NCBI GenBank assembly: GCA_007376385.1 | Contig: VMGC01000001.1 | Location: 320,001-384,000 of the forward strand | Direction of reading: 5' to 3' | Source: Parcubacteria group bacterium Gr01-1014_8 | GTDB taxonomy: Bacteria > Patescibacteriota > Minisyncoccia > Phycocordibacterales > UBA2100 | Length of the DNA stretch: 64,000 nt | In this document: piece by piece, positions 1-64,000 of the stretch | Position numbering within the stretch: the first letter of the stretch is position 1 | Layout: every line of letters starts with the position of its first letter | Notes under the pieces: model-generated | What the model was told of the DNA's origin: nothing | The model's database searches: none | Seen by the model: the letters and a program-made list of their open reading frames with translations, nothing else | Made by a program: the position numbers and the translations under genes

Positions 1-749
1 TCGCCTTTGCCGTACCACGCCGCGAATGCGCGGGAATCTTTGGGGAGGCAGTGCCCTCCGAATGAACGGCCATACCGAAGGTAACTGCGGCCGTCAAAAA
101 GAAAGTCGATGACACCTGCAATGCTCGCAAGCTCTTCTTTTGTCGAGGGTCTGCCTATCATATCGCCGAATTCGTTGACGAACGCGATGCGGGTCGCGTT
201 CCACAGATTGGAAAGGTATTTTATGAGCGATGCGTCATGTGGTGTACCCTCGAATGTTTTTCTGGATTTAGAACGCCACATATTGAATATCGATGGTTCG
301 GGTCGTGGATGTGGAAGAGAGCCGATTACAAGAAGATAGGGGTTGACGCACTCATCGACAGCCATTTTCTCGTGCAGAAATTCCGGCACATAGTAATCGA
401 ACTTCAGATTTTTCAATAAATCCGGAAGAATTGTCGAGCGGAGCATCACACCTCCCCGTACACCCGAAAGGGAATTGAGCGCTTTTTGGATGTTGGAGAT
501 ATCCTGGGTGCCGTCTTCGGAAACGCGATCACCAACGCACACTATGTACCACGTGTGTTCGGAATCTTTTTCTTTCAACTCCGGTAATCGCGGAATTGCA
601 TCGTATAGCGCAGTATGTCCGGTGTAATGTCGCGGCGGATTTCCCGGATCGAAATATGACACCTCATATCCGAGTATTTTCATAGCAAGAGCGTTCGCCT
701 GTCCCACCCAGCCGAAACCAACGATGACCATTTTTTCGCTCGTTGACAT
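1..749 (-). CDS. UDP-glucose/GDP-mannose 6-dehydrogenase family protein, N-terminal ~250 aa (C-terminus lies beyond window start)
   Basis: Minus-strand ORF running off the window edge; Met codon at 749..747. Translation starts MSTSEKMVIVGFGWVGQANA (Rossmann GxGxxG). It contains YVPEFLHEKMAVDECVNPYLLVIGS, which resembles the NPEFLREG motif. It also contains FGGHCLPKD, matching the catalytic-Cys motif GGSCFPKD of the UDP-Glc DH family. Confidence 0.7.
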   Translation of the reverse strand, partial: MSTSEKMVIVGFGWVGQANALAMKILGYEVSYFDPGNPPRHYTGHTALYDAIPRLPELKEKDSEHTWYIVCVGDRVSEDGTQDISNIQKALNSLSGVRGGVMLRSTILPDLLKNLKFDYYVPEFLHEKMAVDECVNPYLLVIGSLPHPRPEPSIFNMWRSKSRKTFEGTPHDASLIKYLSNLWNATRIAFVNEFGDMIGRPSTKEELASIAGVIDFLFDGRSYLRYGRSFGGHCLPKDSRAFAAWYGKG

Positions 750-796
750 AGATAAAGACGAATATAGCACGGAAGCCCAATCGACTGTATATTGCC

Positions 797-1618
797 ATGG
801 TCATGAAAAACAAACGGAAGAAGCGCGTTGTTGCGGTCTCTGGCGGATTCGACCCTTTGCACATCGGCCACGTGCGAATGTTTGAGGCGGCGCGAAAGCT
901 CGGCGACAAGCTCGTTGTGATCCTCAACAACGACAATTGGCTGAAGGATAAAAAAGGGTTTGCGTTCATGCCGGAAAAAGAGCGCAAAGAACTCATCGAG
1001 GCGTTGCCGTTTGTCGATCAGGTCGTGGTTACAGACCACAAGAAGGGAGATCCTGATCGTTCTGTCGTGCGTGCGCTCCGACACGTGAAGCCCCATATAT
1101 TCGCCAACGGCGGGGATCGTGACACAAGAGATGCGAAGAAAAAGACATCCTCACTGAACGCGGATCAGAATTTTTGCATACAGCATGGCACACGGGTGGT
1201 CTTCAATGTTGGTCGCGGAGGCAAGGTGCAATCGTCTTCGTGGATGATACAAGACGCGGCGAGGCACACGGCGCGTAGCGTTCGCCCATGGGGTGAATTT
1301 TATGGTTGGGATGCCGGGGGAAACTGGTATGTGAAGACGATCTATGTGCGTCCGAACAAAAGACTAAGTCTCCAGTATCATAACAAGCGCAGTGAATCAT
1401 GGATGCTTGTTTCAGGGGATGCAACCGCGACAATCGGCAAGAAAGGCGAAAAATTAACCCGTGTGAAGCTGAAGAGGGGCGAGGCGTTCACTGTTCCGAA
1501 GGGTTACGTTCATCGACTCGAATCAAAAAAAGGCGGTACGCTCGTTGAGATAGCGCTTGGAAGTTCGTTCAATGAGAAGGATATCGTGCGATTGCAGGAC
1601 GATTTTAAGCGTTTCTAG
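797..1618 (+). CDS. Bifunctional-looking nucleotidyltransferase (cytidylyltransferase-like, HxGH) fused to type-II phosphomannose-isomerase-like cupin domain
   Basis: N-terminus VVAVSGGFDPLHIGHVRMFEAARKLGDKLVVILNND has the HIGH nucleotidyltransferase signature (glycerol-3-P cytidylyltransferase / RfaE domain II-like). C-terminus KRLSLQYHNKRSESWMLVSGDATATIG...VPKGYVHRLE matches the SLQxHxxRxEHW cupin of GDP-mannose pyrophosphorylase/PMI type II. Confidence 0.6.
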   Translation: MVMKNKRKKRVVAVSGGFDPLHIGHVRMFEAARKLGDKLVVILNNDNWLKDKKGFAFMPEKERKELIEALPFVDQVVVTDHKKGDPDRSVVRALRHVKPHIFANGGDRDTRDAKKKTSSLNADQNFCIQHGTRVVFNVGRGGKVQSSSWMIQDAARHTARSVRPWGEFYGWDAGGNWYVKTIYVRPNKRLSLQYHNKRSESWMLVSGDATATIGKKGEKLTRVKLKRGEAFTVPKGYVHRLESKKGGTLVEIALGSSFNEKDIVRLQDDFKRF

Positions 1619-1627
1619 CGTGCTACG

Positions 1628-2059
1628 ATGCGCGAGAGTATGCAGTCACTCGTTGATTTCGTTCGCCAGCTCTACGCATCGCACGGCCGTATTGTTCGTT
1701 TTTTAGTGTCGGGCGGAACAGGGGCGACTACCAATTTTCTGACGCTCTTCATTCTGACAGAATATGCGGGAGTGTGGTATTTGCTTTCAGCCAGTATCGC
1801 GCTTGCAGTTGGATTTACCATGAGTTTTATCCTGCAGAAATTCTGGACGTTTGAGAACAGCTCGCTCGCGAGAGTGCACATTCAGGTGCCATTACACGTT
1901 ACACTCGGGCTTACTAACCTCGTTCTGAACACCATTGCTCTGTATATCCTCGTTGAATGGTTTGGACTCTGGTATATGCTGGGCCAACTTATTGCGGGCG
2001 TATTTCTCGCGTGCCTCAATTACTATACGTACCGGACGCATATTTTTAAGCCCGAATGA
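1628..2059 (+). CDS. GtrA-family membrane protein (polyprenyl-phosphate-sugar flippase-like)
   Basis: 143 aa with 4 predicted TM helices. Motifs RFLVSGGTGATTNFLTLFIL and ILQKFWTF are typical of GtrA (pfam04138). Overlaps the downstream GT2 gene by 4 nt (ATGA). Confidence 0.8.
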   Translation: MRESMQSLVDFVRQLYASHGRIVRFLVSGGTGATTNFLTLFILTEYAGVWYLLSASIALAVGFTMSFILQKFWTFENSSLARVHIQVPLHVTLGLTNLVLNTIALYILVEWFGLWYMLGQLIAGVFLACLNYYTYRTHIFKPE

Positions 2060-2739
2060 GATTATCCATTATCATACCGGCGTATAACGAGGCGAGAACA
2101 ATCGGCACGCTTATTGAGCGCGTACAGAGTGTTCAATTGGAAGGATACGAAAAGGAAATCATCGTCGTGGATGATGGCTCTAAGGATGAGACGAGTGCTA
2201 TTGCAAAACGCTCAGGCGTTATTGTTGTTGTCCATCCGAAAAATCGCGGCAAAGGTGCGGCTGTGCGGACAGGCTTTGAAAAAGCGACAGGGAAGTATGT
2301 TGTCGTTCAGGACGCAGACTTAGAGTATGACCCGAATGATTTTCGAGCGATGCTCCGGTGTGCGAAGGAAAAGGGGGCGCAGGTGATATACGGCTCAAGG
2401 CGTTTGCCGCGAGCCAACGAGAAACCAAATCGAGGAGCCTGGTATTTTTATGCAGGTGGACTTCTTCTCACGATTCTCACGAACATTCTCTATCGAACGC
2501 GAATCACCGATGAGCCGACATGTTACAAAATGATCCACCGAGATGTTTTAAAAAAGATCCGGCTTACTGCTGAAGGGTTCGAATTTTGTCCCGAAATTAC
2601 GGCGAAAATCGCACGACTCGGAATCCCTATTTATGAGGTGCCCATCAGCTACGCTCCTCGCTCGGTCGCTGAAGGAAAAAAGATCCGATTACGCGATTGG
2701 TTCATCGCGGTCTGGACGCTTTTGAAAAATAGACTGTAG
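2056..2739 (+). CDS. GT2-family glycosyltransferase (polyprenyl-phosphate sugar transferase, GtrB/DPM1-like)
   Basis: MRLSIIIPAYNEARTI...IIVVDDGSKDET...VVVQDADLEYDP (DxD) is classic GT2. Confidence 0.85.
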   Translation: MRLSIIIPAYNEARTIGTLIERVQSVQLEGYEKEIIVVDDGSKDETSAIAKRSGVIVVVHPKNRGKGAAVRTGFEKATGKYVVVQDADLEYDPNDFRAMLRCAKEKGAQVIYGSRRLPRANEKPNRGAWYFYAGGLLLTILTNILYRTRITDEPTCYKMIHRDVLKKIRLTAEGFEFCPEITAKIARLGIPIYEVPISYAPRSVAEGKKIRLRDWFIAVWTLLKNRL

Positions 2740-4053
2740 CGCGAATATCGTGAACACGAATATGAACGGGTCAATGGGCACGCGAAAGCGACCGTTTACC
2801 GCAAGTCCTATCACGATAGTTGTGGCGGCAAAGTATCCAACGAGTCCCGCGACAAACAGTAACTTAGGGGAAATACCGTTGATGAAGGTGTAACGAGTGA
2901 CTCCATAGGCAGAGAGGAGTGCTGTGATTATCCAAAACAATCTTCCGATGAGCACGAACGCCTCCGGTCTTTGCATGAGTGTGAGCGCGAAGCGCATAGC
3001 CTCGATGGGTCTGGTGAGCAGTGTTGAGATTGGCGGATGTTCAAAAGACATACGGATATCAGATCTATCCAGAATCGTTGCGTACGTGTCGTGCGTAAAG
3101 AATGCAAATATCGTCATGCCTGCCGACATCGCAAAACCTTTTTTGTGTTTTTTTAGTTCAGCAACCGCACGTTCTTTGAACACAACCGCGTTCCCGAGGT
3201 TGATGTCTTCTATGCTCCCTACATTCTCGCGCTCGAAGAATTCTTCAGCCGCCTCTTCATAGGTAATTCCTTTTTCGAAAGCTATCGTGGAGGGTACAAG
3301 ATATGCATACAGGTTGCTCACCGGCTGTACGACAAGGCTTGTTGTTCCAAACGTCGTGTAATTTCTATACATCCACGGGGAGAGAATGAGCACAAAGATT
3401 GAGGCAAAAAGAGCAGATTGAAACACGAGCGGCTTCCAGTTCTTGCCGTGTATGAGGATGAGAAGAGGGATCAAGAGAATAGGCGCGTATTGCATGGTTG
3501 GCTTGATGAGCGTTGCAATGCCCAGAAGAAGCGATGCCGTTGCAAGAGTCCAGAGCTTTTGCTGGTCGAAAAAACGAATAAGCAGCCACACGGAGGGAAA
3601 AAATAGGAACAGGAACAGTGTTTCAGTCATGACTGTGCCGGTCAAATATGCAGTAAGCGGCTCAACAGCAGAGAGGACGCCAACGATGATGCTTGCGCGC
3701 GGTGTTAAGAATTCCCGTGCGATACGCCACGCGAATATCGTGCTGATGCTTCCTAAGAGTATTTGGAGAAAGAAGATCGGTTCATAATTTCCGAATAACA
3801 GTGCGATGCCTGCGAGCAGGTATGGGTACAGAGGTGTTCGTACTGAGTCTGGAACAAAAGGAGCCTCACTGCTCCTGGTAAAACCGTTACCAGCGAGAAT
3901 GTTTTCGCTGAGTTCATAGTAACCGTCAAATGCAACAGCTTCAGGGGAAAAATGTCCTTCATCGAATATGGAAAAAGGGAGGAATGAGATGCGCACTGCA
4001 AGTGCGATCAAGAATATGATGAGAGGAATTTTCCAGTTGCCGGCAAATTGCAC
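2689..4053 (-). CDS. Polytopic membrane protein, putative GT-C-fold glycosyltransferase (ArnT/PMT-like)
   Basis: 454 aa with about 11 hydrophobic helices. Positioned between two GtrA+GT2 pairs, which is the canonical three-component lipid-linked glycosylation arrangement. N-terminal region resembles ArnT/PMT_2 topology. Function not proven by motif. Confidence 0.5.
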   Translation of the reverse strand: MQFAGNWKIPLIIFLIALAVRISFLPFSIFDEGHFSPEAVAFDGYYELSENILAGNGFTRSSEAPFVPDSVRTPLYPYLLAGIALLFGNYEPIFFLQILLGSISTIFAWRIAREFLTPRASIIVGVLSAVEPLTAYLTGTVMTETLFLFLFFPSVWLLIRFFDQQKLWTLATASLLLGIATLIKPTMQYAPILLIPLLILIHGKNWKPLVFQSALFASIFVLILSPWMYRNYTTFGTTSLVVQPVSNLYAYLVPSTIAFEKGITYEEAAEEFFERENVGSIEDINLGNAVVFKERAVAELKKHKKGFAMSAGMTIFAFFTHDTYATILDRSDIRMSFEHPPISTLLTRPIEAMRFALTLMQRPEAFVLIGRLFWIITALLSAYGVTRYTFINGISPKLLFVAGLVGYFAATTIVIGLAVNGRFRVPIDPFIFVFTIFALQSIFQKRPDRDEPIA

Positions 4054-4096
4054 ACCGCAATCGTAGCATAGCCGCTAAGGGTGCTAGCATGGGGCA

Positions 4097-4510
4097 ATGT
4101 CTTGGCTCATGTCATATATACGAACACATTTTCTTCAGCTTGTTCGTTTCGGCATATCCGGCAGTGTAGCCGCTCTTTCGGGCATCATAAGTTTGTATGT
4201 GCTCACGGACATCGTTGGAATCTGGTATGTAGCCTCCAGCGTTTTAGCGTTCTTCATAACGTTCATTATTGTATTCATTCTTCAAAAATTCTGGACGTTC
4301 AAGGAGACAAGCGTGAGTACGATTCCTCGGCAAACAGCTCAAAATTTTGCGCTCAGTATTTTCAATCTGTTTTTCAACACTGCGCTTATCTATGTGCTCG
4401 TGGATATAGCTGACCTCAACCATATACTCGCACAAGCACTCATTTACGGTCTCATTGGTGCGATAGATTTTTTCGTGTATAAGTATTGGATATTCCGCTT
4501 TGCGGACTAA
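4097..4510 (+). CDS. GtrA-family membrane protein (second copy)
   Basis: VRFGISGSVAALSGIISLYVLT...ILQKFWTFKETS, the same GtrA signature as 1628..2059. Confidence 0.8.
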   Translation: MSWLMSYIRTHFLQLVRFGISGSVAALSGIISLYVLTDIVGIWYVASSVLAFFITFIIVFILQKFWTFKETSVSTIPRQTAQNFALSIFNLFFNTALIYVLVDIADLNHILAQALIYGLIGAIDFFVYKYWIFRFAD

Positions 4511-5465
4511 CTGTATGGGCAAACCGAGAGTCTCCCTCATTGTTCCCGTGTATAACGAAGCCCTTTCGCTGCCATTGGTACATGCAGCAATTAAGGAATT
4601 GTACAAAGACTATGAAGATATGGAGACCATCTTCGTAAACGATGGTTCCAGAGACAATAGTATTGAGGTTCTGAAGAAGATTGCCGAGGGAGACAAGCGT
4701 GTCAAAGTTGTGTCGTTTTCGACGAACTATGGGCAGACTGCCGCCATCCTCGGCGGAATAGATCACGCACTGGGGGATATCATCATCCCGATGGATAGCG
4801 ATTTGGAAAATGACCCGCGAGATATTCCCAAGCTCGTTGCAGAGTTGGAAAAGGGATATGACGTTGTTTCGGGGTGGCGGCAAGATCGCTGGGGCGGCAG
4901 TTTCTTTTCGCGCAAATTGCCTTCAATCGCTGCCAACTGGCTCATTTCAGTGATAACCGGCGTCCATCTGCACGATTACGGCTGTACCTTAAAGGCATAC
5001 AGAAAAGAGGTCATCAAAGGAGTGCCGCTGTATGGCGAAATGCATCGATTCATTCCGGCATACGCCTCCTGGCAAGGAGCAAAAGTAACGGAAGTGCCTG
5101 TCCGGTATTCACCGCGCAAATTCGGCAAAAGCAATTATGGTTTCTCGCGCATACTGCGGGTTCTCCTCGACCTTCTATTGGTTCGCTTTCTCGATAGATA
5201 CATGGATAGACCGATACACTTTTTTGGAGGTCTAGGCATTTTTCTCTTCCTGCTGGGAGGGCTTGCAGGCTCGGCGGCCATCTTTTTGCGTATCTTTTAC
5301 GATTTACACATGGTACAGACGCCGCTTCCGACGCTCACAGCACTTCTTCTCATTATGGGTATGAATCTCATCATGATGGGAGTTCTCAGTGAAATGCAGA
5401 TGCGCACCTACTATGAGGCAAAAAAAGAGCGACCATATCGCATTCGAGAAACTATGAATATCTAA
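4500..5465 (+). CDS. GT2-family glycosyltransferase with C-terminal TM helices (polyprenyl-phosphate glycosyltransferase, ArnC/GtrB-like)
   Basis: VSLIVPVYNEALSL...VNDGSRDNS...IIPMDSDLENDP, followed by two C-terminal hydrophobic helices. Confidence 0.85.
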   Translation: MRTNCMGKPRVSLIVPVYNEALSLPLVHAAIKELYKDYEDMETIFVNDGSRDNSIEVLKKIAEGDKRVKVVSFSTNYGQTAAILGGIDHALGDIIIPMDSDLENDPRDIPKLVAELEKGYDVVSGWRQDRWGGSFFSRKLPSIAANWLISVITGVHLHDYGCTLKAYRKEVIKGVPLYGEMHRFIPAYASWQGAKVTEVPVRYSPRKFGKSNYGFSRILRVLLDLLLVRFLDRYMDRPIHFFGGLGIFLFLLGGLAGSAAIFLRIFYDLHMVQTPLPTLTALLLIMGMNLIMMGVLSEMQMRTYYEAKKERPYRIRETMNI

Positions 5466-5466
5466 C

Positions 5467-7320
5467 ATGTGCGGCATCGCGGGGTACGTGGGGAATGGGA
5501 CGCGAAAAGAACTCGATGCGATGTTGAAGGCGCTCGAGCATCGGGGTCCGGATGATTCCGGCATTCATATACGGGAAGATGTAGGATTTGGGCACAGGCG
5601 CCTCTCTATTATCGATACCAGTATGCGCGGTCACCAGCCCATGCTCTCGGCTGATAAGCGCGTCGTCATAATTCTGAATGGAGAGATATATAACTATCGA
5701 GAGCTGCAGAGGTCTATCAAGAACGCAGGAAGGCAGTTGATGAGCGATTCGGATACGGAAGTTCTTCTCCATTTATATGCGATGCACGGTGAGGATATGC
5801 TTCGCGACGTCGTGGGCATGTTCGCGTTCGCGCTCTATGACGAGAAGAATAAAAAGCTTATTCTTGCGAGGGACAGGATGGGTGAGAAGCCTCTTTACTG
5901 GAAACAAGACAAAGGTTGTTTGCGTTTTGCGTCTGAATTAAAAGGTCTGCTTGCTTCCGGTATAGAGAAGCGATTGAATGTAGAAGCACTGCAGCAGTAC
6001 CTATTATTTGATTTCGTGCCGACCCCGCTGTGCATAATAGAAGGTGTCAACAAACTTGAGGCCGGGACGATGCTCATTCTTGAACGAGGCACGGTATTCA
6101 TGCGTCCATTTTGGCAGCCGAAGGGGGAGAGCGATATCAGCGAAGACGATGCAGTAAAAAGACTTGATGTGCTTCTCCAAAAAAGCGTATCGCGCCAGCT
6201 CGTCGCAGATGTTCCGCTCGGGGTCTTTTTAAGCGGTGGATTGGACAGTTCGACAGTCGCGTACTATGCAAAACATGCCGTGCATTCGATTGACACTTTT
6301 TCAATCGGCTTTGATGACCCATCGTTCGATGAATCCGAGTATGCGAGAGAAGTTGCGAAGTTTCTTGGTACGAGACATCACGATAGAATAGTTTCCAGCG
6401 CTGATGCACTTGAGCTTGTGTCGAGCATAGCGGATGTATTCAGCGAGCCGGTGGCGGATGCCTCCGTGATTCCCACGATGCTTCTCTCGAAATTTGCACG
6501 TAGGTCAGTGACCGTCGCTCTCGGTGGGGATGGCAGCGATGAGTTATTCGCCGGGTACGTTACGTTTCAGGCGGATACGTTCTCGAAAATATACAGAATG
6601 ATGCCTGATGTTGTGAAAGACATCGTGGTAAGCGTGCTTGGAAGGATCCCTGCGTCGCACAAGAACTTTCCTCTTTCTTACAACCTCAAGAAATTTGTGG
6701 GCAGCACATCCGAGAACAGCGTGCACAGGCATCTTGAGTGGCTCGGCACATTTGGGAAGGACGCTCGGCGGAAAGTATCCGGCCCGCTTCTTCTCCCTCT
6801 TGTCGAAGATTCCAACGAATTCGCCATTCCCGACAGCCACGCAGACAACTTTGACGGGAGTGAACACAATAAGTTGCTCTTTACATATATGCGCATGTAT
6901 CTCATGGACCAGGTGTTGGTGAAAGTAGATAGAGCAAGCATGCACTATGCACTCGAGACGAGGGCTCCGTTTCTGGATCACACGCTTGTAGATTTTGTTT
7001 TGTCTCTGCCGTACAGCCTTAAGTACCATCGCGGAACGACGAAATATATTCTCAAGCAGCTCATGCGGGACAAATTGCCGCCCTCTATCGTGAATCGAAA
7101 AAAGAAGGGATTTGGCATACCTCTCGCGCGCTGGCTAGCTGGACCGCTTAGGCCCCTCTGCGAAGAACTGCTCTCCAAGCAATCGCTCAAAGAACATGGT
7201 CTTTTCGACGAGCGATACGTCGGTGTTCTGAAAGACATGCATATGCAGGGAAAGAGAGATAATCGCAAAGAGCTCTGGAACCTCATGGTCTTTCAGATGT
7301 GGTATCAGCGCTACATGTGA
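5467..7320 (+). CDS. asnB: Asparagine synthase (glutamine-hydrolysing)
   Basis: N-terminal nucleophile MCGIAGYVG, GHRRLSIID, the PP-loop SGGLDSS, and length 617 aa. Confidence 0.9.
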   Translation: MCGIAGYVGNGTRKELDAMLKALEHRGPDDSGIHIREDVGFGHRRLSIIDTSMRGHQPMLSADKRVVIILNGEIYNYRELQRSIKNAGRQLMSDSDTEVLLHLYAMHGEDMLRDVVGMFAFALYDEKNKKLILARDRMGEKPLYWKQDKGCLRFASELKGLLASGIEKRLNVEALQQYLLFDFVPTPLCIIEGVNKLEAGTMLILERGTVFMRPFWQPKGESDISEDDAVKRLDVLLQKSVSRQLVADVPLGVFLSGGLDSSTVAYYAKHAVHSIDTFSIGFDDPSFDESEYAREVAKFLGTRHHDRIVSSADALELVSSIADVFSEPVADASVIPTMLLSKFARRSVTVALGGDGSDELFAGYVTFQADTFSKIYRMMPDVVKDIVVSVLGRIPASHKNFPLSYNLKKFVGSTSENSVHRHLEWLGTFGKDARRKVSGPLLLPLVEDSNEFAIPDSHADNFDGSEHNKLLFTYMRMYLMDQVLVKVDRASMHYALETRAPFLDHTLVDFVLSLPYSLKYHRGTTKYILKQLMRDKLPPSIVNRKKKGFGIPLARWLAGPLRPLCEELLSKQSLKEHGLFDERYVGVLKDMHMQGKRDNRKELWNLMVFQMWYQRYM

Positions 7321-7401
7321 CCAAGCGGTGTAGAGGGGAAGTACTGAGCGCAGCAGCGTGAATGTGAGGTCAGTAGGCCGAATGTGAGGTAGAATGCCGC
7401 C

Positions 7402-7968
7402 ATGCCAAGAAAGCTTAATGTGGGTTGCGGCGGCGATAAGAAAGAGGGGTATGTAAATTTGGACTGGTTGGAGTTATTAAAACCGGATGTCGTCCACGAC
7501 TTGAATGCATTTCCGTATCCATTTAAGGATGGCTCGTTTGACTTGATCGAGGCGTATCACGCTCTCGAGCATCTAGAAAAACCATTCATGGTCATGAAAG
7601 AGATGCACAGGTTGCTAGCGAAGGGAGGCGTACTCCACGTAAAAGTCCCTCATTTTAGCCGAGGGTTTACACATGCGGAACATGAGCACGGTTTCGATGT
7701 CACATTTCCTCTCTATTTTGACAAGAAGTTTTCAGCACACGGATACTATGGCGTAGATTTTGCACTGCGATCAATGCGTCTTTCATGGCTTGCGTTCTTT
7801 CATTTGATGCCATTCATGGGATATGGTCCGATCCTCATACGGATCCTGCGAGGGGTAAATTCTGTTGTGTCAGGTCTCGCAAACCTATCGCCTGCCCTCG
7901 CGAGCCGCATCTGGTGTTTCTGGGTCGGCGGCTTTGATGAGATCGAATTCAAATTCATTAAGATATGA
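7402..7968 (+). CDS. Class I SAM-dependent methyltransferase
   Basis: LNVGCGGDKKEGYVNLD is the glycine-rich SAM-binding motif I (Methyltransf_11/23-like). Confidence 0.65.
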   Translation: MPRKLNVGCGGDKKEGYVNLDWLELLKPDVVHDLNAFPYPFKDGSFDLIEAYHALEHLEKPFMVMKEMHRLLAKGGVLHVKVPHFSRGFTHAEHEHGFDVTFPLYFDKKFSAHGYYGVDFALRSMRLSWLAFFHLMPFMGYGPILIRILRGVNSVVSGLANLSPALASRIWCFWVGGFDEIEFKFIKI

Positions 7969-8663
7969 GTGAAAAGGCTGCACTCTTTGATGTGCGGTAT
8001 TTTTTCAAACGGTGGCCGAATTTCTATTACGCCGTTGCGTACGTGTTCGGTCCGGTTCTCTTTACTGGTCTTGGTGCAAAAAAATTCTTGCGGAGATATC
8101 CGACCACTGGCTCCATTCTGAATCTAGGCAGCGGTCCGCGTATTCTGGGGAGTGGAGTAACGAACGTCGATATTGAATCGTACCCCGGTGTTTCTATACT
8201 AGCCGACGTCTGCGCGGTACCTTTGCCTGATGGAAGCGTATCGAGAATTGTCTCCGATAATGTCCTCGAACATGTTAAAGACCCGATCGCTGCCGTAAAG
8301 GAGATGGAACGATTATTAGAGTCCAACGGTCTTGCATACGTGTGCATCCCTTTCTTGTATCCGTTCCATTTTTCGCCGTATGATTATCAGCGGTGGACTG
8401 TGGGAGGATATCGAGAGCTATTCAAAAACTTTGAGATCATTGAGGTGGGCGTTCGCTCAGGTCCTTTTTCGGCGCTGTGTGCATTCCTTTGTCATTTTAC
8501 CGGCACTCTTTTTTCCTTCGGTACACCCACACTCAATTCTCTCATTACGAATGTGAGTATGTTCATCTTCTTTCCAATAAAGTATCTCGACATCGTGTTC
8601 GCGCATATACCCGAGGCGCACGCCGTTGCCGCCGTTCTGTACTGCGTTGTTCGCAAACGTTAG
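7965..8663 (+). CDS. Class I SAM-dependent methyltransferase (second, overlapping by ATGA)
   Basis: ILNLGSGPRILGSGVTNVDI...DNVLEHVKDP is the Methyltransf_11 pattern. Confidence 0.65.
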   Translation: MSEKAALFDVRYFFKRWPNFYYAVAYVFGPVLFTGLGAKKFLRRYPTTGSILNLGSGPRILGSGVTNVDIESYPGVSILADVCAVPLPDGSVSRIVSDNVLEHVKDPIAAVKEMERLLESNGLAYVCIPFLYPFHFSPYDYQRWTVGGYRELFKNFEIIEVGVRSGPFSALCAFLCHFTGTLFSFGTPTLNSLITNVSMFIFFPIKYLDIVFAHIPEAHAVAAVLYCVVRKR

Positions 8664-8667
8664 GCAT

Positions 8668-10398
8668 ATGAAAGAGTATTTGCATTCTCACGCTCTCGCG
8701 CTCGGGCTTGCGATCGTGGTTGGCATTGTGACGGTCATGCCGATGATTCTGGCGCCGATCTCCCTTGGCGCTGATTACAAGGGCATTCATTATCTTCCTC
8801 TGAATGACGAGGACATTTATCTTGCCCGCATTCACGAGATCCTCGACGGGCACTATAGCGTTACGTCACCGTTTCTGTATGACTATAAGGATGCTGCAAT
8901 GTTATGGCCTCCCATCAACGAATGGCTCTATGCTCTTCCAGCGTTCTTATTCGGGCTCTCAGCCGTCGTTGTCGCGAGCAAGTTTCTGCTCCCCGCTGGG
9001 TTGTTTTTCTTGATATACCTTTTGAGCCGGAAGCTCCTTGGTGAAGAAGACAAGTTAGCTGAAGTATGTGCGATCGCAGCGGGGCTTGTCGCAACGCTCG
9101 GTATTGTATTTGTCGATTACACATACATGGCGTGGTTTTTTGCCGGGAAAGAACACGCCCCGGTCATGTGGACGCGCCTTGTGAATCCCATAACGGGCGG
9201 TGTTGAACTCTTTGCGTTCGTCACGTTACTCTGGTTTATCTGGGAAAGAAAGCGTCCGTATGCATTCGTCGCAGCTGGTTTTCTCCTCGCGCTCATGATC
9301 GGTTACTATTTCGCGTTCGGTATGGGCCTCGCGACCCTTGGCGTGCTGTTTTTTATCGCTCTTCTTCGCAAGGAATTTGCGGTAGCGCGTGAATTTGCAT
9401 ATGTCGGGGTCATTTCCTTACTTCTTGATGCGTGGATATGGTATAACGTTCTCTTTTCGATCGGCGGCGAGGAAGGGAAGGCGCTGGCGATGCGCAACGG
9501 CATGTTTTTTACCCACGAACTTGTCCTCAACAAGGCGCTTTTTCTTGCGACTACCTTCGTCGCGCTTTGTTATCTGTACACTTACGTATATAAGAACAAT
9601 AAGCAGTTTCTGCGCAGCTGGCTCTTTATATTCGCGCTTCTTGGGGCGTCGTGGCTTGCGTTCAATCAACAAGTGATAACGGGTCGGCAGATATGGTATC
9701 ACCACTTCGTGCAATACACCGTGCCCTTATCAATGCTCTCTGTTATTGCGGCGTCATACTTTACGTTGCGCTTCAGCATGCCTCGGCTTTTGCGTTTCGG
9801 CATGCTCGGTATCATCGTTGTGAGTCTCGCCTATGGAGTCTCGTGCATAGGAAGTTATGTCAGGGATATACCGCTATGGTTTGCTGGAGACCAGCGGTAC
9901 GGGGACCTGATGGCATGGCTGAACGAGAATGCGCCGGAGGATTGCGTCGTGCTGGACGTGCAGAACGAAGAGTTTCTCGCTCGCGCAATTCCGGCGTATA
10001 CCGCGTGCAATACATATTTTTCGGCGGTAACGTATGCCGGCATCCCCGAGGAACGCCTTGTGCATAATTTTCTTCTTCGTATGGTCTTGGATGGCACACA
10101 TAAGACGCAGGCCCTCGAATACCTACGTATGCATTCCGAAGATGTGCGAGCAGATTTCTATCCGGATTGGAACGCCATGTTCGGTCACGATGCAACTCCA
10201 TGGATCGAAGGTCGCATGCAAGCGCTCGAGAGTGAATATCAAACATTTGCCGAGGTGCCGCTTAAAGAACAGATGCAAAAATATCGTGTTGACTACGTAA
10301 TTTCAACAGAGGAATTAACCCCGAAGTTGATAGGATCTCTGAATGCAACAAAGCTCGATTCAGCGGGAGTATATCGGATCTATACGCTCGAGAAATGA
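8668..10398 (+). CDS. Large polytopic membrane protein with C-terminal extracytoplasmic domain; possible GT-C/YfhO-like glycosyl- or polymer-modifying enzyme
   Basis: Start placed at MKEYLHSH (8668), just after the upstream stop. About 12 TM helices, then a ~200-aa soluble C-terminal domain. No named motif recognised. Confidence 0.45.
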   Translation: MKEYLHSHALALGLAIVVGIVTVMPMILAPISLGADYKGIHYLPLNDEDIYLARIHEILDGHYSVTSPFLYDYKDAAMLWPPINEWLYALPAFLFGLSAVVVASKFLLPAGLFFLIYLLSRKLLGEEDKLAEVCAIAAGLVATLGIVFVDYTYMAWFFAGKEHAPVMWTRLVNPITGGVELFAFVTLLWFIWERKRPYAFVAAGFLLALMIGYYFAFGMGLATLGVLFFIALLRKEFAVAREFAYVGVISLLLDAWIWYNVLFSIGGEEGKALAMRNGMFFTHELVLNKALFLATTFVALCYLYTYVYKNNKQFLRSWLFIFALLGASWLAFNQQVITGRQIWYHHFVQYTVPLSMLSVIAASYFTLRFSMPRLLRFGMLGIIVVSLAYGVSCIGSYVRDIPLWFAGDQRYGDLMAWLNENAPEDCVVLDVQNEEFLARAIPAYTACNTYFSAVTYAGIPEERLVHNFLLRMVLDGTHKTQALEYLRMHSEDVRADFYPDWNAMFGHDATPWIEGRMQALESEYQTFAEVPLKEQMQKYRVDYVISTEELTPKLIGSLNATKLDSAGVYRIYTLEK

Positions 10399-12614
10399 CA
10401 GTGTTACAATGGGCGACACCTATGACTCTCGAGAAAGTGCTACGCTGGATCGCGATCATCGGGATTTTCGCGCTACCGTTCATTGTTCTCATCGTCTCGC
10501 GCTCGCTCTTTTTTCCGTTCATCACCGGAAAAAACTTTGCATTCCGCATTATTGTCGAGATAGTCGGCGGGGCGTGGGTGGCGCTCGCGCTCGTAAACCC
10601 GCTCTATAGGCCGAGGCGCTCATGGGTCTTGCTGGCGTTTACGCTGTTTGTCGTGTTGATAGGGATCTCAGATGCATTTGGCGTCAATCCGTTCAAGAGC
10701 TTTTGGAGCAATTATGAGCGCATGGAAGGATGGGTAACGCTTGCTCATCTCCTGGTGTATCTTGTTGCGGCCGTATCAATTCTAAACACGGAGCAATTAT
10801 GGAAACGGTGGTGGCATACATCGCTCGGCGTTTCAGTTCTTGTCGCATTTCACGGACTTTTTCAGCTTTTGGGATTCATAACTATCAATCAGGGGGGTGT
10901 TCGGCTCGATGCAACTTTTGGCAATGCGACATATCTCGGCGTGTACATGCTTTTCAATGTCTTTGTTGCGGCGCTCTTTCTTTCGCGTGCATGGAACGAG
11001 CATCCCCGCGAGCGCTTCATGTACTCGTCGCTCTACGGCGCACTGATCATTCTTGATACGTTCATACTGTTTTTCACCTCGACACGCGGTGCCATCCTCG
11101 GTCTCATCGGGGGCGTCTTATTCTCAGCAGCGCTGCTTATTGTGCTTTCGCCGAAATCACGCACGGCGTGGTATGCGGGGGCAGCTATCGCGGGGCTTGT
11201 CGTCCTTGCCGGCATGTTTTTACTCGTGAAAGATCAGGCATGGGTGCAAGGGATCGAGCCGTTGCACCGCCTGGCGTCCATCGCTGACGAGGGTGTTCCC
11301 GGTGCGCGGGTCATGAACTGGGGGATGGCGATGCAGGGATTTAAAGAGAGGCCTATCTTAGGTTGGGGCCAAGAGAATTATGCGGTCGTGTTCGACAAAT
11401 ACTATGACCCGCAGATGTTCGGGCAGGAGCCATGGTTTGACCGCGTACACAATATCATTTTCGACTGGCTCATTGCTGGCGGCCTGCTTGGCCTACTTCT
11501 GTATCTTGGCATATATGTCTTCGCGCTTCTTGCCATTTGGCGTTCGGGAGGATTCGCGCAATACGAACGCGCCATTCTTACGGGGCTTTTTGCCGGGTAC
11601 TTTTTCTATCTTATTTTTACATTCGATAACATTACAAGTTATCTTATGTTTGTTTCCCTTCTCGCGTACATCACGATGCGTTCTTCTTTTGACGCGAGGC
11701 CGATCTTTGATCAGATACTTCCCAAAAACACGCTTCCTTTCTTCGCGGTGCTTGCAGTTTTTCTTGTATCAGGTCTTTCATGGTCTGTGAACGCACATGC
11801 GCTCTTGGCGAACAAGCTCATCATTCTTGCTCTCTCGCCGCATTCGGAGGGCGCTTCAAAAAATTTGGAATATTTCAAAGCATCTATCGCGTACGGAACA
11901 TATGGGACGCAAGAAGCGAGAGAGCATTTATCGCAGACAGCAGCTCAGGCCATTCAGAGCACGGGGGTTCCTCTCGATGTACGCAGGGGATTTTTAGAGA
12001 CGGCAGCAAAGGAGATGAGCACGCAGGCCGAGGACTCGCCCCTCAATGCGCGTTTTCCATTTTTTCTAGGCGTACTTCTGGACTCAGCGGGGGACTATAA
12101 CAATGCAAAGCTGGCGCTCGAAAGAGCGAGAGAACTCTCTCCCAATAAACAAGCGATACTATTTGAGCTGGGCCTCAATGCACTCGCTCGGGGTGATAAT
12201 GCGGCAGCACTCAGCATTTTTGAGAGCGCATACAAACTAGCATCGAATTTTGCGGAAGCGCGAACATTCTACACTGCTGTTGCTATCCACACGGATGATC
12301 AAGCAGTTGAAGATCAGATGATACGCGTCATGGTTGAGAATGATCAGGCATTGGAGCCGCGTATTCTCTCGGCCTATGCTTCAAAAAACAGATACGATAA
12401 GATCGCAGCGCTTGCAGCCGCCCAGATACAAATGCATCCAGACGATGTTCAAGCGCATGTGACGTACTCCGCTGCGCTTTATAAAATAGGGAATGTGGAA
12501 GACGCTGTTCGCTCCCTGGAAGAGCTGAAACGCGTCATACCAGGTGCTGCCGCACAGGCAGATTCGTTGATAGCAGATATGTTGAACGGGACGTTAAAGG
12601 TTGGTCAGCAGTAG
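10395..12614 (+). CDS. O-antigen ligase/Wzy_C-family membrane protein with C-terminal TPR repeats
   Basis: Many TM helices. HNIIFDWLIAGGLLGLLLYLGIYVFAL matches the Wzy_C core (HN-x-Y-L-x-x-L-x-E-x-G). The C-terminal ~300 aa are TPR-like, Ala/Leu-rich repeats. Confidence 0.7.
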   Translation: MTVLQWATPMTLEKVLRWIAIIGIFALPFIVLIVSRSLFFPFITGKNFAFRIIVEIVGGAWVALALVNPLYRPRRSWVLLAFTLFVVLIGISDAFGVNPFKSFWSNYERMEGWVTLAHLLVYLVAAVSILNTEQLWKRWWHTSLGVSVLVAFHGLFQLLGFITINQGGVRLDATFGNATYLGVYMLFNVFVAALFLSRAWNEHPRERFMYSSLYGALIILDTFILFFTSTRGAILGLIGGVLFSAALLIVLSPKSRTAWYAGAAIAGLVVLAGMFLLVKDQAWVQGIEPLHRLASIADEGVPGARVMNWGMAMQGFKERPILGWGQENYAVVFDKYYDPQMFGQEPWFDRVHNIIFDWLIAGGLLGLLLYLGIYVFALLAIWRSGGFAQYERAILTGLFAGYFFYLIFTFDNITSYLMFVSLLAYITMRSSFDARPIFDQILPKNTLPFFAVLAVFLVSGLSWSVNAHALLANKLIILALSPHSEGASKNLEYFKASIAYGTYGTQEAREHLSQTAAQAIQSTGVPLDVRRGFLETAAKEMSTQAEDSPLNARFPFFLGVLLDSAGDYNNAKLALERARELSPNKQAILFELGLNALARGDNAAALSIFESAYKLASNFAEARTFYTAVAIHTDDQAVEDQMIRVMVENDQALEPRILSAYASKNRYDKIAALAAAQIQMHPDDVQAHVTYSAALYKIGNVEDAVRSLEELKRVIPGAAAQADSLIADMLNGTLKVGQQ

Positions 12615-12654
12615 ACAAAGATAGAAAGATGATATAATTGCGCGGTGAGTGCCA

Positions 12655-12690
12655 TTGCCTGTCTGCGTGCAGTACGCACAGGCAGAAAAG
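12655..12690 (-). repeat. Partial inverted copy of the 3' hairpin part of intergenic repeat family R
   Basis: gcctgtctgcgtgca...cgcacaggcag matches the reverse complement of cctgcctgtgcgatgcacgcagacaggc found in the 16111..16243 and 52335..52467 copies. Confidence 0.5.
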
Positions 12691-12741
12691 ATGGCGTCTC
12701 TCTAGAAAGTCGCGTAGATTCCCCCTCCGGGGGGATTTACG

Positions 12742-12787
12742 TTTTTGTACATTGCCCGAACATTGTTCGAGTGAGGCAGTACAAAAA
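12742..12787. repeat. Nested perfect palindromes (tttttgtac/gtacaaaaa enclosing cgaacattgttcg)
   Basis: Read directly: outer 9-nt arms at 12742-12750 and 12779-12787, and an inner 13-nt palindrome at 12757-12769. The adjacent 14-nt direct repeat gatttacgtttttg occurs at 12734 and again at 12953. Confidence 0.4.
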
Positions 12788-13266
12788 GGTAGATCCGGCC
12801 GCAGCTGGGATCCCCGCGTGCGGGGAGGCGAGGCGTGCCTACGAGCGACCTAGTTTTCTTATGAGCATAGCGAATTAGAAAACTGGAAGTACTCGTAGTG
12901 GTGCACATAGTATTTTGAAGCGGCATCGCGACAAAATACTTAGTGACTCGGAGATTTACGTTTTTGGATGATACACCCCGTGAGATACAACATATATACA
13001 TTTTGCTCGTGGGTGGTTTTGTTGCTAACACCTGATTACATCGACAGTTCTAATGCGCTATCTCATGGGGTACACTATTTGCATAAGGACCCAGTGTGGA
13101 GGGCGGCGGCACTCACATAGACTTTCACTTTGGAGCTCGCACCCGCCTTCCGCATTGGGTCTTTGCAAGTTAGACATTAGATAATGGAAATTAGACAAAA
13201 GAAATTTACAAAATAATTTTTTGCTTATTAAATCTAATTTCTAACTTCCACTTTCTATATATAAAG

Positions 13267-13275
13267 TTATCCACA
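13267..13275 (+). promoter_or_regulatory. Consensus DnaA box TTATCCACA inside a ~150-bp AT-rich island
   Basis: Exact TTATCCACA lies inside 13180-13330, which is about 25% GC against about 50% GC in the flanks. Only one box was found. Confidence 0.2.
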
Positions 13276-13400
13276 GTATCGTCGAATAAAACATATTAAT
13301 CACGCAATGAGTGCAATAATAAAAAAAACGCATCTCGCGTAACTTGAATCTGCGAATGGTGCGGGTCGAATGTTTAGTCGCAGGGGCATCTAAAAAATCT

Positions 13401-13454
13401 ATGGCAAAGAAAAAGAAAGCAAAGAAAAAGGCAAAGCGATCGAAGAGACGCTAG
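13401..13454 (+). CDS. 17-codon Lys/Arg-rich micro-ORF (MAKKKKAKKKAKRSKRR) directly upstream of secA
   Basis: ATG preceded by gcagggg (SD-like) 11 nt upstream. Stop lies 6 nt before the GTG that opens the secA reading frame. Coding status unproven. Confidence 0.15.
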   Translation: MAKKKKAKKKAKRSKRR

Positions 13455-13556
13455 TCAGGCGTGCTTCGAAAGAAAAGACCCTCCATTGCGGAGGGTCTTT
13501 TCGTGCGCGACCAGAGACTGCGAAAATCAGTCATTAGTGTTAGGATGTGCCTCTGT

Positions 13557-16094
13557 ATGGCATTCTGGAAAGGGTTGTTTGGCGATACGAGTACCGCCGC
13601 TCTAAAAAGCGCGATGCCCATTGTCGCAAGTACAAATGCCCTTGAGGACGGTATTCGCGCGCTCTCTGACGATGCGCTGCGGGGTAAGACCGCAGAATTC
13701 AAATTGCGTATAGAAAAGGGCGAAACGTTGGAGGTCTTGGCGCCGGAGGCGTTTGCGGTCGTTCGTGAAGCTGCGCGCCGCACTCTCGGGCAGCGTCATT
13801 TTGATGTTCAGCTTGTGGGAGGCATGGTGTTGCACACTGGCGGCATCGCAGAGATGCGCACGGGCGAAGGAAAAACCCTAGTCGCTACATTGCCCGCATA
13901 TCTGAACGCGCTTACGGGGAGCGGTGTGCACGTCGTGACAGTCAACGATTATCTCTCCCGCCGAGACGGAGTATGGATGGGGGAGATCTATTATGCGCTC
14001 GGGATGTCAGTTGGTATTTTGAATCATGAAGCATCATACCGATACGATCCTGCACACGTGTCCAAAGATTTGATAGAGGAAGAGGATAAGGAACGTGACC
14101 AGCTAGGGAGTTTTAAAGTGATGCATGATTTTTTAGCGCCATGCACGCGTACCGAAGCGTACGCATCCGATATCACCTACGGAACCAACAACGAGTTTGG
14201 TTTCGACTATCTTCGGGACAACTTGGAATACGAGCCGGAAAAACTCCGCCAGCGGCTTCCCGATAAAGGAGGCTACAACTTCGCCATTGTCGACGAAATA
14301 GACTCCATTCTCATCGATGAAGCGCGAACACCTCTTATTATTTCTGCGCCAGTCTCGGATGCGGAGCGGCTCTATGACAGATTTGCGGCGATAGCGCGAG
14401 GGCTTGCGGCCGAAGAGGATTACACGGTTGATGAAAAACACCGCCAGATAGCTCTTACCGATGCAGGCATCGAGAAAGCCGAAAAGGCGCTCGGCGTCGA
14501 GAATATCTACACGGACGCCGGAATAAAGTTGGTGCATCACTTGGAAACAGCAGTGCGTGCTAAGGCCCTCTTCCAAAAAGATCAGGAGTATGTGGTTCGT
14601 GATGGTGAAGTCATCATTGTCGATGAATCAACTGGACGCATGCAGCCCGGCAGAAGGTGGAGTGAAGGCCTGCACCAGGCGATAGAAGCAAAGGAGGGGG
14701 TTGCAATTCAGCAAGAGTCCCGAACATTCGCTTCCATCACATTCCAAAACTACTTTCGGTTATATAAGAAGCTTGCGGGAATGACCGGAACTGCAGCAAC
14801 CTCATCGGAGGAATTCTATAAAGTATATGGTCTGAATACTGTTGCGGTGCCGACCAATGTGCCGCCAAAAAGGGAAGATCACGAGGACCTTATCGTGCAA
14901 ACCGAGAACGGCAAGATGAAAGCAATCGCCAGGCGAGTGAAAGAATTGCACGAAAAGGGCCAGCCGGTCCTTGTAGGCACTGTCTCTGTGGAAAAGAACG
15001 AGCTTCTTTCTGTTCACTTTAGGCAGGAAGGCATCCCGCACGAGCTATTGAATGCCAAGAATCACGAGAGGGAGGGAGAAATAATAGCCCAGGCCGGGCG
15101 ACGTGGTGCGGTAACCATTGCGACAAACATGGCAGGTCGAGGTGTTGACATAAAGCTCGGGGGGAATCCTGCCACGAATGAAGAGTACGAAGCCGTGAAA
15201 GAGCTTGGAGGATTGTTTGTCCTTGGAACCGAACGGCACGAGGCGCGCCGCATCGACAATCAGCTTCGGGGTCGTGCGGGGCGTCAGGGGGACCCCGGTG
15301 GGACACAGTTTTTTGTATCTTTAGAAGATTCACTCATGCGCATATTCGCCTCCGATGTCATCAAACGGGTGATGGGCACGTTCAAGATCCCTGAAGATGA
15401 ACCCATCTTCAATTCCATGATAACGAGGTCGCTTGAAAAGGCCCAGACTCGCATCGAAGAGTTGAACTTTGACGCTCGAAAGCATGTTTTGTCGTACGAT
15501 GATGTGTTGAATATTCAGCGCCAGTCGATCTACGCACGTCGTAGAGCGCTTCTGACGGGAGGGAATGACGCAGTTGACGATGAACTCGCGCGCATTGTCG
15601 AGCCCGATTCCGATGTTATGCGCGCATTGGATGAGCGGAAAAAAGAAATGGGGGAGATGTTCTACAGAGTCTCGAGGCGATTTCTCTTACAAACGGTAGA
15701 CTTTTTGTGGGTGGAGCATCTTGAAGCAATGGAGTACTTGCGCTCAAGTGTGAACTTGCGCGCATATGGGCAGCGAGATCCGCTTGTCGAATATAAGAAG
15801 GAAGGCTTGAAATTGTTCCAGACCATGGAAGGTTCCTACGACGCCAATGTTGTCCAGTCGCTCCCGAACGTCCTACAGGCACAGAAAGATGGTGCTGTGC
15901 GTCCCGCAGCTTCCAAAAGTTTCTTTGCTAAGAGTGTAAGCGCAATTACAAACACCAAGAAAGGCCATGATGAGAAGAAATACGAGCGAAACGAAAAAGT
16001 AACGATCACAAATGGTACAGAAACAAAAGAGATGAAATTTAAGAAAGCAGAGCCGCTTCTGGCAGGAGGGGAGTGGAAGATCGTACAGAAATAG
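13557..16094 (+). CDS. secA: Preprotein translocase ATPase SecA
   Basis: Start chosen at MAFWKGLFGD (13557), which is SecA-like; the tracked ORF extends upstream to the GTG at 13461. DEAD-motor motifs present: MRTGEGKTLVATLPAYLNAL, VVTVNDYLSRRD, DEIDSILIDEARTPLIIS and TNMAGRGVDI. Lacks the C-terminal Zn-finger tail. Confidence 0.9.
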   Translation: MAFWKGLFGDTSTAALKSAMPIVASTNALEDGIRALSDDALRGKTAEFKLRIEKGETLEVLAPEAFAVVREAARRTLGQRHFDVQLVGGMVLHTGGIAEMRTGEGKTLVATLPAYLNALTGSGVHVVTVNDYLSRRDGVWMGEIYYALGMSVGILNHEASYRYDPAHVSKDLIEEEDKERDQLGSFKVMHDFLAPCTRTEAYASDITYGTNNEFGFDYLRDNLEYEPEKLRQRLPDKGGYNFAIVDEIDSILIDEARTPLIISAPVSDAERLYDRFAAIARGLAAEEDYTVDEKHRQIALTDAGIEKAEKALGVENIYTDAGIKLVHHLETAVRAKALFQKDQEYVVRDGEVIIVDESTGRMQPGRRWSEGLHQAIEAKEGVAIQQESRTFASITFQNYFRLYKKLAGMTGTAATSSEEFYKVYGLNTVAVPTNVPPKREDHEDLIVQTENGKMKAIARRVKELHEKGQPVLVGTVSVEKNELLSVHFRQEGIPHELLNAKNHEREGEIIAQAGRRGAVTIATNMAGRGVDIKLGGNPATNEEYEAVKELGGLFVLGTERHEARRIDNQLRGRAGRQGDPGGTQFFVSLEDSLMRIFASDVIKRVMGTFKIPEDEPIFNSMITRSLEKAQTRIEELNFDARKHVLSYDDVLNIQRQSIYARRRALLTGGNDAVDDELARIVEPDSDVMRALDERKKEMGEMFYRVSRRFLLQTVDFLWVEHLEAMEYLRSSVNLRAYGQRDPLVEYKKEGLKLFQTMEGSYDANVVQSLPNVLQAQKDGAVRPAASKSFFAKSVSAITNTKKGHDEKKYERNEKVTITNGTETKEMKFKKAEPLLAGGEWKIVQK

Positions 16095-16110
16095 TCCCGC
16101 CGCTTAAATT

Positions 16111-16243
16111 TATCTGTCGAGGATAGCAAGCGAAATGCGAAAGCGCAGGTTTCGCATTTCCGAGCGACACAGACAGCAAAGGTTCAAAGCCCCGCGGCTT
16201 GCCTGCCTGTGCGATGCACGCAGACAGGCCGCGGAATTTGGGA
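16111..16243 (+). repeat. Intergenic repeat element R, copy A (133 nt), immediately 3' of secA
   Basis: Identical over 133 nt to 52335..52467 apart from 1 nt. Contains a perfect 11-bp hairpin gaaatgcgaaa/tttcgcatttc and the second hairpin gcctgcctgtgcg/cacgcagacaggc. Followed by ccgaggaacctttat, which precedes the copy at 52335. Confidence 0.75.
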
Positions 16244-16387
16244 CCGAGGAACCTTTATATTCCGTAAGAAAATAGTGTATGCCCCATGAGATAGATCATC
16301 TAGATCGGTGATGCATATAGTTCAGTAGTAACATATGAGATTCCTGAAAAAGTGGCGTGAATTTATCTCACGGGGTATGCTTCCGGC

Positions 16388-17833
16388 ATGTCATACAAGG
16401 CAACGATAGGGCTTGAAATTCATGCAGAATTGAAGACAAGTACAAAAATGTTTTGCTCGTCTCAGAACAACGCCGACGAAACAAGAGCGAATGTCCACGT
16501 CTGCCCCATTTGTTTGGCGCATCCGGGTACGCTGCCTGTCATCAATAGGGAAGCGGTGCGGCAGGTGCTCCGCGTCGGGGTTGCGCTTAAAGGTACGTTG
16601 GCAGATTACACGGAATTTGACCGCAAGAATTATTTTTATCCAGATCTGCCTAAGGGCTACCAATTATCACAGTATGAATTTCCCCTTGTGTCAGGCGGAA
16701 GTTTAAATGGAGTAGACATCACGCGAGTTCACTTAGAAGAGGACACAGCGAGTTCAATTCATGACGAGATGACAGGGGAAACCCTTATTGATTACAATCG
16801 CGCGGGGGTGCCTTTGATGGAACTCGTTACGGAGCCAGTGATCCATAGCGCAAAGGAAGCAGGTGATTTTGGCCGAGAATTACAATTGCTCTTACGTTAT
16901 CTAGGTGCATCAGACGCTGACATGGAAAAAGGGCGCATGCGACTTGAAGCAAATATTTCTGTCTCAAATTCCGACGAACTAGGCACGAAGGTCGAAATAA
17001 AGAATATTAACTCTTTCCGGGCTATGGAGCGCGCGGTTGAACACGAGATAGCTAGGCAGACAGATATCCTCGATATGGGGCAAAAAATAGCTCAAGAGAC
17101 TCGCGGATGGGATGACTCTAAACAAGCGACGTTCAGCCAGCGTGTGAAGGAGGGTAGTGCGGATTATCGTTACTTTCCAGATCCAGATCTGCCGAGCCTC
17201 AAACTTTCGCAGATCGAGGAATTCTCAGAAGATGCGCTTAAAAAGACCCTTCCCGAGTTGCCCAGTGAGAGACGCCAGCGGTATATACATGCAGGCATTA
17301 AAGCTGCGGATGCTGAGCAATTTGCTGCATACCCACGCCTGGCAGACTTTATGGACAAAGTGATAGTTGGGAACATCAAGGATGAGGCATTTATACAACG
17401 TGCGACTAACTACATAGTGAACGACCTCGTGAGCATTATCCGAGACATCAATAAACGAGATACGGATTTGCGAGGCGAGATACCTATCTCCTCTATGAAC
17501 TTTACAAAGATTATGCGTATGCTCGGTGATAGAAGGATCTCGTCGAGGGGTGCGAAGGACCTGCTATCCTTGGTCATAAAGGAAGGCCGCGATCCGGAAA
17601 CGGTTGCGTCGGAGCGCGGTCTTCTTATAGATGCGGCCGGACTGGACGTCGAATCTGCGGTTCACAATGTTCTCACAAGGAATAAAGAAGTAGTTGCGGA
17701 CTATTTGTCCGGGAAGCAGAATGCGCTTCAATATTTGATCGGACAATGCATGAAAGAGCTCAAAGGTGCAGTTGAACCGACGGAGCTAAGAGTGATATTG
17801 ATGCAAACAATCTCATCTCGTAGCGCTACTTAA
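16388..17833 (+). CDS. gatB: Asp-tRNA(Asn)/Glu-tRNA(Gln) amidotransferase subunit B
   Basis: MSYKATIGLEIHAELKT...VHVCPICLAHPGTLPVIN...KNYFYPDLPKGYQ are canonical GatB motifs; 481 aa. Confidence 0.9.
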   Translation: MSYKATIGLEIHAELKTSTKMFCSSQNNADETRANVHVCPICLAHPGTLPVINREAVRQVLRVGVALKGTLADYTEFDRKNYFYPDLPKGYQLSQYEFPLVSGGSLNGVDITRVHLEEDTASSIHDEMTGETLIDYNRAGVPLMELVTEPVIHSAKEAGDFGRELQLLLRYLGASDADMEKGRMRLEANISVSNSDELGTKVEIKNINSFRAMERAVEHEIARQTDILDMGQKIAQETRGWDDSKQATFSQRVKEGSADYRYFPDPDLPSLKLSQIEEFSEDALKKTLPELPSERRQRYIHAGIKAADAEQFAAYPRLADFMDKVIVGNIKDEAFIQRATNYIVNDLVSIIRDINKRDTDLRGEIPISSMNFTKIMRMLGDRRISSRGAKDLLSLVIKEGRDPETVASERGLLIDAAGLDVESAVHNVLTRNKEVVADYLSGKQNALQYLIGQCMKELKGAVEPTELRVILMQTISSRSAT

Positions 17834-18386
17834 CTTCTTATAGCTCGTTGACCGTCCGTGCTGTTGTTGCACCAATGTTTGTTTGTGTATGTATCTTCCC
17901 AACGCTGAATAAATGAATTGCCTTGATTCGTGCAACTAAGTTAGCGGCTTCTCGAACCTTGGCCGACATGAAAGACATAAGAGATAATGTGGGCCCACAC
18001 AATTCCATCACTTCACCACGCAGAAATATTCACTCTCCGTGTTTATATGTACTTATGGGGGTACATGTTGAATTGTTGGCCATGCACGAATACGGCAATA
18101 CACTTATAGCTCGCATAATTGCACTGGGGGCTTACTTAATAATATTCATGTGTAAGTCTCGTTTATCTCTGAGTTTTTCTGACGTGTTACTCGAAGCTTA
18201 AATGAATTCGGCAGGGACGTCTTTGATGCGTATTTATTCGGGCCTGGTCCATGTGCATATACGTTCTTGAAAGTCATGAAAAAGGCTGCAAAATTTACTG
18301 AAATCCTGTCATTTTGGTCGAAAATACAGCCATTTTTGACTTTTTTGACTAATTATTGCGACCCAAGGCGGGGGGAAACAGCGCTA

Positions 18387-18440
18387 ACATAGCAAGGTCG
18401 GCGGTTGTCCACGCAAGGTCGGACCTTGCTTATATCTGCG
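18387..18440 (+). repeat. REP-like hairpin repeats (caaggtcgg...ccttg) at 5' end of transposase-like gene
   Basis: acatagcaaggtcggcggttgtccacgcaaggtcggaccttgc shares the motif caaggtcggacc with the repeats flanking the second transposase-like gene at 32819-32861 and 33573-33693. Confidence 0.5.
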
Positions 18441-19130
18441 TATTATACTGATTTGGTGGCAAAACGACGAAAAGTCGCCTATATAGCACCCTTTGATAGT
18501 GATAAGTACTATCACGTGCATAACGACGGAATTGATAGGCGAATACTATTCAGCTCCAAGCAGGATTTTGACCGCTTTGAAGCATATTTGTATCTGCTGA
18601 ATTCCACTGAAAGCCCGCGTGCGGCTAATTTTTTTACAGGCAATCGCCAGAACGAAATATTTCAAACGGGGAGAGGCGATAAATTAATAGCACTCGGAGC
18701 TTATTCGATCACGCCGCATGAATTTCACTTGCTTGCTGTGCCTCTGGTCGATGGGGGGATGGGGAAATTCATGCAGAAGCTTCAGACTGGATACACGATG
18801 TACTTCAATAGCAAGTACCAGCGTATGGGACGCATATTCCAGTCCTCATATAAGGCGGAATCAGCTCGATCAGCCGAGCATCTAAAATATATGTTCTGTT
18901 ATATTCATTTAAATCCTGCGCAGATCTTTGACAAAGAATGGGATTCGACAAACGAGAGGAGCGGACTTGCAACACACATATTGAGGGCAATGAATTATCG
19001 CTACTCGAGCGCAAATGAATATACCTCTCAAAAATTTATCATCACGACGCCGCATGAATTTCCGCCCTACATCAGAAGGGTGAGAGATGCGCGCGCGTAC
19101 TTGAAACTTTGGTCAAAGTTTAAAGAATAG
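18405..19130 (+). CDS. IS200/IS605-family Y1 (HUH) transposase-like protein, RAYT-like; variant HUH motif (HEFH)
   Basis: YYHVHNDGIDRRILF is the N-terminal Y1_Tnp motif. ITPHEFHLLAV aligns to PNHFHLML of the paralog at 32875..33561. FMQKLQTGYTMYFN and FQSSYKA carry the catalytic-Tyr region. About 50% identity to the second copy. Confidence 0.7.
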   Translation: MSTQGRTLLISAYYTDLVAKRRKVAYIAPFDSDKYYHVHNDGIDRRILFSSKQDFDRFEAYLYLLNSTESPRAANFFTGNRQNEIFQTGRGDKLIALGAYSITPHEFHLLAVPLVDGGMGKFMQKLQTGYTMYFNSKYQRMGRIFQSSYKAESARSAEHLKYMFCYIHLNPAQIFDKEWDSTNERSGLATHILRAMNYRYSSANEYTSQKFIITTPHEFPPYIRRVRDARAYLKLWSKFKE

Positions 19131-19320
19131 ACGCACATGCTCATAAAATCTATGCCGGAGTGAATCTGGTACAGTAGCGTCTTGACGTATTTAGAAAGCG
19201 TTGTGTAAGACTCTGTAGGTAAAGCCGGTCGCCTTCACGGCAGTAGACTCTGAGGATATCTCCACAGAGTACGCCAGATATGGAAGACAGTAGCCGTCAG
19301 GGCTAGTATAATCTCGGCAT

Positions 19321-20274
19321 ATGGCTCATGAGATAGTTCTCGGCGATACGACATACATTTCTTCAAAGCGCGCAGCCGAGATTACTGGATATGCCCAAGA
19401 TTATATTGGCCAACTCGCGCGTGCGGGGAAGATAATTGCACGAAGAATTGGAGGCCTTTGGTATGTTCTCGAAGAGTCTTTAAACAACTATAAGGCTGTG
19501 GCAGAACTTTATGTAGCGACTCCACCTCGGATGGATGATTCATACGCTTCTGCCTCTAAGGTTGCTGACACCCTTATTTCATTTGATGGAAAAGAGTATG
19601 TTTCAGCATCAGAAGCGGCTAGGCAGACTGCATATCACCAAGACTATATCGGGCAGCTAGCACGTACCGGCAGGATTTTGTCTAAGCAAGTCGGAGCGCG
19701 TTGGTTCGTCGAATTAAAAGGTCTAAGGGCTCACAAAGCCGAAAAAGATGCTCTCTTGGCTGCGGTGCAGCGTGAATCAGTGGGCCTTGTCCGCCCTGCA
19801 AAGAGCGGTCCCGATGCCGACAACTACAAGGTGCATTTCACATATACAGCTGATGAGAGGGAACTCCTGCCGTCTCTCCTTCGCAAAGATGCCTCAGGCA
19901 GCAATATTCAGCAGGATGCGGCCGAGTTAGAGCACGTAATACCGATTCGTATTGTGCGTGTTCCTCAAAATCCGGCAACAAGCAGCTATTCAGCTCGATC
20001 TGCTACTCGCTCCGTGCGGTTGCGAGTAAGAAAACCCTTATATTATGGTAGCTTATCCGCCGTGCTGGTGACTGTAGTGATTGTCATCGCATTTCATATA
20101 AATATACTAAACGCTGTCCCGATATTCGCGAATACCAACAAGTCGGGCGTTTTAAAAAACACGGCTCTTGCGGGAATAATTATGAACGTCGCAGCGGACT
20201 TTGCGGATCTCGCTCATGAATTGTTAGGGAATAAAGTCATTTACAATCGAGGTTCATACAAGCCCGATTTCTAG
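19321..20274 (+). CDS. Tail-anchored membrane protein with two tandem HTH_17/excisionase(MerR)-like motifs
   Basis: YISSKRAAEITGYAQDYIGQLARAGKIIARRIGGLWYV and YVSASEAARQTAYHQDYIGQLARTGRILSKQVGARWFV are two copies of the same motif. A single TM helix LYYGSLSAVLVTVVIVIAFHINIL sits near the C-terminus, preceded by RLRVRKP (positive-inside). The same motif is at the N-terminus of the downstream 4051-aa protein. Confidence 0.55.
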   Translation: MAHEIVLGDTTYISSKRAAEITGYAQDYIGQLARAGKIIARRIGGLWYVLEESLNNYKAVAELYVATPPRMDDSYASASKVADTLISFDGKEYVSASEAARQTAYHQDYIGQLARTGRILSKQVGARWFVELKGLRAHKAEKDALLAAVQRESVGLVRPAKSGPDADNYKVHFTYTADERELLPSLLRKDASGSNIQQDAAELEHVIPIRIVRVPQNPATSSYSARSATRSVRLRVRKPLYYGSLSAVLVTVVIVIAFHINILNAVPIFANTNKSGVLKNTALAGIIMNVAADFADLAHELLGNKVIYNRGSYKPDF

Positions 20275-20315
20275 ATTACTGAGCCATAACCAGCGCAAAT
20301 TCCCCAAAATAGGCT

Positions 20316-20339
20316 GTGAACACGGATTATCTCGGATGT
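20316..20339. promoter_or_regulatory. Perfect 24-bp palindrome (attatctcgga tg tccgagataat) between HTH-TM gene and giant gene
   Basis: Read directly: 11-bp arms with a 2-bp spacer, 40 nt after the upstream stop, with no T-tract. It therefore looks more like an operator than an intrinsic terminator. Confidence 0.35.
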
Positions 20340-20597
20340 CCGAGATAATCGCGACATTTAAGATATTGGTTATACGATGAGTCTAAAGCAATTGAATTCA
20401 TCTAAAAATACGAATTTCTGCAGCAATTAAGTGCATAAAATGCGATGTAAAGCCATGAGAGTTAGCGCAAATACAGCCGTCGCATAAGTTCGGATCACCA
20501 AAATCGTTCGATTTTATCCCCATGGATAGTGGATATGGGTGTCTGGGTGCCCGACATCGCTATTAAAATCTAGATAAGTCGTGCGGGATGATACTCC

Positions 20598-23500
20598 ATG
20601 TCTGATGAAATCTTTTTTGATGGTGTTCGATATATTTCGGCGCAGGAAGCTGCGACGTCGTTAGGTTTTTCGCGAGATTACATTGCGAGGCTTGCTCGAA
20701 TAGGCAAAGTCAAAGGCCGACAAATAGGAAAGAATTGGTACGTCGAATTTCGCTCAGTTCAAACGTTTGTCCTTGAGCAGGAGTACTTGCAGGGAAAGCG
20801 TAGAAAGGAGCTTGCGGAGAAGCGAGTCTTCGAATACCGCAAGCAGGTTGGCAGTACGGACGAGAGATCGAGCGATATTGTTGCCCCAGTTATTTTTGCC
20901 GATGCTGTATCAGTTTCTGCAAAGCAAAACAAGAGACATGCGGCTATTAAGGCGATGCTCGCGCGTGCAATGTCTCGCCGCGCCGACTTGAAGGTTCTGG
21001 CGCATGCGAACCGCGTTCATACGCCCTCGTTTTTTTCTGTGACGCCTGCCGTTGAGTTTCTGCACAAACTCACTGCTCTCATTACAGCGTTTGTACTGAC
21101 TTTTGGCGCGTATGCTTTTGTTAATGCGGACTACGCTCATTTTGCACTCGATTCTATACGCTCTGCTTCACGGAGTGTTGTTGCTGTCCCGAAATTGGTC
21201 TGGGGAGGTGATGCAGCACGTTGGGGTTCAGATACAGGTGCGCAACTCGCAGCTGTTGCATTGCAGACAGCTCAGTCGGCAAACCAAGCTGAATCATCCA
21301 TTACTTCATTCATGTCATCTGCCGCAAGAAATTTCAACCTTCACGTTAATGACTTATTGTACGGAGTTATTTATCCGAACATTCCTGGCATGGGTTCTTT
21401 CGCGTTCTCATCTGCGCGTGGCCGCGTCGATATTCAAATTGTTCCGTATCGCAGCGATGCGCCTGCAGCAAGATCGGCACCTGCTCCCTTGATCCGAACA
21501 GCAGTGTCAGCTCCAACAACTGTCATCAATCAACCGATAGTGGAACGCATCAGAGAGACGAAGAGCGTTGTCACGCTCGGCGGGATCAGTGAAGAGCTCC
21601 TAGCATCCAAGTTGCTTGAGCTCGACACCAAACTTTCTTCTCGCATGTTGTCGCTCACCTCTTCTAACGCAACGAGCATTACCCAGGTATATAACACCGT
21701 CGGCCAAATGGGTCGTATTGAACATTTAGATGATCTTGATCTTACAAACCCAACGATTACGAGAGGCACGTTGACGAACGTGAGGATCTCATCTCTTTCA
21801 GCCCCTCTCACAATCTCTGACGGCGGCACTGGAACCTCTAGCGCTCCTACGTATGGAAAAGTTCTCTTAGGAAATTCGAGCGGTGCGTATGATCTCGTCG
21901 CGACCTCATCGCTGGGTGTCGGCGGAACACCCGGCGGCTCGAGCACGCAGGTGCAATTTAACGATAGCGGTGCTTTCGGTGCGGATTCCACATTTACTTT
22001 CAACAGCACCAGCAATCTTCTTTCTTTCTCGAGCGCGTCATCTTCGTTGCAGTCTATTTTTGATCGCCTGTATGTCGGCGGAACGGCGACGACGACCATC
22101 TTCGGCTCCGCGACTTCCACCTTCGGGGCTGGTATCGAGACAACTGCCTTGAACGTTACTTCGAATAGCGCGAGCAGCACATTCGCAAACGGTATCTCGC
22201 TCTCTGCCGGGTGTTTCCGCGACGCGAGCGGGGCATGTCTGCAGAGCGCGACATTTGCGTATCTCTTCCCATCGGACGCAACCACAACCAAACTCACGTT
22301 CTCTGGCGGTTTGATCTCGCTCGCTTCAACGACGATCGGCAATGGCACACAAGCGGGAGGACTCACGATCTCCGGCGGCGCGACGACGACAGGGAATCTC
22401 TTGGTGCAGGGCAATGCGACGACGACAAACTTGGCAGTGTCTGGCACCGCATCGTCATCTGCCCTCGTCGCATCAAATTCATTTACGTTCTCGAATATAA
22501 CAGGCTTCCTCAAGGCGACCGCCGGCGTTGTCGCAACGGCCGCCATCAATCTCGCCTCCGACATCACCGGCATTCTTCCTGCTGGAAATGGCGGCACGGG
22601 ATGGGGCAATATCGCAGCGAACACGATCGTGCTTGGGAACGGCACGGGAGCTATCGCAACGACGAGCGCCGGCACCAACGGCCAGATGCTCGCGCTTGTT
22701 TCGGGAGTGCCGACGTGGACCGCGACGACCACATTCTCAGCCCCACTTGTATTTTTCGCAGGCAATGTCTCGATCGCAGCCTCGAATGGCAGCACAGACG
22801 GCTATCTCACTTCCGCTGACTGGACGCTCTTCAACAACAAAGTCTCTTCTTCTTCGCTCTCGACATTCACGGCAGCCTTCAAAGACTGGAACATTACGAC
22901 AAACACATTCGGCCAGTCCTCTCTCGCTCCAACAACAACGCAAAACATCGCAGTCACAGGCGTCGGCACATCCACATTCGCCGGAGGATTAGAAGCGTGG
23001 AGACAAATAGGCGCTCCATACTTCAACGCTACAAGTTCATCCGCAACGTCAACCTTCGCTGGTGGATTAAATGTGCTCGCCATTAACCAAACTGGTTCTG
23101 CGACATCGACGTTTGCGAATGGTTTGCAGCTTTCGAATGGTTGTATCCGATTACCCTCAGGGAGCTGCTTGGCATCTGTCGCAAATTCTTCGATTGATGA
23201 TCTTAGCGACGTCACTATCACCGCCGCCGCATACGGCGACCTTTTGATGCACAACGGGACTGCATGGGTTGATACTGCCACTAGTTCGCTTGGAATATTC
23301 ATTTCAGACACCGTTGGGACACTTGCCGTGGGGAGAGGAGGCACGGGGCTATCATCGACACCAACGTACGGCCAACTGCTCGTCGGAAATGCTTCGAGCG
23401 GCTACACGCTTTCCGCGACATCAACGCTCGGCATCGCGCTCTCTGACACCATAGGAACGCTGGCGGCGACACGGGGTGGTACAGGACTCTCATCCATCAC

Positions 23501-26500
23501 CAACAACCAACTTCTTCTTGGCGGCGCAGGAAACACGGTCACACAGATCGCCACTTCTTCGCTAAACCTTCTCACGACCGACATAATCGAAGGTTCAAGG
23601 CTTTTCTATACGGACAACCGTGTAGACACATACATACATGGGTCAACCACAATTCCAAAGACATACACAGCAAACACGTTCACGGGGGCGAACACATTCA
23701 ACAGTACTTTTACTCTCGGCACGCTCAATGGTCCCTTGCACGCAAACGCCGGCGTCGTCGGTGCGACGACATCTGTTCTCGCGATCTACGGCGGAACCGG
23801 GCAGACCTCGTATTCAACGGGTGACATTCTCTACGCATCCGGCGCAGCCGCACTCTCGAAACTCGGGATCGGCGGTGCGGGAGAGGTTCTAAAAATATCG
23901 GGAGGTGTCCCGACGTGGGGAACTGATTTGACTTCCGGAGGTGGCGCGGATGGCACATGGTCGACGACTACCTCACAAGTCTCTGGCACGTTGATCAATT
24001 ACCCTAACAATGCATCCGACATCGTTGCCATCGGCTCCACGGCGACGACATCTGCGGAGTACTGGTTTGACCCGAATACGACGATTGCCTATCTTTCAGG
24101 AAAAGTTGGCATCAGCACCACCTCCCCCTACTCAAAGTTAACGTTGTGGGGGAGCGCCTCACTATTTGAGGCAGTGAACACATCTTCGACAACGATCTTT
24201 TCAATAGGCCAATCAGGCGCGACAACAACGAATCTCGGAATTTCGGGAATAGCAAGTTCCCTGCTCAAAACAACATCTACCGGAGGAGTGGTTGCTGCGA
24301 TACCCGACACCGATTACCTCAATACCGCAAGTTCGATCGAATTACTTGGCGACGTCGCCGCGATGACGGAGAATTACGGCGATCTCTTGTATTGGAATGG
24401 CTCCGCGTGGGCTGATCTTGCGACGTCATCGCTTGGGATTGCGATCAGTGACACCACGGGAACACTTGCAGTTGCACGAGGCGGCACTGGTCAAACCACA
24501 TTCTCCTCCTCGCAACTTCTCTACGGAAACGGAACCAACGCGCTTTCGTCTGTCGCAACCTCCTCACTCTCCGCAGGAACCGGTGTCACGTTCTCTGGAA
24601 CTGCCGGCTCTCTCGTTGGAGGCACTGCACTCACCATCAATACACCGTGGACCATCTCCGGAAACAACATCTACAACAACAACATTGCAAATGCCGCCAT
24701 CGGCACATCAACTCCCTACGCCACCACCACGATCTGGGGTAACACTGCTTCAAAGATATTTGAAGTCGTTGCAAACGCTTCATCCACCGTATTCTCTGTT
24801 GCACAAAGTGGAGCTACTACAACCAACCTCGGCATTACTGGCGTCACCAATTCGCTCTTGAAGACCACATCAACCGGTGGAGTCGTTGCAGCGGTCGCAG
24901 GCACGGATTACGCGACACTGTCACAAACATTTGGAAAAGCGTGGGAGATCGACGGTAACGGCTTTACCGGATTCCTTGCACCGACAACAACGCAGAAAGT
25001 GTGGATCGGGCAGGCGTCGTCGACGCTTCTATCGGTGAATGGCCCTGCATACTTTGGCTCAACCGCAACCTCCTCATTCTCAACCGCCGGCGTCCTCACG
25101 CTTGCCACCGATCTCGCAGTCACCGAAGGAGGCACCGGAGCTTCCACGCTCACCGGCCTTCTCCAAGGAAACGGCACGTCGGCGTTCACCGCCATCACTG
25201 ATTCATCCACGGTGGGACAGATACTCCGTGTGACTGGTGCATCAACATACGCCTGGGGAGCACTGAACCTTGCAGACACTGACGCCATCACCGGAACGCT
25301 TCCCATCTCCAACGGAGGCACCAACAACACCACCTACTCCACCAACGCGCTCCTCTACTTTGACGGAACATCCATCACTGCTACTTCCACCAGACCCCTC
25401 TACGTCGGCGCTATCAATGCCACCACAACAGCCACCTCCACTTTTGCAGGAGGCATCTCTGTTCTCAACTTCGCACAGACAGGAACAGCAACAAGCACGC
25501 TCGCAAACGGGCTCACCTTAACCGGTGGCTGTGTCATGGTGAACGGAAACTGCATCTCACCCGTTGGGAACTCCTCCATCGAAGATTTGAACGACGTTGC
25601 TGCGATGACGGAGAACTATGGAGACCTTCTTGGATGGAACGGCAGCACGTGGACTGACTTTGCCACCACCTCACTCTTCACCGGTTCCAACGGGCAGATG
25701 CTTGCATACGCGAATGGCGGGTGGACGGGAGTTGCAACAACAACAGCCGGCACTGGTCTCACATACACCGGCTCTGCGTTCAATGTTGACCTTGGTACCT
25801 CTATTAGCGCAGCTGAGATCGCAGACGGCGATCACGGCGACTTCACATACACCAGCGGTGTTGCAGCCATCGATGCAAACGCCGTCACCCTCGGCACCGA
25901 CACAACAGGGAACTACGTTGCAACACTCGCAGATTCAGGCGGAGGAACACTCACCATCTCCAACTCAGGCAGCGAGACAGCGGCAGTGACAGCCTCCCTC
26001 AACCTTGGCAACGCCAACATCTGGACTGGCAAGCAGAACTTCTTTGGTTCTGCATCGTCGACGCTGTTCTCAGCGAACTGGCTCAAAGTCGGTCAAACAG
26101 CATCAACCACATTCGATTCCGCTGGCAACGCAACCATCGGCGGCACCTTGAACGTCACCGGTCAAACTACACTTGCCACTTCACTCACTGGATTACTCAA
26201 AGCAACCGCAGGAGTTGTCTCCTCTGCAACAGAAGGCACTGACTACCTCTCCAATGCACTCCGCGATTGGTCAGTACAAGGCAACGGATACCTTGCACCA
26301 ACGACAACGAGAGGAATCATCGTTGTTGCATCATCCACCATCGGCGCGGGAGGACAAGCGACGGGGCTCACCATTTCAGGAGGCGCGACGACGACGGGGA
26401 ATGCGTATTTTGCAGGGAATGTGGGTGTTGGGACAGCTGCACCAAGTCAAAAATTGCAAGTTGTTAACGGCGCTATTGATATCAACACCGACGACCAGTT

Positions 26501-29500
26501 CTTGTACTTCGGTAGCGGGGACGCCGGCATCAGGGAAAGCGGTGCCAATTTGAAATTTGAGACGTATACGGGCGCTGCACTCACCGAAAAAATGAGAATT
26601 ACTGGCGCAGGCAACGTCGGCATCGGGACCACCACTCCCGCAACCCTCCTCTCCATCGCCGGCACGAGCGGCCTCTTTGCCTCCACGACCGCCACCTCCA
26701 CCTTCCAAGGCGGCGGGATTAACTTGCTCACGGCGGCGGGGAATACGGGATGCTTTGCGGTGAATGGGACGTGTCTTTCCAATACCGCTTCCGGCATCGT
26801 CGGAAGCGGCACCACCGGACAATTTCCGTACTATGCCGCCAACGGCACGACTTTGACGGCGACCTCGACACTTTTCGTCTCGACCGCGAGCAATGTTGGG
26901 ATCGGTGCCACCTCTCCCGCAGCAAAGTTAGACGTCGAAGGTTCCGGTGCGGTCTTGACCGACATCATGGTAGGCAACTCACAGGCCAATGCAAACTTCG
27001 GTATTTCCGCGGCAGGAGTTCCCCACCTTTGGACGAACAATGCCTCGTGGCCGCTTGTGCTCGGTGTCGGTGGCGCAGAGAAAATGAGAGTGCACACGGA
27101 TGGAAACGTAGGGATCGGAGCAGGTGCAACGGGTCCCGGGGCACTCCTCACGGTTGACTCTGGTGCAGCGTCTCTCACGGACATCTTGGTCGGCAACTCG
27201 CAAGCGAACGCGAATTTCGGAATCTCCGCAGCGGGCGTAGCCCATCTGTGGTCAAATAATTCAAGTTGGCCTCTTGCGTTCGGCATTGGAGCCGCGGAAA
27301 ATATGCGAATCCACACGAACGGCAACGTGGGGCTCGGGAACACCTCCCCCTCCTACAAACTCGACGTCGCAGGGTTCATCAACACCGACCAATTCTCCGG
27401 CTACAAGCAGAACGGCACGACCATTCTCTATTCATCTTCGACGCTTGCCACGATGTTCGGCGGCTACCAGGCCGGCAATGGTCAAGTGCAATCAGGAACC
27501 GGACTCTACAATACCGCGTTTGGCTATCAGGCGCTCTTGAGCGCCACGTCGTCTAGCAGAAGCACAGCGGTCGGCTTTTCAGCGCTCGCAAGTCAGGCGA
27601 ATGCCAATGGCAACGATGCGCGTAATACCGCAGTTGGTTCCCAAGCGCTCGGCGGCACAACGTACGGTTACTACAACACAGCTGTCGGCTCTGATGCTCT
27701 CGCTGCCAACACGACCGGATACTTCAACAGCGCATTTGGCCAGGGCGCGCTCACTGGCAATACGACCGGCCGCGATAACATTGCAATTGGCTACAATTCC
27801 GTGAGTCAAAGTACAGCCGCCCTCGAAAATATAGGTATCGGCAACTCCTCGCTTTCAGGAGCGTCGCTCACGGGGGCAGACAACATCGCTATCGGTCGGC
27901 AGGCTGGGAGCGCCATGTCGAGCGGGAGTTACAACATACTGATTGGCCAATATCTCTACAACAGCGGCACCGTCTTTACTGGCTCAAACAACATCATCAT
28001 CGGGCGCGACATCGGCTCGACCGCATCTCCCTTGGTTTCGACGACAACAAGCAACGCGCTCAACATCGGCAACTTGATTTTCGCGACCAGTCTCGGCACG
28101 GCGGACACTCTTTCGACGGGTAATGTGGGTATTGGAACAGCGGCACCGAATTATCAACTTTCAAACAACTCCGCGAGTAATAACCTGGATTCGGGTTCCA
28201 CGGGGCTCTCGACCGCAAGTAGTTTCAACTGGGCGAACAACGGCTCCGGCTACGGTGCAGGATTGTATAACGCAAGCGCCAATTCGGATGCAAACGGGCT
28301 GTTGGTAAAAATTCGCGGTACGGCCTCTACCAACAAAATTCTCTCGCTCGACACGGGCACGACGCAAGCCGGCGCGGGAACAAATGTGCTGACGGTATTA
28401 GGAAGCGGCAACGTCGGCATTGGGACGACGAGTCCGCGCAGCGCCCTCTATTTCCAGGCGAACAGTAGCGATCCATCGTTAACATCATGGACAGGCATAG
28501 GGACGATGCGCGCTAGTACTGGTGTAGAACTTGCGATGGGTGCAGACGATACGACACCTTTCGGCGCGTGGCTGCAAACGAAAGACAGCACAAATGGCGG
28601 TACATCCTATCCACTGCTCCTCAATCCTCTCGGCGGCAACGTTGGCATCGGGACGACTACGCCTCAAACGGCGTTGCATGTAAACGGTATTCTCGCGGCA
28701 ACGCCAAGCTACGGCTTTTACTGGTACAACGGGGCAACATTCAAAGGCGCACTCAAGCATAACTCATCCAACGATAACCTTGAGATATACACCGCCTCTG
28801 ATGGCAGCACGCCGCGGCTCACAGTCCAAAGTTCTTCCGGCAACGTCGGTATCGGGACGACCAGTCCCGTGTCGATACTTGCTGTTGCTGGTGCCAATCC
28901 TGTACTTACCCTCAATCAAACGAGTAGCGGTAATGTTTCTGGCTTAAAGATAACGAATGGAGTAAATACGCTAGGCACATTTACAGTAGCAATAGATACA
29001 GGCGAGGTCAGGATAGGTGGTACGTCTAGCGGCGGTTATTATGATACTTTCTACGCCGATGGTTCGGAAAGGATGAGGATTACAGCAGCAGGCAACGTCG
29101 GCATCGGGACGACGACGCCGCAGTGGCTTTTGAATCCGACTTCGGCAAGCGCATCACAACTTGCCCTTTCGGCGGGGGCGGGCATCGCGCAATGGACGTT
29201 TAGGAATGCAGGCGGGAATTTGTATCTCTCAACAACTACCGTTGCAGGAACCGCAACGACATCGATAAGCGCGCTTGAGATTGCGGGCGGAGGATTAGGA
29301 ACGACAACCGTGAGAGGGCTAAACATCAGCGCTGGCGCAACATCAACGTCTAATGTGGGCTTCTCACTCACGAGCGGATGCTTTGCAACGCCCGCGGGCT
29401 GTATCTCGGGCGTTGGCGATTCTTCCATCGAAGCATTGAACGACGTTGCTGCGATGACGAAAAACTTCGGTGACTTACTGTATTGGAATGGCACAACATG

Positions 29501-32500
29501 GACTGATCTAGCAACGTCGTCGCTTGCGGTAAATTTCTCCGACCTCATTGGTTCAGCGACAGATGCACAGGTTACGAATGCGCTCACAATTTCCGGCGGC
29601 GTGATTTCGGGGACGAACACGGTGTCGGGTACGTGGAATACGACAAACACGCTTACCATCGGGAACGGCGGCGACCGCATCGACGTCAATTCGAGCGGAT
29701 GGGATGTGACGGACAGCGTGATTTCAGGCGCAACCTATCAAGGCAACACGATTGGCACCACCTACGGAGGCACAAATGCGACAGGTTTCAGCAGCCATGC
29801 GCTTCTTGCATTTAACGGTACGAGCATCGTCGCAACGTCTACTATCGGCTTTCAGTCATTTAATGCGACATCAACCACTGCGACGTCGACCATTGCTGGC
29901 GGCCTTGCAGTCGAGACCTCCGGCCTCGTGTACGACTACTCGACCAACCGCGTCGGCATTGGGACGGCGAGCCCTTCCAACAAATTACATATTGCATCAT
30001 CCGCGAATGACTCAACGCTTTTCATACAGCAAACGTCTGGCACACAGCGAGCTGATATCCGGATCGACAACGACGGCGGCTATATGCTTATCGGCCGCGA
30101 AAACAGTGCTGGCGGATCACTTGCGGTCGGTTCGACCGGCTATTTTGGCGTCATGAATGTCAACAATGCCTACGGTCTGCAATTTGGTACCAACAACACC
30201 GTCCGAGCGACGATCGACTCCTCCGGCAACGTCGGCATCGGGACGACGAGTCCAGCGACTTCGCTTTCAGTATCGGGAAGCGGGTACCTCACTGGCGCGC
30301 TTGGCGTAGGCGCGGTCGCGACGGGCTTCACCAACCTTCTCGTCAATGACAACTCAAACACTGCGCACAATAACGATGAGGGTATTGTTGTGAAAAATAC
30401 AAACACTGGCAGTTCTGCCGGCGCTAGCATCAATCTTCGAAACGACGGCACATATCATGGATTCATGCAGATGAATTCTGGGGCAAACACATCATTGGCG
30501 GGAGCAAATAGTTTCAACATCGGTGCTGAGCACAACATTAATTTCGGATTCATCACCAATGATGCGCTTCAGATGACATTGAATACCACCGGTCTCGGCA
30601 TCGGGAACACCTCCCCCTCCTACAAACTCGATGTCGCGGGGTTCATCAACACCGACCAATTCTCCGGCTACAAGCAGGCGGGGAATACTATACTGTATGC
30701 GTCGAGCACGAATGCCACGGTATTTGGTGGACAAGGCGCAGGAAGCGCGATGCAAACGTCTGGAACCGGTGCGTACAACACCGCGTTTGGGTACGGTGCC
30801 CTTACTACAGCGACATCGTCTAGTAGAAGCACTGCAATTGGATTTAATGCACTCGCCAACCAAGCGAACAGTAACGGCAACGACGCACGCAACACGGCCG
30901 TCGGTTCCGACTCTTTGGCGGCAACTACGTACGGCTACTACAACGTCGGCGTCGGCGCCTCGGCGCTCACCGCCAACACGACAGGCGCTTTCAACGTGGC
31001 ACTTGGTGTCGGGGCTTTGCAGACGGCAACATCCACGAACAACGTGACTGCCATCGGCTACAACGCGCTCGGCGCTATGATTTGTTGCGGCCCGGCAGGG
31101 ACGACGCCGGCAAATGTCGTGGTAGGCCACCAAGTCGCTCGTCAAGCGACGACTGCCTACGGTATTACAGGAATCGGGTATGGCGCCTTGGATTCGCTCA
31201 CGACCGGACACGACATCGTGGCACTTGGATCGCAGGCAGGGCATATGGTCACGACTGGCACTAACAGTATATTCCTTGGCGATCTCTCCGGCTTCAAAGA
31301 CAGTGCCGGTGCGAACACCGCCATCACGGGCGACAACAATATCATCATCGGCAATAACCAGCTCATGATCCCGAACGCCGCCGGCTCCAATCAACTCAAC
31401 ATCGGCAACCTCATCTTCGGCACCAGCCTCTCAACCGGCGCGACAGTTTCGACCGGCAACGTCGGCATTGGGACGACGAGCCCACGTTCGATTCTCCACG
31501 CTGTGGCCGGTGCTTCGGGAGTTTTGCCCAACGCAGGCACGACCTTCACTATGGAGAGCAACACGGCCAACTACTTGAGCATGCTCACAGCGAGCAACGC
31601 CGCAAACGGAATTCTCTTTGGTACGCCGACGAGCGCAATCGATGCCGGCATTCTCTACAACAGCAACGGTTCGGCACGAGATTTGCAGTTCCGCACCGGC
31701 GTCAACAACACGCGGATGACGATTGATTCTACCGGCAACGTCGGCATCGGGACGACGACGCCGTTTCGCAAACTTTCTATCACGGATGCAGTATCGACCG
31801 CACAGCAAGCGATCGCGTACGACTCGACGCGCTGGACTGACCTCCTTACAGACTCTGTTGGGGATCTCACCATCAATCCGCAAGGCGACGATGTGTTCTT
31901 GAATGCGGACAATCTTTGGGTGTGTACCGGCGGCTCGTGTCCGAGCGGGACGCCAGCAGGGACGGGTAATTTGATCGTTGAAACGAAATTGGGCGTGGCC
32001 AGTTCGACACCGTTCGCGACGCTCGGTGTGAAGGGTTCTGCTGCATCGACGGCATATACGTTCATGACAACCAACAGTTCCGATTCTCCGACGTTCAACA
32101 TCCAAGATAACGGCAATGTGGGTATTGGTACCACGACGCCCACGAAACAATTTTCCATCTCGAGTCTCCTCTATGTCGGTGCAGGCGGTGCAACAGGAAT
32201 GGGAACAGCGACATCGACTTTCCAAGGTGACATCAAGATAATTGGTAAACTTGATGTCGGTACGATTGACCCGGTCTATACAATAGACGGCACGAAGTAT
32301 GCGACGTATGGTCATTCAACCGTTGGTATCAAAGAAGAGGTAACGGCAAAACTGGCAGTCAACGAGTATGACGAAGCTCGAGATTTGTATCGAACAACAA
32401 TTCGTTTCGATGAGTTGGAAAAGGGAAGCGACCTTTGGCTTTTCTATGAGATCACTCGATTCGGACTTGAATGGGAGCATCTCGTCGTGAACTTGACGCC

Positions 32501-32753
32501 GGCATTCGACGGCCGCGTGTTCTACGAAGAAGATATCGTCGAGAACTCTCTGACAATATACGCCGACAAGTCCGGCTTTGTTTCTGCGCGGCTCATCGCG
32601 GACAGATTCGACGCAGAAACGTGGCCGAACATTCGTCCTGACCAGGACGGAAATACCGAAGGCACGCACAATATAACTTCGAAATTGCCGGGAGGGGTGC
32701 TCCGAGCGGCAGCTACAGCAACCGAAGCCGTCTCATCGTGGTTCAATGAATAA
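20598..32753 (+). CDS. Giant (4051 aa) repetitive Gly/Thr/Ser/Ala/Asn-rich surface fibre protein. N-terminal cytoplasmic HTH_17-like motif and one TM helix (N-in), then about 3880 aa of extracellular beta-rich repeats
   Basis: Single uninterrupted 12,156-nt ORF. N-terminus YISAQEAATSLGFSRDYIARLARIGKVKGRQIGKNWYV. TM helix LTALITAFVLTFGAYAFV at about aa 163-182. GNVGIGTTSP-x-x-KL recurs more than 10 times. The module DVAAMTENYGDLL-WNG--W-DLATSSLGI-ISDT-GTLA--RGGTG occurs 4 times. NTA-G--AL / NTTG beta-roll-like repeats. Two segments have near-identical DNA (about 27340 and about 30604; NTSPSYKLDVAGFINTDQFSGYKQ). Confidence 0.8.
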   Translation: MSDEIFFDGVRYISAQEAATSLGFSRDYIARLARIGKVKGRQIGKNWYVEFRSVQTFVLEQEYLQGKRRKELAEKRVFEYRKQVGSTDERSSDIVAPVIFADAVSVSAKQNKRHAAIKAMLARAMSRRADLKVLAHANRVHTPSFFSVTPAVEFLHKLTALITAFVLTFGAYAFVNADYAHFALDSIRSASRSVVAVPKLVWGGDAARWGSDTGAQLAAVALQTAQSANQAESSITSFMSSAARNFNLHVNDLLYGVIYPNIPGMGSFAFSSARGRVDIQIVPYRSDAPAARSAPAPLIRTAVSAPTTVINQPIVERIRETKSVVTLGGISEELLASKLLELDTKLSSRMLSLTSSNATSITQVYNTVGQMGRIEHLDDLDLTNPTITRGTLTNVRISSLSAPLTISDGGTGTSSAPTYGKVLLGNSSGAYDLVATSSLGVGGTPGGSSTQVQFNDSGAFGADSTFTFNSTSNLLSFSSASSSLQSIFDRLYVGGTATTTIFGSATSTFGAGIETTALNVTSNSASSTFANGISLSAGCFRDASGACLQSATFAYLFPSDATTTKLTFSGGLISLASTTIGNGTQAGGLTISGGATTTGNLLVQGNATTTNLAVSGTASSSALVASNSFTFSNITGFLKATAGVVATAAINLASDITGILPAGNGGTGWGNIAANTIVLGNGTGAIATTSAGTNGQMLALVSGVPTWTATTTFSAPLVFFAGNVSIAASNGSTDGYLTSADWTLFNNKVSSSSLSTFTAAFKDWNITTNTFGQSSLAPTTTQNIAVTGVGTSTFAGGLEAWRQIGAPYFNATSSSATSTFAGGLNVLAINQTGSATSTFANGLQLSNGCIRLPSGSCLASVANSSIDDLSDVTITAAAYGDLLMHNGTAWVDTATSSLGIFISDTVGTLAVGRGGTGLSSTPTYGQLLVGNASSGYTLSATSTLGIALSDTIGTLAATRGGTGLSSITNNQLLLGGAGNTVTQIATSSLNLLTTDIIEGSRLFYTDNRVDTYIHGSTTIPKTYTANTFTGANTFNSTFTLGTLNGPLHANAGVVGATTSVLAIYGGTGQTSYSTGDILYASGAAALSKLGIGGAGEVLKISGGVPTWGTDLTSGGGADGTWSTTTSQVSGTLINYPNNASDIVAIGSTATTSAEYWFDPNTTIAYLSGKVGISTTSPYSKLTLWGSASLFEAVNTSSTTIFSIGQSGATTTNLGISGIASSLLKTTSTGGVVAAIPDTDYLNTASSIELLGDVAAMTENYGDLLYWNGSAWADLATSSLGIAISDTTGTLAVARGGTGQTTFSSSQLLYGNGTNALSSVATSSLSAGTGVTFSGTAGSLVGGTALTINTPWTISGNNIYNNNIANAAIGTSTPYATTTIWGNTASKIFEVVANASSTVFSVAQSGATTTNLGITGVTNSLLKTTSTGGVVAAVAGTDYATLSQTFGKAWEIDGNGFTGFLAPTTTQKVWIGQASSTLLSVNGPAYFGSTATSSFSTAGVLTLATDLAVTEGGTGASTLTGLLQGNGTSAFTAITDSSTVGQILRVTGASTYAWGALNLADTDAITGTLPISNGGTNNTTYSTNALLYFDGTSITATSTRPLYVGAINATTTATSTFAGGISVLNFAQTGTATSTLANGLTLTGGCVMVNGNCISPVGNSSIEDLNDVAAMTENYGDLLGWNGSTWTDFATTSLFTGSNGQMLAYANGGWTGVATTTAGTGLTYTGSAFNVDLGTSISAAEIADGDHGDFTYTSGVAAIDANAVTLGTDTTGNYVATLADSGGGTLTISNSGSETAAVTASLNLGNANIWTGKQNFFGSASSTLFSANWLKVGQTASTTFDSAGNATIGGTLNVTGQTTLATSLTGLLKATAGVVSSATEGTDYLSNALRDWSVQGNGYLAPTTTRGIIVVASSTIGAGGQATGLTISGGATTTGNAYFAGNVGVGTAAPSQKLQVVNGAIDINTDDQFLYFGSGDAGIRESGANLKFETYTGAALTEKMRITGAGNVGIGTTTPATLLSIAGTSGLFASTTATSTFQGGGINLLTAAGNTGCFAVNGTCLSNTASGIVGSGTTGQFPYYAANGTTLTATSTLFVSTASNVGIGATSPAAKLDVEGSGAVLTDIMVGNSQANANFGISAAGVPHLWTNNASWPLVLGVGGAEKMRVHTDGNVGIGAGATGPGALLTVDSGAASLTDILVGNSQANANFGISAAGVAHLWSNNSSWPLAFGIGAAENMRIHTNGNVGLGNTSPSYKLDVAGFINTDQFSGYKQNGTTILYSSSTLATMFGGYQAGNGQVQSGTGLYNTAFGYQALLSATSSSRSTAVGFSALASQANANGNDARNTAVGSQALGGTTYGYYNTAVGSDALAANTTGYFNSAFGQGALTGNTTGRDNIAIGYNSVSQSTAALENIGIGNSSLSGASLTGADNIAIGRQAGSAMSSGSYNILIGQYLYNSGTVFTGSNNIIIGRDIGSTASPLVSTTTSNALNIGNLIFATSLGTADTLSTGNVGIGTAAPNYQLSNNSASNNLDSGSTGLSTASSFNWANNGSGYGAGLYNASANSDANGLLVKIRGTASTNKILSLDTGTTQAGAGTNVLTVLGSGNVGIGTTSPRSALYFQANSSDPSLTSWTGIGTMRASTGVELAMGADDTTPFGAWLQTKDSTNGGTSYPLLLNPLGGNVGIGTTTPQTALHVNGILAATPSYGFYWYNGATFKGALKHNSSNDNLEIYTASDGSTPRLTVQSSSGNVGIGTTSPVSILAVAGANPVLTLNQTSSGNVSGLKITNGVNTLGTFTVAIDTGEVRIGGTSSGGYYDTFYADGSERMRITAAGNVGIGTTTPQWLLNPTSASASQLALSAGAGIAQWTFRNAGGNLYLSTTTVAGTATTSISALEIAGGGLGTTTVRGLNISAGATSTSNVGFSLTSGCFATPAGCISGVGDSSIEALNDVAAMTKNFGDLLYWNGTTWTDLATSSLAVNFSDLIGSATDAQVTNALTISGGVISGTNTVSGTWNTTNTLTIGNGGDRIDVNSSGWDVTDSVISGATYQGNTIGTTYGGTNATGFSSHALLAFNGTSIVATSTIGFQSFNATSTTATSTIAGGLAVETSGLVYDYSTNRVGIGTASPSNKLHIASSANDSTLFIQQTSGTQRADIRIDNDGGYMLIGRENSAGGSLAVGSTGYFGVMNVNNAYGLQFGTNNTVRATIDSSGNVGIGTTSPATSLSVSGSGYLTGALGVGAVATGFTNLLVNDNSNTAHNNDEGIVVKNTNTGSSAGASINLRNDGTYHGFMQMNSGANTSLAGANSFNIGAEHNINFGFITNDALQMTLNTTGLGIGNTSPSYKLDVAGFINTDQFSGYKQAGNTILYASSTNATVFGGQGAGSAMQTSGTGAYNTAFGYGALTTATSSSRSTAIGFNALANQANSNGNDARNTAVGSDSLAATTYGYYNVGVGASALTANTTGAFNVALGVGALQTATSTNNVTAIGYNALGAMICCGPAGTTPANVVVGHQVARQATTAYGITGIGYGALDSLTTGHDIVALGSQAGHMVTTGTNSIFLGDLSGFKDSAGANTAITGDNNIIIGNNQLMIPNAAGSNQLNIGNLIFGTSLSTGATVSTGNVGIGTTSPRSILHAVAGASGVLPNAGTTFTMESNTANYLSMLTASNAANGILFGTPTSAIDAGILYNSNGSARDLQFRTGVNNTRMTIDSTGNVGIGTTTPFRKLSITDAVSTAQQAIAYDSTRWTDLLTDSVGDLTINPQGDDVFLNADNLWVCTGGSCPSGTPAGTGNLIVETKLGVASSTPFATLGVKGSAASTAYTFMTTNSSDSPTFNIQDNGNVGIGTTTPTKQFSISSLLYVGAGGATGMGTATSTFQGDIKIIGKLDVGTIDPVYTIDGTKYATYGHSTVGIKEEVTAKLAVNEYDEARDLYRTTIRFDELEKGSDLWLFYEITRFGLEWEHLVVNLTPAFDGRVFYEEDIVENSLTIYADKSGFVSARLIADRFDAETWPNIRPDQDGNTEGTHNITSKLPGGVLRAAATATEAVSSWFNE

Positions 32754-32818
32754 TTATGGTGAAAAATATGTTGTTTGGGATACTCGGAAATCGTGCGCTG
32801 ACTCCGGCCGAGGTGAAG

Positions 32819-32861
32819 CATCTCAAGGTCATATCGAGGTCGATATCAAGGTCGGACCTCG
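32819..32861 (+). repeat. REP-like repeat cluster, left flank of transposase-like gene
   Basis: atctcaaggtcatatcgaggtcgatatcaaggtcggacctcg: tandem atatc-a/gagg-tcg units with the hairpin cgaggtc/gacctcg. Confidence 0.55.
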
Positions 32862-32874
32862 ATACGCTTGTGTG

Positions 32875-33561
32875 TCACGGTGCCGCCGATTCCACGCGGA
32901 AGTCGAGCCATTCCGAGACCTGCGATTTAAAGTCGAGAGGCGAATCAAAGTACTCCGACAGCGCTGCGGCGTTCACGATGCGGCTCTCCAGACGTTTCTC
33001 ACGAGTGTAATCGTGAAAGCTCGACCAACGGTATCCGTCGAGGAATTTTTCCGCCGCGCGCCGGTTTGCGATGCCGGTTTCTTTCCAAGTCGGCTCGATG
33101 AGCTTGACGGGGTTCAGATGGATATACGAAACGAGGTATTTGAAGTATCGGTCGTCTGCCACGTGCGTCGCCTTATATTTCCCCTGAAAAAGGACGCCGC
33201 TTCGTTTTTGGCGGGTGTTAAAATACATCGTATACCCGGTTTGGAGCTTCTGCATGAATCGGGAAATACCGCCGTTCCTAATCTCACGAAGCATGAGGTG
33301 GAAGTGATTCGGCATGAGGCAGTGCGCGCATATGTCCACGAGCGGTTTTCCCCGATCAAGCGAGAGAAGATGGGGAAGAGAGGTCTGGATTTCGTTGCTG
33401 ATGTGCACGGTGTTCTCGCCGTTTGCAAGAAACAAAAGCGCGAGAAAGCGCTTATGGTCGGGTACAGAGGTAAAGATTTTCCGTTTTTCAGTGCCGCGGT
33501 TGTAGACATGATACGTCTCATCGACAGTAAACGGTATGCGTCTCATCTTCTGTATTTTCAC
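32875..33561 (-). CDS. IS200/IS605-family Y1 (HUH) transposase-like protein, RAYT-like
   Basis: ETYHVYNRGTEKRKIF; HUH in CLMPNHFHLML; FMQKLQTGYTMYFN; LFQGKYKATHV (Tyr); YIHLNP. Flanked on both sides by similar ~40-nt REP-like repeats in direct orientation. Confidence 0.75.
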   Translation of the reverse strand: MKIQKMRRIPFTVDETYHVYNRGTEKRKIFTSVPDHKRFLALLFLANGENTVHISNEIQTSLPHLLSLDRGKPLVDICAHCLMPNHFHLMLREIRNGGISRFMQKLQTGYTMYFNTRQKRSGVLFQGKYKATHVADDRYFKYLVSYIHLNPVKLIEPTWKETGIANRRAAEKFLDGYRWSSFHDYTREKRLESRIVNAAALSEYFDSPLDFKSQVSEWLDFRVESAAP

Positions 33562-33572
33562 TCGCGGTGCCT

Positions 33573-33693
33573 AAATATCAAGGCCCATATCAAGGCCCGA
33601 CCTCGATGGCGACGATGGCGATGGGAATGGAGATACTGTTGCCGACCGGCAGCAATATCTCAAATATCAAGGTCATATCAAGGTCGGACCTCG
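33573..33693 (+). repeat. REP-like repeat clusters, right flank of transposase-like gene
   Basis: aaatatcaaggcccatatcaaggcccgacctcgatgg (33573-33608) and atatctcaaatatcaaggtcatatcaaggtcggacctcgg (33655-33693) are near-copies of the left-flank repeat. Confidence 0.55.
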
Positions 33694-33703
33694 GGGGTGG
33701 TGG

Positions 33704-33961
33704 TTGCGCCTCGCCGCGAGGCGCTACGACACAGAAAAGTGGCCAAATCTACGGCCGGATCAAGACGGCTATACAACGGGCACGCATGTAATTAGTTCGA
33801 AGCCAAAGGCAGGCGAGCAGGCGAGGGATGAGAGCAAAGTGTCGCATGTATCGGCTGTAGTAACTGCGACCAGCGCTATCGCGCAGATCTCGTCATTCGC
33901 GACAAGTACCATTGAATTTGCGACCAGCACATTCTTCAAACTGCTAGCATGGTTTCAGTAA
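33704..33961 (+). pseudogene. Orphan 3' fragment paralogous to the C-terminus of the giant protein
   Basis: Encodes RYDTEKWPNLRPDQDGYTTGTHVISSKPK...TATSAIAQISSF, compared with the giant end RFDAETWPNIRPDQDGNTEGTHNITSKLP...AATATEAVSSWF. DNA identity is about 70%, so it is an old paralog rather than a fresh duplication. It begins inside REP-derived sequence. Confidence 0.4.
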
Positions 33962-34040
33962 ACGATATTTAAAGTTCAAGATGATTTAAAAAATGAAAAG
34001 TCCAAAACAGAGACAGAGATGCAATTCATGAGTATACTTA

Positions 34041-34604
34041 TTGACAATGCGTAAGCGAGATTTCTTCTACATCGCACTTCTCTGCTTTCTGCCTGCAGCT
34101 GCCTTCGCGGTGACCATGACCGTAAACACTGTCGTGACGGGCAATGTAAGTGTAGTCGGAGCGCTCTCGAAGGGTTCCGGTACGTTCATGATTGATCACC
34201 CGCTTGACCCGAAAAATTCGCTCCTGTACCATTCGTTCCTCGAATCTCCTGACGTCAAGAACATCTACGACGGTGTCGCGAATCTCGACAAGAACGGAGA
34301 GGCCACGATCGCGTTACCAGGTTATTTTCTTGCACTCAACAAGGATTTCAGGTATCTCGCGACATCAATGAGCGGGCCTATGCCGAATCTGCATCTCATG
34401 CGCGGAGTTCGGAGAGAGTGGTTTGTAGGCGACCCTACATTCAGGATAGCTGGGGGCGTACCGGGCGGCACTATCTCCTGGCAGGTAACGGGTATACGCA
34501 AGGATCCTCTCATTGTCGCGAATCCTATTATAGTCGAAGTTGAAAAGGGTGCTGAAGCACTGATATTAAAGGGGGAGTGTCTCTTTGAACTCCTTTGCAG
34601 ATGA
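34041..34604 (+). CDS. Secreted protein, paralog 1 of 3 sharing an unrecognised ~140-aa C-terminal domain
   Basis: Signal peptide MTMRKRDFFYIALLCFLPAAAFA, then GSGTFMIDHPLDPKNSLLYHSFLESPDVKNIYDG...ISWQVTGIRKDP...ANPIIVEV...CLFELLC. Confidence 0.6.
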   Translation: MTMRKRDFFYIALLCFLPAAAFAVTMTVNTVVTGNVSVVGALSKGSGTFMIDHPLDPKNSLLYHSFLESPDVKNIYDGVANLDKNGEATIALPGYFLALNKDFRYLATSMSGPMPNLHLMRGVRREWFVGDPTFRIAGGVPGGTISWQVTGIRKDPLIVANPIIVEVEKGAEALILKGECLFELLCR

Positions 34605-35925
34605 ACATATAATTATCATGCACACAAAACTTTCGACATATTCGTTGTTTTGGTGGGCTCTTGCACTCATCGTCGGCATTTCTTTTTTGCTTGCGCTTCT
34701 CTTTCCTGTAGAGAGATTGTCAGCCGCGCCCACGGTAAAAATCTATCTTGATTCAGGAACATCATTCGTCATCCCCGGAGATTGGAACTCTTCAAACAAT
34801 TCTATCGAAGTTATCGGCGGCGGCGGCGGCGGCGGTACTCCAAGCGCTCTTTGTAGCGCCGGAGGAGGAGGCGGCGCATATTCAAAAGCCGCGAACGTCT
34901 CGCTTACGGCCGGTGCGTCGGTTACCTACGCTATTGGTGATCGCGGTATCGAACAGACGGCAGGGGGTGATACGTATTTTTGTAATTCGACGTTGAACTG
35001 CGCTTCCATTTCTGGTACTGCCGTGCAGGCAGGTGCGAAGGGCGGAAATGGCGCCAGCGGTGGCACTGGAGGATCTGGCGGTGCATCCGCAAGCGGCGTT
35101 GGAAGCACCAAATTTAGTGGGGGAAATGGCGCCGGAACTGGAAGCAGCACTGGCGGCGGCGGCGGAGGTGCTGCTGGACTAAATGGTGCAGGTAATAACG
35201 GCTCGGGAACAACTGGCGGTAGTGGCGATGCTGGAAACGGCGGTGCAGGTGGGACCGCAAATAATCCCGGTGGTGCGGGTACCGAATACGATTCTGTACA
35301 CGGTTCCGGCGGAGGCGGTGGCGGAGCAACGGGCGCGGGCGGTGGCGCAGCGGGAGGGAATTTTGGGGGCGCCGGCGGCGGCGGATGCGCATCTGGAGGC
35401 ATCGGTAAACGAGGGATGATTGTTCTTACGTACGTTTCGTCTGCGACTCTTACACTTTCCGGAAATGTTAAATTCGCCGGCAATTTAACCATCACTAGTA
35501 CTTTAGCAAAAAGCTCCGGCACATTTGTGATTGACCATCCGCTCACGCCGCGCACGCATCTTTTGTACCACTCATTTGTTGAATCACCGGAAGTGAAGAA
35601 TCTCTACGACGGTATTGCAAAACTTGACGCGCAGGGCGAGGTAGCAATCGAGCTTCCCGATTATTTTGAAGCACTGAACAAAGATTTCCGCTATCAATTC
35701 TTTCCTCACTTCGAAGCGATGCCTGGTCTCTATGTGAAGCAAGAAGTGAAGGACAACTCATTCATCATAGCTGGAGGAAAGCCGGGCGGAGAAATATCGT
35801 GGCAAGTCACGGGTATCCGCCACGATGCGTTTATTCTCGCAAATCCGATTATCGTTGAGGTCCCGAAAACAAACTCGACTGTCGTGCCGAGGGGTATGTG
35901 TCTGTTTGAGCCGTTATGCAAATGA
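34585..35925 (+). CDS. Secreted Gly-rich protein, paralog 2 of 3 (same C-terminal domain)
   Basis: N-terminal TM/signal. About 230 aa of extreme Gly-rich low complexity (VIGGGGGGGTPS...GGGGGGAAGLNGAGNNGSG...). The C-terminus SSGTFVIDHPLTPRTHLLYHSFVESPEVKNLYDG...ISWQVTGIRHDA...CLFEPLC is shared with the neighbours. Confidence 0.6.
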   Translation: MNSFADEHIIIMHTKLSTYSLFWWALALIVGISFLLALLFPVERLSAAPTVKIYLDSGTSFVIPGDWNSSNNSIEVIGGGGGGGTPSALCSAGGGGGAYSKAANVSLTAGASVTYAIGDRGIEQTAGGDTYFCNSTLNCASISGTAVQAGAKGGNGASGGTGGSGGASASGVGSTKFSGGNGAGTGSSTGGGGGGAAGLNGAGNNGSGTTGGSGDAGNGGAGGTANNPGGAGTEYDSVHGSGGGGGGATGAGGGAAGGNFGGAGGGGCASGGIGKRGMIVLTYVSSATLTLSGNVKFAGNLTITSTLAKSSGTFVIDHPLTPRTHLLYHSFVESPEVKNLYDGIAKLDAQGEVAIELPDYFEALNKDFRYQFFPHFEAMPGLYVKQEVKDNSFIIAGGKPGGEISWQVTGIRHDAFILANPIIVEVPKTNSTVVPRGMCLFEPLCK

Positions 35926-36647
35926 GCGCTGTTCAGAGTGCGACGGTGTGTGGCGTATTGTCACTTGTGTTGGCGATTCTTTTCCCCATGCGAACTTTCG
36001 CGGGCTACGCTGAAAGTGCGTATTACTCGCAGTCGACCTACTACTCGCAGTCGACCTACTACTCGCAGTCGACCTACTATTCACAGGGAACATATGTGAC
36101 GACGTTTAGCAATAACGCGACGGCGGGAACTAATTTCACCGTCGCGGGCACGATTAATAAAGGTTCCGGTTCATTCGTCATCGACCATCCGCTCGATCCA
36201 AAAAATAAGCTGCTCTATCACTCGTTCGTTGAATCTCCTGACGTGAAGAATTTCTACGACGGTATAGCAACGCTCGACACAAAGGGCGAAGCAGTCATTC
36301 GGCTTCCCGCGTATTTTATGGCACTCAACAAAGAATTTCGGTACCAACTAAAACCCATTGGCGGGCCGCAGCCTGATCTGCACATTAAGGATGAAATCTC
36401 AGGAAATCGCTTTACGATTGCGGGTGGCGGGCCACGCGGGCGCGTATCGTGGCAGGTCACGGGGATCCGTCATGATCCGTACATCGAAGCGAATCCTATC
36501 GAGGTCGAGGTAAAAAAAGGTACAGATCCCGAGAAAAGCGTCTTCGTGCTCTATGGAGGGTTTTTGCACGAGGACATTTATCCGCAGACGATCCAACCCG
36601 CGATATCTACATATATGAGAAAGATACTTAGTTTGTTCGGCAATTGA
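35916..36647 (+). CDS. Secreted protein, paralog 3 of 3 with (STYYSQ)x4 tandem repeat and shared C-terminal domain
   Basis: Signal peptide. AYYSQSTYYSQSTYYSQSTYYSQGTY is a perfect 18-nt tandem repeat at 36031-36084. The C-terminus is GSGSFVIDHPLDPKNKLLYHSFVESPDVKNFYDG...VSWQVTGIRHDP. Confidence 0.6.
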   Translation: MQMSAVQSATVCGVLSLVLAILFPMRTFAGYAESAYYSQSTYYSQSTYYSQSTYYSQGTYVTTFSNNATAGTNFTVAGTINKGSGSFVIDHPLDPKNKLLYHSFVESPDVKNFYDGIATLDTKGEAVIRLPAYFMALNKEFRYQLKPIGGPQPDLHIKDEISGNRFTIAGGGPRGRVSWQVTGIRHDPYIEANPIEVEVKKGTDPEKSVFVLYGGFLHEDIYPQTIQPAISTYMRKILSLFGN

Positions 36648-36697
36648 CAGACGACTTATGTAGACATAGAGGAGATGTTATTGCATAGTAGCGCGAT

Positions 36698-37888
36698 ATG
36701 AAAAGGTCCACAGTGCTTTACGCCGTGTCCGCTCTTGTTATTGGAGGTTTTCTTGCGTACTGGTTTGTTCCTCTCGGGCCTGCATATTCTGAAGCAAATA
36801 CCATCGCGGATGGAGCATCAAATTTTAAAGAGCTCGCGGCGCGCTTCGGCGATCTCGCTCGCGAAAAGGGAGGAGCATATGCATTCGAGGTGTTGAAACG
36901 CGCTGAATTGCCGCCGAATACTGACCTGCATTTGTTGGGACATGAGGTCGGAAACATTCTATACGAACAGAAAGGTGTCGATGGTATTGCGGATTGCACG
37001 CAGGATTTTAGAAACGCCTGCTCGCATGCAATTGTTATCGGCGCTTTGAATGAGTTCGGCGGTGAGGCTGCATTACCTCTCATAAGCGATGCGTGCAAAA
37101 AGGCTCCAGGCGGAAGCGGAGCGTACACGATGTGTTATCACGGACTTGGCCATGGCGTGTTCGCGTTCTACAGCTATGACCTTTCAAAAACCGCTGAATT
37201 TTGCAGAAAGACCGGGACTCCCGAATACCACGAACGAGAATATGTTGAATGCGTCGGAGGTTCGGTGATGGAATTGATGGGAGGAGGCGGGCATGATAGG
37301 GAGGCGTGGCTTGCGGCGAGGGAGAAATATCTCGACCCGCATTCACCGCTCTCGCCGTGTATGGACAGCGCTGTGCCGGAAAGAGCGAAAATAATGTGCC
37401 TTACATATCTGACACCTCGTCTGTGGGAATTAGCAGGTATTGATATGGGAAACCCCTCACCTCATATGTTTGCAACTGCGTTCTCGTATTGCGATGCGAT
37501 CCCTCGCTCTCGCCCAGAACTTCGCGGTGCCTGCTACGGAGGGTTTGGCAAAGAATTCTTTCCGCTCGTAGCCTCGCGCGATATTCGCGATGATGTATCG
37601 TATTCAGACAGGCAACTCTCTACCGTCATCGATTGGTGCAGTTTTGCAGGGGATGTCGAAGGAACGTATGCGTGTGTGGGGGATGCGGTTGCGTCCGCAT
37701 TCTGGGGTGGGGAGAAAGATCCGAAAACAGCGTTTAGGCTCTGCGGCGCAGCAGATGGAACGTTGCAAGATGCATGTTTCGAACGACTCGCCGATGAAGT
37801 GACGATGTATATGCGAGGAGCAGAGAAAGATGAGCTATGCGCGCAGATCCCCGCACGTCTCGAGACCAAATGTTCAAAAAGTAGTTAG
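36698..37888 (+). CDS. Exported Cys/His-rich protein, family member P1 (unrecognised family)
   Basis: N-terminal TM anchor. Motifs DCTQDFRNACSHAIVIG, MCYHGLGHGV, ECVGGSVMELMGG and more than 14 Cys. Paralogous to 8 other genes in 37.9-55.2 kb. Confidence 0.65.
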   Translation: MKRSTVLYAVSALVIGGFLAYWFVPLGPAYSEANTIADGASNFKELAARFGDLAREKGGAYAFEVLKRAELPPNTDLHLLGHEVGNILYEQKGVDGIADCTQDFRNACSHAIVIGALNEFGGEAALPLISDACKKAPGGSGAYTMCYHGLGHGVFAFYSYDLSKTAEFCRKTGTPEYHEREYVECVGGSVMELMGGGGHDREAWLAAREKYLDPHSPLSPCMDSAVPERAKIMCLTYLTPRLWELAGIDMGNPSPHMFATAFSYCDAIPRSRPELRGACYGGFGKEFFPLVASRDIRDDVSYSDRQLSTVIDWCSFAGDVEGTYACVGDAVASAFWGGEKDPKTAFRLCGAADGTLQDACFERLADEVTMYMRGAEKDELCAQIPARLETKCSKSS

Positions 37889-37889
37889 T

Positions 37890-38933
37890 ATGCGGTTTCT
37901 GATGTGGATGGGCGGAGGAGTGCTTGCCGCTCTTTTTTCGTTTTTCCTGTTCCATTCATTGTATGCTGGGGGCGATCTATTCGTGCCGCATGAGTACGCA
38001 CCATTCGAAGAACAACGTGCGTATTGGCAACATCTCATCGAAAAAGAAGGTGCCGAAAACGCTCTCACTGCATTTTCTGTCCGAGTCGGATCATTATCTC
38101 TGAATACGCAGCATCAATTGGCTCACTCGTTCGGCGCTGCGCTTTTCCAGGCGGAAGGTATTGGTGGCATTTTCATATGCGATGCGCGATATTCGTTTGG
38201 TTGTTTCCATCAGTTCTTAGGAGATGCGATACAGGCGCTTGGTATCGAGCGTGTTCCGGATCTGAACACACGTTGCTTTGATGCGTCATCCGTAAGTCCC
38301 ATTTCTTGTACGCACGGCATTGGTCACGGGGTCCTCGCCTCGCTTGGGTATGATGATATAGCTCTCCAAAAAGGGCTCGAGATATGCAAAGGTCTGCCGG
38401 GAACGGAGCCCATTGGAGGATGTTATGGAGGCATTTTTATGGAATACAACGTACGCACAATGCTCGCAGAGCAGGCGACGGTACGAGAGTACGAAGGAAA
38501 TGTGTATGCGCCATGCGATTCGCTTGCGGCTGAATTTGTTCAAGGTTGCATATATTGGCAGCCACAATGGTGGCTTGTGACAGTGCTTGATGGGGTCTCT
38601 TCGGAAAAAGCGTATGCGAAAATGGGTTCATATTGCCGAGAATTCGCAAAAACACCGGAGTTATTGCGTGCATGTTTTGAAGGCTTGGGAAATATTGTCG
38701 AAGATGAGGCGGAGTATGAGCCATTGCAGGCGCGGAGGCTTTGTGACGCCGCAGGCGCGGGTACTCTGAGCAGCGTATATTGTCGCTCCGTCGGCGCGAA
38801 TCATTTTGGCATTGATGGCGGGGAAGATCAGGCTGTGTTGGTGTGCGAAGATCTTCAAGGAGACAAGAGAGCATATTGTATGGCGTATGCAAAAAATGAG
38901 ATAGGCCTCGCGCCGGAATTACGTGAATTATGA
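37890..38933 (+). CDS. Exported Cys/His-rich protein, family member P2
   Basis: Start placed at MRFLMWMGGG, right after the P1 stop. Motifs CFHQFLGDA, SCTHGIGHGV and GCYGGIFMEYN. Confidence 0.6.
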   Translation: MRFLMWMGGGVLAALFSFFLFHSLYAGGDLFVPHEYAPFEEQRAYWQHLIEKEGAENALTAFSVRVGSLSLNTQHQLAHSFGAALFQAEGIGGIFICDARYSFGCFHQFLGDAIQALGIERVPDLNTRCFDASSVSPISCTHGIGHGVLASLGYDDIALQKGLEICKGLPGTEPIGGCYGGIFMEYNVRTMLAEQATVREYEGNVYAPCDSLAAEFVQGCIYWQPQWWLVTVLDGVSSEKAYAKMGSYCREFAKTPELLRACFEGLGNIVEDEAEYEPLQARRLCDAAGAGTLSSVYCRSVGANHFGIDGGEDQAVLVCEDLQGDKRAYCMAYAKNEIGLAPELREL

Positions 38934-40063
38934 ACCGTTTATTTCTCGTAGTAATTGTGTTTATAGCGTTCGCTTTTATGGGATGGCAGGTGTGGGGCGA
39001 TGTGGACCCATTTGCTGAGTGTACCGGAGTCCATCGCAACGAATGTCTGGGCGCTGTCCTCAAAGAGATGGCAGATGTGCAGGGGATCGCGGCTGCGTTC
39101 GAGTCATTTACAGAACTTTACGACGAGCCGGATTTCACGAAAGATTGCCATCCAATAGTGCACGAAATGGGAAAAGGCGCATATGAGCGGTACAAACGAG
39201 GAAAACCACTCGAGGCGGTTCATGAACTTTCCTATTGCAGCTACGGTTTTTATCACGGATTTTTGGAAGCCATGGTACCGGATACTGGAGACCCCAAAAA
39301 GGCTCGTGAGTTGTGCGATAAGTTACAAGATGGCGTGACGGACGGCAGATCAGTTATCGGTCCTTGTCTTCATGGTTTTGGTCATGGGGTGACAGACGGC
39401 ACGAGGCCAGAGCGTTGGGGGAGTTTTGAGACCATGTCTGAGCCTTCGCTCGAGATATGTTCGTCTATCGCGCGACGTGATGATGAAAAAATGCTCTGTG
39501 CAGGCGGAGTTTTCAACGCGATCTCTATCATGTCGCTTTACAAGAAAAATGGGCTTGTCATTGATAAGGTGCATCCATACGCTCCGTGCGAGAAGCAAAC
39601 AGATGTGCGTGTCCGTGAGGCTTGCTTTCGGAATTTTCACCCGACAGTTTCTCATATAAATCATGAGCATTTTTTGCTTGCAGCGCACCAGGTTGAGGCA
39701 TTAGAGAAGGATGCGGATGCAATTCCCGCGATGGAGAACCTTGCGATCTATCAGTCAAGGAGGATGACCGAAGAATACACGGACCCATATATCGCTGCCT
39801 TTTGTCATCGAGTCCAGCCGCGGTTGCAGAACATGTGCGTAGAAGGTTTCGCGGTAGGTTTTCTTATCTTTGGCACACCAGGCGAAGAATATGAACGCGC
39901 TCTCACGTTCTGTCAGAATACCGAACTTCGCGGTGAACACGAGGAGCATTGCCTCAGACGAGTCATACAGTCTTCGAAGCAGCAATATTCAAGGGACGTG
40001 TATAAAAAAGTATGCATGAAAGTTCCGAGAGCGTTTCAGTACCTTTGCGAAGAACCCGCGTAA
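38930..40063 (+). CDS. Exported Cys/His-rich protein, family member P3
   Basis: Motifs DCHPIVHEMG, YCSYGFYHGF, PCLHGFGHGV and LCAGGVFNA. ATGA overlap with P2. Confidence 0.65.
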   Translation: MNRLFLVVIVFIAFAFMGWQVWGDVDPFAECTGVHRNECLGAVLKEMADVQGIAAAFESFTELYDEPDFTKDCHPIVHEMGKGAYERYKRGKPLEAVHELSYCSYGFYHGFLEAMVPDTGDPKKARELCDKLQDGVTDGRSVIGPCLHGFGHGVTDGTRPERWGSFETMSEPSLEICSSIARRDDEKMLCAGGVFNAISIMSLYKKNGLVIDKVHPYAPCEKQTDVRVREACFRNFHPTVSHINHEHFLLAAHQVEALEKDADAIPAMENLAIYQSRRMTEEYTDPYIAAFCHRVQPRLQNMCVEGFAVGFLIFGTPGEEYERALTFCQNTELRGEHEEHCLRRVIQSSKQQYSRDVYKKVCMKVPRAFQYLCEEPA

Positions 40064-40127
40064 AGAACCCTGCGACAGAAAGCGTGGGGCGTTCTCGGCG
40101 AGTCCGGTAAAGTACGTTCATTCATTT

Positions 40128-41636
40128 TCATCGGACTTCCAACAACCATGACAGTGCGTTATTCGCGTACGCGTCGCATGCGTCTAGCTCTTCGAATCCA
40201 AGAGCCTTGCAAATGACGTCGTTCTTGAAGCCCGCAAATTCACGCCAGTGTGTCGCACGCATAAAAAGAGCTCCTAGAAGGCAATTTTGTTGGTCGTTCG
40301 ATCCTGGGCCCATCTGACATTTTTCTACTACTTCTGAGTCAGTGAGATTCAGCCATGGGAGAGCGGTGTTGAATCCGATGCCAGTGAAGCACTTATCCCT
40401 GAATCGTGATGGGGCGCGGAGGCATCCCTTGATCGACTCTTCGCTGAAATAACCAGGGCTCCAAACGGTGGATTGATTCAAGTAACAGATCTCAAGCATT
40501 GGATCGTCTCCAGCAAGTTCGAGGGCATCGCACGGAAAATCAGGCCGTGTTTTATCGAGCCATGTTGTCGTATGTCCGCGTACGCCGAATCCAAGGGTGA
40601 CGAATACATTTTCCATGAATGCGCCGTGATAGCACATCTTTTTCCCACGTTCGTACGTGACAAGATCGCGGCACTTTTGCAGCGACAAGGGAAGGTCATA
40701 ATTGTGATACACCATGAGCCCATGGCCGATGACGTGCTCGCAGAAGATGCCTCGCAGCGAGTCAGCATTCTCTTTTAAACACCCCGCCGCATACTTTTTT
40801 ACGGTCTCATCGTCTCCGACATTTCCAAGTGATGATTCGATGACACCGTGGTAAAAACCGAATTGGCATCTTGTGTCTATCATCTGTTCATCGAGTATTG
40901 AGAGGCCGTTCAGCGCGTATGCGATACGGCCTAAAAAGTGTGCCTCCGAATGACACTCTCCCACCGCTACCTGCGAACCTGGATTATCCGGACGCTGTGA
41001 AGGATCCATCGAATCCTTGACCAGTTCATCGAGCATTTTTTCGTATCCGAACACGCGCATCCAATATTCGAGTTCAGCGTCAGTCCTGCTCACCTCTATC
41101 ATATTCAATTTTTCCAACACCGATACTCCAGATCTCGGAAAAAATCTGAAATAGAAATGCATCAGCGACGCATGAAATTTTCGAGCAGGAGATAGCGCCC
41201 CATAACGAGGCAGCTCGGATGGATCTCCGCTCCCCGAATCCTTGACTAGTACCGTACCTGAACGTTCCGGGTCCATGTGGTCATGAAAATTCCACGTTCC
41301 TGCTTGTTTGAATTTAAAGCGGAATGATGCGTCTTGCAGCAGTTCGTGGCAAGAATCGAATCCTTTATACGCGTCAGTGCCGCACTCACGGATATCCGAC
41401 CCGGGATATTGTGTATGCGTGGGATGTACGTCAGATGCAATCCAATGAGGTTCGGTGTCTTCATTCACGAAAAGGACGCTTTCTCCTTGGACTATCTCAA
41501 CCTGCGACGGTTCAAAACCGCTCGCCGTCATGCGAATCGTAGTGTATGTAGTTTCTGCCGAGAGTGTCTGCGGCAGTGCGCAAAGAATTGATAGCAGGAC
41601 GAGAGATGCGTTGGAAGCTGCTGTTTTTTTTGTCAT
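40128..41636 (-). CDS. Exported Cys/His-rich family member P4 with N-terminal His-rich cupredoxin-like domain
   Basis: Signal peptide. N-terminal domain TIRMTASGFEPSQVEIVQGESVLFVNED...WNFHDHMDPERSGTVLV, then the family motifs ECHSEAHFLG, RCQFGFYHGV, FCEHVIGHGL and MCYHGAFMEN. Confidence 0.65.
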   Translation of the reverse strand: MTKKTAASNASLVLLSILCALPQTLSAETTYTTIRMTASGFEPSQVEIVQGESVLFVNEDTEPHWIASDVHPTHTQYPGSDIRECGTDAYKGFDSCHELLQDASFRFKFKQAGTWNFHDHMDPERSGTVLVKDSGSGDPSELPRYGALSPARKFHASLMHFYFRFFPRSGVSVLEKLNMIEVSRTDAELEYWMRVFGYEKMLDELVKDSMDPSQRPDNPGSQVAVGECHSEAHFLGRIAYALNGLSILDEQMIDTRCQFGFYHGVIESSLGNVGDDETVKKYAAGCLKENADSLRGIFCEHVIGHGLMVYHNYDLPLSLQKCRDLVTYERGKKMCYHGAFMENVFVTLGFGVRGHTTTWLDKTRPDFPCDALELAGDDPMLEICYLNQSTVWSPGYFSEESIKGCLRAPSRFRDKCFTGIGFNTALPWLNLTDSEVVEKCQMGPGSNDQQNCLLGALFMRATHWREFAGFKNDVICKALGFEELDACDAYANNALSWLLEVR

Positions 41637-41664
41637 CGAACCCTAGTATAGCGGAAGAAGTTTT

Positions 41665-43245
41665 TCAGGCTACTTCGCGTTTTCTGATGATGAGGAACAC
41701 GATCGAGAGGATGGGAAGTATGAGCACATATTCTCCTAGAAGTGAGTACAGGGTTTTCGTGTCTTTGAGCGGCACTGATGCTGCGAGTATAGAAGGAGCT
41801 GAGTCAGAGCGCATCTCCACTTTTCCGCGGTTTGTGACGATGGAAGATGCCAGCCCGTTTCCTGCGATAGCTATGTAGCGATCATTTTCGACCGCACGTA
41901 CCTTTCCTAGGGAAAGTACGAGGTTGTCTACCAGATGCGATCCATGGAACCACGCCTGTCCGGCTGGATTTACGAATACCCGTGCTCCGCCCTGGGCAAG
42001 TTTCTGGTACAGATTTGGCGAGAGAATATCCGAACAGAAAAGCGCTCCGACTTCTGTTCCGTTGATATGTGCAGGGAACAGTTTTGTTCCTGAAGCAACG
42101 GAACGTTCCCTCATTGTGCTCTGCTCTGCATCAGACACACCAATAAGGCGGAGCAGCATGGCAAAGAGCCAGGGCGTATATTCTCCCTGTGGCACCAAGA
42201 ATATCTTCCGGTATGTTTCAGGCATCAAGGTGCCGTTTTCGTACATACGCATCTGGACGTATCTTTCAGAACCCGTTCTCACCGGACCTGAGTCAATGAA
42301 TGTAACGGCGTGATCGGGAAAAACTAACTTCGCGAATTCAGTCGGGTCTTCGTTACTATGAACGAAAAAATCTGTCGCTTCCGGAAAGACAATGATATCC
42401 GGCGGCTCATTTTCTTTTGCCCATATTCGTATGTATTCTGCGACTTCGCGTGCATGTTTTCGCTTGACCTCTAACGAATACAGCGAGGTGACAGGCATGC
42501 TTGTTGAAACGAGTGCGACACGCACCGATCCAGATTCATTTTGAAAAGTCCAACTCGGAAGAGAATAGGCTCTATCAAGAGCCGCAAGAGTCAACGCTCC
42601 GGAGAGGATAAGTGCGAACACGAGCCCTCGTTTTCTCGCGTTTTCATACTGAAAAATTACGTGATACAGAGAAAAGCCGAGAAAGACCGCAAGAAAGGTC
42701 AGTATGTATATGCCGCCAATGGAAGCGGATCGAAGAAAAGGAGAAAAATTAGTAAGAGAATATCCGAGCATCGTAGGTGAGAAGTGCGGGCCGGAAAATG
42801 AAAGGTCGCGTGCTGTGAGTATGGCAAATCCCCACATTTGCGCGTATTGCAATACTGTCCAAAGAGAAGCGGCAAGCAGTGCGGCATAGAAACCTGAGCG
42901 CTTGGATCGGACAAAGCCAGCCGCAAAGAGTGAGAAAAAGACGGCGAGGACGAGAGTGACCATGAGCCATGAGAACCCTACGAATATGATCCCTTTCCAC
43001 GGAGGAGAACCAGTCCAGTCGAGTGGCAACACGTCCCAGAACCATGCTATGGCAGTACCGCTGTAGGCAAAGCCAAAGAGAAGTCCAAGTATTGACGCAT
43101 CTCGGTATTGTTTCTCTTGCAGGCGGTGCAATACGTGAGCGAAGGGAATGAGTCCGAATACGGATACCAGCCATATGGACGGGAACAGTATTCCCGATGC
43201 AGCGATAACGCCTGAGAATATTGCAAGCAAACCAAAGACTACCAT
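41665..43245 (-). CDS. lnt: Apolipoprotein N-acyltransferase
   Basis: About 7 N-terminal TM helices, a C-terminal CN-hydrolase domain with FPEA (Glu), Lys, and GALFCSDI (catalytic Cys), then a terminal TM helix; 526 aa. Confidence 0.7.
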   Translation of the reverse strand: MVVFGLLAIFSGVIAASGILFPSIWLVSVFGLIPFAHVLHRLQEKQYRDASILGLLFGFAYSGTAIAWFWDVLPLDWTGSPPWKGIIFVGFSWLMVTLVLAVFFSLFAAGFVRSKRSGFYAALLAASLWTVLQYAQMWGFAILTARDLSFSGPHFSPTMLGYSLTNFSPFLRSASIGGIYILTFLAVFLGFSLYHVIFQYENARKRGLVFALILSGALTLAALDRAYSLPSWTFQNESGSVRVALVSTSMPVTSLYSLEVKRKHAREVAEYIRIWAKENEPPDIIVFPEATDFFVHSNEDPTEFAKLVFPDHAVTFIDSGPVRTGSERYVQMRMYENGTLMPETYRKIFLVPQGEYTPWLFAMLLRLIGVSDAEQSTMRERSVASGTKLFPAHINGTEVGALFCSDILSPNLYQKLAQGGARVFVNPAGQAWFHGSHLVDNLVLSLGKVRAVENDRYIAIAGNGLASSIVTNRGKVEMRSDSAPSILAASVPLKDTKTLYSLLGEYVLILPILSIVFLIIRKREVA

Positions 43246-44114
43246 CGTAAAGATCCGCGATAATCAGCGAGTCGGATGGAAAAGACGATATGCAGGATCG
43301 CCCAGATATAAAAGAAGAGCGGAGGGAATACATACGCGAGTACGATAGAACCCCACGCGGTATATGCAAATAGCGCATACAGAGCAAAAACAATGGCATG
43401 GATCGCAAGCATATCCTTCACATATGCACTTTGACGGTCAGGCTTGCTTCCGAATCGAAAATAAAAGTGCACGTACCAGCATACGTAATGCAGCAGAATG
43501 ACCGAGCCGGTGAGTTTTGTCGATGAAACTTGAATGTCAAAAAACCACAACGCAAATAGTCCTGCGGTGATAAGCAAAAGATACGCACTCAGTGCATCAG
43601 GACGGTATGTTCCGATCGCAATGCTCGCGACATAGGGAACTAGCAACACGATCGCGAGCATGACAAGAGACGAAGAGAATGTGGCTCCCAACATATATCT
43701 TGAGATAAGAGCTGTGAAAAGAAGCACTGGCGGCAACTGTTCAAGAGCGCGAGAGAGAGAACGTTCCTTCCCGAAGAGCGTCACTTCATCCTGAAAATGA
43801 TGTATGAAAAACACTACAGAAGCGACGAGAGCAAACCATGCTACTTGATCCGTTAGAATGGCAAGTGTGAACAGTGCAGTTGTAAGAGTAACGAATGCAG
43901 CGACCCACGTCATCGTCATCTTACCGGCTTTCCATTGGTAGTAGTATGCCCCGAGAAAATGACCTTGGCCGAAGATACTGAATGCGAGTCCGACCTGCAG
44001 GGGAGAAAGGTAGTAAACCGCAAGCGCGACAATGGCGAGGCCAAGCGATTTTTGTATGACCAATTCACGTGTCATAGTAGAAGTATGGTAGCACATACTG
44101 GCATATGAAATCAC
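43239..44114 (-). CDS. Polytopic membrane protein of unknown function (~8 TM)
   Basis: 291-aa hydrophobic ORF overlapping the lnt start by 7 nt. No motif recognised. Confidence 0.45.
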   Translation of the reverse strand: MISYASMCYHTSTMTRELVIQKSLGLAIVALAVYYLSPLQVGLAFSIFGQGHFLGAYYYQWKAGKMTMTWVAAFVTLTTALFTLAILTDQVAWFALVASVVFFIHHFQDEVTLFGKERSLSRALEQLPPVLLFTALISRYMLGATFSSSLVMLAIVLLVPYVASIAIGTYRPDALSAYLLLITAGLFALWFFDIQVSSTKLTGSVILLHYVCWYVHFYFRFGSKPDRQSAYVKDMLAIHAIVFALYALFAYTAWGSIVLAYVFPPLFFYIWAILHIVFSIRLADYRGSLRW

Positions 44115-45304
44115 ATCTTATTTTGATCGTGGGAGGCATAGGGCTATTTTTGCTTGGTATTTTTTTCATAGTCTCTATGCCAGTAGGTGCAATCGTCGTC
44201 GAAGACGTCGTTGAAGATCTAGGGGAATGTCTCCACGAGAATCAGGCAGAATTAGAGAGTTTTCCATGCGTGAGGGAGAAAATACAGTCGCTTCTTCTCG
44301 AATTGCCTGCGCATGAGATCATGCGTGCGGTTGAAGCGTCGTTTCCATATCAGTGTCATGCTGTTGGTCATATTCTCGGGCAAGAAACGTACAAGATGCT
44401 CGGCTCAGTGGAAAGCGCCTTCGGAGCATGCTCTCCTGCCTCGTGCGTTCACGCGTGCACACACGGAGTTGTCGGGGAAGTCTTTCTCTCTACACCCGGG
44501 ATAGGAGGATTGCCAGAAGAATGGAGGCATCCGAACATCGACTTGATACGCTCGGAAGGCTCTTTGCTTTGCAGGGATAGAACGACATGTCATGCGGTCG
44601 GTCATGTACTTTTTTTACTTTTTTTTGAGGACCTCTCAGGTGCGCTTTCTATGTGTGATGAAATCGCAGGAGATGAGGCATTTACATGTCACAGCGGCAT
44701 ATTTATGGAGAATGGTGGCGGGACATTTGCGCGCACGATCCCTGGCTTAGATGTTGAGCGGGAAGAGTATCGTGACCCCACTGATCTTCTTTCTCCCTGC
44801 AATACGGTCGCTGACCGCTACAAAAAGGCATGCTTTAGATTCTTGTATATAAATCAATATGACTATTTTAAGGATCACGGCATTACTGATCCGCATACGA
44901 TCTTCAACACGCAGACGGATGCCTGCGGTATTGTCACGGATCGTTTGCAGCGCAGAGCATGTTTCAGAAGCGTGGGCTGGTCTCTCCAGGGGATGCGCCG
45001 ACCGCTTCTTTCCGCGCACGTGCTCTGCAACTCGCTGACTGTCATAGAGGATCGCAGTGCATGTCTTTTTGGCGTGAGCGATTCATTCACGGATCAGGGT
45101 ATGAGCATCTCGGAAACCGGAGGGGCGTGCAGAGCAGTAAACAATGAGCAAGGCAAACGCGCATGTTATGGAGGAATTTTCATGGCACTTTCAGACAGAG
45201 AACCTGGTCTTCTCCCAAGCGTGTGCGATGGCGCTTCTGACAGCGCATGTCAAATGTCGTTGCAGGAATTTTTAGCGAATCCAGACAGTCGTGATTCTAT
45301 TTAG
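44105..45304 (+). CDS. Exported Cys/His-rich protein, family member P5
   Basis: TM anchor. Motifs YQCHAVGHILG, SCVHACTHGVVGE, TCHAVGHVLF and TCHSGIFMENGG. Confidence 0.6.
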   Translation: MKSHLILIVGGIGLFLLGIFFIVSMPVGAIVVEDVVEDLGECLHENQAELESFPCVREKIQSLLLELPAHEIMRAVEASFPYQCHAVGHILGQETYKMLGSVESAFGACSPASCVHACTHGVVGEVFLSTPGIGGLPEEWRHPNIDLIRSEGSLLCRDRTTCHAVGHVLFLLFFEDLSGALSMCDEIAGDEAFTCHSGIFMENGGGTFARTIPGLDVEREEYRDPTDLLSPCNTVADRYKKACFRFLYINQYDYFKDHGITDPHTIFNTQTDACGIVTDRLQRRACFRSVGWSLQGMRRPLLSAHVLCNSLTVIEDRSACLFGVSDSFTDQGMSISETGGACRAVNNEQGKRACYGGIFMALSDREPGLLPSVCDGASDSACQMSLQEFLANPDSRDSI

Positions 45305-45330
45305 ACACTATTTACTCAATTGTTGGCACA

Positions 45331-46446
45331 ATGAGTCACATGATACAGCGTCTCACAGTGGGTGTGCTCGTGGCTGTTCTATCAGCGTTAGGAAGTGTCT
45401 TCTGGTTTCTGTACAACGAACCCCCTCATCATTGTCTGAAAGAAGAAAACGTACGGTGGTGCTTCATACACGAGGCGCAAGCTATTGCCGCAATAGAGGG
45501 AGCACAGAAGGCATATTCATATGTGCACGATGTCATTAAAAAATATAGCGATTATAAGACCGAACACCTGGCACTTCATTATGTTGGTATGAAGGCATAT
45601 GACGAAGCGGGATCAGTAGACAAGGCTTTTACGCTCATCTATGGGGAAGATCAGATGGCTGATGATTCGATATATTACAGCGGTTTTCAACACGGGCTCT
45701 TCGAGCGATATTTTGAGGTGAATGGAGCACAGACACCGACTGTGCTCGGGAATGAGACGTGTCACACATATGCTTCATCGGAGTCCCTCGATGAGTTCAC
45801 CAGTACCCGCACGCGAGTGCTCGCAGCGGAATGCTATCACGCGATCGGTCACGCGATAATGTTCATATCTGACAATAATGTTGAGGCATCACTTTCGGCA
45901 TGTGACGCGTTCCCTCATCAATGGGAGCAACGGTGGTGTTACCATGGAGTGTTCATGGAGAATTATTATCTACACATTCCCGAATATCATCTCGGCGTCG
46001 CACGGCCGGATGCCGAAGGGCTTTCTGTAGTCGAGCTTTGCATGCGCGTTGGGGAAAAATATCGGGGAGAGTGCAGTTATTTCGTGGGCTGGGTGTATAT
46101 GCAAATGCATCCAAACGACTTTGCCGGAGCATTTTCCGAATGCGCGATGTTTCCGCAGAGTGATGCAAGGATATGTATCGCACGCGTGGGACGTTTTTTT
46201 GTAGCCGCATCGTCCGCAGGCGATCTCTCGGGCATGATCGCAACGTGTGAGAAGGCGCACCCATTCCTGCGTGAATGTTTGTACGGAACAGCCATCGGAT
46301 TGAACCAGGGAGTGGGTTTGTTTGAATATGTCAATAAAGGCAAAGGGCTATGTGATGTTCTTGAGGACGATATGCACGCGGATTGTGAAAACGCCCTGAC
46401 ACGGTCTCATGAAAGTCTTGCGCGGAAAGTAATAACCGAACTCTGA
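45331..46446 (+). CDS. Exported Cys/His-rich protein, family member P6
   Basis: TM anchor. Motifs ECYHAIGHAIMF and WCYHGVFMENYY. Confidence 0.6.
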   Translation: MSHMIQRLTVGVLVAVLSALGSVFWFLYNEPPHHCLKEENVRWCFIHEAQAIAAIEGAQKAYSYVHDVIKKYSDYKTEHLALHYVGMKAYDEAGSVDKAFTLIYGEDQMADDSIYYSGFQHGLFERYFEVNGAQTPTVLGNETCHTYASSESLDEFTSTRTRVLAAECYHAIGHAIMFISDNNVEASLSACDAFPHQWEQRWCYHGVFMENYYLHIPEYHLGVARPDAEGLSVVELCMRVGEKYRGECSYFVGWVYMQMHPNDFAGAFSECAMFPQSDARICIARVGRFFVAASSAGDLSGMIATCEKAHPFLRECLYGTAIGLNQGVGLFEYVNKGKGLCDVLEDDMHADCENALTRSHESLARKVITEL

Positions 46447-46460
46447 CTGGAGGGTCCCTT

Positions 46461-46901
46461 TTAGGGTCGTGGGAACGGCTCACCGATAAGGAGGTAGGAG
46501 AGCACCAATTGTCCTTGTGGGTTGATATATACAGAACCGTATCCATGTGTACCCGGGACGACGTCGTCAATCGTAGCCGGGGTTGTCGAACTAGTGCCAA
46601 CGACCGCGCCGTTCTCGATTATCACATCCCTGCGTTCTACGAAGAAGTCAGGGGCGAGGGAATACAAAGTCGGGACATCCAGGTTAACGCTGGGTATCCG
46701 CGTAATCCCTACCAATTTCCGATGCTCGAGGTCTATAGAGTACACGGTGAGAAATTCCGAGAATGCTAAAAAGCCGAAGATCTTCTCTGGCGCTGTCATG
46801 GCGCTAAGACGTTCGCGATAAACATAGAGTTCTTCGCCGGCGATGATGGTCGCGGATAGGACAAGGGATAGACAGCCGAGAATGATTGGAAGTCTGTTCA
46901 T
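46461..46901 (-). CDS. Small secreted protein of unknown function
   Basis: Signal peptide MNRLPIILGCLSLVLSATIIA plus about 125 aa. ATGA overlap with the upstream gene. Confidence 0.4.
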   Translation of the reverse strand: MNRLPIILGCLSLVLSATIIAGEELYVYRERLSAMTAPEKIFGFLAFSEFLTVYSIDLEHRKLVGITRIPSVNLDVPTLYSLAPDFFVERRDVIIENGAVVGTSSTTPATIDDVVPGTHGYGSVYINPQGQLVLSYLLIGEPFPRP

Positions 46902-47320
46902 GATCCTATACGTTTGGTGATGGTTATGTCCGTAGCGCGGAGCGTCCCCATTGTCTGCAGGTCTCTATTCACGCGTACGGTTGCTCCGGGCGGTAAGGGG
47001 ATCATTTTTCCTATTATGAATCTCTTCTCTTCCATGATACCCGCTCTGAACACATATTCTACAGATGACCACCTCGTGGCGTCATCGTATACGAATTCTA
47101 CTGTAACTCGCGGTTCTGCAATCGAGTAGCTACTCAGAGTTGAAACACGAAGCACGTGATCGGCGAGACGGTGATCAGTTACGATCCCATAATATGTACG
47201 CTCAGCATGCATTCCGTCTCGTGGTAGTGTAGGCATGAAAACATTAACGCCGAAAGACAATACGTATCCGCAGGCTCCCCCAAGAATTATCGGCAGCGCG
47301 TATCTTAGGGCGATATGCAT
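46898..47320 (-). CDS. Small signal-anchored protein of unknown function
   Basis: Start set at MHIALRYALPIILGG (47320). The longer tracked ORF (to 47515) would read through an intergenic repeat copy. Confidence 0.4.
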   Translation of the reverse strand: MHIALRYALPIILGGACGYVLSFGVNVFMPTLPRDGMHAERTYYGIVTDHRLADHVLRVSTLSSYSIAEPRVTVEFVYDDATRWSSVEYVFRAGIMEEKRFIIGKMIPLPPGATVRVNRDLQTMGTLRATDITITKRIGS

Positions 47321-47342
47321 CGAGTAATTATAGCTCGTAGTA

Positions 47343-47450
47343 AAGGTTCCTCGGAGCAAGCTCCGAGGTATTATGGAGCTCGCTTCGCTCGCGCAGTCTC
47401 GCAGCAGAGCTGCGAGATATTGAACCTGTGTTTGCTCCTCGGCTCGGAAA
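47343..47450 (-). repeat. Intergenic repeat family, L-part copy C (inverted, with 46-nt internal insertion)
   Basis: The reverse complement gives atttccgagccgaggagcaaacacaggttcaata[46-nt insert]cctcggagcttgctccgaggaaccttt, matching 52281-52334. Contains the perfect hairpin cctcggagc-ttg-ctccgagg. Confidence 0.6.
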
Positions 47451-47571
47451 TGCAAAAGTGCTCTTTTGCGTTTCTCTCGCAACGCTCGCAAATAAAGCGC
47501 ATGAGGGCGACCCATTTATGCGTATCGTTCTTCGCATCGTATTTGCTTGACATAGGCGTGCAGAATATGAT

Positions 47572-49182
47572 GTGCACAACATGCAACGCATCAGTGCTTT
47601 ATTGCTGGTACTTGTACTCGGCTCTTATGCAATGTATTACGCCATTCCGGAGGACGTATCCAACGTATCATGTGATAACTGCAATCTTGTGATCATCACG
47701 TTGGATAGCGTGAGGTTGGATCACATGGCTTTGTATGGTTATGAACGCTCGACAACCCCGAACATCGACAACTTCGGACAGGGCGCGTTGGTATTCACTA
47801 ATTATTTTTCGACGAGTTATTTGACGCCTGTTAGTGCATTTTCAATGCTCACTGGCAGATATCCTTTCAGCAATGGCGTCGTCAGTTTTTATTCATATTT
47901 GCGCGACGATGTTACTTCACTTGCGGAGACCCTACAGGCGGAGGGGTATCGTGCTGCGGCGTTCGGTTCTTCTCCAGAGTACGAACTCTTTCCTTCACTC
48001 AAAGAAAGCGGGATGCGAGGTTTCGATGTGTATAAAACTTTTACGTCTGATGATCCAGATATATTGCCCAGTCGTTCGCAGGTTCCAGTAGAGGAAGCAA
48101 TTGCCTGGGCCGAAGATTCTTCGCAGCCGTTTTTTTTATGGATGCCGATCGGCGCTGCGCACTGGCCATATGATCCATTTGAAGAACGAACTTTTACCGA
48201 TGCAGGTTACGACGGGTTTCTGCGGAATTTACCTTCCGGTTTTAAGACCTATAGTCAGATATATAAGGGGACATATTATCCGATACGTGAGGGGACAATG
48301 CCGAATGTCCGCCAGTCTCTGCATCTGCCGGAATATTCTTCCCGACATACCGAAGAGGTCGATCTGCTCCTTGAGTGGGGACCATCTGCAACTACCTCAT
48401 TGAATGCGGAGGACCTTGAATACGTTCGAGGTCGCTACGACGACGGACTGCTATTCATGGATCGCATCGTCGGCGACATAATTGCAACTCTCGAAGAAAA
48501 ACATTTGGATCGGGATACCATCATAATTATTGAATCGGTGCATGGTGAAGAATTGGGCGAGCGCGGTGTCATTGGGCACTATGATATTGATGAAGCAACG
48601 ATACGAAGTCCGTTGATGATCAAGGTGCCTGGAGCGCGTTCGCGCCGCATCGACGCTCTTATCTCTGGAGTCGACATCTATCCGACCGCGCTAAGTATGT
48701 TGGGAATCGATATGGCTATGCGCGATGGGATAGACTTTGTACCATTTCTTTCCGGAGTGACCTCAACAGAACCTCGGCAAGAAGTATTCCTTACGCGCAC
48801 GCCACTTTTCGAGACGCTCTATACGGTCGAAGGGGATAGCATGACATCTGCTCGTTACGAGCGATTGCGCTCTGAGGATGCGCGCATGCATTATCACGAT
48901 AGCGCGATCCGTACGAACGAATGGAAGCTCATTCATCGCACTAGCAGAGTGGCGTTGTCACGTTATTCATGGTGGCAGTATCTCACTGGGAATATTGAAA
49001 ATATCCCAGAATACGAGCTGTATTTTCTTCTTGACGATCCTCTTGAGACAACGAATCTGTATAACGAGCGTCCTGACATTGCGACGCCATTGCAGGAGCG
49101 CTTGAGCGCGTGGGAGAATACGCAGGCGAGTGATCGCAATCTATTAAAAATGCAAGATACGATACGGCAGGAATACTTTTAA
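47572..49182 (+). CDS. Sulfatase-family (alkaline-phosphatase superfamily) enzyme with Thr at nucleophile position; membrane-anchored
   Basis: N-terminal TM. LVIITLDSVRLDH (metal-binding Asp), SYLTPVSAFSMLTGRYP in place of C/S-x-P-x-R, FFLWMPIGAAHWPY and ESVHGEELGE. Confidence 0.65.
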   Translation: MHNMQRISALLLVLVLGSYAMYYAIPEDVSNVSCDNCNLVIITLDSVRLDHMALYGYERSTTPNIDNFGQGALVFTNYFSTSYLTPVSAFSMLTGRYPFSNGVVSFYSYLRDDVTSLAETLQAEGYRAAAFGSSPEYELFPSLKESGMRGFDVYKTFTSDDPDILPSRSQVPVEEAIAWAEDSSQPFFLWMPIGAAHWPYDPFEERTFTDAGYDGFLRNLPSGFKTYSQIYKGTYYPIREGTMPNVRQSLHLPEYSSRHTEEVDLLLEWGPSATTSLNAEDLEYVRGRYDDGLLFMDRIVGDIIATLEEKHLDRDTIIIIESVHGEELGERGVIGHYDIDEATIRSPLMIKVPGARSRRIDALISGVDIYPTALSMLGIDMAMRDGIDFVPFLSGVTSTEPRQEVFLTRTPLFETLYTVEGDSMTSARYERLRSEDARMHYHDSAIRTNEWKLIHRTSRVALSRYSWWQYLTGNIENIPEYELYFLLDDPLETTNLYNERPDIATPLQERLSAWENTQASDRNLLKMQDTIRQEYF

Positions 49183-49190
49183 ATGATCTT

Positions 49191-50612
49191 ATGATGTTGC
49201 TCTTTCCATCTAAAAAACATGCATTTGTTGTGGTGGGGTGTATCGTGATGCTCGCGGTCGCGACATTTTTCATACTTCGAGGAGGAGACGATCTCTCGTG
49301 CAGAGAGTGTAATGTAATTATCATTGGCGTCGACACACTCCGGGCGGACGCGTTGCATAGTCTTGGATATGAGCGTGAGACCACTCCGACCCTTGATGCG
49401 CTCGCCAATAAAGGTGTCATTTTCTCACAGGCAATCTCTGCATCGAGCTGGACGGTGCCATCATTCATGTCGATCTTTACGGGTATGTATCCCTCGGCGC
49501 ACAAGGTGACAAATAAATTCGTAAAATTTTCAAAAGACGCGAAGATACTCACAAATCTTAAAGATATTGATCCTGAGATCGAAACGTTCGCGATGATCAT
49601 GAAGAACGCAGGCTACGCAACCGGAGGCTTTACGGGGGATGCAGGAGTCTCAGCACAGTTCGGATACGGACAGGGGTATGATATATATACCGACGAAAAA
49701 ACCTTCGGCGGATTTGAGAATAGCGAGCAACATGCCTTGAAATGGCTGGATACTCTGGACTCCAAACAAAAGTTCTTTATGTTCTTCCATGGTTATGATC
49801 TGCATGGGCAACATGATCTAGATGACGATTCGTCCAGGGAATTTGTTCCTGAATATTCAGGGACGTACAAAGGCACGAAAGAAGAAGAGGCAATTATCCG
49901 TGAACAGCAACTGGAATGGGGAGGATTGTCACTCACGCCGGGGGACGTAGCATTCTGGCGGGGCATATATGACAGCAAGATCAAAGACGCAGATACGCGG
50001 CTTGCCAGTTTTATCGCGGAACTCGAAAAGAGGGGTCTTCTCAAAAATACGGTCATAGTTTTAGTGTCTGACCACGGAGAAGAGTTTTATGAACATAAAG
50101 GCATTGATCACGGACACTCTTTATATGATGAACAGGTTCATGTGCCTTTGATACTCATCGTTCCGGGTATGACCGGCGGAAGAAGGGTCGATGCGCAAGT
50201 AAGTACAATGGATATCGCTCCTTCAATTCTCGATATCCTCAACATCGCACCGAGCGCAGCTTTCGAAGAACAAACCGCTTTGAGACGCAGTCTTGTGCCG
50301 TATATTCTTGGATTGGAATTTCGCGGGTACGATATTTTTACCGAGACGGATTATCGCAACTCACGGCATCTTCGTTCAGTGCGTACCGCAGACGGGTGGA
50401 AGTACATACTCGATCTCGAAAGTAAACACGAAGAGCTTTATGACCTTCGCAATGATCCAGGTGAGTTAAAGGATTTAGCATCGAGCGAGGTAAAAAAGCG
50501 TGACGAGACTAGAAGAAGACTTCTCACTCACATGCGGGATGAACTTCATCAGACTTTGGATCAAGAAATACGCACTGATTGTCTCCCGGTATATGTTGGA
50601 GAGTGCGAGTAG
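49191..50612 (+). CDS. Sulfatase-family (alkaline-phosphatase superfamily) enzyme, second copy, Thr at nucleophile position
   Basis: N-terminal TM. IIIGVDTLRAD, SSWTVPSFMSIFTGMYP, VSDHGEEFYEHKGIDHGHSLYDEQVHVPLILIVPG. Confidence 0.65.
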   Translation: MMLLFPSKKHAFVVVGCIVMLAVATFFILRGGDDLSCRECNVIIIGVDTLRADALHSLGYERETTPTLDALANKGVIFSQAISASSWTVPSFMSIFTGMYPSAHKVTNKFVKFSKDAKILTNLKDIDPEIETFAMIMKNAGYATGGFTGDAGVSAQFGYGQGYDIYTDEKTFGGFENSEQHALKWLDTLDSKQKFFMFFHGYDLHGQHDLDDDSSREFVPEYSGTYKGTKEEEAIIREQQLEWGGLSLTPGDVAFWRGIYDSKIKDADTRLASFIAELEKRGLLKNTVIVLVSDHGEEFYEHKGIDHGHSLYDEQVHVPLILIVPGMTGGRRVDAQVSTMDIAPSILDILNIAPSAAFEEQTALRRSLVPYILGLEFRGYDIFTETDYRNSRHLRSVRTADGWKYILDLESKHEELYDLRNDPGELKDLASSEVKKRDETRRRLLTHMRDELHQTLDQEIRTDCLPVYVGECE

Positions 50613-50665
50613 TACTATCGATAGGGAAAATATATCTATTATCTGACAGATGATACTATGCGTTC

Positions 50666-51058
50666 ATGCGAGGGACGCAGGTTTTCGATAATATGTCGCT
50701 GACATATATTCTTGTTTCCGTACTCCTCTTTGTATTGGTAGTAACTTCTGTTCTGTATCTAAAGAAAGGGGATGTCCAGGATGTAAGGAAGCAAATTATT
50801 CTTGAGCAACAAGGATTTCAGCCGAGTGAGCTCACTGTCAAAAAAGGAAGCACGGTAACATTCACTACGACCGCCGCGCGACAGTTCTGGCCGGCTTCAA
50901 ATTTGCATCCAAGTCATGACATCTATCCTGATTTTGACGCGAAGCGGCCTCTTGAGAGCGATGAAGTATGGAGCTTCACTTTCAATACAGCAGGCGATTG
51001 GCCATTTCATGATCACATCCGATCATACTATGTTGGTGTCGTACACGTAATCGAGTAA
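50666..51058 (+). CDS. Membrane-anchored standalone cupredoxin-like His-rich domain protein
   Basis: TM anchor, then QGFQPSELTVKKGSTVTFTTT...WPASNLHPSHDIYPDFD...WSFTFNTAGDWPFHDHIRSYYVGVVHV. Same domain as the N-termini of P4 and P8. Confidence 0.55.
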   Translation: MRGTQVFDNMSLTYILVSVLLFVLVVTSVLYLKKGDVQDVRKQIILEQQGFQPSELTVKKGSTVTFTTTAARQFWPASNLHPSHDIYPDFDAKRPLESDEVWSFTFNTAGDWPFHDHIRSYYVGVVHVIE

Positions 51059-51072
51059 AGTGGAAGCTGTAT

Positions 51073-52272
51073 ATGCGTTTGTATATGAAGATAAGTGTCC
51101 TCTCAGCATTCTTGTTTGTGGGGCTCGCAGTGTTTTTCTTTATGCCGGGTACTCGGATGGCGCGCGCGGCAGAGGCCTGTTCCACCGGGCACGAAAAACA
51201 AGATGAGCAGATACAATGCTGGCTCGATATCATGCGTGCGGAAATGAGAGATGATGGAATAGGAGCCGCAATGAAGGTCTTTTCGTACGTATACAACACG
51301 TACCCCACATTCTCAGCTACAGGCTGTCATGTGCACGCGCATCGCGTGGGCGATATGGCGTATTATGAATTTTATCTTGCGAATCCTGATCTTGATGCTC
51401 TGGAATTTCCGCAAGAGACGGCAAGTTGCGGGTATGGCTTCTATCACGGCTTTTTCGAGCATCTTATTCAGGATAATCCCGATCCGTCATACATAACGTC
51501 CACATGCACATATTTTCATGAGCGGCTCGGGCACATGCTCGGCGACATGAGACAGATCTGCTATCACGGGAGCGGGCATGGACTTATGCTTGCGAGAACA
51601 GAAGAAGTAACGAACGATGATTGGGGGAATGCACAGGCGTTCGCAACAAAGCCGCTCGAACAGTGCGAGAAACTTTCTGAGGCGACAGTGCGTGAAAAAG
51701 AAGAATGTCGTGAGGGGATCTATAATGTGCTTGTTGATTGGATGGAGGGGAAAGAGTATGGATTTGTCTACAACGACATCCACCCGTTCGCAGTTTGCGA
51801 TGAGCTTCAAAATTACGATTGGAAAAAGGCATGTTACTACGAAATGTCCCAGAAATTGGACCGAGTATCGGCACGTGACCCTGTGCAGCTTGTCAAAATT
51901 ATTGCTCCGATACAGGACCCGAAATTACAACGCACCGCATTGTTGGTAGGTATCGCGGGAATGATGCAGTCAGTTGCAAACACCAATGCGTACGAATCCT
52001 TCATGCGTACGTGTGCGCAATTGGGCGAGAAGTCCAGGAACGACTGTGCCATCGGCGTCATTTCCGGGCTCTTCGAGCACGGGCTTCCTCAGGAAGAGTA
52101 TGTGAATGCCATACGCGCATGTCGTCTCGAGGAAATTGGATCATCCGGGATGGCTGCTTCGTGCTGGAAAGAGGTTTCGAATAAATTAATACGTTTTTAT
52201 ACCCCCCAGCGTGTGCAAGAGATCTGTCCAGAATTTCCAGAGGAATACCGATCTCTGTGCAGCAAGAAATGA
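51073..52272 (+). CDS. Exported Cys/His-rich protein, family member P7
   Basis: Motifs GCHVHAHRVG, SCGYGFYHGFFEH, ICYHGSGHGLML and ECREGIYNVL. Confidence 0.65.
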   Translation: MRLYMKISVLSAFLFVGLAVFFFMPGTRMARAAEACSTGHEKQDEQIQCWLDIMRAEMRDDGIGAAMKVFSYVYNTYPTFSATGCHVHAHRVGDMAYYEFYLANPDLDALEFPQETASCGYGFYHGFFEHLIQDNPDPSYITSTCTYFHERLGHMLGDMRQICYHGSGHGLMLARTEEVTNDDWGNAQAFATKPLEQCEKLSEATVREKEECREGIYNVLVDWMEGKEYGFVYNDIHPFAVCDELQNYDWKKACYYEMSQKLDRVSARDPVQLVKIIAPIQDPKLQRTALLVGIAGMMQSVANTNAYESFMRTCAQLGEKSRNDCAIGVISGLFEHGLPQEEYVNAIRACRLEEIGSSGMAASCWKEVSNKLIRFYTPQRVQEICPEFPEEYRSLCSKK

Positions 52273-52280
52273 AGAGCCTC

Positions 52281-52467
52281 TTTTATTTCCGAGCCGAGGA
52301 GCAAACACAGGTTCAATACCTCGGAGCTTGCTCCGAGGAACCTTTATCTGTCGAGGATAGCAAGCGAAATGCGAAAGTGCAGGTTTCGCATTTCCGAGCG
52401 ACACAGACAGCAAAGGTTCAAAGCCCCGCGGCTTGCCTGCCTGTGCGATGCACGCAGACAGGCCGCG
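52281..52467 (+). repeat. Intergenic repeat element, most complete copy B (L-part 52281-52334 + R 52335-52467)
   Basis: R is identical to 16111-16243 apart from 1 nt. The L-part matches the inverted copy at 47343-47450. R overlaps the last 41 codons of the minus-strand gene P8. Confidence 0.75.
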
Positions 52468-53894
52468 GAATTTGGGACGCATAACCCTTCAACAAGCTGC
52501 GGGTCGGATGCCTTTGCAAATACGAGCACGATCTTTTGGCACTGCAGAAGCTCTTGCTCTAACGTAAATTGGCCGCAAAATGCAATGGAGTGCCGTGCGC
52601 CCTTTTCAGGTGTCTCACGATGGAAGAAACCCGACACAACGCCGAGAATGCATGCTGCCCATTCTTCTTGATCCATGAGTTGACTGCACTCTTTTGCCAG
52701 ATGCGTGAATTCTGGCTCACCGACGCGGCGCCGTACCTCGTCATTTATAAGCGCTTGCATTGATTCGAGCCGTGCTGCCTTTACGGGTATCTGTCTTAGT
52801 AACGAGAAACCGTCTTCAAGTGAGTATTTGTTGTGGCGGATGTATCCGACACCGATCTCTATGGCGCATCCCGTCCAATATTCTGGCACTGCCCTGCAAA
52901 CACCGAGGGGATCGTCATGCCTGAACGAGATCCCGTATTCACCGGAACCAAGAGCTATTGAGAGCGAATTGAATACGCCGGAAGCACACCGTGTTCTTTC
53001 CCACTCTGGTTGAATTGCGCTCTCGCATGAGAGGAGTGCGCTTTTCGCCATTTTGTATTCGTCACCCCACTTGGTTGAATCAATAGAGTCGAACAGTGCA
53101 TGTCCGATGCCGTGATAACACGCGCCGACAGCATTGTGCCGTGATGTTGGCGTTCCTAGATGTGTGCTATCTCGCATCTTTTCGCAGTAGGCAACGGTTT
53201 GAGCGACTCCCTCATCTCCTGTGTCGCGAAGGGCTTGTTCCATGAATCCATGATAGAAACCGAAATTGCAATACGTGGTTTCTATCCTGTCAGCGACAGC
53301 GCCTCCGGCTTTGTATAGTTGATATGTCTGTATGCCGATATAGTGCGAAACGTCGTGACAATTTCTCTGAAATAACGGATCCTCAGCATTCCACTTTTCG
53401 AAAGCGTCGAACACTGCGTCGAGTCCTCCTTTCTTAAGAATACGGTCTATTTCACCGTCCCAGCAGTAGGCTTTTATTGTGTCGGTCGAGGAGTCGAGAC
53501 ATGCTTCGACACTTTCTCCTTCATATCCTAGGACGATAATTCTTCCCTGCACCATTGGGTGCATATGATCGTGGAATGGCCAGACCCCTGCACGCGAAAA
53601 AGTAAATTCCCATGGATCACCGGGCTGAATCGCGTGTGTTGGGTCGAAATCCGAATAGCGTCCATGGGACGGATGAGAATCCGACGCAGGCCACGAATCT
53701 GATATCGATGAATTAACGAAGATGACCGTGTCACCTTTGTTGATAGTAAGCCTCTCAGGCGAGAATCCGGTATTGGTTCTTGTGATGGTGTATGTCTGCG
53801 GAGAAAGATATGCGTATGCCATTCCTGCAAGAACCGCGACAGCAAGAAAAATAACTGCCAAAAGCTTAACAGAAAGAGAAAAATGCGCGCGCAT
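52344..53894 (-). CDS. Exported Cys/His-rich family member P8 with N-terminal cupredoxin-like domain; C-terminal 41 aa encoded by repeat element R
   Basis: N-terminal domain TYTITRTNTGFSPERLTINKGDTVIFVNSS...WPASDSHPSHGRYSDFD...VWPFHDHMHPMVQGRIIV. Family motifs NCHDVSHYIG, YCNFGFYHGF, ACYHGIGHAL and RCASGVFNS. The stop codon lies inside R copy B. Confidence 0.65.
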   Translation of the reverse strand: MRAHFSLSVKLLAVIFLAVAVLAGMAYAYLSPQTYTITRTNTGFSPERLTINKGDTVIFVNSSISDSWPASDSHPSHGRYSDFDPTHAIQPGDPWEFTFSRAGVWPFHDHMHPMVQGRIIVLGYEGESVEACLDSSTDTIKAYCWDGEIDRILKKGGLDAVFDAFEKWNAEDPLFQRNCHDVSHYIGIQTYQLYKAGGAVADRIETTYCNFGFYHGFMEQALRDTGDEGVAQTVAYCEKMRDSTHLGTPTSRHNAVGACYHGIGHALFDSIDSTKWGDEYKMAKSALLSCESAIQPEWERTRCASGVFNSLSIALGSGEYGISFRHDDPLGVCRAVPEYWTGCAIEIGVGYIRHNKYSLEDGFSLLRQIPVKAARLESMQALINDEVRRRVGEPEFTHLAKECSQLMDQEEWAACILGVVSGFFHRETPEKGARHSIAFCGQFTLEQELLQCQKIVLVFAKASDPQLVEGLCVPNSAACLRASHRQASRGALNLCCLCRSEMRNLHFRISLAILDR

Positions 53895-53982
53895 ATGCCC
53901 CTAGTATACGATGCCCGTTCAGGTTGTTTTTTAACGACTCTTGGGGCAGAATGGCATCCTCGTGGGGTAGCGCCCTTGCTTT

Positions 53983-55158
53983 ATGAAGTTCAGACTGAGT
54001 GTCTATATATGGCCTATTATCGCTGCGGCAGCGTTGCTCGGGGGCGCCTTTTTCTACGTTAATTTTTCCTCGCGTGCTGAAGCTGCAGCCATAGTCGAAA
54101 CATGTAAAAAGGAGCCAGACAACATGTTCTGTTACGAACGCGAAGTGCCGAAGCTGTATTCTTCTTACTCGATCCCGGAACTATTTGAATTCATCCGCGA
54201 GATCCGTCGTCTCGATCCGTCGTATCAGTTTTGCCATGTACTTGCGCATAAGCTCGGCGAAGAGGCCGTTGCAGAAGACCCGTCGCGCTGGCTGGATATG
54301 ATCCCTCTGAACCCGCGTGATGGAATGTGCAGCAACGGATTCATTCATGGCGTCATCGTAGGCAGGTTTCGCAATGACACGCTCGACAAGGAAACGCTCG
54401 AGAAAACGATACCTGATCTTGCGAGGGCGTGCGAACCGCGGGCGAACTGGTCTCCCAGTTCGTTGGACCAAGCGATTTGCTATCACGGCATGGGCCACCT
54501 TTTTATGTTCATAACGAACGCTGACATGCGGCTCTCGCTGGATACGTGCGCACGCATATCGCGAAGTGCAACTGGGGATTTTATGCGCGTCTGCCGAGAA
54601 GGCGTATTCATGCAAACATATCAGCCGCTTGAGCCGGACGATTTTGCTCTGCTAGAATTACTTCCTGAAAAACCGACGAAAGAAAATTACCGGCGCTTAT
54701 GCGCAGCGTACGCGAACGATCCAGAAGAAGGAGCGTGTCTTCGGGAAGCGTGGCCGTTCTTCCGCACCGACATTCTTAAAGGAACTGGTGCCATCAGTTT
54801 TTGCTCAGGACAACCAACCAAGGAGGAGGAAGAGATGTGCTACGAATCGGCTTCAACTATCATAGGAAGACAGCTTCTCGGGAACGATGAAAAAGCAAGT
54901 GCGGCGTGTGATGCTCTTCCTCAGAAATGGCAGAGCATATGCTACATTGCGGCTGCTCAAGCACTGCTGGAAGAAGATAGGGCGACGGGGAAGGCTGCAA
55001 TTTCTCTCTGCGAGAGAGGAAAGAATGGTGTTGCTGATACCTGCTTAAAGACACTTGCGATGCGAGCAAACTGGATATTTTCAAGCGGTGCAGCGGAAAA
55101 GGACGCATTTTGCGAGGCATTGCCGCGATTCAAGGAGGAGTGCGATCGGCGGCGCTAA
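53983..55158 (+). CDS. Exported Cys/His-rich protein, family member P9
   Basis: Motifs FCHVLAHKLG, MCSNGFIHGV, ICYHGMGHLF and VCREGVFMQT. Confidence 0.65.
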   Translation: MKFRLSVYIWPIIAAAALLGGAFFYVNFSSRAEAAAIVETCKKEPDNMFCYEREVPKLYSSYSIPELFEFIREIRRLDPSYQFCHVLAHKLGEEAVAEDPSRWLDMIPLNPRDGMCSNGFIHGVIVGRFRNDTLDKETLEKTIPDLARACEPRANWSPSSLDQAICYHGMGHLFMFITNADMRLSLDTCARISRSATGDFMRVCREGVFMQTYQPLEPDDFALLELLPEKPTKENYRRLCAAYANDPEEGACLREAWPFFRTDILKGTGAISFCSGQPTKEEEEMCYESASTIIGRQLLGNDEKASAACDALPQKWQSICYIAAAQALLEEDRATGKAAISLCERGKNGVADTCLKTLAMRANWIFSSGAAEKDAFCEALPRFKEECDRRR

Positions 55159-55183
55159 ATTCCGCGTATAGTATAATCTACCC

Positions 55184-56233
55184 ATGCAGCGTCTGTTGCA
55201 TTTTCTTTCCTACAACAACGCGGTCCCGATAGCTGTCTCCATAGTCTTCTTAGGAGGCACCGCGACGTTTGCCGCAACTAATCCGGAAGCCATCTTTGAT
55301 TCGGAGCAGTCTGTTCTCTCGATTGACAATACGTACATCGCAAATAAGGATCTTTCGGGTTATACGCCCACGATAGAGATACTTGGTGTCACCGAAGACT
55401 CGGAGAAATACTATGTCTCATACCGTTTGACGACCATTGATGTCGTAGACGCAATGTGGCGCGATGTTACAGAAAATGGGGTTCTCGAAGTCGCAAAGCC
55501 TGTTCTCGGACAATATGGCGATTTGGGTTTATATGCCACCGAACAATTCAAGCAATTAGTTGACCATGAGATAGCATACCTAAAAGAGGTCCAAGAAATA
55601 GAAAGAAAACAAGTTACTCCGAAAATTGTTGCAACAAGTTATAGCGGGTTGGTAGGGAAGTTGCTCGATGATAAAACTGAAACTCTGCCGGGATACACTC
55701 CGGTAGTGACGCCGCCTCCTATTGTTGTCGAGAACGTCTCTGCACCGGATACGAGCGGTCAAGTTGCAGGCGCATCAACGTCAGCAGTACCAACTTTAAG
55801 CATGCCGGTTATACAGATACTTGGGCCCAATCCGCATGAAATACCTGTCGGAGCAAATTTTGCCGATCTTGGCGTTGTTGTGAGCGATGACTCCGGATAT
55901 ATTCCCACCGTAAAGACGTTTGTGGATGGAACATTGTACGAGAGATCTCCTGTCACGGTTGATACGTCAAAGCCGCGCGAGTGGCACATACGGTACGAAG
56001 CGACTGACACAGATGGCAATATCGCGACTGCCGAGCGTCTCGTCATCGTTAAAGATCCCTTTGTTTCTCAGTCTGCACCGGAGTCTTCTGTCGCTTCGAG
56101 TACCTCGACGACGACTGAACCAACCGCCGCGAGCGAACCTCCTCCAGGATCTATTCCGATCTCTCCACCCGAATCGGCTCCAGATGCAGGGCAGACTTCT
56201 GCGACGACAACAACCGCGACCACAACGCCATGA
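55184..56233 (+). CDS. Secreted protein with DUF5011-like bacterial Ig-like domain and Ser/Thr/Pro-rich C-terminal tail
   Basis: Signal-like N-terminus. MPVIQILGPNPHEIPVGANFADLGVVVSDDSGYIPTVKTFVDGTL...YEATDTDGNIATAERLVIV matches the DUF5011 pattern (P-I-L-G-N, V-G-Y-D-G-A-D, T-D-GN). Tail SSTSTTTEPTAASEPPPGS...TTTATTTP. Confidence 0.55.
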   Translation: MQRLLHFLSYNNAVPIAVSIVFLGGTATFAATNPEAIFDSEQSVLSIDNTYIANKDLSGYTPTIEILGVTEDSEKYYVSYRLTTIDVVDAMWRDVTENGVLEVAKPVLGQYGDLGLYATEQFKQLVDHEIAYLKEVQEIERKQVTPKIVATSYSGLVGKLLDDKTETLPGYTPVVTPPPIVVENVSAPDTSGQVAGASTSAVPTLSMPVIQILGPNPHEIPVGANFADLGVVVSDDSGYIPTVKTFVDGTLYERSPVTVDTSKPREWHIRYEATDTDGNIATAERLVIVKDPFVSQSAPESSVASSTSTTTEPTAASEPPPGSIPISPPESAPDAGQTSATTTTATTTP

Positions 56234-56283
56234 CCGATACTTATCCCCTGTAATAATATTTCTTCCGTGGTATTCTCATCGCC

Positions 56284-56370
56284 ATGTCAGTAAAAATTGC
56301 CATTAATGGATTTAGAAGGACCCCAAAGGAAAGCGTAGCTTCCTACGGGGCGGGACTCATTTCAAATTAA
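56284..56370 (+). other. 28-codon mini-ORF mimicking the GAPDH N-terminus (MSVKIAINGFRRT...), 20 nt upstream of gap
   Basis: aaaattgccattaatggatttagaagga compared with the gap start aaaatagcgattaatggttttggaaggatagg. Contains the hairpin cgtag-cttc-ctacg. Confidence 0.2.
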
Positions 56371-56390
56371 CGAATTACAAATTTTAAAAT

Positions 56391-57398
56391 ATGGCAGCCA
56401 AAATAGCGATTAATGGTTTTGGAAGGATAGGAAGAGGTTTTTTAAGAGCGGTGCACGGTCGTCCTGAAATGGAAGTAATTGCCATTAATGACCTGGGGAC
56501 GCCGGAAAATCTGGCATATCTTTTGAAATATGACAGTGTCTACGGTCGCGCCAAATTTGAAGTGAAAGCGGGGGAAAAGGCGATCATCGTAGATGGTAAA
56601 TCGATTCCGGTGATCGGAGAAAGGGAGGTAGCGAATTTACCCTGGAAAAGCATGGGTATTGATATTGTCGTTGAATCAACGGGTCTTTTTACTGAAGCAG
56701 AAAAAGCAAAAATGCATCTCTCTGCCGGTGCGAAGCGCGTAGTCATCAGCGCTCCAGGCAAAGGAGAGGGTATTGATACGATACTCATCGGCGCGAATGA
56801 GGAGAAGTTTGGCAAGTCCGAAATCACATCCAACGCCTCATGTACGACGAACGCTGCGTCGCCTCTCATAGGAGTTCTTCTCGAATCTATCGGCATTGAA
56901 CGCGCGGTTTTGAATACGACGCATGCATACACGGCAAGTCAAAGTCTCGTCGATGGCGGCAAAGCCAAGGATATGCGCGAGCAGCGTGCTGCGGCGCAGA
57001 ACATGGTACCGACATCGACCGGTGCCGCAAAAGCAACGGCGCTCGCATATCCCTCTCTCAAAAATAAATTTGACGGTATTTCGGTGCGCGTTCCAGTGCC
57101 TGCTGGTTCAATAGTCGACGTGACGTTCGTACCGACGCGTCCTACAACGACCGACGAGGTGAATGATATTCTTAAAAAGGCTGCTGCGAGCGATCGCTGG
57201 AAGCGCGTCTTTGCTGTAAGCGAGGAGCCACTTGTCTCATCTGACATTCTCGGACTCCCGTACGGTGCTATAGCAGATCTAAGTATGACGCGTGTTGTTG
57301 ACGGGACGCTCGTAAAAGTAATGGCTTGGTACGACAACGAAATGGGATATTGCTACACGCTTGTGGAGCATGTCGCCGAAGTCGCGAAGCACTTGTAG
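56391..57398 (+). CDS. gap: Glyceraldehyde-3-phosphate dehydrogenase (type I)
   Basis: MAAKIAINGFGRIGRGFLRA, the catalytic SNASCTTNA and WYDNEMGY; 335 aa. Confidence 0.9.
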   Translation: MAAKIAINGFGRIGRGFLRAVHGRPEMEVIAINDLGTPENLAYLLKYDSVYGRAKFEVKAGEKAIIVDGKSIPVIGEREVANLPWKSMGIDIVVESTGLFTEAEKAKMHLSAGAKRVVISAPGKGEGIDTILIGANEEKFGKSEITSNASCTTNAASPLIGVLLESIGIERAVLNTTHAYTASQSLVDGGKAKDMREQRAAAQNMVPTSTGAAKATALAYPSLKNKFDGISVRVPVPAGSIVDVTFVPTRPTTTDEVNDILKKAAASDRWKRVFAVSEEPLVSSDILGLPYGAIADLSMTRVVDGTLVKVMAWYDNEMGYCYTLVEHVAEVAKHL

Positions 57399-57399
57399 C

Positions 57400-57891
57400 A
57401 TGCGTGTTTATCTCGCCACAGATCACGGCGGATTTGAACTCAAAAATAAACTTGTAGAGTTTATTACAACCCTCGGTCATGAGGCGGAGGATTGCGGCGC
57501 GTTTGTGAACGATCCGCATGACGACTATCCGGCGCTTATCGCCGCGGCTGCAAAAAAACTCAGAGACGACGTCGCAAAAAACATTGATAGCCGTGCAATC
57601 GTGATCGGGGGCTCGGGACAGGGGGAGGCGATCGTCGCCAATCGGTTCAAGGGAGTTCGTTGCGCACTCTACTATGGACCTGCGCAACGCGCGCAAACAG
57701 ATATGAGCGGGAAAGAGTTGGATATGCTCACATCAACTCGGGAGCACAACAACGCGAACGCTCTCTCTATTGGGGCGCGATTTCTTTCCGAACAGGAAGT
57801 AAAGGCCGCTGTTCTGAAATGGCTCTCGACGCCGTTTCCGGGAGAAGAACGTCATGTGCGCCGCGTAAAGCAAATTGATGAACAAAATTGA
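57400..57891 (+). CDS. rpiB: Ribose-5-phosphate isomerase B (RpiB/LacAB family)
   Basis: Start at MRVYLATDHGGFELK, 1 nt after the gap stop. Motifs GGSGQGEAIVANRFKGVRCAL. Confidence 0.8.
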   Translation: MRVYLATDHGGFELKNKLVEFITTLGHEAEDCGAFVNDPHDDYPALIAAAAKKLRDDVAKNIDSRAIVIGGSGQGEAIVANRFKGVRCALYYGPAQRAQTDMSGKELDMLTSTREHNNANALSIGARFLSEQEVKAAVLKWLSTPFPGEERHVRRVKQIDEQN

Positions 57892-57927
57892 CCTCGTGAG
57901 AAAAACACATGAACGTCGGCGCAACAT

Positions 57928-58638
57928 ATGAATAAGCCGAAAAAACAAAGCTCGCAAGAAAAATCGGGGCTATTTTCTCATGGGGTTGAGATCATCCCAA
58001 CCGTTGTTCCTGCGTCACTCGATGATGTTGTGAACGCTCGCGCAAAAAATCACTTTGCGTCCGGTCTTCATATCGATGCGGCTGACGGCTCGTTTGCGCC
58101 GAACACGACCTGGGTACCGAATCCAGAAGAAAAGATCCCCGACGCTGGTACTTCCGTGTATGAAGCGCACCTTATGGTTGATAACCCGTTGTCCACCGGT
58201 CTCGCCTTTGTTCGCGCTGGTGTAAAGCGCATCATCGGGCACGTCGAGGCGTTTTCAAACGCCGAATCGGCGCGCGAGGCTCTCCACATGTGGAAAAAAG
58301 CAGGGGCGAGTGAAGCGGGACTCGGTGTCTTATTGGATACGCCGCTCGATTCCCTTGAACCGTATCTCGAGTTTTGCGACGTGGTTCTTTTTATGTCTAT
58401 CGCAACAATAGGCGTACAGGGCATTCCATTTGACGAGAGAGGAATAGGGCGGGTCAAAGAATTCCACAAAAAGAATCCGCGCATCACTATTGCGGTAGAC
58501 GGAGGCGTCTCCGAAAAGAATATAAAAAAGTTCGCTCGCGCGGGCGCTACACGTTTTTCTGTCGGCTCTGCCCTCGTAAAGAGCGAAGATCCTGTTGGGA
58601 TGTATAACAAGCTGCACCATCTCGTCGGTACACAGTAA
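57928..58638 (+). CDS. rpe: Ribulose-phosphate 3-epimerase
   Basis: LHIDAADGSFAPNTTW and AVDGGVS are the Rpe signature; TIM-barrel size. Confidence 0.8.
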   Translation: MNKPKKQSSQEKSGLFSHGVEIIPTVVPASLDDVVNARAKNHFASGLHIDAADGSFAPNTTWVPNPEEKIPDAGTSVYEAHLMVDNPLSTGLAFVRAGVKRIIGHVEAFSNAESAREALHMWKKAGASEAGLGVLLDTPLDSLEPYLEFCDVVLFMSIATIGVQGIPFDERGIGRVKEFHKKNPRITIAVDGGVSEKNIKKFARAGATRFSVGSALVKSEDPVGMYNKLHHLVGTQ

Positions 58639-58775
58639 CCCGTTGACAATTCATACATGGCGCAGTAGCCTTGCACTATCATGGTTCGAGGCGCACTAAA
58701 TTTCTTTGGTTTTTGGTTTTATGAGCTCTCACTCGAGAGTTCGTTTGCGCGATCGTAAAAAAGATACGATACCGA

Positions 58776-58803
58776 AAACGAGCCCTCGAGAGAGGGCTCG
58801 TTT
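58776..58803 (+). terminator. Candidate intrinsic terminator after rpe (12-bp perfect stem aaacgagccctc/gagggctcgttt, weak T-tail)
   Basis: Read directly. The stem is GC-rich, and the 3' side ends in cgttt and is followed by agc. Confidence 0.35.
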
Positions 58804-58825
58804 AGCAAGAGCATAACCATAACCC

Positions 58826-59266
58826 ATGAACTTACTTCTTATCCATGGACCTAATCTGAATCGTTTTGGAGAGCGTGATGCGGCGCAATACGGTTCTGTT
58901 ACATTCGCACAAATCGAATCTCTTGTCGTTGATGAGACGAAGAAGCTGGGACACGGCGTAAAGAAATTTCAGTCAAATCACGAAGGTGCTCTCATTGATT
59001 TTCTGCAAGCAGAAAGCAAGAATGCGCACGGAATCATCATTAATCCGGGCGCTCTCTCCCACTACAGTTACGCTCTGTACGATGCGCTTGTCGATACGAA
59101 ATTGCCGGTCGTTGAGGTACACCTCTCAGACATCAAATCCCGGGAAGCGTGGAGACGAATCTCCGTAACTGCTCCTGCCTGCATCGCTCAAATTTCGGGA
59201 AAAAAGGAAGCGGGGTACAGCGAAGCTGTAGCGGTCTTGCATCAGCACCTTTCAAAACAAGTATGA
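58826..59266 (+). CDS. aroQ: 3-dehydroquinate dehydratase, type II
   Basis: LLLIHGPNLNRFGERDAAQYG...QSNHEGALIDFLQ...IIINPGALSHYSYALYDA. Confidence 0.85.
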   Translation: MNLLLIHGPNLNRFGERDAAQYGSVTFAQIESLVVDETKKLGHGVKKFQSNHEGALIDFLQAESKNAHGIIINPGALSHYSYALYDALVDTKLPVVEVHLSDIKSREAWRRISVTAPACIAQISGKKEAGYSEAVAVLHQHLSKQV

Positions 59267-60078
59267 CGGAAACAAAGAAACGAACCGCTGTTGTAGGGCA
59301 TCCAATTGCCCATAGTCTCAGTCCGCTCCTGCATAATGCAATTTATGAACGAGAACGAATTGATGCGGAAATGTTTCGCTACGACGAGACCGATATTGTT
59401 TCCTTTGTTTCTACGGTACGCGAAGAGCCGCTTCATTTGGTCGCAGTAACTCTTCCTCATAAACAAAGTGTCATTCCGCTTCTTGACGAGGTAGACCATG
59501 TTGCCTCGGAAATTGGTTCTGTAAATACCATCATAAATCGAGAGGGTATGTTGAAAGGGTCAAATACTGACTTCCTCGGAATTGCAACGTCGCTGGAAGA
59601 TCTCCCGCTCGAACACAAGAATGTACTTGTTCTCGGTGCAGGAGGCGCGGCACAACCAGTCGCGTATTATCTGCGTCAACAAAAAGCAGATCTGTATTGT
59701 TTCAACAGGGATGTTGAAAAGGCGCGAGAACTTTGCGAACGATTTGGCGGTACGCCAGTTGTGAATATAGATGATGTGAAAAATGTGGAATTTCGGCTCA
59801 TCATCAACGCGACGCCGCTTGGACTCAATAGCAGCGATACTTTGCCGATCCCTGAAGAGTTTTTGCACCCAGGCATGACTGTGTTTGATCTCATCTACAC
59901 ACCCACGAAATTGCAGGATATCGCAAAACGAAAAGGAGCGAATGTCATTTCAGGGTTAGGGATGTTTGTTGCGCAAGGCTTAGAGCAAGAGAAGCGCTGG
60001 CTCGGTAGAGAAATTGTCGATCCTGGGTATACTGCGCTACTTCGGGCGGAACTTGAGAAAAATAATGCACTAAATTAA
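59263..60078 (+). CDS. aroE: Shikimate dehydrogenase
   Basis: Start at MTETKKRTAVVGHPIAHSLSP (ATGA overlap with aroQ). Motifs SPLLHNA, VTLPHKQ, NTI and the NAD site GAGGAA. Confidence 0.8.
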   Translation: MTETKKRTAVVGHPIAHSLSPLLHNAIYERERIDAEMFRYDETDIVSFVSTVREEPLHLVAVTLPHKQSVIPLLDEVDHVASEIGSVNTIINREGMLKGSNTDFLGIATSLEDLPLEHKNVLVLGAGGAAQPVAYYLRQQKADLYCFNRDVEKARELCERFGGTPVVNIDDVKNVEFRLIINATPLGLNSSDTLPIPEEFLHPGMTVFDLIYTPTKLQDIAKRKGANVISGLGMFVAQGLEQEKRWLGREIVDPGYTALLRAELEKNNALN

Positions 60079-60082
60079 TAAT

Positions 60083-61141
60083 ATGACAACGGAAGAAACA
60101 ATGAACGTACGCGTCATCAAAAAGATGCCCTCGGCAGATGAGATGATCGCAGCGCATCCCATTTCAGATAAGGGGTTAGCTCGCGTTGAACAAGACCGAA
60201 AAGAAATAGCAGATATTCTTTCTGGGCGCGACAGCAGACTTCTTTTTATTGTCGGTCCATGTTCTGCCTGGCCGGAGGGGGCAGTCATCGAATATGCAAA
60301 GAGGCTCAAGAAACTTTCCGACAAAGTTAGAGATAAACTTAAACTCGTGATGCGTGTGTACATTCAAAAGCCTCGCACTATTCGTGGTTGGCTGGGGCCG
60401 GTAAATCAAGTTGATCCATACACGGAACCGGACATCGCGCTTGGCGCCGCGTATTGCAGAGATATGATGGTACAGATAGTAGAGATGGGGCTTCCCGTAG
60501 CGGATGAAGCGCTGTTTACTCACAACGCGAGGGGATTTGCAGAACTATTGTCGTGGATGGCTATCGGGGCTCGTAGCGTCGAGGATCAAGAACACCGCAT
60601 CTTTGCCTCCGGCGCACGTTGTCCTGTCGGCATGAAAAACAACACATCCGGCTCCATAGAGGTAGCAGTGAACGGTATCGTCGCCGCGCAACACCCGCAT
60701 CACGCTGTCGTTGATGGATATCAGGTAGAGACGAAGGGAAATGCCCTTGCGCATCTCGTATTGCGAGGAGGAGAAAAGGGTTCAAATTACGGCCCGGAGC
60801 ATATTCAAGAGGCAAACGCGCTCCTAAAGAAGCACAAAGTGAAGAATCCCTCCATCATCATTGATGTAAGCCATGAGAACTGCCGCGTGAACGGCGTAAA
60901 GGAGCCTACAAGACAGGGACAGGTCGTAAAAGAAGTTCTCTCCATCATGCGCGTCAATCCAGAATATAAGGCTTTGGTGAAGGGGTTCATGATGGAGAGT
61001 TTTATCAAAGAGGGATGTCAAAAGATCGAAAGTAAAACTGCCGAAACGATCGATAAAAGCGGACTTTCAATAACCGACCCTTGCGTCGGATGGGACGCAA
61101 CAGAAAAACTACTGTGCGAGGTGGCAAAAGAATATGTCTAA
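60083..61141 (+). CDS. 3-deoxy-7-phosphoheptulonate (DAHP) synthase, class I
   Basis: LLFIVGPCSAWPEGAVIEYAKRL...LVMRVYIQKPRTIRGWLG...IIDVSHENC. Confidence 0.85.
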   Translation: MTTEETMNVRVIKKMPSADEMIAAHPISDKGLARVEQDRKEIADILSGRDSRLLFIVGPCSAWPEGAVIEYAKRLKKLSDKVRDKLKLVMRVYIQKPRTIRGWLGPVNQVDPYTEPDIALGAAYCRDMMVQIVEMGLPVADEALFTHNARGFAELLSWMAIGARSVEDQEHRIFASGARCPVGMKNNTSGSIEVAVNGIVAAQHPHHAVVDGYQVETKGNALAHLVLRGGEKGSNYGPEHIQEANALLKKHKVKNPSIIIDVSHENCRVNGVKEPTRQGQVVKEVLSIMRVNPEYKALVKGFMMESFIKEGCQKIESKTAETIDKSGLSITDPCVGWDATEKLLCEVAKEYV

Positions 61142-62240
61142 ACGCATACAGCGAATTCAGGTGAAAACCGCTTACGCTTCGTATCCAATAGTAATTGGAA
61201 TGAATATCGAGCGGGAATTGGTGAATGTAGTAAAAAAAGAGGGAGCAAATCGCCGTGTAGCAGTCATTTCGGATGGTACGGTTGCGCGGCTCATCGCTAC
61301 GCGGATTGTTTCAGTTCTGAAAAAGAATGGTCTTAAAACAGAGCTCTTTACGTTTCCTGCGGGTGAAAAAAACAAAAACCAGCAGATTGTTACAAAGCTT
61401 CAGCACGCAATGCTGAAAAGAAAATATGGTCGAGACTCTCTTATTGTTGCGCTTGGCGGAGGAGTTACGGGTGACATGGCAGGATTCGTCGCTGCCACAT
61501 ACATGCGCGGTATTCCGTACATTCAAGTACCGACGACACTGCTTGCGATGGTAGATAGTTCCGTCGGAGGAAAGGTAGGCATTGATACGCCATTTGGGAA
61601 AAACACGGTGGGAGCTTTTTGGCAGCCGAAGGCAGTCATTGCGGACGCTGCGCACTTACGGCATCTGTCTCGAAAAGAATTAATAAGCGGATTGATAGAG
61701 GCAGTCAAGACGTTCTTTACTTCGGACAGACACATGCTTGCTGTCGCACAAAGGTTGGATCTGGATGATCCGTTCAGAACAGCAAACGAGCTTCAAGCGA
61801 TCATTTATCGGTCGATTTCAATCAAAGCTGCCATTATAGGTCGTGATGAACGCGAGTCAGCGGAGCGTCTTGTTGTTAATTTCGGGCACACGATCGGACA
61901 TGCGATTGAACTTCTGTCTGAATTCCGTATGCCGCATGGATATGCTGTCGGGTACGGCATTCTTGTAGAGAGCAAAATTGCAGAACTTCTCGGAACGATC
62001 TCATCCGATGAATATGTAAGTATCCGTGATCATTTAAAGCGTTTCGGTATCACGAAAGCGCCTCTTTCAAAATTTTCCATCGCGCGCGTATTGCATGTTG
62101 CTAAGACAGATAAGAAGAGTAAAAGCGGCGTTCCACACTATGTTCTTCTCTCGTCCATTGGCTCGGTGTATACAAAAGGAGGAGTGTACGCGTACCCCGT
62201 GAAGGAATCTATCGTTAGGAAGGCATATAGAACTGTATGA
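61134..62240 (+). CDS. aroB: 3-dehydroquinate synthase
   Basis: LIVALGGGVTGDMAGFVAATYMRGIPYIQVPTTLLAMVDSSVGGK...NFGHTIGHAIE. Confidence 0.85.
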   Translation: MSKRIQRIQVKTAYASYPIVIGMNIERELVNVVKKEGANRRVAVISDGTVARLIATRIVSVLKKNGLKTELFTFPAGEKNKNQQIVTKLQHAMLKRKYGRDSLIVALGGGVTGDMAGFVAATYMRGIPYIQVPTTLLAMVDSSVGGKVGIDTPFGKNTVGAFWQPKAVIADAAHLRHLSRKELISGLIEAVKTFFTSDRHMLAVAQRLDLDDPFRTANELQAIIYRSISIKAAIIGRDERESAERLVVNFGHTIGHAIELLSEFRMPHGYAVGYGILVESKIAELLGTISSDEYVSIRDHLKRFGITKAPLSKFSIARVLHVAKTDKKSKSGVPHYVLLSSIGSVYTKGGVYAYPVKESIVRKAYRTV

Positions 62241-62674
62241 AAGAGCGCGAGGTAACAGAGCGAGGCCAATATGTATTGCGTCTCATCAAGGATGAGGACG
62301 TTTTGCTGACGCTCGAGGATTTCTGCGCGCGAAAAGGGATTTTGTCTGGTTCTTTTAGGGCGATAGGTGCTGTGAAAGAGGCGAAGATAGGATACTACGA
62401 CCTGGCGTCAAAAAAGTACGGCTCAAAAGTGTATCTAGACGAAATGGAAGTTGCTTCAATGACGGGTAACGTCGCACAGGTCGACGGTAAACCATTCATA
62501 CATGTTCACGCGGTACTCTCCGGCATGAAGCCAGGCTCGGAGAATCAGCCGGTCGCCGGGCATGTTTTCGAAGCGATTGTAGCTGTAACGCTTGAAGTGC
62601 AGCTAACCGCGTTCAATGAGAATATCTCACGCGAATTTGACGATGATATAGGTCTCAAGTTGCTTAATATATAA
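62237..62674 (+). CDS. PPC/DUF296-domain protein (PD1-like putative DNA-binding)
   Basis: GYYDL...EVASMTGNVA...GKPFIHVHAVL...AGHVFEAIVAVTLEVQL matches the PCC/PPC domain pattern. Confidence 0.6.
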   Translation: MKEREVTERGQYVLRLIKDEDVLLTLEDFCARKGILSGSFRAIGAVKEAKIGYYDLASKKYGSKVYLDEMEVASMTGNVAQVDGKPFIHVHAVLSGMKPGSENQPVAGHVFEAIVAVTLEVQLTAFNENISREFDDDIGLKLLNI

Positions 62675-62725
62675 CGTCAGTCTTTTTCCATCGGGGGCAT
62701 TGGGAATATACTATATACTGCTTCA

Positions 62726-62977
62726 ATGTATCCTGATCCAAGTCCTGTATCTTTACAGTCCGTGCTTGCGATGCCAGCGCGTAGTCTCGTTAAATTGGGA
62801 ATTGCGGGGAGTGAGAAAACGGCGTATATACTTATCGTTTTTGTTGTCAGTGCGGCGCTTTTTTTGTTCATTTTTGTCCATAAGAAACCCGATGTACCTT
62901 CAGTCCCGAACCTTGTAAGCGAGCGAGCGCCGCAGCTTCCCGCGCCCATAAAAAAAGCAGGCACGCAAGCCAATTAA
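62726..62977 (+). CDS. Small single-TM protein of unknown function
   Basis: 83-aa ORF with the TM helix ILIVFVVSAALFLFIFV, directly upstream of the pseudopilin gene. Not homology-supported. Confidence 0.3.
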   Translation: MYPDPSPVSLQSVLAMPARSLVKLGIAGSEKTAYILIVFVVSAALFLFIFVHKKPDVPSVPNLVSERAPQLPAPIKKAGTQAN

Positions 62978-62984
62978 CCATGCG

Positions 62985-63527
62985 ATGAAAACTTCACGAG
63001 GGTTCACTCTTATCGAATTGCTAGTGGTCATTGCAATTATCGGGATCCTTTCTTCTGTCGTACTCGCGGCTCTGAACCAGGCACGTATTAAGGCTCGGAA
63101 TGCCCGTCGTGCTTCTGATCTCAAGCAATTACAGACAGCTCTTGAGTTGTATAATTCAGACAATAGCCACTACCCGTTCACTTCGGCGTCCGCGTATGAA
63201 TATCGAAGCACATGCTCAGGTCAAAGCTGGTGGGGAGGCTCATATGCACCGCAAGATGTCATTCCAGGCCTTGTCCCTGTCTACATCCCGGCAATGCCGC
63301 TTGAGCCTTCTGGCGGTATCGGTTCAAGCTGTTGTTATATCTACGGTGTTGCACCTGGCGGTACTGATTATAAACTGCTCGATTTCAATTGCGCCGAGAT
63401 CGATTACATGGGCTACCCAGGTCTTGTCGACGTGAATAGAGACGGAGGACCAAATACCTGTATCCTTGACGGGTCCGCACCGTGGGCGTGGGCTGTTTAT
63501 TCGGGGGAGGGATCGAAATGCATGTGA
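62985..63527 (+). CDS. Type IV pilin-like protein (prepilin N-terminal cleavage/methylation domain)
   Basis: MKTSRGFTLIELLVVIAIIGILSSVVLAAL is the classic class-III signal (G|FTLIE). Confidence 0.85.
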   Translation: MKTSRGFTLIELLVVIAIIGILSSVVLAALNQARIKARNARRASDLKQLQTALELYNSDNSHYPFTSASAYEYRSTCSGQSWWGGSYAPQDVIPGLVPVYIPAMPLEPSGGIGSSCCYIYGVAPGGTDYKLLDFNCAEIDYMGYPGLVDVNRDGGPNTCILDGSAPWAWAVYSGEGSKCM

Positions 63528-63607
63528 ATCACCGTTGACTCGAAGTTTCGATGACATCGGTATGAGCTTTTCTCCATGCCCATAAAGCGTTAGAATGGCG
63601 CATTGCT

Positions 63608-64000
63608 ATGGTGATAACAGACGCTGAAGTAAAAAACATCGAAGAGAAGGCGCTGGCAATTCGCAAGACCATCGTCGAAATGTTGGAGGCTGCTAAATCG
63701 GGACACTTGGCTGGACCGCTTGGCATGACTGATATTTTTGCCGCGCTGTATTTTCACGTACTCAAACACAACCCAAAAGATCCTGCGTGGGCGGAGCGGG
63801 ATAGATTATTCCTCTCGAACGGACATATTTGTCCAGTGCGATATTCCGCGATGGCTCATGCGGGATATTTTCCCGTAGAAGAATGTATGACGCTTCGCAA
63901 ATTCGGCTCTCGCCTGCAAGGGCATCCGGAGCGTGACATGCTTCCGGGTGTTGAGACCACATCAGGCCCGCTTGGCTCGGGTCTTTCGCAAGCATCAGGG
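63608..64000 (+). CDS. Transketolase, N-terminal subunit (partial; continues beyond window end)
   Basis: AKSGHLAGPLGMTDIFAALYFHVLKHNPKDPAWAERDRLFLSNGH...GHPE...ETTSGPLGSG is the TPP-binding N-terminal signature. Confidence 0.8.
   Translation, partial: MVITDAEVKNIEEKALAIRKTIVEMLEAAKSGHLAGPLGMTDIFAALYFHVLKHNPKDPAWAERDRLFLSNGHICPVRYSAMAHAGYFPVEECMTLRKFGSRLQGHPERDMLPGVETTSGPLGSGLSQASG

What the first reader, a model, noticed from the sequence alone, without database searches (positions are those of the whole stretch)
20598..32753. 4051-aa modular giant surface protein with recent internal duplication
A single 12.2-kb ORF with no stops is built from recurring modules. GNVGIGTTSP-x-x-KL occurs more than 10 times. 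A ~60-aa module centred on DVAAMTENYGDLL-WNG-xW-DLATSSLGI-ISDT-GTLA-x-RGGTG occurs 4 times. NTA-G-x-AL/NTTG repeats resemble beta-roll or beta-helix fibre repeats. Two regions (about 27340-27800 and about 30604-31080) are near-identical at the DNA level over their first ~70 nt and similar for several hundred codons, indicating recent duplication or gene conversion. Such giants in small-genome, likely episymbiotic, bacteria are candidates for host attachment. The motif set resembles phage tail-fibre and adhesin repeats, but I cannot assign it.
Basis: seen in the sequence. Interest (0 to 1): 0.6.

Follow-up and report, generated by a model that had tools for sequence, protein, structure and literature searches.

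The report
Membrane-anchored phage-tail-fibre-like giant surface fibre
This 4051-residue gene of an ultrasmall (Patescibacteria) bacterium most likely encodes a very long cell-surface fibre built from the same modules as phage tail fibres, held in the membrane by an unusual DNA-binding-type domain, and it is the longest member seen here of a conserved but unannotated gene family whose middle section varies enormously in length.

Summary
The ORF (20598-32753, +, 4051 aa) and its repeats are real. Two other public assemblies are base-identical over the parts they cover. The longest exact internal repeat is 39 nt, so repeat collapse is unlikely.

Predicted architecture:
- a cytoplasmic HTH_17-type domain (aa 12-60)
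- one transmembrane helix (aa ~158-175)
- a ~3500-aa mosaic shaft
- a conserved C-terminal beta-sandwich tip

The GNVGIGTTSPxxKL motif (16 copies) corresponds to the 'capping loop' of the intertwined trimeric beta-helix in phage S74 tail fibres and Bdellovibrio MAT fibres. These are the only solved structures the protein hits (E 8e-7). The NTAxGxxAL blocks model as right-handed parallel beta-helix, as in tailspikes.

Relatives occur across Patescibacteria in a conserved locus: SecA, GatB, a 2xHTH+TM protein, the fibre, three small secreted proteins, then Cys-rich paralogs. They share only the first ~390 and last ~320 residues. Complete HTH-type ORFs run from 988 to 3103 aa.

The 'recent duplication' is really an old one (57% aa identity) carrying a 77-nt recent gene-conversion tract (75/77 nt; p=5e-6).

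A surface fibre is well supported. Trimer state and host attachment are inferred. I rate it a new variant of a known kind.

The parts
20598..32753 (+). Giant fibre gene, 4051 aa
   Evidence: Single ORF. Identical in the ENA assembly over 16244-30274, with a gene call of the same 4051-aa length.
20631..20777 (+). N-terminal HTH_17-type (excisionase/MerR-like) helix-turn-helix domain, aa 12-60, predicted cytoplasmic
   Evidence: Pfam PF12728: E 8.2e-6, 26.4 bits (cut-off 27) when aa 1-100 are scanned alone. 22 of 27 family N-termini match, best E 9.9e-9. It is paralogous to the HTH domains of the upstream gene.
21069..21122 (+). Single hydrophobic segment LTALITAFVLTFGAYAFV (aa 158-175), a predicted signal-anchor transmembrane helix
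   Evidence: Read from the sequence. It is preceded by basic residues, which suggests N-in topology. In one search, seven of the ten complete HTH-type orthologues of at least 900 aa carrying the HTH start showed exactly one hydrophobic segment at aa ~95-310 at the 1.8 threshold. The giant, L014, L030 and L039 fell just below that threshold.
20598..21767 (+). Conserved N-terminal 'base' (aa 1-390): HTH, linker, TM helix and an unassigned juxtamembrane region
   Evidence: 3049 cluster representatives at E<1e-3 and 81 at E<1e-30. 33% identity to orthologues L039 and L025 over the whole region. No Pfam hit for aa 200-480.
23187..23486 (+). WNG module 1 (DV..GDLL.HNG.AW.D) with two ISDT..GTLA..RGGTG units, aa 864-963. 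It follows a disulfide-loop unit ATSTFANGLQLSNGC..C.
24330..24491 (+). WNG module 2 with one RGGTG unit, aa 1245-1298
25572..25676 (+). WNG module 3 (first half only), aa 1659-1693
29421..29528 (+). WNG module 4 (first half only), aa 2942-2977
26415..32147 (+). Capping-loop-rich shaft (aa 1940-3850): 15 copies of xNVGIGTTSPxxKL spaced 65-288 aa apart
   Evidence: Motif list. phmmer hits to Bd3182 (8ojn_C, E 8e-7, aa 3188-3283) and Bd2133 (8ond_A, E 5.4e-6, aa 1927-2078). tblastn of aa 2602-3331 hits annotated phage tail fibres.
27276..28151 (+). Beta-helix block 1 (aa 2227-2518): NTAxGxxALxxNTTGxx repeats with a 17-residue period
30510..31487 (+). Beta-helix block 2 (aa 3305-3630), an old paralogue of block 1
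   Evidence: 57% aa identity over 309 aligned codons.
27334..27410 (+). Gene-conversion tract, copy 1 (encodes GNTSPSYKLDVAGFINTDQFSGYKQ)
   Evidence: 75/77 nt identical to 30601-30677. 23 of 25 codons for identical residues match, versus 65 of 151 in the rest of the block; Fisher p=4.8e-6.
30601..30677 (+). Gene-conversion tract, copy 2
   Evidence: As for copy 1.
31734..32684 (+). Conserved C-terminal region (aa 3713-4029): last capping loops plus the tip
   Evidence: 40-56% identity to orthologues whose shafts are otherwise unrelated.
32274..32624 (+). Tip domain core (aa ~3893-4009), a beta-sandwich
19321..20274 (+). Upstream conserved partner gene: 317 aa, two HTH_17 domains and a C-terminal TM helix
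   Evidence: PF12728, E 8.7e-7. Sequence. An orthologue sits directly upstream of the fibre gene in L039, L025, L014, L030, L028 and L037.
34041..36647 (+). Three tandem small secreted proteins (187, 446 and 243 aa) sharing a ~140-aa C-terminal domain; conserved downstream neighbours of the fibre gene
   Evidence: Sequences. The triplet is present downstream of the tip-bearing gene in most related loci. No Pfam or PDB relative. Not detectably homologous to the fibre tip (hhalign probability 11%).

Best explanation
The gene most likely encodes a type-II membrane-anchored, extracellular fibre of the phage-tail-fibre / Bdellovibrio MAT kind, probably homotrimeric.

Proposed arrangement:
- A small HTH_17-type domain (aa 12-60) and a charged linker stay in the cytoplasm.
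- One hydrophobic helix (aa ~158-175) spans the membrane.
- The remaining ~3870 residues are exported.
- They form a shaft that alternates two module types. One is intertwined beta-helix segments delimited by 'capping loops' (xNVGIGTTSPxxKL). The other is single-chain right-handed parallel beta-helix blocks (NTAxGxxAL repeats). Disulfide-loop and WNG/GGTG modules sit in the proximal half.
- The shaft ends in a conserved ~130-aa beta-sandwich tip.

Scaling from the published MAT fibre dimensions (0.4-0.6 Å per residue) gives a fibre roughly 150-230 nm long. That is about the diameter of the cell itself.

The conserved tip is proposed to do one or both of two jobs. It may nucleate C-terminal trimer folding, taking the place of the S74 chaperone. 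It may bind a conserved ligand on a host cell or on the envelope.

The shaft evolves by module duplication, loss and exchange. Short gene conversion between paralogous modules also occurs.

Status of each step:
- Shown: the ORF, the motifs, sequence homology to MAT and phage fibre modules, the conserved ends with a variable middle, synteny, and the conversion tract.
- Inferred: topology, trimer state, fibre length, ligand binding and host attachment.
For: - The only PDB sequence relatives of the whole protein are Bdellovibrio MAT fibres: Bd3182 (8ojn, E 8e-7) and Bd2133 (8ond, E 5.4e-6). They align through the capping loops.
- A profile of the C-terminal region hits five PDB chains, all MAT fibres.
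- The MAT paper shows these loops cap an intertwined trimeric beta-helix shared with the phage T5 and K1F S74 fibres.
- There are 16 capping-loop copies.
- Shaft segment aa 2602-3331 hits phage genes annotated as tail fibre or chaperone of endosialidase at 30-38% identity.
- Block aa 2227-2520 has 1839 homologues, most of them 400-510-aa proteins ending in Peptidase_S74.
- The tip models confidently as a beta-sandwich. Its best viral fold matches are phage tail and tail-fibre proteins.
- The N-terminus is HTH_17-like, followed by a single hydrophobic segment, as in most of the orthologues checked.
- Complete HTH-type ORFs carrying the same base and tip range from 988 to 3103 aa, and one truncated tip-bearing ORF (N-terminus not seen) reaches at least 3502 aa. 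All lie in a conserved chromosomal locus of Patescibacteria.
- The surrounding genes are envelope-related: GT2, PMT_2, Wzy_C, SecA and Lnt.
Against: - No oligomer prediction or experiment was possible. The trimer rests on homology of short motifs, with E-values of 1e-6 to 1e-7.
- The tip is conserved at 40-70% identity across several candidate phyla. Receptor-binding tips of phage fibres and MATs are usually the variable part, so a host-specific adhesin role is not the obvious reading.
- Pfam recognises nothing in the 3900 extracellular residues.
- The HTH_17 score of this protein alone is just below Pfam's cut-off (26.4 versus 27 bits).
- The TM helix was judged by hydrophobicity only (mean KD about 2.0 over 18 residues), not by a dedicated predictor.
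- A cytoplasmic DNA-binding-type domain has no obvious role in a plain adhesin.
Confidence: 0.6

Rival explanations
1. It is a structural envelope fibre or spacer, not a host adhesin. The conserved tip would bind a conserved self component, such as the cell wall, an S-layer, or one of the co-conserved neighbouring secreted proteins. The shaft would set a distance or form the fibrous coat of the cell.
For: - Both ends are conserved while only the shaft varies.
- The gene sits in a core syntenic locus, next to three small secreted proteins and Cys-rich paralogs that are co-conserved.
- Envelope glycosylation genes lie nearby.
- Fibrous coats attributed to giant membrane proteins have been described for a CPR bacterium (PMC8080830).
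Against: - There is no evidence that the tip binds any neighbouring protein.
- The tip is not detectably homologous to the neighbours' shared domain.
- Phage-fibre-type modules are typically used to reach foreign surfaces.
- Extreme variation in shaft length is hard to reconcile with a fixed spacing role.
Confidence: 0.25
2. It is a membrane-tethered HTH regulator or DNA tether with ToxR-like topology. The giant fibre would act as an extracellular contact or tension sensor. Its state would be relayed to the cytoplasmic HTH_17 domain, which binds DNA, together with the upstream 2xHTH+TM protein.
For: - An N-terminal HTH_17-type domain followed by a single hydrophobic segment is seen in most family members examined.
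- A paralogous 2xHTH_17+TM protein is always encoded immediately upstream.
- The cytoplasmic domain is among the better conserved parts of the protein: 41-56% identity over aa 1-82 in the closer orthologues L025, L030 and L037.
Against: - DNA binding is untested. HTH_17-like folds can serve other roles.
- No target sites or regulated genes are evident.
- The promoter scan of the upstream intergenic region was uninformative.
- No signalling domain or cleavage motif was found.
- Some tip-bearing relatives have a plain signal peptide instead of the HTH, so the fibre does not need it.
Confidence: 0.1
3. It is a phage or prophage tail-fibre gene, or cargo of a mobile element, and not a cellular gene.
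For: - Modules are shared with phage tail fibres.
- IS200-type Y1 transposase genes flank the locus: 32875-33561 on the minus strand (E 1e-8), and a weak match at 18405-19130.
- GC3 is higher in the shaft than in the neighbours.
Against: - The gene lies between SecA/GatB and conserved cellular genes, in the same order in many genomes.
- No other phage genes were seen among the window ORFs scanned against Pfam.
- The protein has an N-terminal membrane anchor instead of a virion-attachment domain.
- The tip has no relative in 2.9 million viral contigs.
Confidence: 0.03
4. It is an assembly artefact: a chimeric join or collapse of repeats creates a false long ORF.
For: - The gene is repetitive.
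- The k=31-based Logan assembly fragments at the repeats.
- The exact-sequence look-up of the 4051-aa product failed.
Against: - The longest exact internal repeat is 39 nt.
- An independent ENA contig is identical over the 14 kb compared and calls a 4051-aa product.
- The Logan contigs are identical up to their break points.
- Orthologues of 2000-3500 aa exist in many assemblies, some on contigs above 200 kb.
- An uninterrupted 12-kb frame is not expected from mis-joins.
Confidence: 0.02

Closest known systems
Mosaic adhesive trimer (MAT) fibres of Bdellovibrio bacteriovorus (Bd3182, Bd2133, Bd1334, Bd2439; Caulton et al. 2024, PMC10769870)
   Same: - These are the only solved structures with sequence similarity.
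- They share the capping-loop motif (VGxGTxxPxxxL) that delimits intertwined trimeric beta-helix segments.
- Both are mosaic shafts on a bacterial surface.
- Non-S74 members also end in a beta-sandwich tip.
   Different: - MATs are about 1000 aa. They have a signal peptide and a conserved ~130-aa beta-rich N-terminal domain, and their tips vary.
- This protein is 4051 aa with an HTH_17 domain and TM anchor. Its tip is conserved and unrelated in sequence to any MAT tip. Its shaft is the hypervariable part.
- It comes from Patescibacteria, described as having a single membrane in the one CPR cell imaged. No Patescibacteria appear in the MAT paper's supplementary text that could be searched.
Phage tail fibres and tailspikes with a C-terminal Peptidase_S74 intramolecular chaperone (T5 pb1, K1F endosialidase; PF13884)
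   Same: - The NTAxGxxAL beta-helix block and the capping loops are homologous to the pre-S74 parts of more than 1800 such proteins and of annotated phage fibres.
- The block has a tailspike-like parallel beta-helix fold.
   Different: - There is no S74 domain (no Pfam hit).
- The protein has a membrane anchor instead of a virion-attachment domain.
- It is 5-10 times longer.
- It sits in a chromosomal syntenic context.
Giant membrane and surface proteins of CPR bacteria proposed for host attachment (e.g. Vampirococcus lugosii, 1392-4163 aa; PMC8080830)
   Same: Both are ultrasmall bacteria with very large, membrane-located proteins proposed to form a fibrous surface and mediate host contact.
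   Different: The Vampirococcus proteins carry WD40, PKD, integrin, fibronectin and DUF11 domains. This family is built from phage-fibre modules with an HTH_17 anchor. No description of it was found in the papers searched.
Trimeric autotransporter adhesins (YadA/Hia type)
   Same: - Both are proposed trimeric, repetitive, Asn/Gly/Ala-rich solenoid adhesins.
- JGI labels several homologues of the NTA block 'trimeric autotransporter adhesin'.
   Different: - There is no YadA anchor or head by Pfam.
- A profile of the block finds no TAA in the PDB.
- The model is a right-handed beta-helix, not a YadA beta-roll.
- The anchor is N-terminal and alpha-helical.
ToxR/CadC-type membrane-bound one-component regulators
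   Same: The predicted topology matches: an N-terminal cytoplasmic HTH, a single TM helix and an extracytoplasmic domain.
   Different: - The HTH is of the HTH_17 (excisionase/MerR-like) type, not the OmpR type.
- The outer part is a 3870-aa fibre, not a compact sensor domain.
- No DNA binding has been shown.

Membership tests
MAT superfamily (Caulton et al. 2024) | Capping-loop motif on an intertwined trimeric beta-helix shaft | tested here: met
   Met at sequence level only. There are 16 motif copies. phmmer gives E 8e-7 to Bd3182 and 5.4e-6 to Bd2133, aligned through the loops. The C-terminal profile hits only MAT chains.
MAT superfamily (Caulton et al. 2024) | Signal peptide followed by a conserved ~130-aa beta-rich N-terminal domain | tested here: inconclusive
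   The N-terminus is HTH_17 plus one TM helix, not a signal peptide. The juxtamembrane region aa 190-390 has no Pfam hit. It could not be compared with the MAT N-domain, because no MAT N-terminal sequence or structure was available in the libraries.
MAT superfamily (Caulton et al. 2024) | Homotrimer along the whole length | not testable with these tools
   Only monomer AlphaFold2 was available.
MAT superfamily (Caulton et al. 2024) | C-terminal S74 domain or an independently folding alternative tip | tested here: met
   There is no S74 domain. The tip is an independently folding beta-sandwich with core pLDDT above 90, so it is of the non-S74 type.
Peptidase_S74 tail-fibre proteins (PF13884) | C-terminal intramolecular chaperone/protease domain with the SDxxxK motif | tested here: not met
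   Pfam gives no hit, even at E up to 10 on the C-terminal 422 aa. S74 is present in homologues of the beta-helix block but not here. The SDxxxK motif itself was not searched for.
Trimeric autotransporter adhesins | C-terminal YadA beta-barrel anchor and YadA-like head or stalk repeats | tested here: not met
HTH_17 (PF12728) excisionase/MerR-like helix-turn-helix | Match to the family profile above the gathering score | tested here: inconclusive
   This protein scores 26.4 bits against a cut-off of 27, E 8.2e-6. 22 of 27 family N-termini match at E up to 0.01, best 9.9e-9. The upstream paralogue scores 29.6 bits. Membership is likely at family level. DNA binding is untested.
Right-handed parallel beta-helix (pectin-lyase-like) fold | Single-chain solenoid of three-stranded coils | tested here: met
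ToxR-like membrane-bound transcription regulators | Cytoplasmic DNA-binding domain, single TM helix, extracytoplasmic sensor; binds DNA | not testable with these tools
   The topology is compatible. DNA binding and signalling cannot be tested in silico here.

The most novel reading that the evidence does not exclude
The family may be a contact-sensing device and not just a passive adhesin. In this reading, a cell-length extracellular fibre is wired directly to a cytoplasmic HTH_17 DNA-binding domain and works with the always-adjacent 2xHTH+TM protein. Host contact, tension or cleavage of the fibre would change gene expression. Alternatively, the nucleoid would be tethered to the site of host contact. 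This would give ultrasmall episymbionts a one-protein link between host touch and the genome.
Probability: 0.08. Interest if true: 0.85.

Novelty: new variant of a known kind. Interest (0 to 1): 0.55.

Why it matters
How Patescibacteria outside the few cultured Saccharibacteria recognise and hold on to hosts is unknown. Most of their conserved envelope genes are labelled 'hypothetical'.

This work defines a widespread, syntenic and unannotated gene family in Paceibacteria-type genomes. The family reuses phage tail-fibre and MAT building blocks on a new membrane anchor. Its base and tip are conserved, and its shaft ranges from about 600 to more than 3500 residues. That gives concrete reagents for testing attachment, namely the tip domain and the HTH domain. 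It also gives a marker locus.

There is a practical point too. These genes break short-read assemblies, so public catalogues hold mostly fragments: most of the 77 tip homologues are short pieces on small contigs, and nearly all those with NCBI names are labelled 'partial'.

The kind of molecule is not new. Phage-like trimeric fibres on bacterial surfaces, and giant CPR surface proteins, have both been described.

Tried and rejected
Searches that failed or found nothing:
- The homology search with the whole 4051-aa protein timed out. Sub-regions were used instead.
- That tool returned only proteins up to about 1.75 times the query length: at most 350 aa for a 202-aa query and at most 513 aa for a 294-aa query. 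The short length of its hits therefore says nothing about biology. Full-length relatives were obtained from genome loci and from the exhaustive representative search.
- The exact look-up of the giant protein found nothing, although the ENA contig carries a 4051-aa gene call. The last 2.5 kb of the ENA copy could not be fetched.
- Alignment A1 was too diverse for locus finding. The narrower A2 worked.
- Rfam and tRNA scans of the window found nothing.
- Promoter and terminator scans were uninformative.

Ideas tested and rejected:
- I suspected that the fibre tip and the shared C-terminal domain of the three downstream small proteins were homologous. hhalign gave a probability of 11%, so this was rejected.
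- I looked for an S74 domain at the C-terminus. It is absent.
- I looked for the tip in viral contigs. There was none.
- Literature searches found no description of this family.
Full report
**1. Observation**

The window holds one uninterrupted ORF at 20598-32753 on the + strand. It starts with ATG and has 4051 codons. The product is rich in Thr, Gly, Ala and Ser, which together make up 50%.

- GNVG[IVL]G occurs 13 times.
- The fuller pattern x-N-V-G-I-G-T-T-S-P occurs 16 times: once at aa 1168 and 15 times between aa 1940 and 3839, spaced 65-288 residues apart. It occurs nowhere else in the window in any frame.
- The 'DV...GDLL.WNG..W.D.AT[ST]SL' unit occurs four times (aa 871, 1252, 1666, 2949). 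The following 'ISDT.GTLA..RGGTG' unit accompanies only two of them, with one extra tandem copy.
- The DNA at 27334-27410 and 30601-30677 is 75/77 identical. Identity then falls to about 70%.

**2. Is the ORF an assembly artefact?**

Three lines of evidence say no.

- The ENA contig ERZ27284378:k139_22030 (36 kb) is 100% identical to window 16244-30274 and carries a gene call of the same 4051 aa.
- A Logan contig of run SRR8863434 is 100% identical to 16244-27363 and ends inside the 77-nt tract. Another begins at about 31734, exactly at a 30-nt GNVGIG repeat. A k=31 assembler is expected to break there.
- The longest exact repeat inside the gene is 39 nt. That is too short to mislead assembly from reads of 100 nt or more.

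The 3' 2.5 kb could not be compared with the ENA copy, and the exact look-up of the product failed. That small gap remains.

**3. Organism and context**

- Upstream genes: SecA (13461-16094), GatB (16388-17833), and envelope glycosylation genes (GT2, PMT_2, Wzy_C-TPR, AsnB, methyltransferases).
- Downstream genes: unannotated secreted proteins, Lnt and sulfatases.
- Homologues of the tip, the base, SecA and GatB come almost entirely from Patescibacteria MAGs: Kaiserbacteria, Adlerbacteria, Nomurabacteria, Paceibacterota, Uhrbacteria and Colwellbacteria.
- The genome itself is not among the GTDB representatives. The best tip identity is 70%.

**4. Anatomy**

*(a) N-terminal domain.* Residues 12-60 match HTH_17 (PF12728). 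The match is weak in the whole protein (E 0.0016). It is nearly at the curated cut-off when aa 1-100 are scanned alone (26.4 versus 27 bits, E 8.2e-6). 22 of 27 family N-termini match.

*(b) Membrane anchor.* After a charged linker there is one hydrophobic stretch, LTALITAFVLTFGAYAFV (aa 158-175), preceded by basic residues. Seven of the ten complete orthologues of at least 900 aa carrying the HTH start showed one such segment at aa ~95-310 at the threshold used. This protein and three others fell just below the threshold. The inferred topology is N-in, C-out.

*(c) Conserved base.* aa 1-390 forms a conserved 'base'. It has 3049 cluster representatives at E<1e-3 and 81 at E<1e-30.

*(d) Shaft.* The shaft is a mosaic.
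- The proximal half has disulfide-loop units (ATSTFxxGLxLxxGC...C), WNG units and GGTG units.
- The distal half has capping-loop modules and two ~300-aa blocks of 17-residue NTAxGxxALxxNTTGxx repeats.

*(e) Tip.* The last ~320 residues are conserved. They end in a domain that AlphaFold2 (65-sequence alignment) models as a beta-sandwich with pLDDT above 90 over the core.

**5. What the modules are**

Pfam, NCBIfam and PHROGs recognise nothing outside the HTH.

*Capping loops.* Against PDB sequences the whole protein hits only two entries, both Bdellovibrio MAT fibres: Bd3182 (8ojn, E 8e-7) and Bd2133 (8ond, E 5.4e-6). The alignments run through the GNVGIGTTSP motif. A profile of the C-terminal region hits five chains, all MAT proteins. 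Caulton et al. (PMC10769870) show that this motif is the 'capping loop' of an intertwined trimeric beta-helix. That helix is shared with the S74-type phage fibres T5 pb1 and K1F endosialidase and with MyRF.

*Shaft versus phages.* Shaft residues 2602-3331 hit phage genes annotated as tail fibre or chaperone of endosialidase, in cyanophages, pelagiphages and roseophages, at 30-38% identity.

**6. The family**

A genome scan with the tip found 63 loci. Reading the tip-bearing ORFs gave the following.
- Complete genes of 988-3103 aa begin with the same HTH motif (MSDEIFFDG..YISA.EAA....DYI.RLCR.GK).
- One copy is at least 3502 aa long and is cut by the locus limit, so its N-terminus was not seen.
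- Other tip-bearing genes have a plain signal peptide instead of the HTH.

The exhaustive search with the base found members up to 3439 aa. None of the top 150 is as long as this one.

Pairwise comparison shows that orthologues share only aa 1-390 (about 33%) and aa ~3713-4029 (40-56%). The shafts share just scattered modules.

Gene order is conserved in many genomes, for example L039, L025, L014, L030 and L037:
1. SecA
2. GatB
3. a 317-aa protein with two HTH_17 domains and a C-terminal TM helix
4. the fibre gene
5. three small secreted proteins with a common ~140-aa C-terminal domain
6. Cys-rich paralogs

So this is a core cellular locus, not a prophage. Public records call all sampled members 'hypothetical protein'.

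**7. The internal duplication**

The two beta-helix blocks align over 309 codons at 57% amino-acid identity. Among identical residues only 65 of 151 use the same codon. The duplication is therefore old.

Within aa 2246-2271 and 3335-3360, 23 of 25 codons for identical residues match (Fisher p=4.8e-6). The boundary is sharp. The simplest reading is a short, recent gene-conversion tract between old paralogous modules. Selection on the nucleotide sequence itself cannot be excluded.

GC3 is higher in the shaft (0.57-0.68) than in the base (0.46) or the neighbouring genes (0.44-0.57). This is compatible with module exchange but is not proof of it.

**8. Mechanism proposed**

The protein would be inserted as a type-II membrane protein. 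The ~3870-residue ectodomain would fold into a fibre, probably trimeric, made of alternating intertwined and single-chain beta-helix segments.

Scaling from Bd3182 (922 aa, about 550 Å) and the Bd2133 tip construct (370 aa, about 145 Å) gives about 150-230 nm. This is an inference.

The conserved tip may nucleate trimer folding in place of S74, bind a conserved ligand, or both. The cytoplasmic HTH and the adjacent 2xHTH+TM protein may form an anchoring platform. They could also couple the fibre to DNA. That second possibility is the most novel reading and is untested.

**9. Comparison and novelty**

The closest known systems are the Bdellovibrio MAT fibres and the S74 phage fibres. The shaft chemistry is shared. 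The anchor, the tip, the size, the pattern of conservation (ends conserved, shaft variable) and the lineage all differ.

No Patescibacteria appear in the MAT paper's supplementary text that could be searched. Giant CPR surface proteins have been proposed as host-attachment fibres before, but with other domains. Multiple adhesins are essential for epibiotic growth in Saccharibacteria.

I therefore rate this a new variant of a known kind. It is of moderate interest and useful for CPR cell biology, but not a categorical surprise.

Noticed in passing
window 32875-33561 (-), 32746-33795 (+) and 18405-19130 (+): An IS200-type Y1 transposase gene (PF01797, E 1e-8) lies on the minus strand directly after the fibre gene. 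The 349-aa + strand ORF overlapping it looks spurious: it is Arg/Trp-rich and has no hits. A second, weaker Y1_Tnp-like gene (E 0.003) lies two genes upstream. Similar genes occur at varying positions in related loci.
   Followed up: partly
window 34041-34604, 34585-35925, 35916-36647: Three tandem small secreted proteins share a ~140-aa C-terminal domain (GSGTFxIDHPLDPKNxLLYHSFxESPxVKNxYDG...VSWQVTGIRHD). The middle one also has a long Gly-rich stretch. The triplet is conserved downstream of the fibre gene in most related loci. It has no Pfam or PDB relative and is not detectably related to the fibre tip.
   Followed up: partly
window 36698-37888, 37830-38933, 38930-40063: Three paralogous Cys-rich proteins of about 370-400 aa, each with an N-terminal hydrophobic segment, have no Pfam hit. 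They are conserved in synteny with the fibre locus and are multi-copy in related genomes.
   Followed up: no
window 19321-20274: The upstream 317-aa protein has two HTH_17-like domains and a C-terminal TM helix. It is conserved directly upstream of the fibre gene and is paralogous to the fibre's own N-terminal domain.
   Followed up: partly
window 20598-32753, by segment: GC3 is 0.46 in the N-terminal base. It is 0.57-0.68 in the shaft, and highest in the two beta-helix blocks. Neighbouring genes are 0.44-0.57. GC skew also turns negative over 22-28 kb.
   Followed up: no
P0009, P0012; L060, L062, L064: The same tip domain also ends short proteins (about 330-1100 aa). These start with a signal anchor followed by 'AWTGPT.APP..N' instead of the HTH. 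The tip is therefore a module used on more than one kind of base.
   Followed up: no
L022, L045, L048, L049, L052, L055, L057, L063, L068: Some tip-bearing contigs are labelled Gammaproteobacteria, Ectothiorhodospiraceae or Elusimicrobiaceae MAGs. L022 also carries the Patescibacteria-type small-protein triplet, which suggests a binning error. L048 and L049 (about 1800 aa) have no capping loops and may be a different family.
   Followed up: no
tool behaviour; the search for homologous proteins returned only proteins up to about 1.75 times the query length. Separately, the ENA gene call of 4051 aa was found neither by exact look-up nor as a near-identical hit in either protein library. Giant proteins may be under-represented in those indexes.
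   Followed up: partly
window 40128-41636 (-) and 52344-53894 (-): Two paralogous proteins of about 500 aa have a weak N-terminal cupredoxin-like match.
   Followed up: no
window 797-12614: A cluster of envelope glycosylation genes lies upstream: a nucleotidyl-transferase/mannose-6-P isomerase, two GT2 genes, PMT_2, AsnB, two methyltransferases and Wzy_C-TPR. The Thr/Ser-rich fibre could be a glycosylation substrate, but this is speculation.
   Followed up: no

Follow-up and report, generated by a model that had tools for sequence, protein, structure and literature searches.

The stretch of DNA analysed here (the window, 64 kb in length) contains a giant gene, a minus-strand gene encoding a Y1 HUH protein located directly downstream of it, and a short open reading frame, fragment B, which precedes a gene encoding a paralogous secreted protein; secA, gatB and an HTH gene are found in the neighborhood. 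The reading frame of the Y1 gene had been predicted at 32875-33561 and was confirmed with its GTG codon; the database gene call starts at the ATG at 33546, and the protein read from this ATG is identical to one of Parcubacteria group bacterium Gr01-1014_8, an exact match that the GTG start does not give. Repeat clusters resembling REPs had also been predicted on both sides of this gene in direct orientation, and they were indeed found, as three modules (M1, M2 and M3). Each is built from 11-12-nt units with the palindrome CAAGGTC-G-GACCTCG at the end; all are in the same orientation and, read on the gene strand, display a common asymmetry, CGAGG...CCTTG. The window also contains two features that had not been part of the original prediction, a second Y1 gene and a fourth palindrome site. 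The coordinates of all features are listed in the table.

Table. Genes, palindrome modules and related features of the window
Feature	Position	Strand	Details
Half-site and perfect palindrome CAAGGTCGGACCTTG upstream of the second Y1 gene	18389-18428	+	identified from sequence
Second Y1 paralogue	18456-19130	+	37% identity to the first; anciently diverged; HEFH in place of HFH
Giant gene	20598-32753	+	4051 aa; last 54 codons, 32589-32750, are the tail A region
Spacer, giant stop codon to M1	32754-32818		65 nt
M1, stop-codon-side (downstream) palindrome module	32819-32864	-	sequence repeats and folding
Y1 HUH gene	32875-33546	-	223 aa from ATG 33546; alternative GTG start 33561
Degenerate in-gene palindrome relic	33379-33394	-	gene strand CGAAATCCAGACCTCT; canonical position, ~+155-165 of the Y1 gene
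Promoter-like site of the Y1 gene	33554-33581	-	TTGATA, 16-nt spacer, GAAAAT
M2, promoter-proximal palindrome module	33573-33607	-	one left arm and two right arms, two wobble positions
Imperfect hairpin between M2 and M3, unrelated	33630-33661	-	fold -7.9 kcal/mol, z = -2.3
M3, outermost upstream palindrome module	33655-33695	-	with a second promoter-like site
Fragment B	33704-33961	+	last 36 codons of the C-terminal domain and a long tail; before gene 34041-34604
Perfect palindrome GCGCCTCGC-C-GCGAGGCGC	33706-33724		at the junction, made up of the opening codons of fragment B

Allowing at most one mismatch, the repeat unit ATATCAAGGTC is found eight times in the 64-kb window against 0.91 expected, a number reached in 0/100 shuffles. 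Seven of the eight map to the plus strand, in the intervals 32820-32853, 33575-33597 and 33664-33685; the eighth is at 18389. Likewise, the palindrome AAGGTCGGACCTCG, with up to two mismatches, occurs in the window solely at 32848, 33592, 33680 and 18414/18415, that is, only beside the two Y1 genes. M1 is composed of a single left arm, TATCGAGGTC-C-GACCTTGATA, followed by two extra right-arm copies with a period of 11-12 nt. The hairpin that had been proposed for the repeats is well supported for M1, which folds well as single-stranded DNA (z = -4.8 for the gene strand and -3.5 for the other), but not for M2 and M3, which are poor hairpins by themselves (z = -0.9 and -2.9, respectively). Based on these weak hairpins and on a G.T/A.C asymmetry that is present in all three copies of the window and in no other locus, the module of the window may be decaying. 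The -35 hexamer of the promoter-like site of the Y1 gene lies within the right arm of M2. Perfect palindromes with arms of 9 bp or longer number seven in the window, where shuffles give 1.3, and the one at the start of fragment B is among them. A search of positions 32000-34600 against Rfam returned no known RNA and a single CRISPR-DR match at chance level (E=0.87).

The product of the Y1 gene matches the Pfam family Y1_Tnp (PF01797) with 35.7 bits against a cut-off of 23 (E=1e-8), its HUH motif being H81-F-H83 and its catalytic tyrosine Y141, within YIHLNP. In alignment A1 the HUH and tyrosine residues are invariant and the motifs NHFH, LFQG, YIHLNP and YSS (also Y(R/x)WSS) are present, and because these match the signature of subclass 2.1, namely NH[YF]H, FQ, Y[IV]HLNP and SS in the proximal tail (Table 1, PMC6006769), the gene can be assigned on its motifs to the RAYT/TnpA-REP class (TnpA-Y1 class 2), as a subclass-2.1-like member. 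The motifs of the IS200/IS605 TnpA-Y1 proteins of subclass 1.1 are Y---Q and D-H-[VI]-H (Table 1, PMC6006769). Of the description of the gene as IS200/IS605-type and RAYT-like, only the second half can therefore be kept, given the class-2 Y---NP motif, the conserved synteny and the lack of near-identical copies. The score against the NCBIfam RAYT equivalog NF047646 is 43.6 bits, under its cut-off of 80. A search with the AlphaFold model (pLDDT 87.5) recovered the RAYT/IS608 fold, with the E. coli TnpA-REP structure 4ER8 as top PDB match (E=1.3e-4), a link that comes from the fold search only, as no PDB sequence was matched at E<0.01 when A1 was used as a profile. No C-terminal HTH or Bac_DnaA_C domain was detected by Pfam at E up to 1, which gave Y1_Tnp alone in 33/33 members. 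More than 7400 homologues of the protein are found, nearly all in single-member clusters. The second Y1 gene is the only other copy within the window, and is syntenic in locus L088, beside gatB and the HTH gene. A link to oriC was also considered, DnaA boxes abutting the hairpins in 13 relatives, and was rejected, there being no dnaA near the locus in the window and no DnaA-like Pfam domain in the protein.

The palindromes were compared in 80 Patescibacteria homologues, with counts given over 81 genes. Each genome has a palindrome of its own, in which an invariant core, AGG-N5-CCT, is combined with stems that co-vary freely, as in the consensus family hairpin TACAAGGTTCAACCTTGTA. The cognate palindrome is found at three places, upstream of the gene and over the -35 box (72/81 genes), within the coding sequence around +156 (47/81) and at the stop codon (69/81); the hairpin centre has a median position of -38, and a -10-like box is present in 54/72 loci. 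Covariation of the stems is extensive, with 287 double-change cells against 102 in shuffles (0/500 shuffles were that high) and 54-124 in slid controls, a test subject to ascertainment bias in that the hairpins were chosen as palindromes. Covariation with the flanking copies extends to those inside the gene, even though the protein sequence is altered as a result. Distant copies of each genome's own 17-mer amount to 13 in 605 kb of the relatives, against an expectation below 0.1 that we estimated ourselves from 17-mer frequencies, and these dispersed copies lie after other genes and inside open reading frames. As a strand test of hairpin function, wobbles on the gene strand gave a weak signal (20 G.T versus 10 A.C). 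The direct rather than inverted orientation of the repeats had been regarded as a variant of the classical arrangement; since the repeats are near-perfect palindromes and the loops of the upstream and downstream copies are direct in 30 loci and inverted in 22, this is not a meaningful distinction. Synteny groups of Y1 homologues include up to ten genomes, and the same two neighbors, one of them gyrA, are found in ten genomes, in three of which the module is inverted. In locus L084 the Y1 gene, located immediately after the giant gene of that locus, is truncated exactly at the in-gene palindrome. Taken together, these comparisons indicate that the modules are low-copy and often conserved in synteny, and that they invert and decay at their palindromes.

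The homology proposed between fragment B and the C-terminus of the giant protein is borne out by the alignment with its last 54 codons, in which 23/36 residues are identical (E=6e-16). At the DNA level tail A and fragment B are 71% identical over 75 nt and 64% over 108 nt, and dS is saturated, so that the event must be old or have involved a foreign allele, and its junction may have been remodelled. Homologues of the giant C-terminal domain are 57-72% identical. The tail itself comprises 20-50 residues without a Pfam match, and a comparison of tail A with a foreign short tail, P0142, revealed nothing beyond 'KL-GG'. An alignment with related loci had been suggested as the way to identify the ancestral 3' end, and it points to fragment B. 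In three syntenic loci that have no module (L087, L088 and L089), a long B-type tail is contiguous with the giant gene and is followed directly by a g187-like gene, preceded in L087 and L089 by a common GGTATACT box; L088 retains synteny from gatB to g396, and the B-type tail is contiguous in L083 as well. Accordingly, fragment B is the ancestral 3' end of the giant gene, still in its native place, where gene 34041-34604 came directly after it, rather than the stray paralogous end that it had been taken for, and it is the present tail that arrived with the module. The incoming segment consists of tail A (a second copy of the last ~54 codons), its stop codon, the 65-nt spacer and the module (M1, the Y1 gene, M2 and M3), the outer edge of M3 being its right-hand boundary. 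With its insertion the giant gene acquired a new, shorter tail, and the former tail was displaced. An inversion as the origin of fragment B was ruled out because it is oriented as the giant gene. The proposal of a recombination that replaced the C-terminal tail is thereby upheld, and the exchange is physically tied to the element, as fragment B starts at most 12 nt from the outermost palindrome. The spacer is not significantly similar to its equivalent in L084 (p ~0.26), and does not show orthology of the two insertions.

The succession of host segment, module and host segment recurs in three other loci. In L072, 604 nt are duplicated at 89% identity, and the upstream palindrome marks where the 5' part of a prepilin peptidase gene stops; the duplications in L003 and L078 comprise 87 nt (80% identity) and 44 nt, respectively. 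In L072 and L078, as in the window, 0-12 nt separate the end of the first copy from the upstream palindrome's outer edge. Based on these observations we consider it probable that the locus harbors a module of the REPtron/TIRtron kind, and that tail A and the module were inserted by single-crossover integration with displacement of tail B. According to this model, the protein would bind the hairpins, either in single-stranded DNA or in the form of an extruded cruciform, and would cut and rejoin at the hairpin foot, and the promoter copy of the palindrome may allow autoregulation of the Y1 gene. The donor DNA molecule would comprise the module and adjacent host DNA, with one end set at the outer edge of the upstream palindrome and the other running through the downstream palindrome into the neighboring gene. 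A single (Campbell-type) crossover in a homologous gene end would integrate it and leave the gene end duplicated on both sides of the module. The same final topology would also be produced without Y1 activity, by tandem duplication followed by deletion or by homology-facilitated illegitimate recombination.

Genes of the Rhs/CdiA type offer a parallel, as they import a new end by recombination in a conserved part, and the old end persists as a downstream orphan that still includes part of the conserved region. Fragment B likewise keeps the end of the conserved region and a variable tip, which are in frame in L087-L089 and L083; the swapped part, however, is a 20-50-residue tail and not a toxin domain with its immunity gene, and the imported piece carries a Y1 module. 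The HUH enzymes of IS91/ISCR are able to mobilize adjacent DNA by one-ended read-through, in which one end is fixed at the element and the other runs into neighboring host DNA that is carried along. This likeness concerns topology only, since those enzymes are Y2/Rep-like rolling-circle transposases, and to our knowledge no one-ended mobilization is documented for Y1 enzymes of the RAYT class. A bolder hypothesis, which we hold to be unlikely, is that the enzyme of an active Y1 module starts at the outer foot of the upstream hairpin, sometimes overruns the downstream hairpin and so co-excises a piece of the neighboring gene, in a molecule that re-enters by homologous recombination. Re-entry into a related chromosome would duplicate or replace the end of the neighboring gene; giant surface proteins would be affected in their C-terminal tails and the prepilin peptidase gene in its 5' part. 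The 3' end of the giant-gene family might be a preferred landing site, since the window, L084 and L091 show independent cases of its occupation. If true, this would be a RAYT-driven remodelling of gene ends not described before, at work in the reduced genomes of Patescibacteria.

The position of the upstream palindrome over the -35 box and of the downstream one at the stop codon would also be expected if the palindromes were only regulatory or structural, as operator and terminator, and if the tail were an ordinary allele import in which the Y1 gene was a non-catalytic passenger, brought in by horizontal transfer through one homologous and one illegitimate crossover from a donor with the module beside its giant gene. 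We regard this explanation as improbable. It has on its side the high divergence between A and B, which suggests a foreign allele, the natural occurrence of short giant-protein tails in other lineages, and the Y1 modules convergent to large open reading frames in at least nine loci, which make a donor with a giant gene followed by a module plausible. Against it stand in-gene copies that follow the flanking ones despite the change in the protein, copies dispersed after other genes and inside open reading frames, three independent loci in which 0-12 nt lie between the new junction and the upstream palindrome's outer edge, and the inversion and truncation of modules at their palindromes. That an active insertion sequence of the IS200/IS605 type recently transposed into the giant gene at its 3' end is, in our opinion, extremely unlikely, even though a Y1 HUH protein is encoded, both ends carry hairpins in a common orientation, as those of IS200/IS605 do, and the site is empty in L087-L089. 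The tyrosine motif YIHLNP belongs to class 2 and is not Y---Q, no tnpB adjoins the gene, whose neighbors are the giant gene and fragment B, and near-identical copies are not known, the paralogue in the window being 37% identical and the clusters at 90% identity having 1-5 members. Many homologues show conserved synteny, and both a target duplication of about 160 nt, foreign to IS200/IS605, and the diverged copy of host coding sequence carried in the insertion argue against such an element.

Fragment B may itself be functional, either as an independently expressed small protein or as a silent cassette for switching of the giant tail, a possibility to which we give very little credence. Its frame of 85 codons is intact and free of stops, and a G-rich stretch precedes its TTG start, but no promoter-like site was found on the plus strand ahead of it, and the bulk of the giant C-terminal domain, about 140 residues, is missing. 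Relative to its closest relative, the copy in L082, which is likewise detached from a giant gene, dN/dS is 0.20 and conservation is higher in the tail part (pS 0.31) than in the domain part (pS 0.76). Long shared descent as part of an intact gene would explain the low dN/dS equally well, and a search of 5.8 billion proteins gave only two detached homologous copies. For a switching cassette, an identity of 64-71% to tail A over about 100 nt would be too low for efficient homologous switching. The insertion of tail A together with a low-copy, palindrome-bounded module remains the reading that we prefer.

Such a module has much in common with the REPtrons (Nunvar 2010 PMC2817692; Ton-Hoang 2012; Quentin 2018 PMC6006769; Corneloup 2021 PMC8266576), namely a single or low-copy class-2 Y1 HUH gene with Y---NP, cognate hairpin palindromes that bracket the gene and co-evolve with it, vertical inheritance resembling that of a housekeeping gene, and a top structural match to the E. 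coli enzyme bound to its REP hairpin (4ER8). Unlike REPtron hairpins, those of Patescibacteria have no 5' GT[AG]G tag, the tetranucleotide being absent from the hairpin foot in alignment A3, in which invariance is limited to AGG and CCT near the loop and the positions of the foot vary freely; the invariant part is therefore at the tip of the hairpin and not at its foot. In addition, the -35 box incorporates one of the copies, and the flanking copies have no fixed orientation. About one distant copy was counted per 47 kb in the 605 kb of the relatives; canonical REPs are extragenic and dispersed in more than 100 copies per genome (PMC2817692). The TIRYT/TIRtrons of subclass 2.1, or Bertels group 1 (Di Nocera 2013 PMC3733652; Quentin 2018 PMC6006769; Bertels 2017 PMC5581495), share with the Patescibacteria genes the motif signature, a product of about 220-240 aa, flanking repeats that may be self-complementary throughout and repeat families of only moderate abundance, with about 12 occurrences per replicon for the flanking 16-mers of group 1. 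The GGGGWSAS TIR motif of TIRYT is nevertheless absent from the flanking repeats, which have the AGG-N5-CCT core instead, and no Bac_DnaA_C or HTH C-terminal domain was detected. No REP-like structures were found by Quentin et al. beside subclass 2.1 genes (PMC6006769), in contrast to the nearly universal palindromes of the Patescibacteria genes, a host phylum that these studies did not cover. A cognate palindrome inside the enzyme gene with an intact frame is reminiscent of the in-frame REP insertions in TnpA-REP genes of subclass 2.4 (Quentin 2018), although here the in-gene copy stands at one fixed position (~+156 nt, N-terminal of the HUH motif) and co-varies with the flanking copies.

Subclass 2.1/group 1 is the largest group of the RAYT class, and no cognate hairpins had been found for it; the subclass-2.1-like Patescibacteria clade has such hairpins. 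Enzymes of this class are widespread 'domesticated transposases', and the clade provides a clean case, with one gene and three positionally fixed, co-varying hairpins, at the promoter, in the gene and at the stop codon. Footprints of activity are visible as inversions, truncations at a hairpin and host-segment duplications ending at a hairpin edge. For the organism, the C-terminal tail of a giant surface protein has been exchanged, and for annotation, the model would account for small orphan reading frames beside 'transposase' genes in candidate-phyla-radiation genomes. The system offers substrates for biochemistry and a hypothesis on how enzymes of the RAYT class may reshape neighboring genes.

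The Y1 gene that follows the giant gene is on the present evidence part of a RAYT-class module with cognate hairpins, and the ancestral tail of the giant gene has probably been displaced in connection with this module. The locus is built as the original prediction described it, with a Y1 gene, repeat clusters around it and an orphan ORF homologous to the giant protein, whose match to the last 54 giant codons holds in alignment (23/36 identities, E=6e-16). The 64-kb window has eight copies of the 11-nt unit ATATCAAGGTC (up to one mismatch), where 0.91 would be expected, and seven of these copies are grouped in three clusters around the Y1 gene (32875-33546). The palindrome AAGGTCGGACCTCG (up to two mismatches) is confined to these clusters and to 18414-18428, every copy in the 64 kb scanned lying beside one of the two Y1 genes. 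On the gene strand, each cluster has one left arm and then two to three tandem right arms with a period of 11-12 nt, M1 reading TATCGAGGTC-C-GACCTTGATA-TC-GACCTCGATA-T-GACCTTGAGATG, and M1, M2 and M3 have a common orientation and a common CGAGG...CCTTG asymmetry. M1 folds well as a hairpin (z = -4.8), while M2 (z = -0.9) and M3 (z = -2.9) are weak on their own; this weak folding had been missed, as had paralogue 2, a second Y1 gene immediately preceded by the perfect palindrome CAAGGTCGGACCTTG. The first codons of fragment B, the orphan ORF, form a perfect palindrome with 9-bp arms, and the window holds seven perfect palindromes of that kind against 1.3 in shuffles.

Features of the window discussed in the text
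Feature	Position	Strand	Remarks
Long perfect palindromes	13472-13502; 20325-20350; 58776-58803		
Paralogue 2 (Y1)	18456-19130		37% identical to window Y1 protein, E=8e-43; HEFH replaces HFH
317-aa HTH_17 protein	19321-20274		precedes giant ORF
Giant ORF	20598-32753	+	4051 aa; from reading region and ORF listing
Tail A	32589-32750		present last ~54 codons of giant gene
M1	32819-32864		stop-codon side of Y1 gene
Y1 gene	32875-33561 (ORF)	-	public gene call: ATG 33546, 223 aa
In-gene palindrome relic	33379-33394		degenerate
M2	33573-33607		
M3	33655-33695		outermost upstream
Fragment B ORF	33704-33961	+	matches end of giant protein
Palindrome in first codons of B	33706-33724		
Genes of 187, 446 and 243 aa	34041-36647		consecutive
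CCTCGGAGC-AA/TT-GCTCCGAGG	47349-47368; 52319-52338		mutual reverse complements

The Y1 protein scores above the cut-off of Pfam Y1_Tnp and below that of the NCBIfam RAYT equivalog (43.6 bits vs 80). More than 7400 homologues were retrieved, the nearest non-self protein at 64% identity, and almost all are single-member clusters from Patescibacteria (Kaiser-, Adler-, Vogel-, Nomura-, Yonath- and Zambryskibacteria). A 33-member alignment has little or no variation in the HUH histidines, the Tyr of YIHLNP, LFQG and a YSS motif, and this motif set is the signature of class 2 (TnpA-REP-like), subclass 2.1, in Table 1 of Quentin et al. (PMC6006769), which is at odds with the IS200/IS605-type label first given to the gene. 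An AlphaFold model (pLDDT 87.5) has a single PDB match at E<0.001, namely 4ER8, the E. coli TnpA-REP with bound REP hairpin, the IS608 and ISDra2 transposases ranking after it in the fold search. A profile search of the PDB by sequence gave no match for the Y1 clade, which is thus divergent.

In order to inspect the flanks of such genes, 80 genomic loci with Y1 homologues at 47-60% identity were fetched (numbered L, as are the metagenome contigs compared below). Nearly every gene has an upstream palindrome, whose centre precedes the start codon by a median of 38 nt and whose right arm supplies the -35 hexamer (ACCTTGaca); a -10-like box lies downstream of it in 54 of 72 loci, and the start codon mostly follows this box by 6 nt, which would imply a leaderless mRNA. 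Of 81 genes, 69 carry the palindrome again at the stop codon or directly behind it, and 47 have a copy inside the gene, at about +156 nt, where it encodes a variable loop QG(R/S)TL N-terminal of the HUH motif; the window gene has just a relic of this copy. Its sequence varies between genomes, but the copies of one genome agree, the in-gene copy included, e.g. CCCGAGGACCGTCCTCGGG at -67, +168 and +689 in L074 and TACATAGGGGAGTCCTATGTA at -54, +162, +679 and +700 in L048. An alignment of 90 hairpins has as invariant bases only AGG and CCT, on either side of a 5-nt centre, and the stem positions below them take all four Watson-Crick pairs with few non-pairs. Double-change cells number 287 against 102±9 in shuffles (0/500 as high) and 54-124 in slid controls. 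Since the hairpins were chosen as palindromes, they overstate the percentage paired, and the real evidence is rather the presence of a palindrome of this kind at 72 of 79 loci with unrelated stem sequences. Judged from these alignments, covariation of the stems in the absence of sequence conservation favours a putative folded hairpin or cruciform over a duplex operator. A test for strand-specific wobble pairs gave weak evidence for single-strand function, with 20 G.T vs 10 A.C. A G.T at stem position 11/23 is found only in the three window copies, always on the gene strand.

The direct orientation of the repeats had been taken as a special variant; the asymmetric loops of upstream and downstream copies are like-oriented in 30 loci and inverted in 22, so that orientation is not distinguishing. 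Outside the module, copies of each genome's own 17-mer core (≤2 mismatches) number 13 in total in 605 kb, against fewer than 0.1 expected by our own estimate from 17-mer frequencies; the majority of the distant copies lie immediately past stop codons, and some lie in frame within large ORFs. This low abundance resembles that of the flanking repeats of group 1 RAYTs, whose 16-mers number ~12 per replicon according to Bertels et al. (PMC5581495), and likewise that of TIRtrons, whose repeat families are 'moderately abundant' (PMC3733652).

Several further features were observed around these genes. The genome's own Y1-linked palindrome lies within very large ORFs convergent with the Y1 gene at L041:7677, L042:7351, L081:8397 and L029:8928, and at least 9 of 81 loci have a convergent ORF of >1000 codons beside the module. 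A doublet AAGGTCTGACCTTAAGAA...CCAAAGGTCGGACCTTTAT, a few kb upstream of the Y1 gene, is conserved in similar context in four genomes (L048:1610-1650, L077:1400-1440, L056:1557-1600, L071:1097-1130) and may not be a REP but a conserved feature at the RNA or coding level. Perfect DnaA boxes (TT[AT]TCCACA) abut cognate hairpins in L038, L046, L048, L050, L063, L066, L067, L069, L071, L073, L074, L077 and L081, often ~40-50 nt past the Y1 stop codon, and these boxes reach 0.50 per kb in Y1 flanks vs 0.059 per kb in the rest of the loci. The box is part of the dispersed repeat itself in L069, and at the paralogue-2 site GGTTGTCCACG lies between half-site and palindrome (18399-18413). Some subclass 2.1 proteins have a DnaA-C-like domain, whereas none was detected in the proteins here. 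The window's CCTCGGAGC-AA/TT-GCTCCGAGG pair may represent a second low-copy palindrome family, and three further long perfect palindromes are present.

Only two close relatives of fragment B were found among 5.8 billion proteins. In L083 the relative is contiguous with the C-terminal domain; the closest, in L082 (79% identical; L082:2-620), is detached from any giant gene, cut ~22 codons further upstream and placed 85 nt behind a HepT (HEPN) toxin gene. The dN/dS between B and the L082 copy, 0.20, suggests that the tail was translated for most of their divergence; that fragment B is functional in its own right seems improbable. The loci decisive for polarity were found by scanning metagenome contigs. 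L088 shares the gene order of the window (gatB, a paralogue-2 homologue at 47% identity, an HTH gene, a shorter giant gene, and relatives of the genes of 187, 446 and 396 aa), and its giant gene has a contiguous long B-type tail (...SKPKGGE...ATSTLMKLFAWFR) with no Y1 gene between it and the 187-aa-like gene. L087 and L089 are arranged in the same way, and the GGTATACT box that precedes their next gene also follows B in the window. Comparison with these loci marks B as the ancestral end in its native place, and the incoming segment runs from ~32589 to ~33700, comprising tail A, the stop codon, a 65-nt spacer, M1, the Y1 gene, M2 and M3. The proposal that recombination replaced the giant tail thus stands, and it is the view of the orphan as a stray paralogous end that does not. 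The same intergenic site independently holds a divergent Y1 gene (27% identical) in L091, followed by CAAGGTGGT unit arrays and CAAGGGGCGCCCTTG palindromes, and a truncated module in L084.

Other loci besides the window have a layout of host segment, module and same host segment. The module of L072 stands between two copies of a 604-nt segment (89% identical) made up of 26 nt of upstream sequence and the first ~570 nt of a prepilin peptidase gene; the first copy breaks off exactly where the upstream palindrome lies, whereas the second runs on into the full gene. In L003, syntenic with the window on the side of the 446-, 243- and 396-aa genes, 87 nt (80% identical) from the tail of a convergent 1085-aa gene are repeated past the module and a HicB gene, abutting the 446-aa-like gene, and L078 offers a 44-nt example. 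In the window, L072 and L078, 0-12 nt separate the new junction from the outer boundary of the outermost upstream palindrome. Flank comparison also revealed synteny groups, among them ten genomes with the Y1 gene between the same two neighbours, one being gyrA; the module is inverted relative to both in three (L052, L075, L076) and not in the other seven (L011, L018, L020, L021, L023, L028, L032). In L084 (Kaiserbacteria), whose giant C-terminus is 68% identical to the window's, a module follows on the other strand (L084:740-1420) and the giant stop codon falls within a palindrome half-arm, TAGGTCGATA. Its Y1 gene ends exactly at the in-gene palindrome, leaving 61 codons, and beyond it are three more TATCGACCT-NNN-AGGTCGATA copies and a second, inverted copy of a portion of the gene's 5' region; its palindrome has the outer arms of the window's (TATCGA...TCGATA) and an 'inside-out' core. 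The inverted modules and this truncation mark the palindromes as sites of inversion and deletion.

As side observations on the neighbouring genes, HepT in L082 and the HicB antitoxin between the L003 module and its orphan place toxin-antitoxin genes near rearrangements, along with which they may travel. The giant N-terminus (20598-20760) resembles that of the 317-aa HTH_17 protein, queries from both matching the same stretches in L088; this is an uncommon beginning for a giant surface-type protein. The genes of 187, 446 and 243 aa have a common C-terminal domain (…GSGTF(M/V)IDHPLDP…YHSF(L/V)ESP…), which also closes the 1085-aa gene adjoining the L003 module, and the 446-aa protein contains a stretch rich in glycine (Pfam Gly_rich_2, below cut-off). 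A distant kinship between this C-terminal domain and that of the giant protein is suggested by the motif GxISWQVTGIRKD, which is similar to the giant protein's GFVSARLIADRFD.

An arrangement S, X, S would arise most simply if a molecule bearing X and a copy of S recombined with the chromosome by one crossover. One end of this molecule would be made at the foot of the upstream hairpin, as the regular position of one junction there suggests, and the other would lie past the downstream hairpin, in the adjoining gene. The same product is obtained by homology-facilitated illegitimate recombination during gene transfer, or by replication slippage at palindromes followed by deletion, and it is rather unlikely, on our estimate, that the Y1 enzyme played no part in the tail replacement. 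An active IS200-type IS is very improbable, as the motifs are those of class 2 and not the Y---Q of IS200 transposases.

The module-linked displacement that we favour concerns a module of a known kind, that of REPtrons and TIRtrons, RAYT-class genes with their flanking cognate repeats. In-frame REP copies within the enzyme gene were previously described for subclass 2.4 only (PMC6006769), whereas the in-gene palindromes here belong to a subclass-2.1-like clade. Our literature search found no paper tying Patescibacteria to RAYTs or IS200-type palindromes, and the authors who had proposed that TnpA-REP is linked to gene-end diversification in picocyanobacteria later qualified this (bioRxiv 10.1101/2020.03.09.984088). 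What is new is the host phylum, Patescibacteria; the clear hairpins for the subclass-2.1-like clade, for which none had been reported, with invariant bases near the loop, flanking the 5-nt centre, in place of the GTAG foot of REP hairpins; the fixed layout of three sites, one of them in the promoter; and the recurrent association with adjoining genes whose ends are duplicated or displaced.

Follow-up and report, generated by a model that had tools for sequence, protein, structure and literature searches.

Three open reading frames were recovered where a preliminary description of this DNA had placed them within the window, a stretch of 64,000 nucleotides from the ultra-small CPR organism Parcubacteria group bacterium Gr01-1014_8: P4, P8, and a standalone gene. 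The ~100-aa domain that they had been said to share was borne out by alignment, with 32-37% identity between copies and 30 invariant columns. When the P8 domain was searched with phmmer against all six-frame open reading frames of the window, the other two copies alone were returned (E 9e-25 and 1.2e-18); the window therefore holds exactly three copies of the domain, and their likeness is far beyond chance. The features are as follows:

40128-41636, minus strand: P4 open reading frame, 502 aa
41238-41555, minus strand: P4 cupredoxin-like domain, residues 28-133 (Pfam Cupredoxin_1, 27.9 bits; alignment)
41415-41426, minus strand: P4 HPTH motif (translation checked)
41277-41285, minus strand: P4 HDH motif (translation checked)
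40128-41237, minus strand: P4 C-terminal Cys/His-rich helical domain (family HMM, E 3e-41)
50666-51058, plus strand: standalone cupredoxin-like open reading frame, 130 aa
50783-51055, plus strand: cupredoxin-like domain of the standalone protein, which is membrane-anchored
50906-50917, plus strand: HPSH motif of the standalone gene
51008-51016, plus strand: HDH motif of the standalone gene
51073-52272, plus strand: unfused member of the Cys/His-rich family (family HMM, E 4.6e-75)
52344-53894, minus strand: P8 open reading frame, 516 aa
P8 residues 2-30: N-terminal hydrophobic signal/anchor helix, ahead of the cupredoxin-like domain
53523-53804, minus strand: P8 cupredoxin-like domain, residues 31-124
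53664-53675, minus strand: P8 H74-P-S-H77 motif (translation checked)
53565-53573, minus strand: P8 H108-D109-H110 motif, with D109 at the type 1 Cys position
52470-53519, minus strand: P8 all-alpha Cys/His-rich domain, residues 126-475

The unfused family member begins 14 nt past the standalone cupredoxin gene, and this pair is a split form of the fusion. The standalone protein has a 100% identical counterpart at NCBI, assigned to Parcubacteria bacterium Gr01-1014_8. P8 matches the database protein P0012 up to residue 472, but over the final ~44 codons of its open reading frame the two differ, and the frame runs on into a repeated intergenic element; this makes it uncertain where P8 really ends at its 3' side, but leaves the domain unaffected. 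The possibility that the repeated sequence at this end is a tRNA was rejected, as tRNA genes were not found. The motifs quoted in the preliminary description, HPSH and HDH, are present in P8 and the standalone gene, but P4 has HPTH with its HDH, and W-I-A-S rather than W-P-A-S.

The domain truly has the cupredoxin fold. Against the Pfam model Cupredoxin_1 (PF13473; gathering cut-off 27 bits), P8 scored 32.1 bits and P4 27.9 bits; at 21.5 bits, the standalone copy fell under the cut-off, but its homology to P8 and P4 is nonetheless clear. The proposed resemblance to the cupredoxin beta-sandwich extended to structure, with a Foldseek match between the standalone protein and 5fc9 (E 7e-8) and a Greek-key beta-sandwich that superposes on solved cupredoxins; plastocyanin and amicyanin were the closest structures in the search. 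The AF2 model of the standalone protein has a pLDDT of 83.6; for the fused form the AF2 pTM is 0.88, and the HPxH-bearing loop has a pLDDT of only ~69. Within this known fold, the domain family is a novel variant.

The usual Cys-His-Met ligands are gone, as had been proposed, and the type 1 set of His, Cys, His and Met (or Gln/Leu) is not found in the family. The Cys position is occupied by Asp, with D109 of P8 aligning with the Cys of amicyanin and of the copies in canonical multi-cupredoxin proteins. Most of the 238 sampled domains have A/R/N/S where the canonical C-terminal His would stand, and mostly Y/F in place of the canonical Met, such that neither ligand is conserved. The description of the domain as Cys-less holds for the ligand position, where Cys is absent from the three window copies and from 220 of the 238 family domains, but not for the whole domain, since P4 contains C85 and C96 within a 13-residue loop insertion. 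Scores against models of blue copper proteins were likewise far under the cut-offs: 14.3 and 12.8 bits for PF00127 (cut-off 21.2), 20.2 for TIGR02656 (87.85) and 20.7 for TIGR02657 (110.2).

The family instead has a motif of its own, in which W-P-A-S-x-x-H-P-x-H, F-D and H-D-H are near-invariant; the H,H,D|HDH pattern is present in 208/238 sampled domains, and 12 more have HNH. Of the P8 residues, H108 is kept in all 54 fused homologues, H74 in 53, and H77, D109 and H110 in 52 each. The whole motif is present in 142 of the 145 top representatives, 457 clusters (50% identity) score E <= 1e-30, and the genomes of at least 570 species, mostly Patescibacteria, encode WPAS[DN]xHPxH; conservation spans hundreds of lineages. 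P0024, P0026 and P0105 (in its first domain) have jointly lost the second His of both HPxH and HDH, and all three retain H108 and D109; H74 is kept in two of them and is Tyr in P0024. The suggestion that the HPSH and FHDH clusters replace the lost ligands needs amending: the Cys-His-Met set has been lost, but collinearity with canonical small cupredoxins indicates that their N-terminal ligand probably persists as the first His of HPxH. The mappings of H74 conflict, as AF2 secondary structure puts the W-P-A-S strand at the canonical His strand, whereas collinearity puts H74 itself at the canonical His. Judged from alignment, the remaining HPxH and HDH histidines may flank the type 1 positions in the manner of the type 2/3 copper pattern of multicopper oxidases.

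Profile searches of the PDB bear on this pattern. The N-terminal motif segment (W-P-A-S..H-P-x-H..F-D) gave no match. For the C-terminal segment, the best sequence match was ascorbate oxidase (E 9.9e-6; FtFdkaGvWkFHDHL against FVADNPGVWAFHCHI), a short segment in two stretches with individual E values of 0.03 and 0.9. With the H-C-H strand of ascorbate oxidase as the closest match to the H-D-H strand, the histidines on either side may correspond to the type 2/3 ligands of multicopper oxidases. Multicopper oxidases carry an H-P-x-H-x-H motif, the start of which the domain's H-P-x-H resembles. Literature searches on CPR bacteria yielded nothing specific to the H-P-x-H/H-D-H motif or the family.

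The fusion to the Cys/His-rich family had been read as a functional link, and this link holds, being conserved well beyond the Gr01-1014_8 genome, with the helical domain present in 72 of 80 related loci. We found ~55 fused homologues of the cupredoxin and helical domains; moreover, at all four independent standalone loci elsewhere, the helical gene lies directly downstream, in the same order as in the window. The 80 genome loci contain 117 domain occurrences, of which 78 are fused to the helical domain and 10 directly adjoin it; this fusion frequency is inflated because the query whose similarity set the ranking of the loci derived largely from fused proteins. The helical domain has invariant H180, H184, H215, H261 and H265 (P8 numbering) and conserved Cys pairs, with 14-20 Cys per partner protein, and no relative of the family was found in Pfam or the PDB. 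Seven of the nine helical-family copies in the window have no cupredoxin partner, and homologues lacking H77/H110 still keep the partner's five histidines, which together argue that the partner does not depend on the cupredoxin site; its five-His motif is conserved autonomously. Fusion and adjacency suggest a two-part cell-surface system for metal handling, the metal role being putative.

The genomic company of the domain was also surveyed. Among the window open reading frames scanned, there was no copper transporter, chaperone or copper enzyme near the genes, and nirK and respiratory genes were not found. In Pfam scans, the genes flanking the three copies comprised Lnt, AP-superfamily 'sulfatases', paralogues of the family and an Ig-like surface protein; none was for iron transport (Ftr1/EfeU permease, P19, EfeB). 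In related loci, VKOR-like and DsbA-like neighbours were recognised by eye; these, together with the N-terminal hydrophobic helices and the Cys-rich partners, point to an extracytoplasmic location. Elsewhere, the domain is fused to or adjoins an Ig-like domain with an invariant His as its mature N-terminus. This Ig-like domain had no Pfam match and gave filamin-like noise only in a PDB search, and a suspected kinship with YcnI/CopC/YtkA was set aside as unsupported. In P0109, the domain occurs with fn3 and peptidoglycan-binding domains.

The reading that we favour, and to which we give about an even chance of being right as a whole, is that the domain provides a non-blue putative metal site, most likely for copper, that works outside the cytoplasm with the helical partner. 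H-P-x-H, the F-D pair and H-D-H would form a type-2-like site for a divalent metal, with Asp at the former Cys position and flanking histidines where multicopper oxidases and nitrite reductases hold inter-domain copper. The module would lie outside the cytoplasmic membrane, held by its N-terminal signal/anchor helix. Its predicted partner is a disulfide-stapled, all-helical protein with a five-His site of its own, paired with it either in one chain (P4 and P8) or through adjacent genes (50666-51058 and 51073-52272). The cupredoxin module would then be an accessory that captures a metal ion and either passes it to the helical partner or holds it nearby. Of these elements, the fold, the loss of the type 1 ligands, the conservation of the motif, the fusion and adjacency and the autonomous five-His motif of the partner are demonstrated, whereas metal binding, the identity of the metal, the geometry of the site, the extracytoplasmic location and the direction of transfer are what we infer. 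Motif positions and the coupled loss of two histidines speak indirectly for a grouping of the conserved residues around a metal.

Other readings of the conserved residues are each less probable. The His and Asp residues might instead make up a docking or pH-sensing surface, with the domain acting as a structural adaptor for its partner or the envelope. Many cupredoxin-fold domains have lost metal binding, the P0109 arrangement shows the domain in company with non-metal modules, and the partner's five histidines are kept when H77/H110 are lost; however, four near-invariant His and two Asp over hundreds of divergent lineages are typical of metal ligation, the motif positions match copper-ligand positions of related proteins, and the domain also keeps company with the Ig-like domain whose mature N-terminus is an invariant His, so we consider this reading rather unlikely. 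Alternatively, a composite multinuclear copper centre could form at the interface between the cupredoxin histidines and the five helical histidines, or those of a second cupredoxin, making a new kind of oxidase whose centre would parallel the trinuclear cluster of multicopper oxidases. The H-P-x-H/H-D-H pattern resembles that of multicopper oxidases (PMC10306062), fusion and adjacency are conserved, and the very short linker and the AF2 pTM of 0.88 imply a fixed domain arrangement. Set against this, the five histidines are conserved in paralogues without a cupredoxin and in fusions without H77/H110, and we regard such a centre as distinctly unlikely. We are just as doubtful of its more specific form, in which the HPxH/HDH cupredoxin is a free-standing type 2/3 'half-site' of a multicopper oxidase that builds an inter-domain multinuclear copper centre with the five-His partner or by self-association.

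An iron-related role in the manner of FtrB/EfeO, in which Cu(II) held by Asp and His oxidises Fe(II) for uptake or the site binds iron directly, appears improbable: D-x-x-H is not kept (His at +3 in 19/238 domains), Ftr1/EfeU, P19 and EfeB are absent from the neighbours scanned, the structure is closer to plastocyanin-type proteins than to FtrB/EfeO, and the protein conserved alongside the domain is a novel helical one, unlike the partners in that system. On ligand pattern and gene context, the family was also rejected as part of the FtrB/EfeO system itself. We attach very little probability to a functional electron-transfer cupredoxin that passes electrons to, for example, the helical domain or a nitrite reductase as its redox partner. 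The closeness of the fold to plastocyanin and amicyanin would fit that role, JGI labels several homologues 'plastocyanin', and 'putative cupredoxins' of CPR bacteria have been proposed as electron donors to NirK (PMC5581439). Nevertheless, the ligand Cys is missing from the three copies and most of the family, the C-terminal His and Met positions are unconserved, the blue-copper models score far under their cut-offs, and the scanned window open reading frames lack nirK and respiratory genes. A classical electron carrier was rejected given the absent Cys ligand, and classical long-range blue-copper electron transfer by the module is unlikely.

These findings affect how such genes are read. Family members are annotated in databases as "plastocyanin" or "cupredoxin domain-containing protein"; the "plastocyanin" annotations are probably wrong, and because a family member is not a blue-copper electron carrier as it stands, metabolic reconstructions that use such labels need re-checking. 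With its conserved partners, namely the novel disulfide-rich five-His helical protein and, elsewhere, the Ig-like domain with an N-terminal His, the domain points to an uncharacterised cell-surface system for metal handling in hundreds of Patescibacteria. The inter-domain site of multicopper oxidases might have a single-domain version in this family. Were the half-site reading true, it would reveal a class of extracytoplasmic copper oxidases not recognised before and common among CPR bacteria, which could be a present-day analogue of the single-domain forms from which multicopper oxidases are postulated to descend.

Comparison with known systems sets the family apart from each of them. Plastocyanin, amicyanin and the Nitrosopumilus purple cupredoxin (5fc9) have Cys where the family has Asp with unconserved C-terminal His and Met; unlike small blue copper proteins, the family has a W-P-A-S segment of ~7 additional residues and an H-P-x-H seen in no PDB sequence, as well as a membrane tether and a fusion partner in the form of a large helical domain. 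Multicopper oxidases have at least two cupredoxin domains and the motifs HxHG, HxH, HxxHxH and HCHxxxHxxxxM, whereas the window proteins have one domain each and show only H-P-x-H and H-x-H. G-V-W-x-F-H-x-H-[LI] is common to the domain and residues 495-513 of ascorbate oxidase (1aoz), but the His-Cys-His of multicopper oxidases, with its type 1 Cys, is H-D-H in the family (H-N-H in 12 domains); in the oxidases, this motif joins type 1 copper to the trinuclear cluster, which is coordinated by histidines (PMC10306062).

A His-only site had been thought unusual for the cupredoxin fold, but Cys-less and His-only sites both have precedents, in the Cys-less cupredoxins FtrB/EfeO (PMC11966278) and in the trinuclear site (PMC10306062). 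Brucella FtrB has a conserved Asp-x-x-His pair, D118 and H121, and requires D118 for Cu2+ binding (PMC11966278); the family keeps the Asp of this pair and generally lacks the His. In contrast to FtrB and the N-terminal cupredoxin of EfeO (Cup-II; 8vuk, 7wgu), the family's Asp has His on both sides. Nor does the family appear to reproduce the Glu cluster of FtrB (E84, E86, E93), an acidic Fe(II)-binding cluster; among the flanking genes scanned, the context with the Ftr1/EfeU permease and P19/EfeB is absent, and its novel helical partner differs from theirs. With Asp between two His where Cys would otherwise be, such a cupredoxin would be a natural counterpart of the engineered Cys-to-Asp azurins, which bind Cu2+ (PMC11966278). 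Azurin Cys112Asp (type 2 or 'type zero' copper) has Asp for Cys, as in the family, but keeps both canonical His, whereas the family is without a conserved C-terminal His and has two new flanking His.

The three open reading frames named in the preliminary description are all present in the window, with the shared domain N-terminal in P4 and P8 and the sole domain of the standalone protein; they are listed here together with the helical-family gene next to the standalone one:

40128-41636, minus strand: P4, cupredoxin-like domain fused to a Cys/His-rich helical domain
50666-51058, plus strand: standalone cupredoxin-like gene
51073-52272, plus strand: unfused helical-family gene
52344-53894, minus strand: P8, cupredoxin-like domain fused to a Cys/His-rich helical domain

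Alignment supported a common domain (32-37% identity, 30 invariant columns), and a phmmer search with the P8 domain against all six-frame ORFs returned exactly three copies in the window (E = 9e-25 and 1.2e-18). The described W-P-A-S motif and absence of Cys stand except in P4, which reads W-I-A-S and, strictly, is not Cys-less, with two Cys inside a 13-residue loop insertion. At 100% identity, the standalone protein matches an "uncharacterized protein" in NCBI from MAG Parcubacteria group bacterium Gr01-1014_8. Neighboring genes are ordinary chromosomal ones, encoding SecA, GatB, GAPDH, DAHP synthase, asparagine synthase, and envelope enzymes.

The final ~44 codons of P8 are unlike database protein P0012, which is identical elsewhere, and enter a repeated intergenic element; the P0012 tail, in contrast, is the usual C-x10-C ending of the family. 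This ~110-nt element, which contains a perfect palindrome (CCTCGGAGC..GCTCCGAGG), occurs as inverted copies in two intergenic regions (47341-47458 and 52278-52346), with a degenerate further copy at about 52370-52440; the P8 3' end either adjoins it or lies partly within it at 52.3-52.48 kb. The repeat may be mobile or terminator-like, a small element by which the end of P8 was altered; alternatively, the difference may be one of assembly. The standalone gene is immediately preceded, in the same orientation, by two membrane-anchored PF00884 'Sulfatase' genes (47572-49182 and 49191-50612, plus strand); by eye, they have a T-x-P-S-type motif instead of the C/S-x-P-x-R sulfatase motif, which suggests phosphotransferase-type envelope enzymes, not sulfatases. 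This upstream neighbor of the standalone cupredoxin gene is not kept in other genomes. Elsewhere, a giant 4051-aa ORF (20598-32753, plus strand) without any Pfam domain at E ≤ 0.001 is located in a region of higher G+C content (0.54-0.56, vs. 0.46-0.51 in the remainder) and reversed GC skew, and ORF 35916-36647 contains an 18-nt unit repeated three times in tandem at 36021-36086 (30-nt overlapping matches, 90-100% identity).

The assignment of a cupredoxin fold proved correct. Pfam Cupredoxin_1 (PF13473; cut-off 27 bits) matched P8 (32.1 bits) and P4 (27.9 bits) above threshold and the standalone domain (21.5 bits) below it; scores for PF00127 (plastocyanin/azurin) and the TIGR plastocyanin/amicyanin equivalogs were far under threshold. 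AlphaFold2, with an alignment of 54 homologues as input, predicted for P8 an N-terminal helix (residues 2-30), a beta-sandwich (34-122), and an all-helical domain (127-503), with a pLDDT of 91 and a pTM of 0.88; the standalone model reached a pLDDT of 83.6.

As originally described, the usual Cys-His-Met copper ligands are lost. In profile alignments, amicyanin Cys92 aligns with the Asp of H-D-H (H108-D109-H110 in P8), and the Cys of the canonical multi-cupredoxin proteins P0114 and P0212 lands on D109 of the family HMM; their C-terminal His column is mostly A/R/N/S in the family (His in 19 of 238) and their Met column mostly Y/F. Judged from this alignment, the type 1 copper site is therefore dismantled. 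Kept in its place are W-P-A-S-[DN]-x-H-P-x-H, F-D, and H-D-H: H74, H77, D84, H108, D109, and H110 each occur in 52-54 of 54 fused homologues, the motif string H,H,D|HDH in 208 of 238 domain instances (HNH in 12), and the entire motif in 142 of 145 top representatives.

The cupredoxin fold, its Pfam family, and Cys-less cupredoxins are already known, and some family members are already "cupredoxin domain-containing" in NCBI. What is new is a large, sharply defined subfamily with the H-P-x-H/H-D-H signature, which an N-terminal-motif profile found in no solved structure in the PDB, and its conserved partnership with an uncharacterised, disulfide-rich, five-His helical family. The subfamily comprises 457 clusters (50% identity) at E ≤ 1e-30, and the W-P-A-S..H-P-x-H peptide occurs in at least 570 species-level genomes, the majority Patescibacteria, with a minority of records under other labels, taken as labelled. 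The latter include Gammaproteobacteria, Rubrobacter, Gaiellaceae, Rokubacteria, Verrucomicrobia, Methanosarcinales, and Aenigmatarchaeota (L016, L022, L036, L049, L071, L075, L078, and other loci); these could be mis-binned or mislabelled CPR contigs, or true spread past Patescibacteria.

The C-terminal segment of the domain resembles multicopper oxidases. Ascorbate oxidase was the top PDB match to its profile (E = 9.9e-6), pairing F-t-F-d-k-a-G-v-W-k-F-H-D-H-L with F-V-A-D-N-P-G-V-W-A-F-H-C-H-I (residues 495-513), and the segment also matches the domain-1 Y-H-G-H strand of this enzyme. The family H-P-x-H resembles the start of the multicopper-oxidase H-P-x-H-x-H motif. The family has an H-D-H strand where those oxidases have H-C-H, the motif by which their trinuclear cluster and type 1 copper are connected (PMC10306062). 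A consistent reading is that H74 and D109 would be vestigial type 1 positions, and that H77, H108, and H110 would occupy positions used for type 2/3 copper in multicopper oxidases. The three domains without H77 (P0024, P0026, and the first domain of P0105) are also without H110; H108 and D109 are kept in all three and H74 in two. This joint loss fits that reading, and may represent only two independent events, since both P0024 and P0026 come from Adlerbacteria. In the P8 model, W-P-A-S forms a short strand and the H-P-x-H loop is unstructured (pLDDT ~69), so the mapping of the His is tentative.

An 18-kb stretch of the window encodes nine members of one family, which includes the C-terminal ~350 residues of P4 and P8; by eye, every member starts with an N-terminal hydrophobic segment. 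This family has five invariant His, in C-H-x3-H, G-F-x-H-G, and C-x-H-G-x-G-H, and seven or eight conserved Cys pairs; the paralogue at 53983-55158 has five His in the whole protein, all by eye within these motifs. The functional link proposed from the fusions is strongly conserved across genomes: about 55 fused homologues of ~490 aa were found, and the helical domain occurs in 72 of the 80 best genome loci. Among the 117 cupredoxin-domain occurrences at these loci, 78 are fused and 10 directly adjacent to it, in a sample that leans to fused forms, since these made up most of the query alignment. At four of four independent standalone cupredoxin loci, the next gene, often overlapping, is of the helical family (E = 1e-54 to 1e-70), the same order as in the window, with 14 nt between the two genes there. 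Paralogues that have no cupredoxin keep the five-His motif, as do fusions in which H77/H110 are missing from the cupredoxin, so the cupredoxin looks like an accessory, not half of an obligatory shared site.

The same cupredoxin domain also forms the C-terminal part of 310-380-aa proteins with an N-terminal Ig-like domain, the two separated by two hydrophobic stretches resembling transmembrane helices. In this Ig-like domain (proteins P0108, P0110, P0112, P0113, P0115; related loci, e.g., L012 3353-3895, L080 3412-3903, L060 4261-4746, L001 9557-10072), an invariant His is first after the signal peptide (A-H-G-x-G...D-G-Y-L-I-D-I-G-Y-S-P; in fuller form AHGxGxxxE..DGYLIDIGYSP..RFDFLLY, with a C-terminal hydrophobic helix after the domain); a histidine-brace-like copper site there is a guess only. 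The domain had no relative in Pfam or the PDB and is absent from the window; it is a separate neighboring gene at 11 of 80 loci and also L001. The cupredoxin domain is also found in tandem copies and combined with fn3 and peptidoglycan-binding domains. VKOR-like and DsbA/thioredoxin-like genes, recognized from motifs by eye, adjoin cupredoxin and helical genes at four loci each (L026 3349-3858, L074 2007-2747, and others), consistent with dedicated disulfide formation for Cys-rich extracytoplasmic surface proteins.

We propose that the domain, tethered to the membrane on its extracytoplasmic side, would use the cupredoxin scaffold for a non-blue metal site that serves the novel five-His helical protein; this is the best-supported general model, held at roughly even confidence. 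The metal of the putative site would most likely be copper, given the fold ancestry, the multicopper-oxidase-like motif, the association with a domain whose N-terminal His is invariant, and the precedents of FtrB and Cys-to-Asp azurin for Cu in a Cys-less cupredoxin (PMC11966278). A non-metal adaptor role is unlikely. Likeness to ascorbate oxidase might point to a composite multinuclear oxidase centre, which is quite unlikely beside a five-His motif that persists without H77/H110.

CPR cupredoxins have been proposed as NirK electron donors (PMC5581439), and a further new implication is that "plastocyanin" labels in CPR genomes can mislead; with the type 1 site dismantled, classical electron transfer is very improbable here. 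An iron role like that of FtrB, itself a Cys-less cupredoxin, is about as unlikely as the composite centre. Membership of the FtrB/EfeO system was excluded because its D-x-x-H pattern and transport gene context are both missing from the family; FtrB/EfeO remains a functional analogy.
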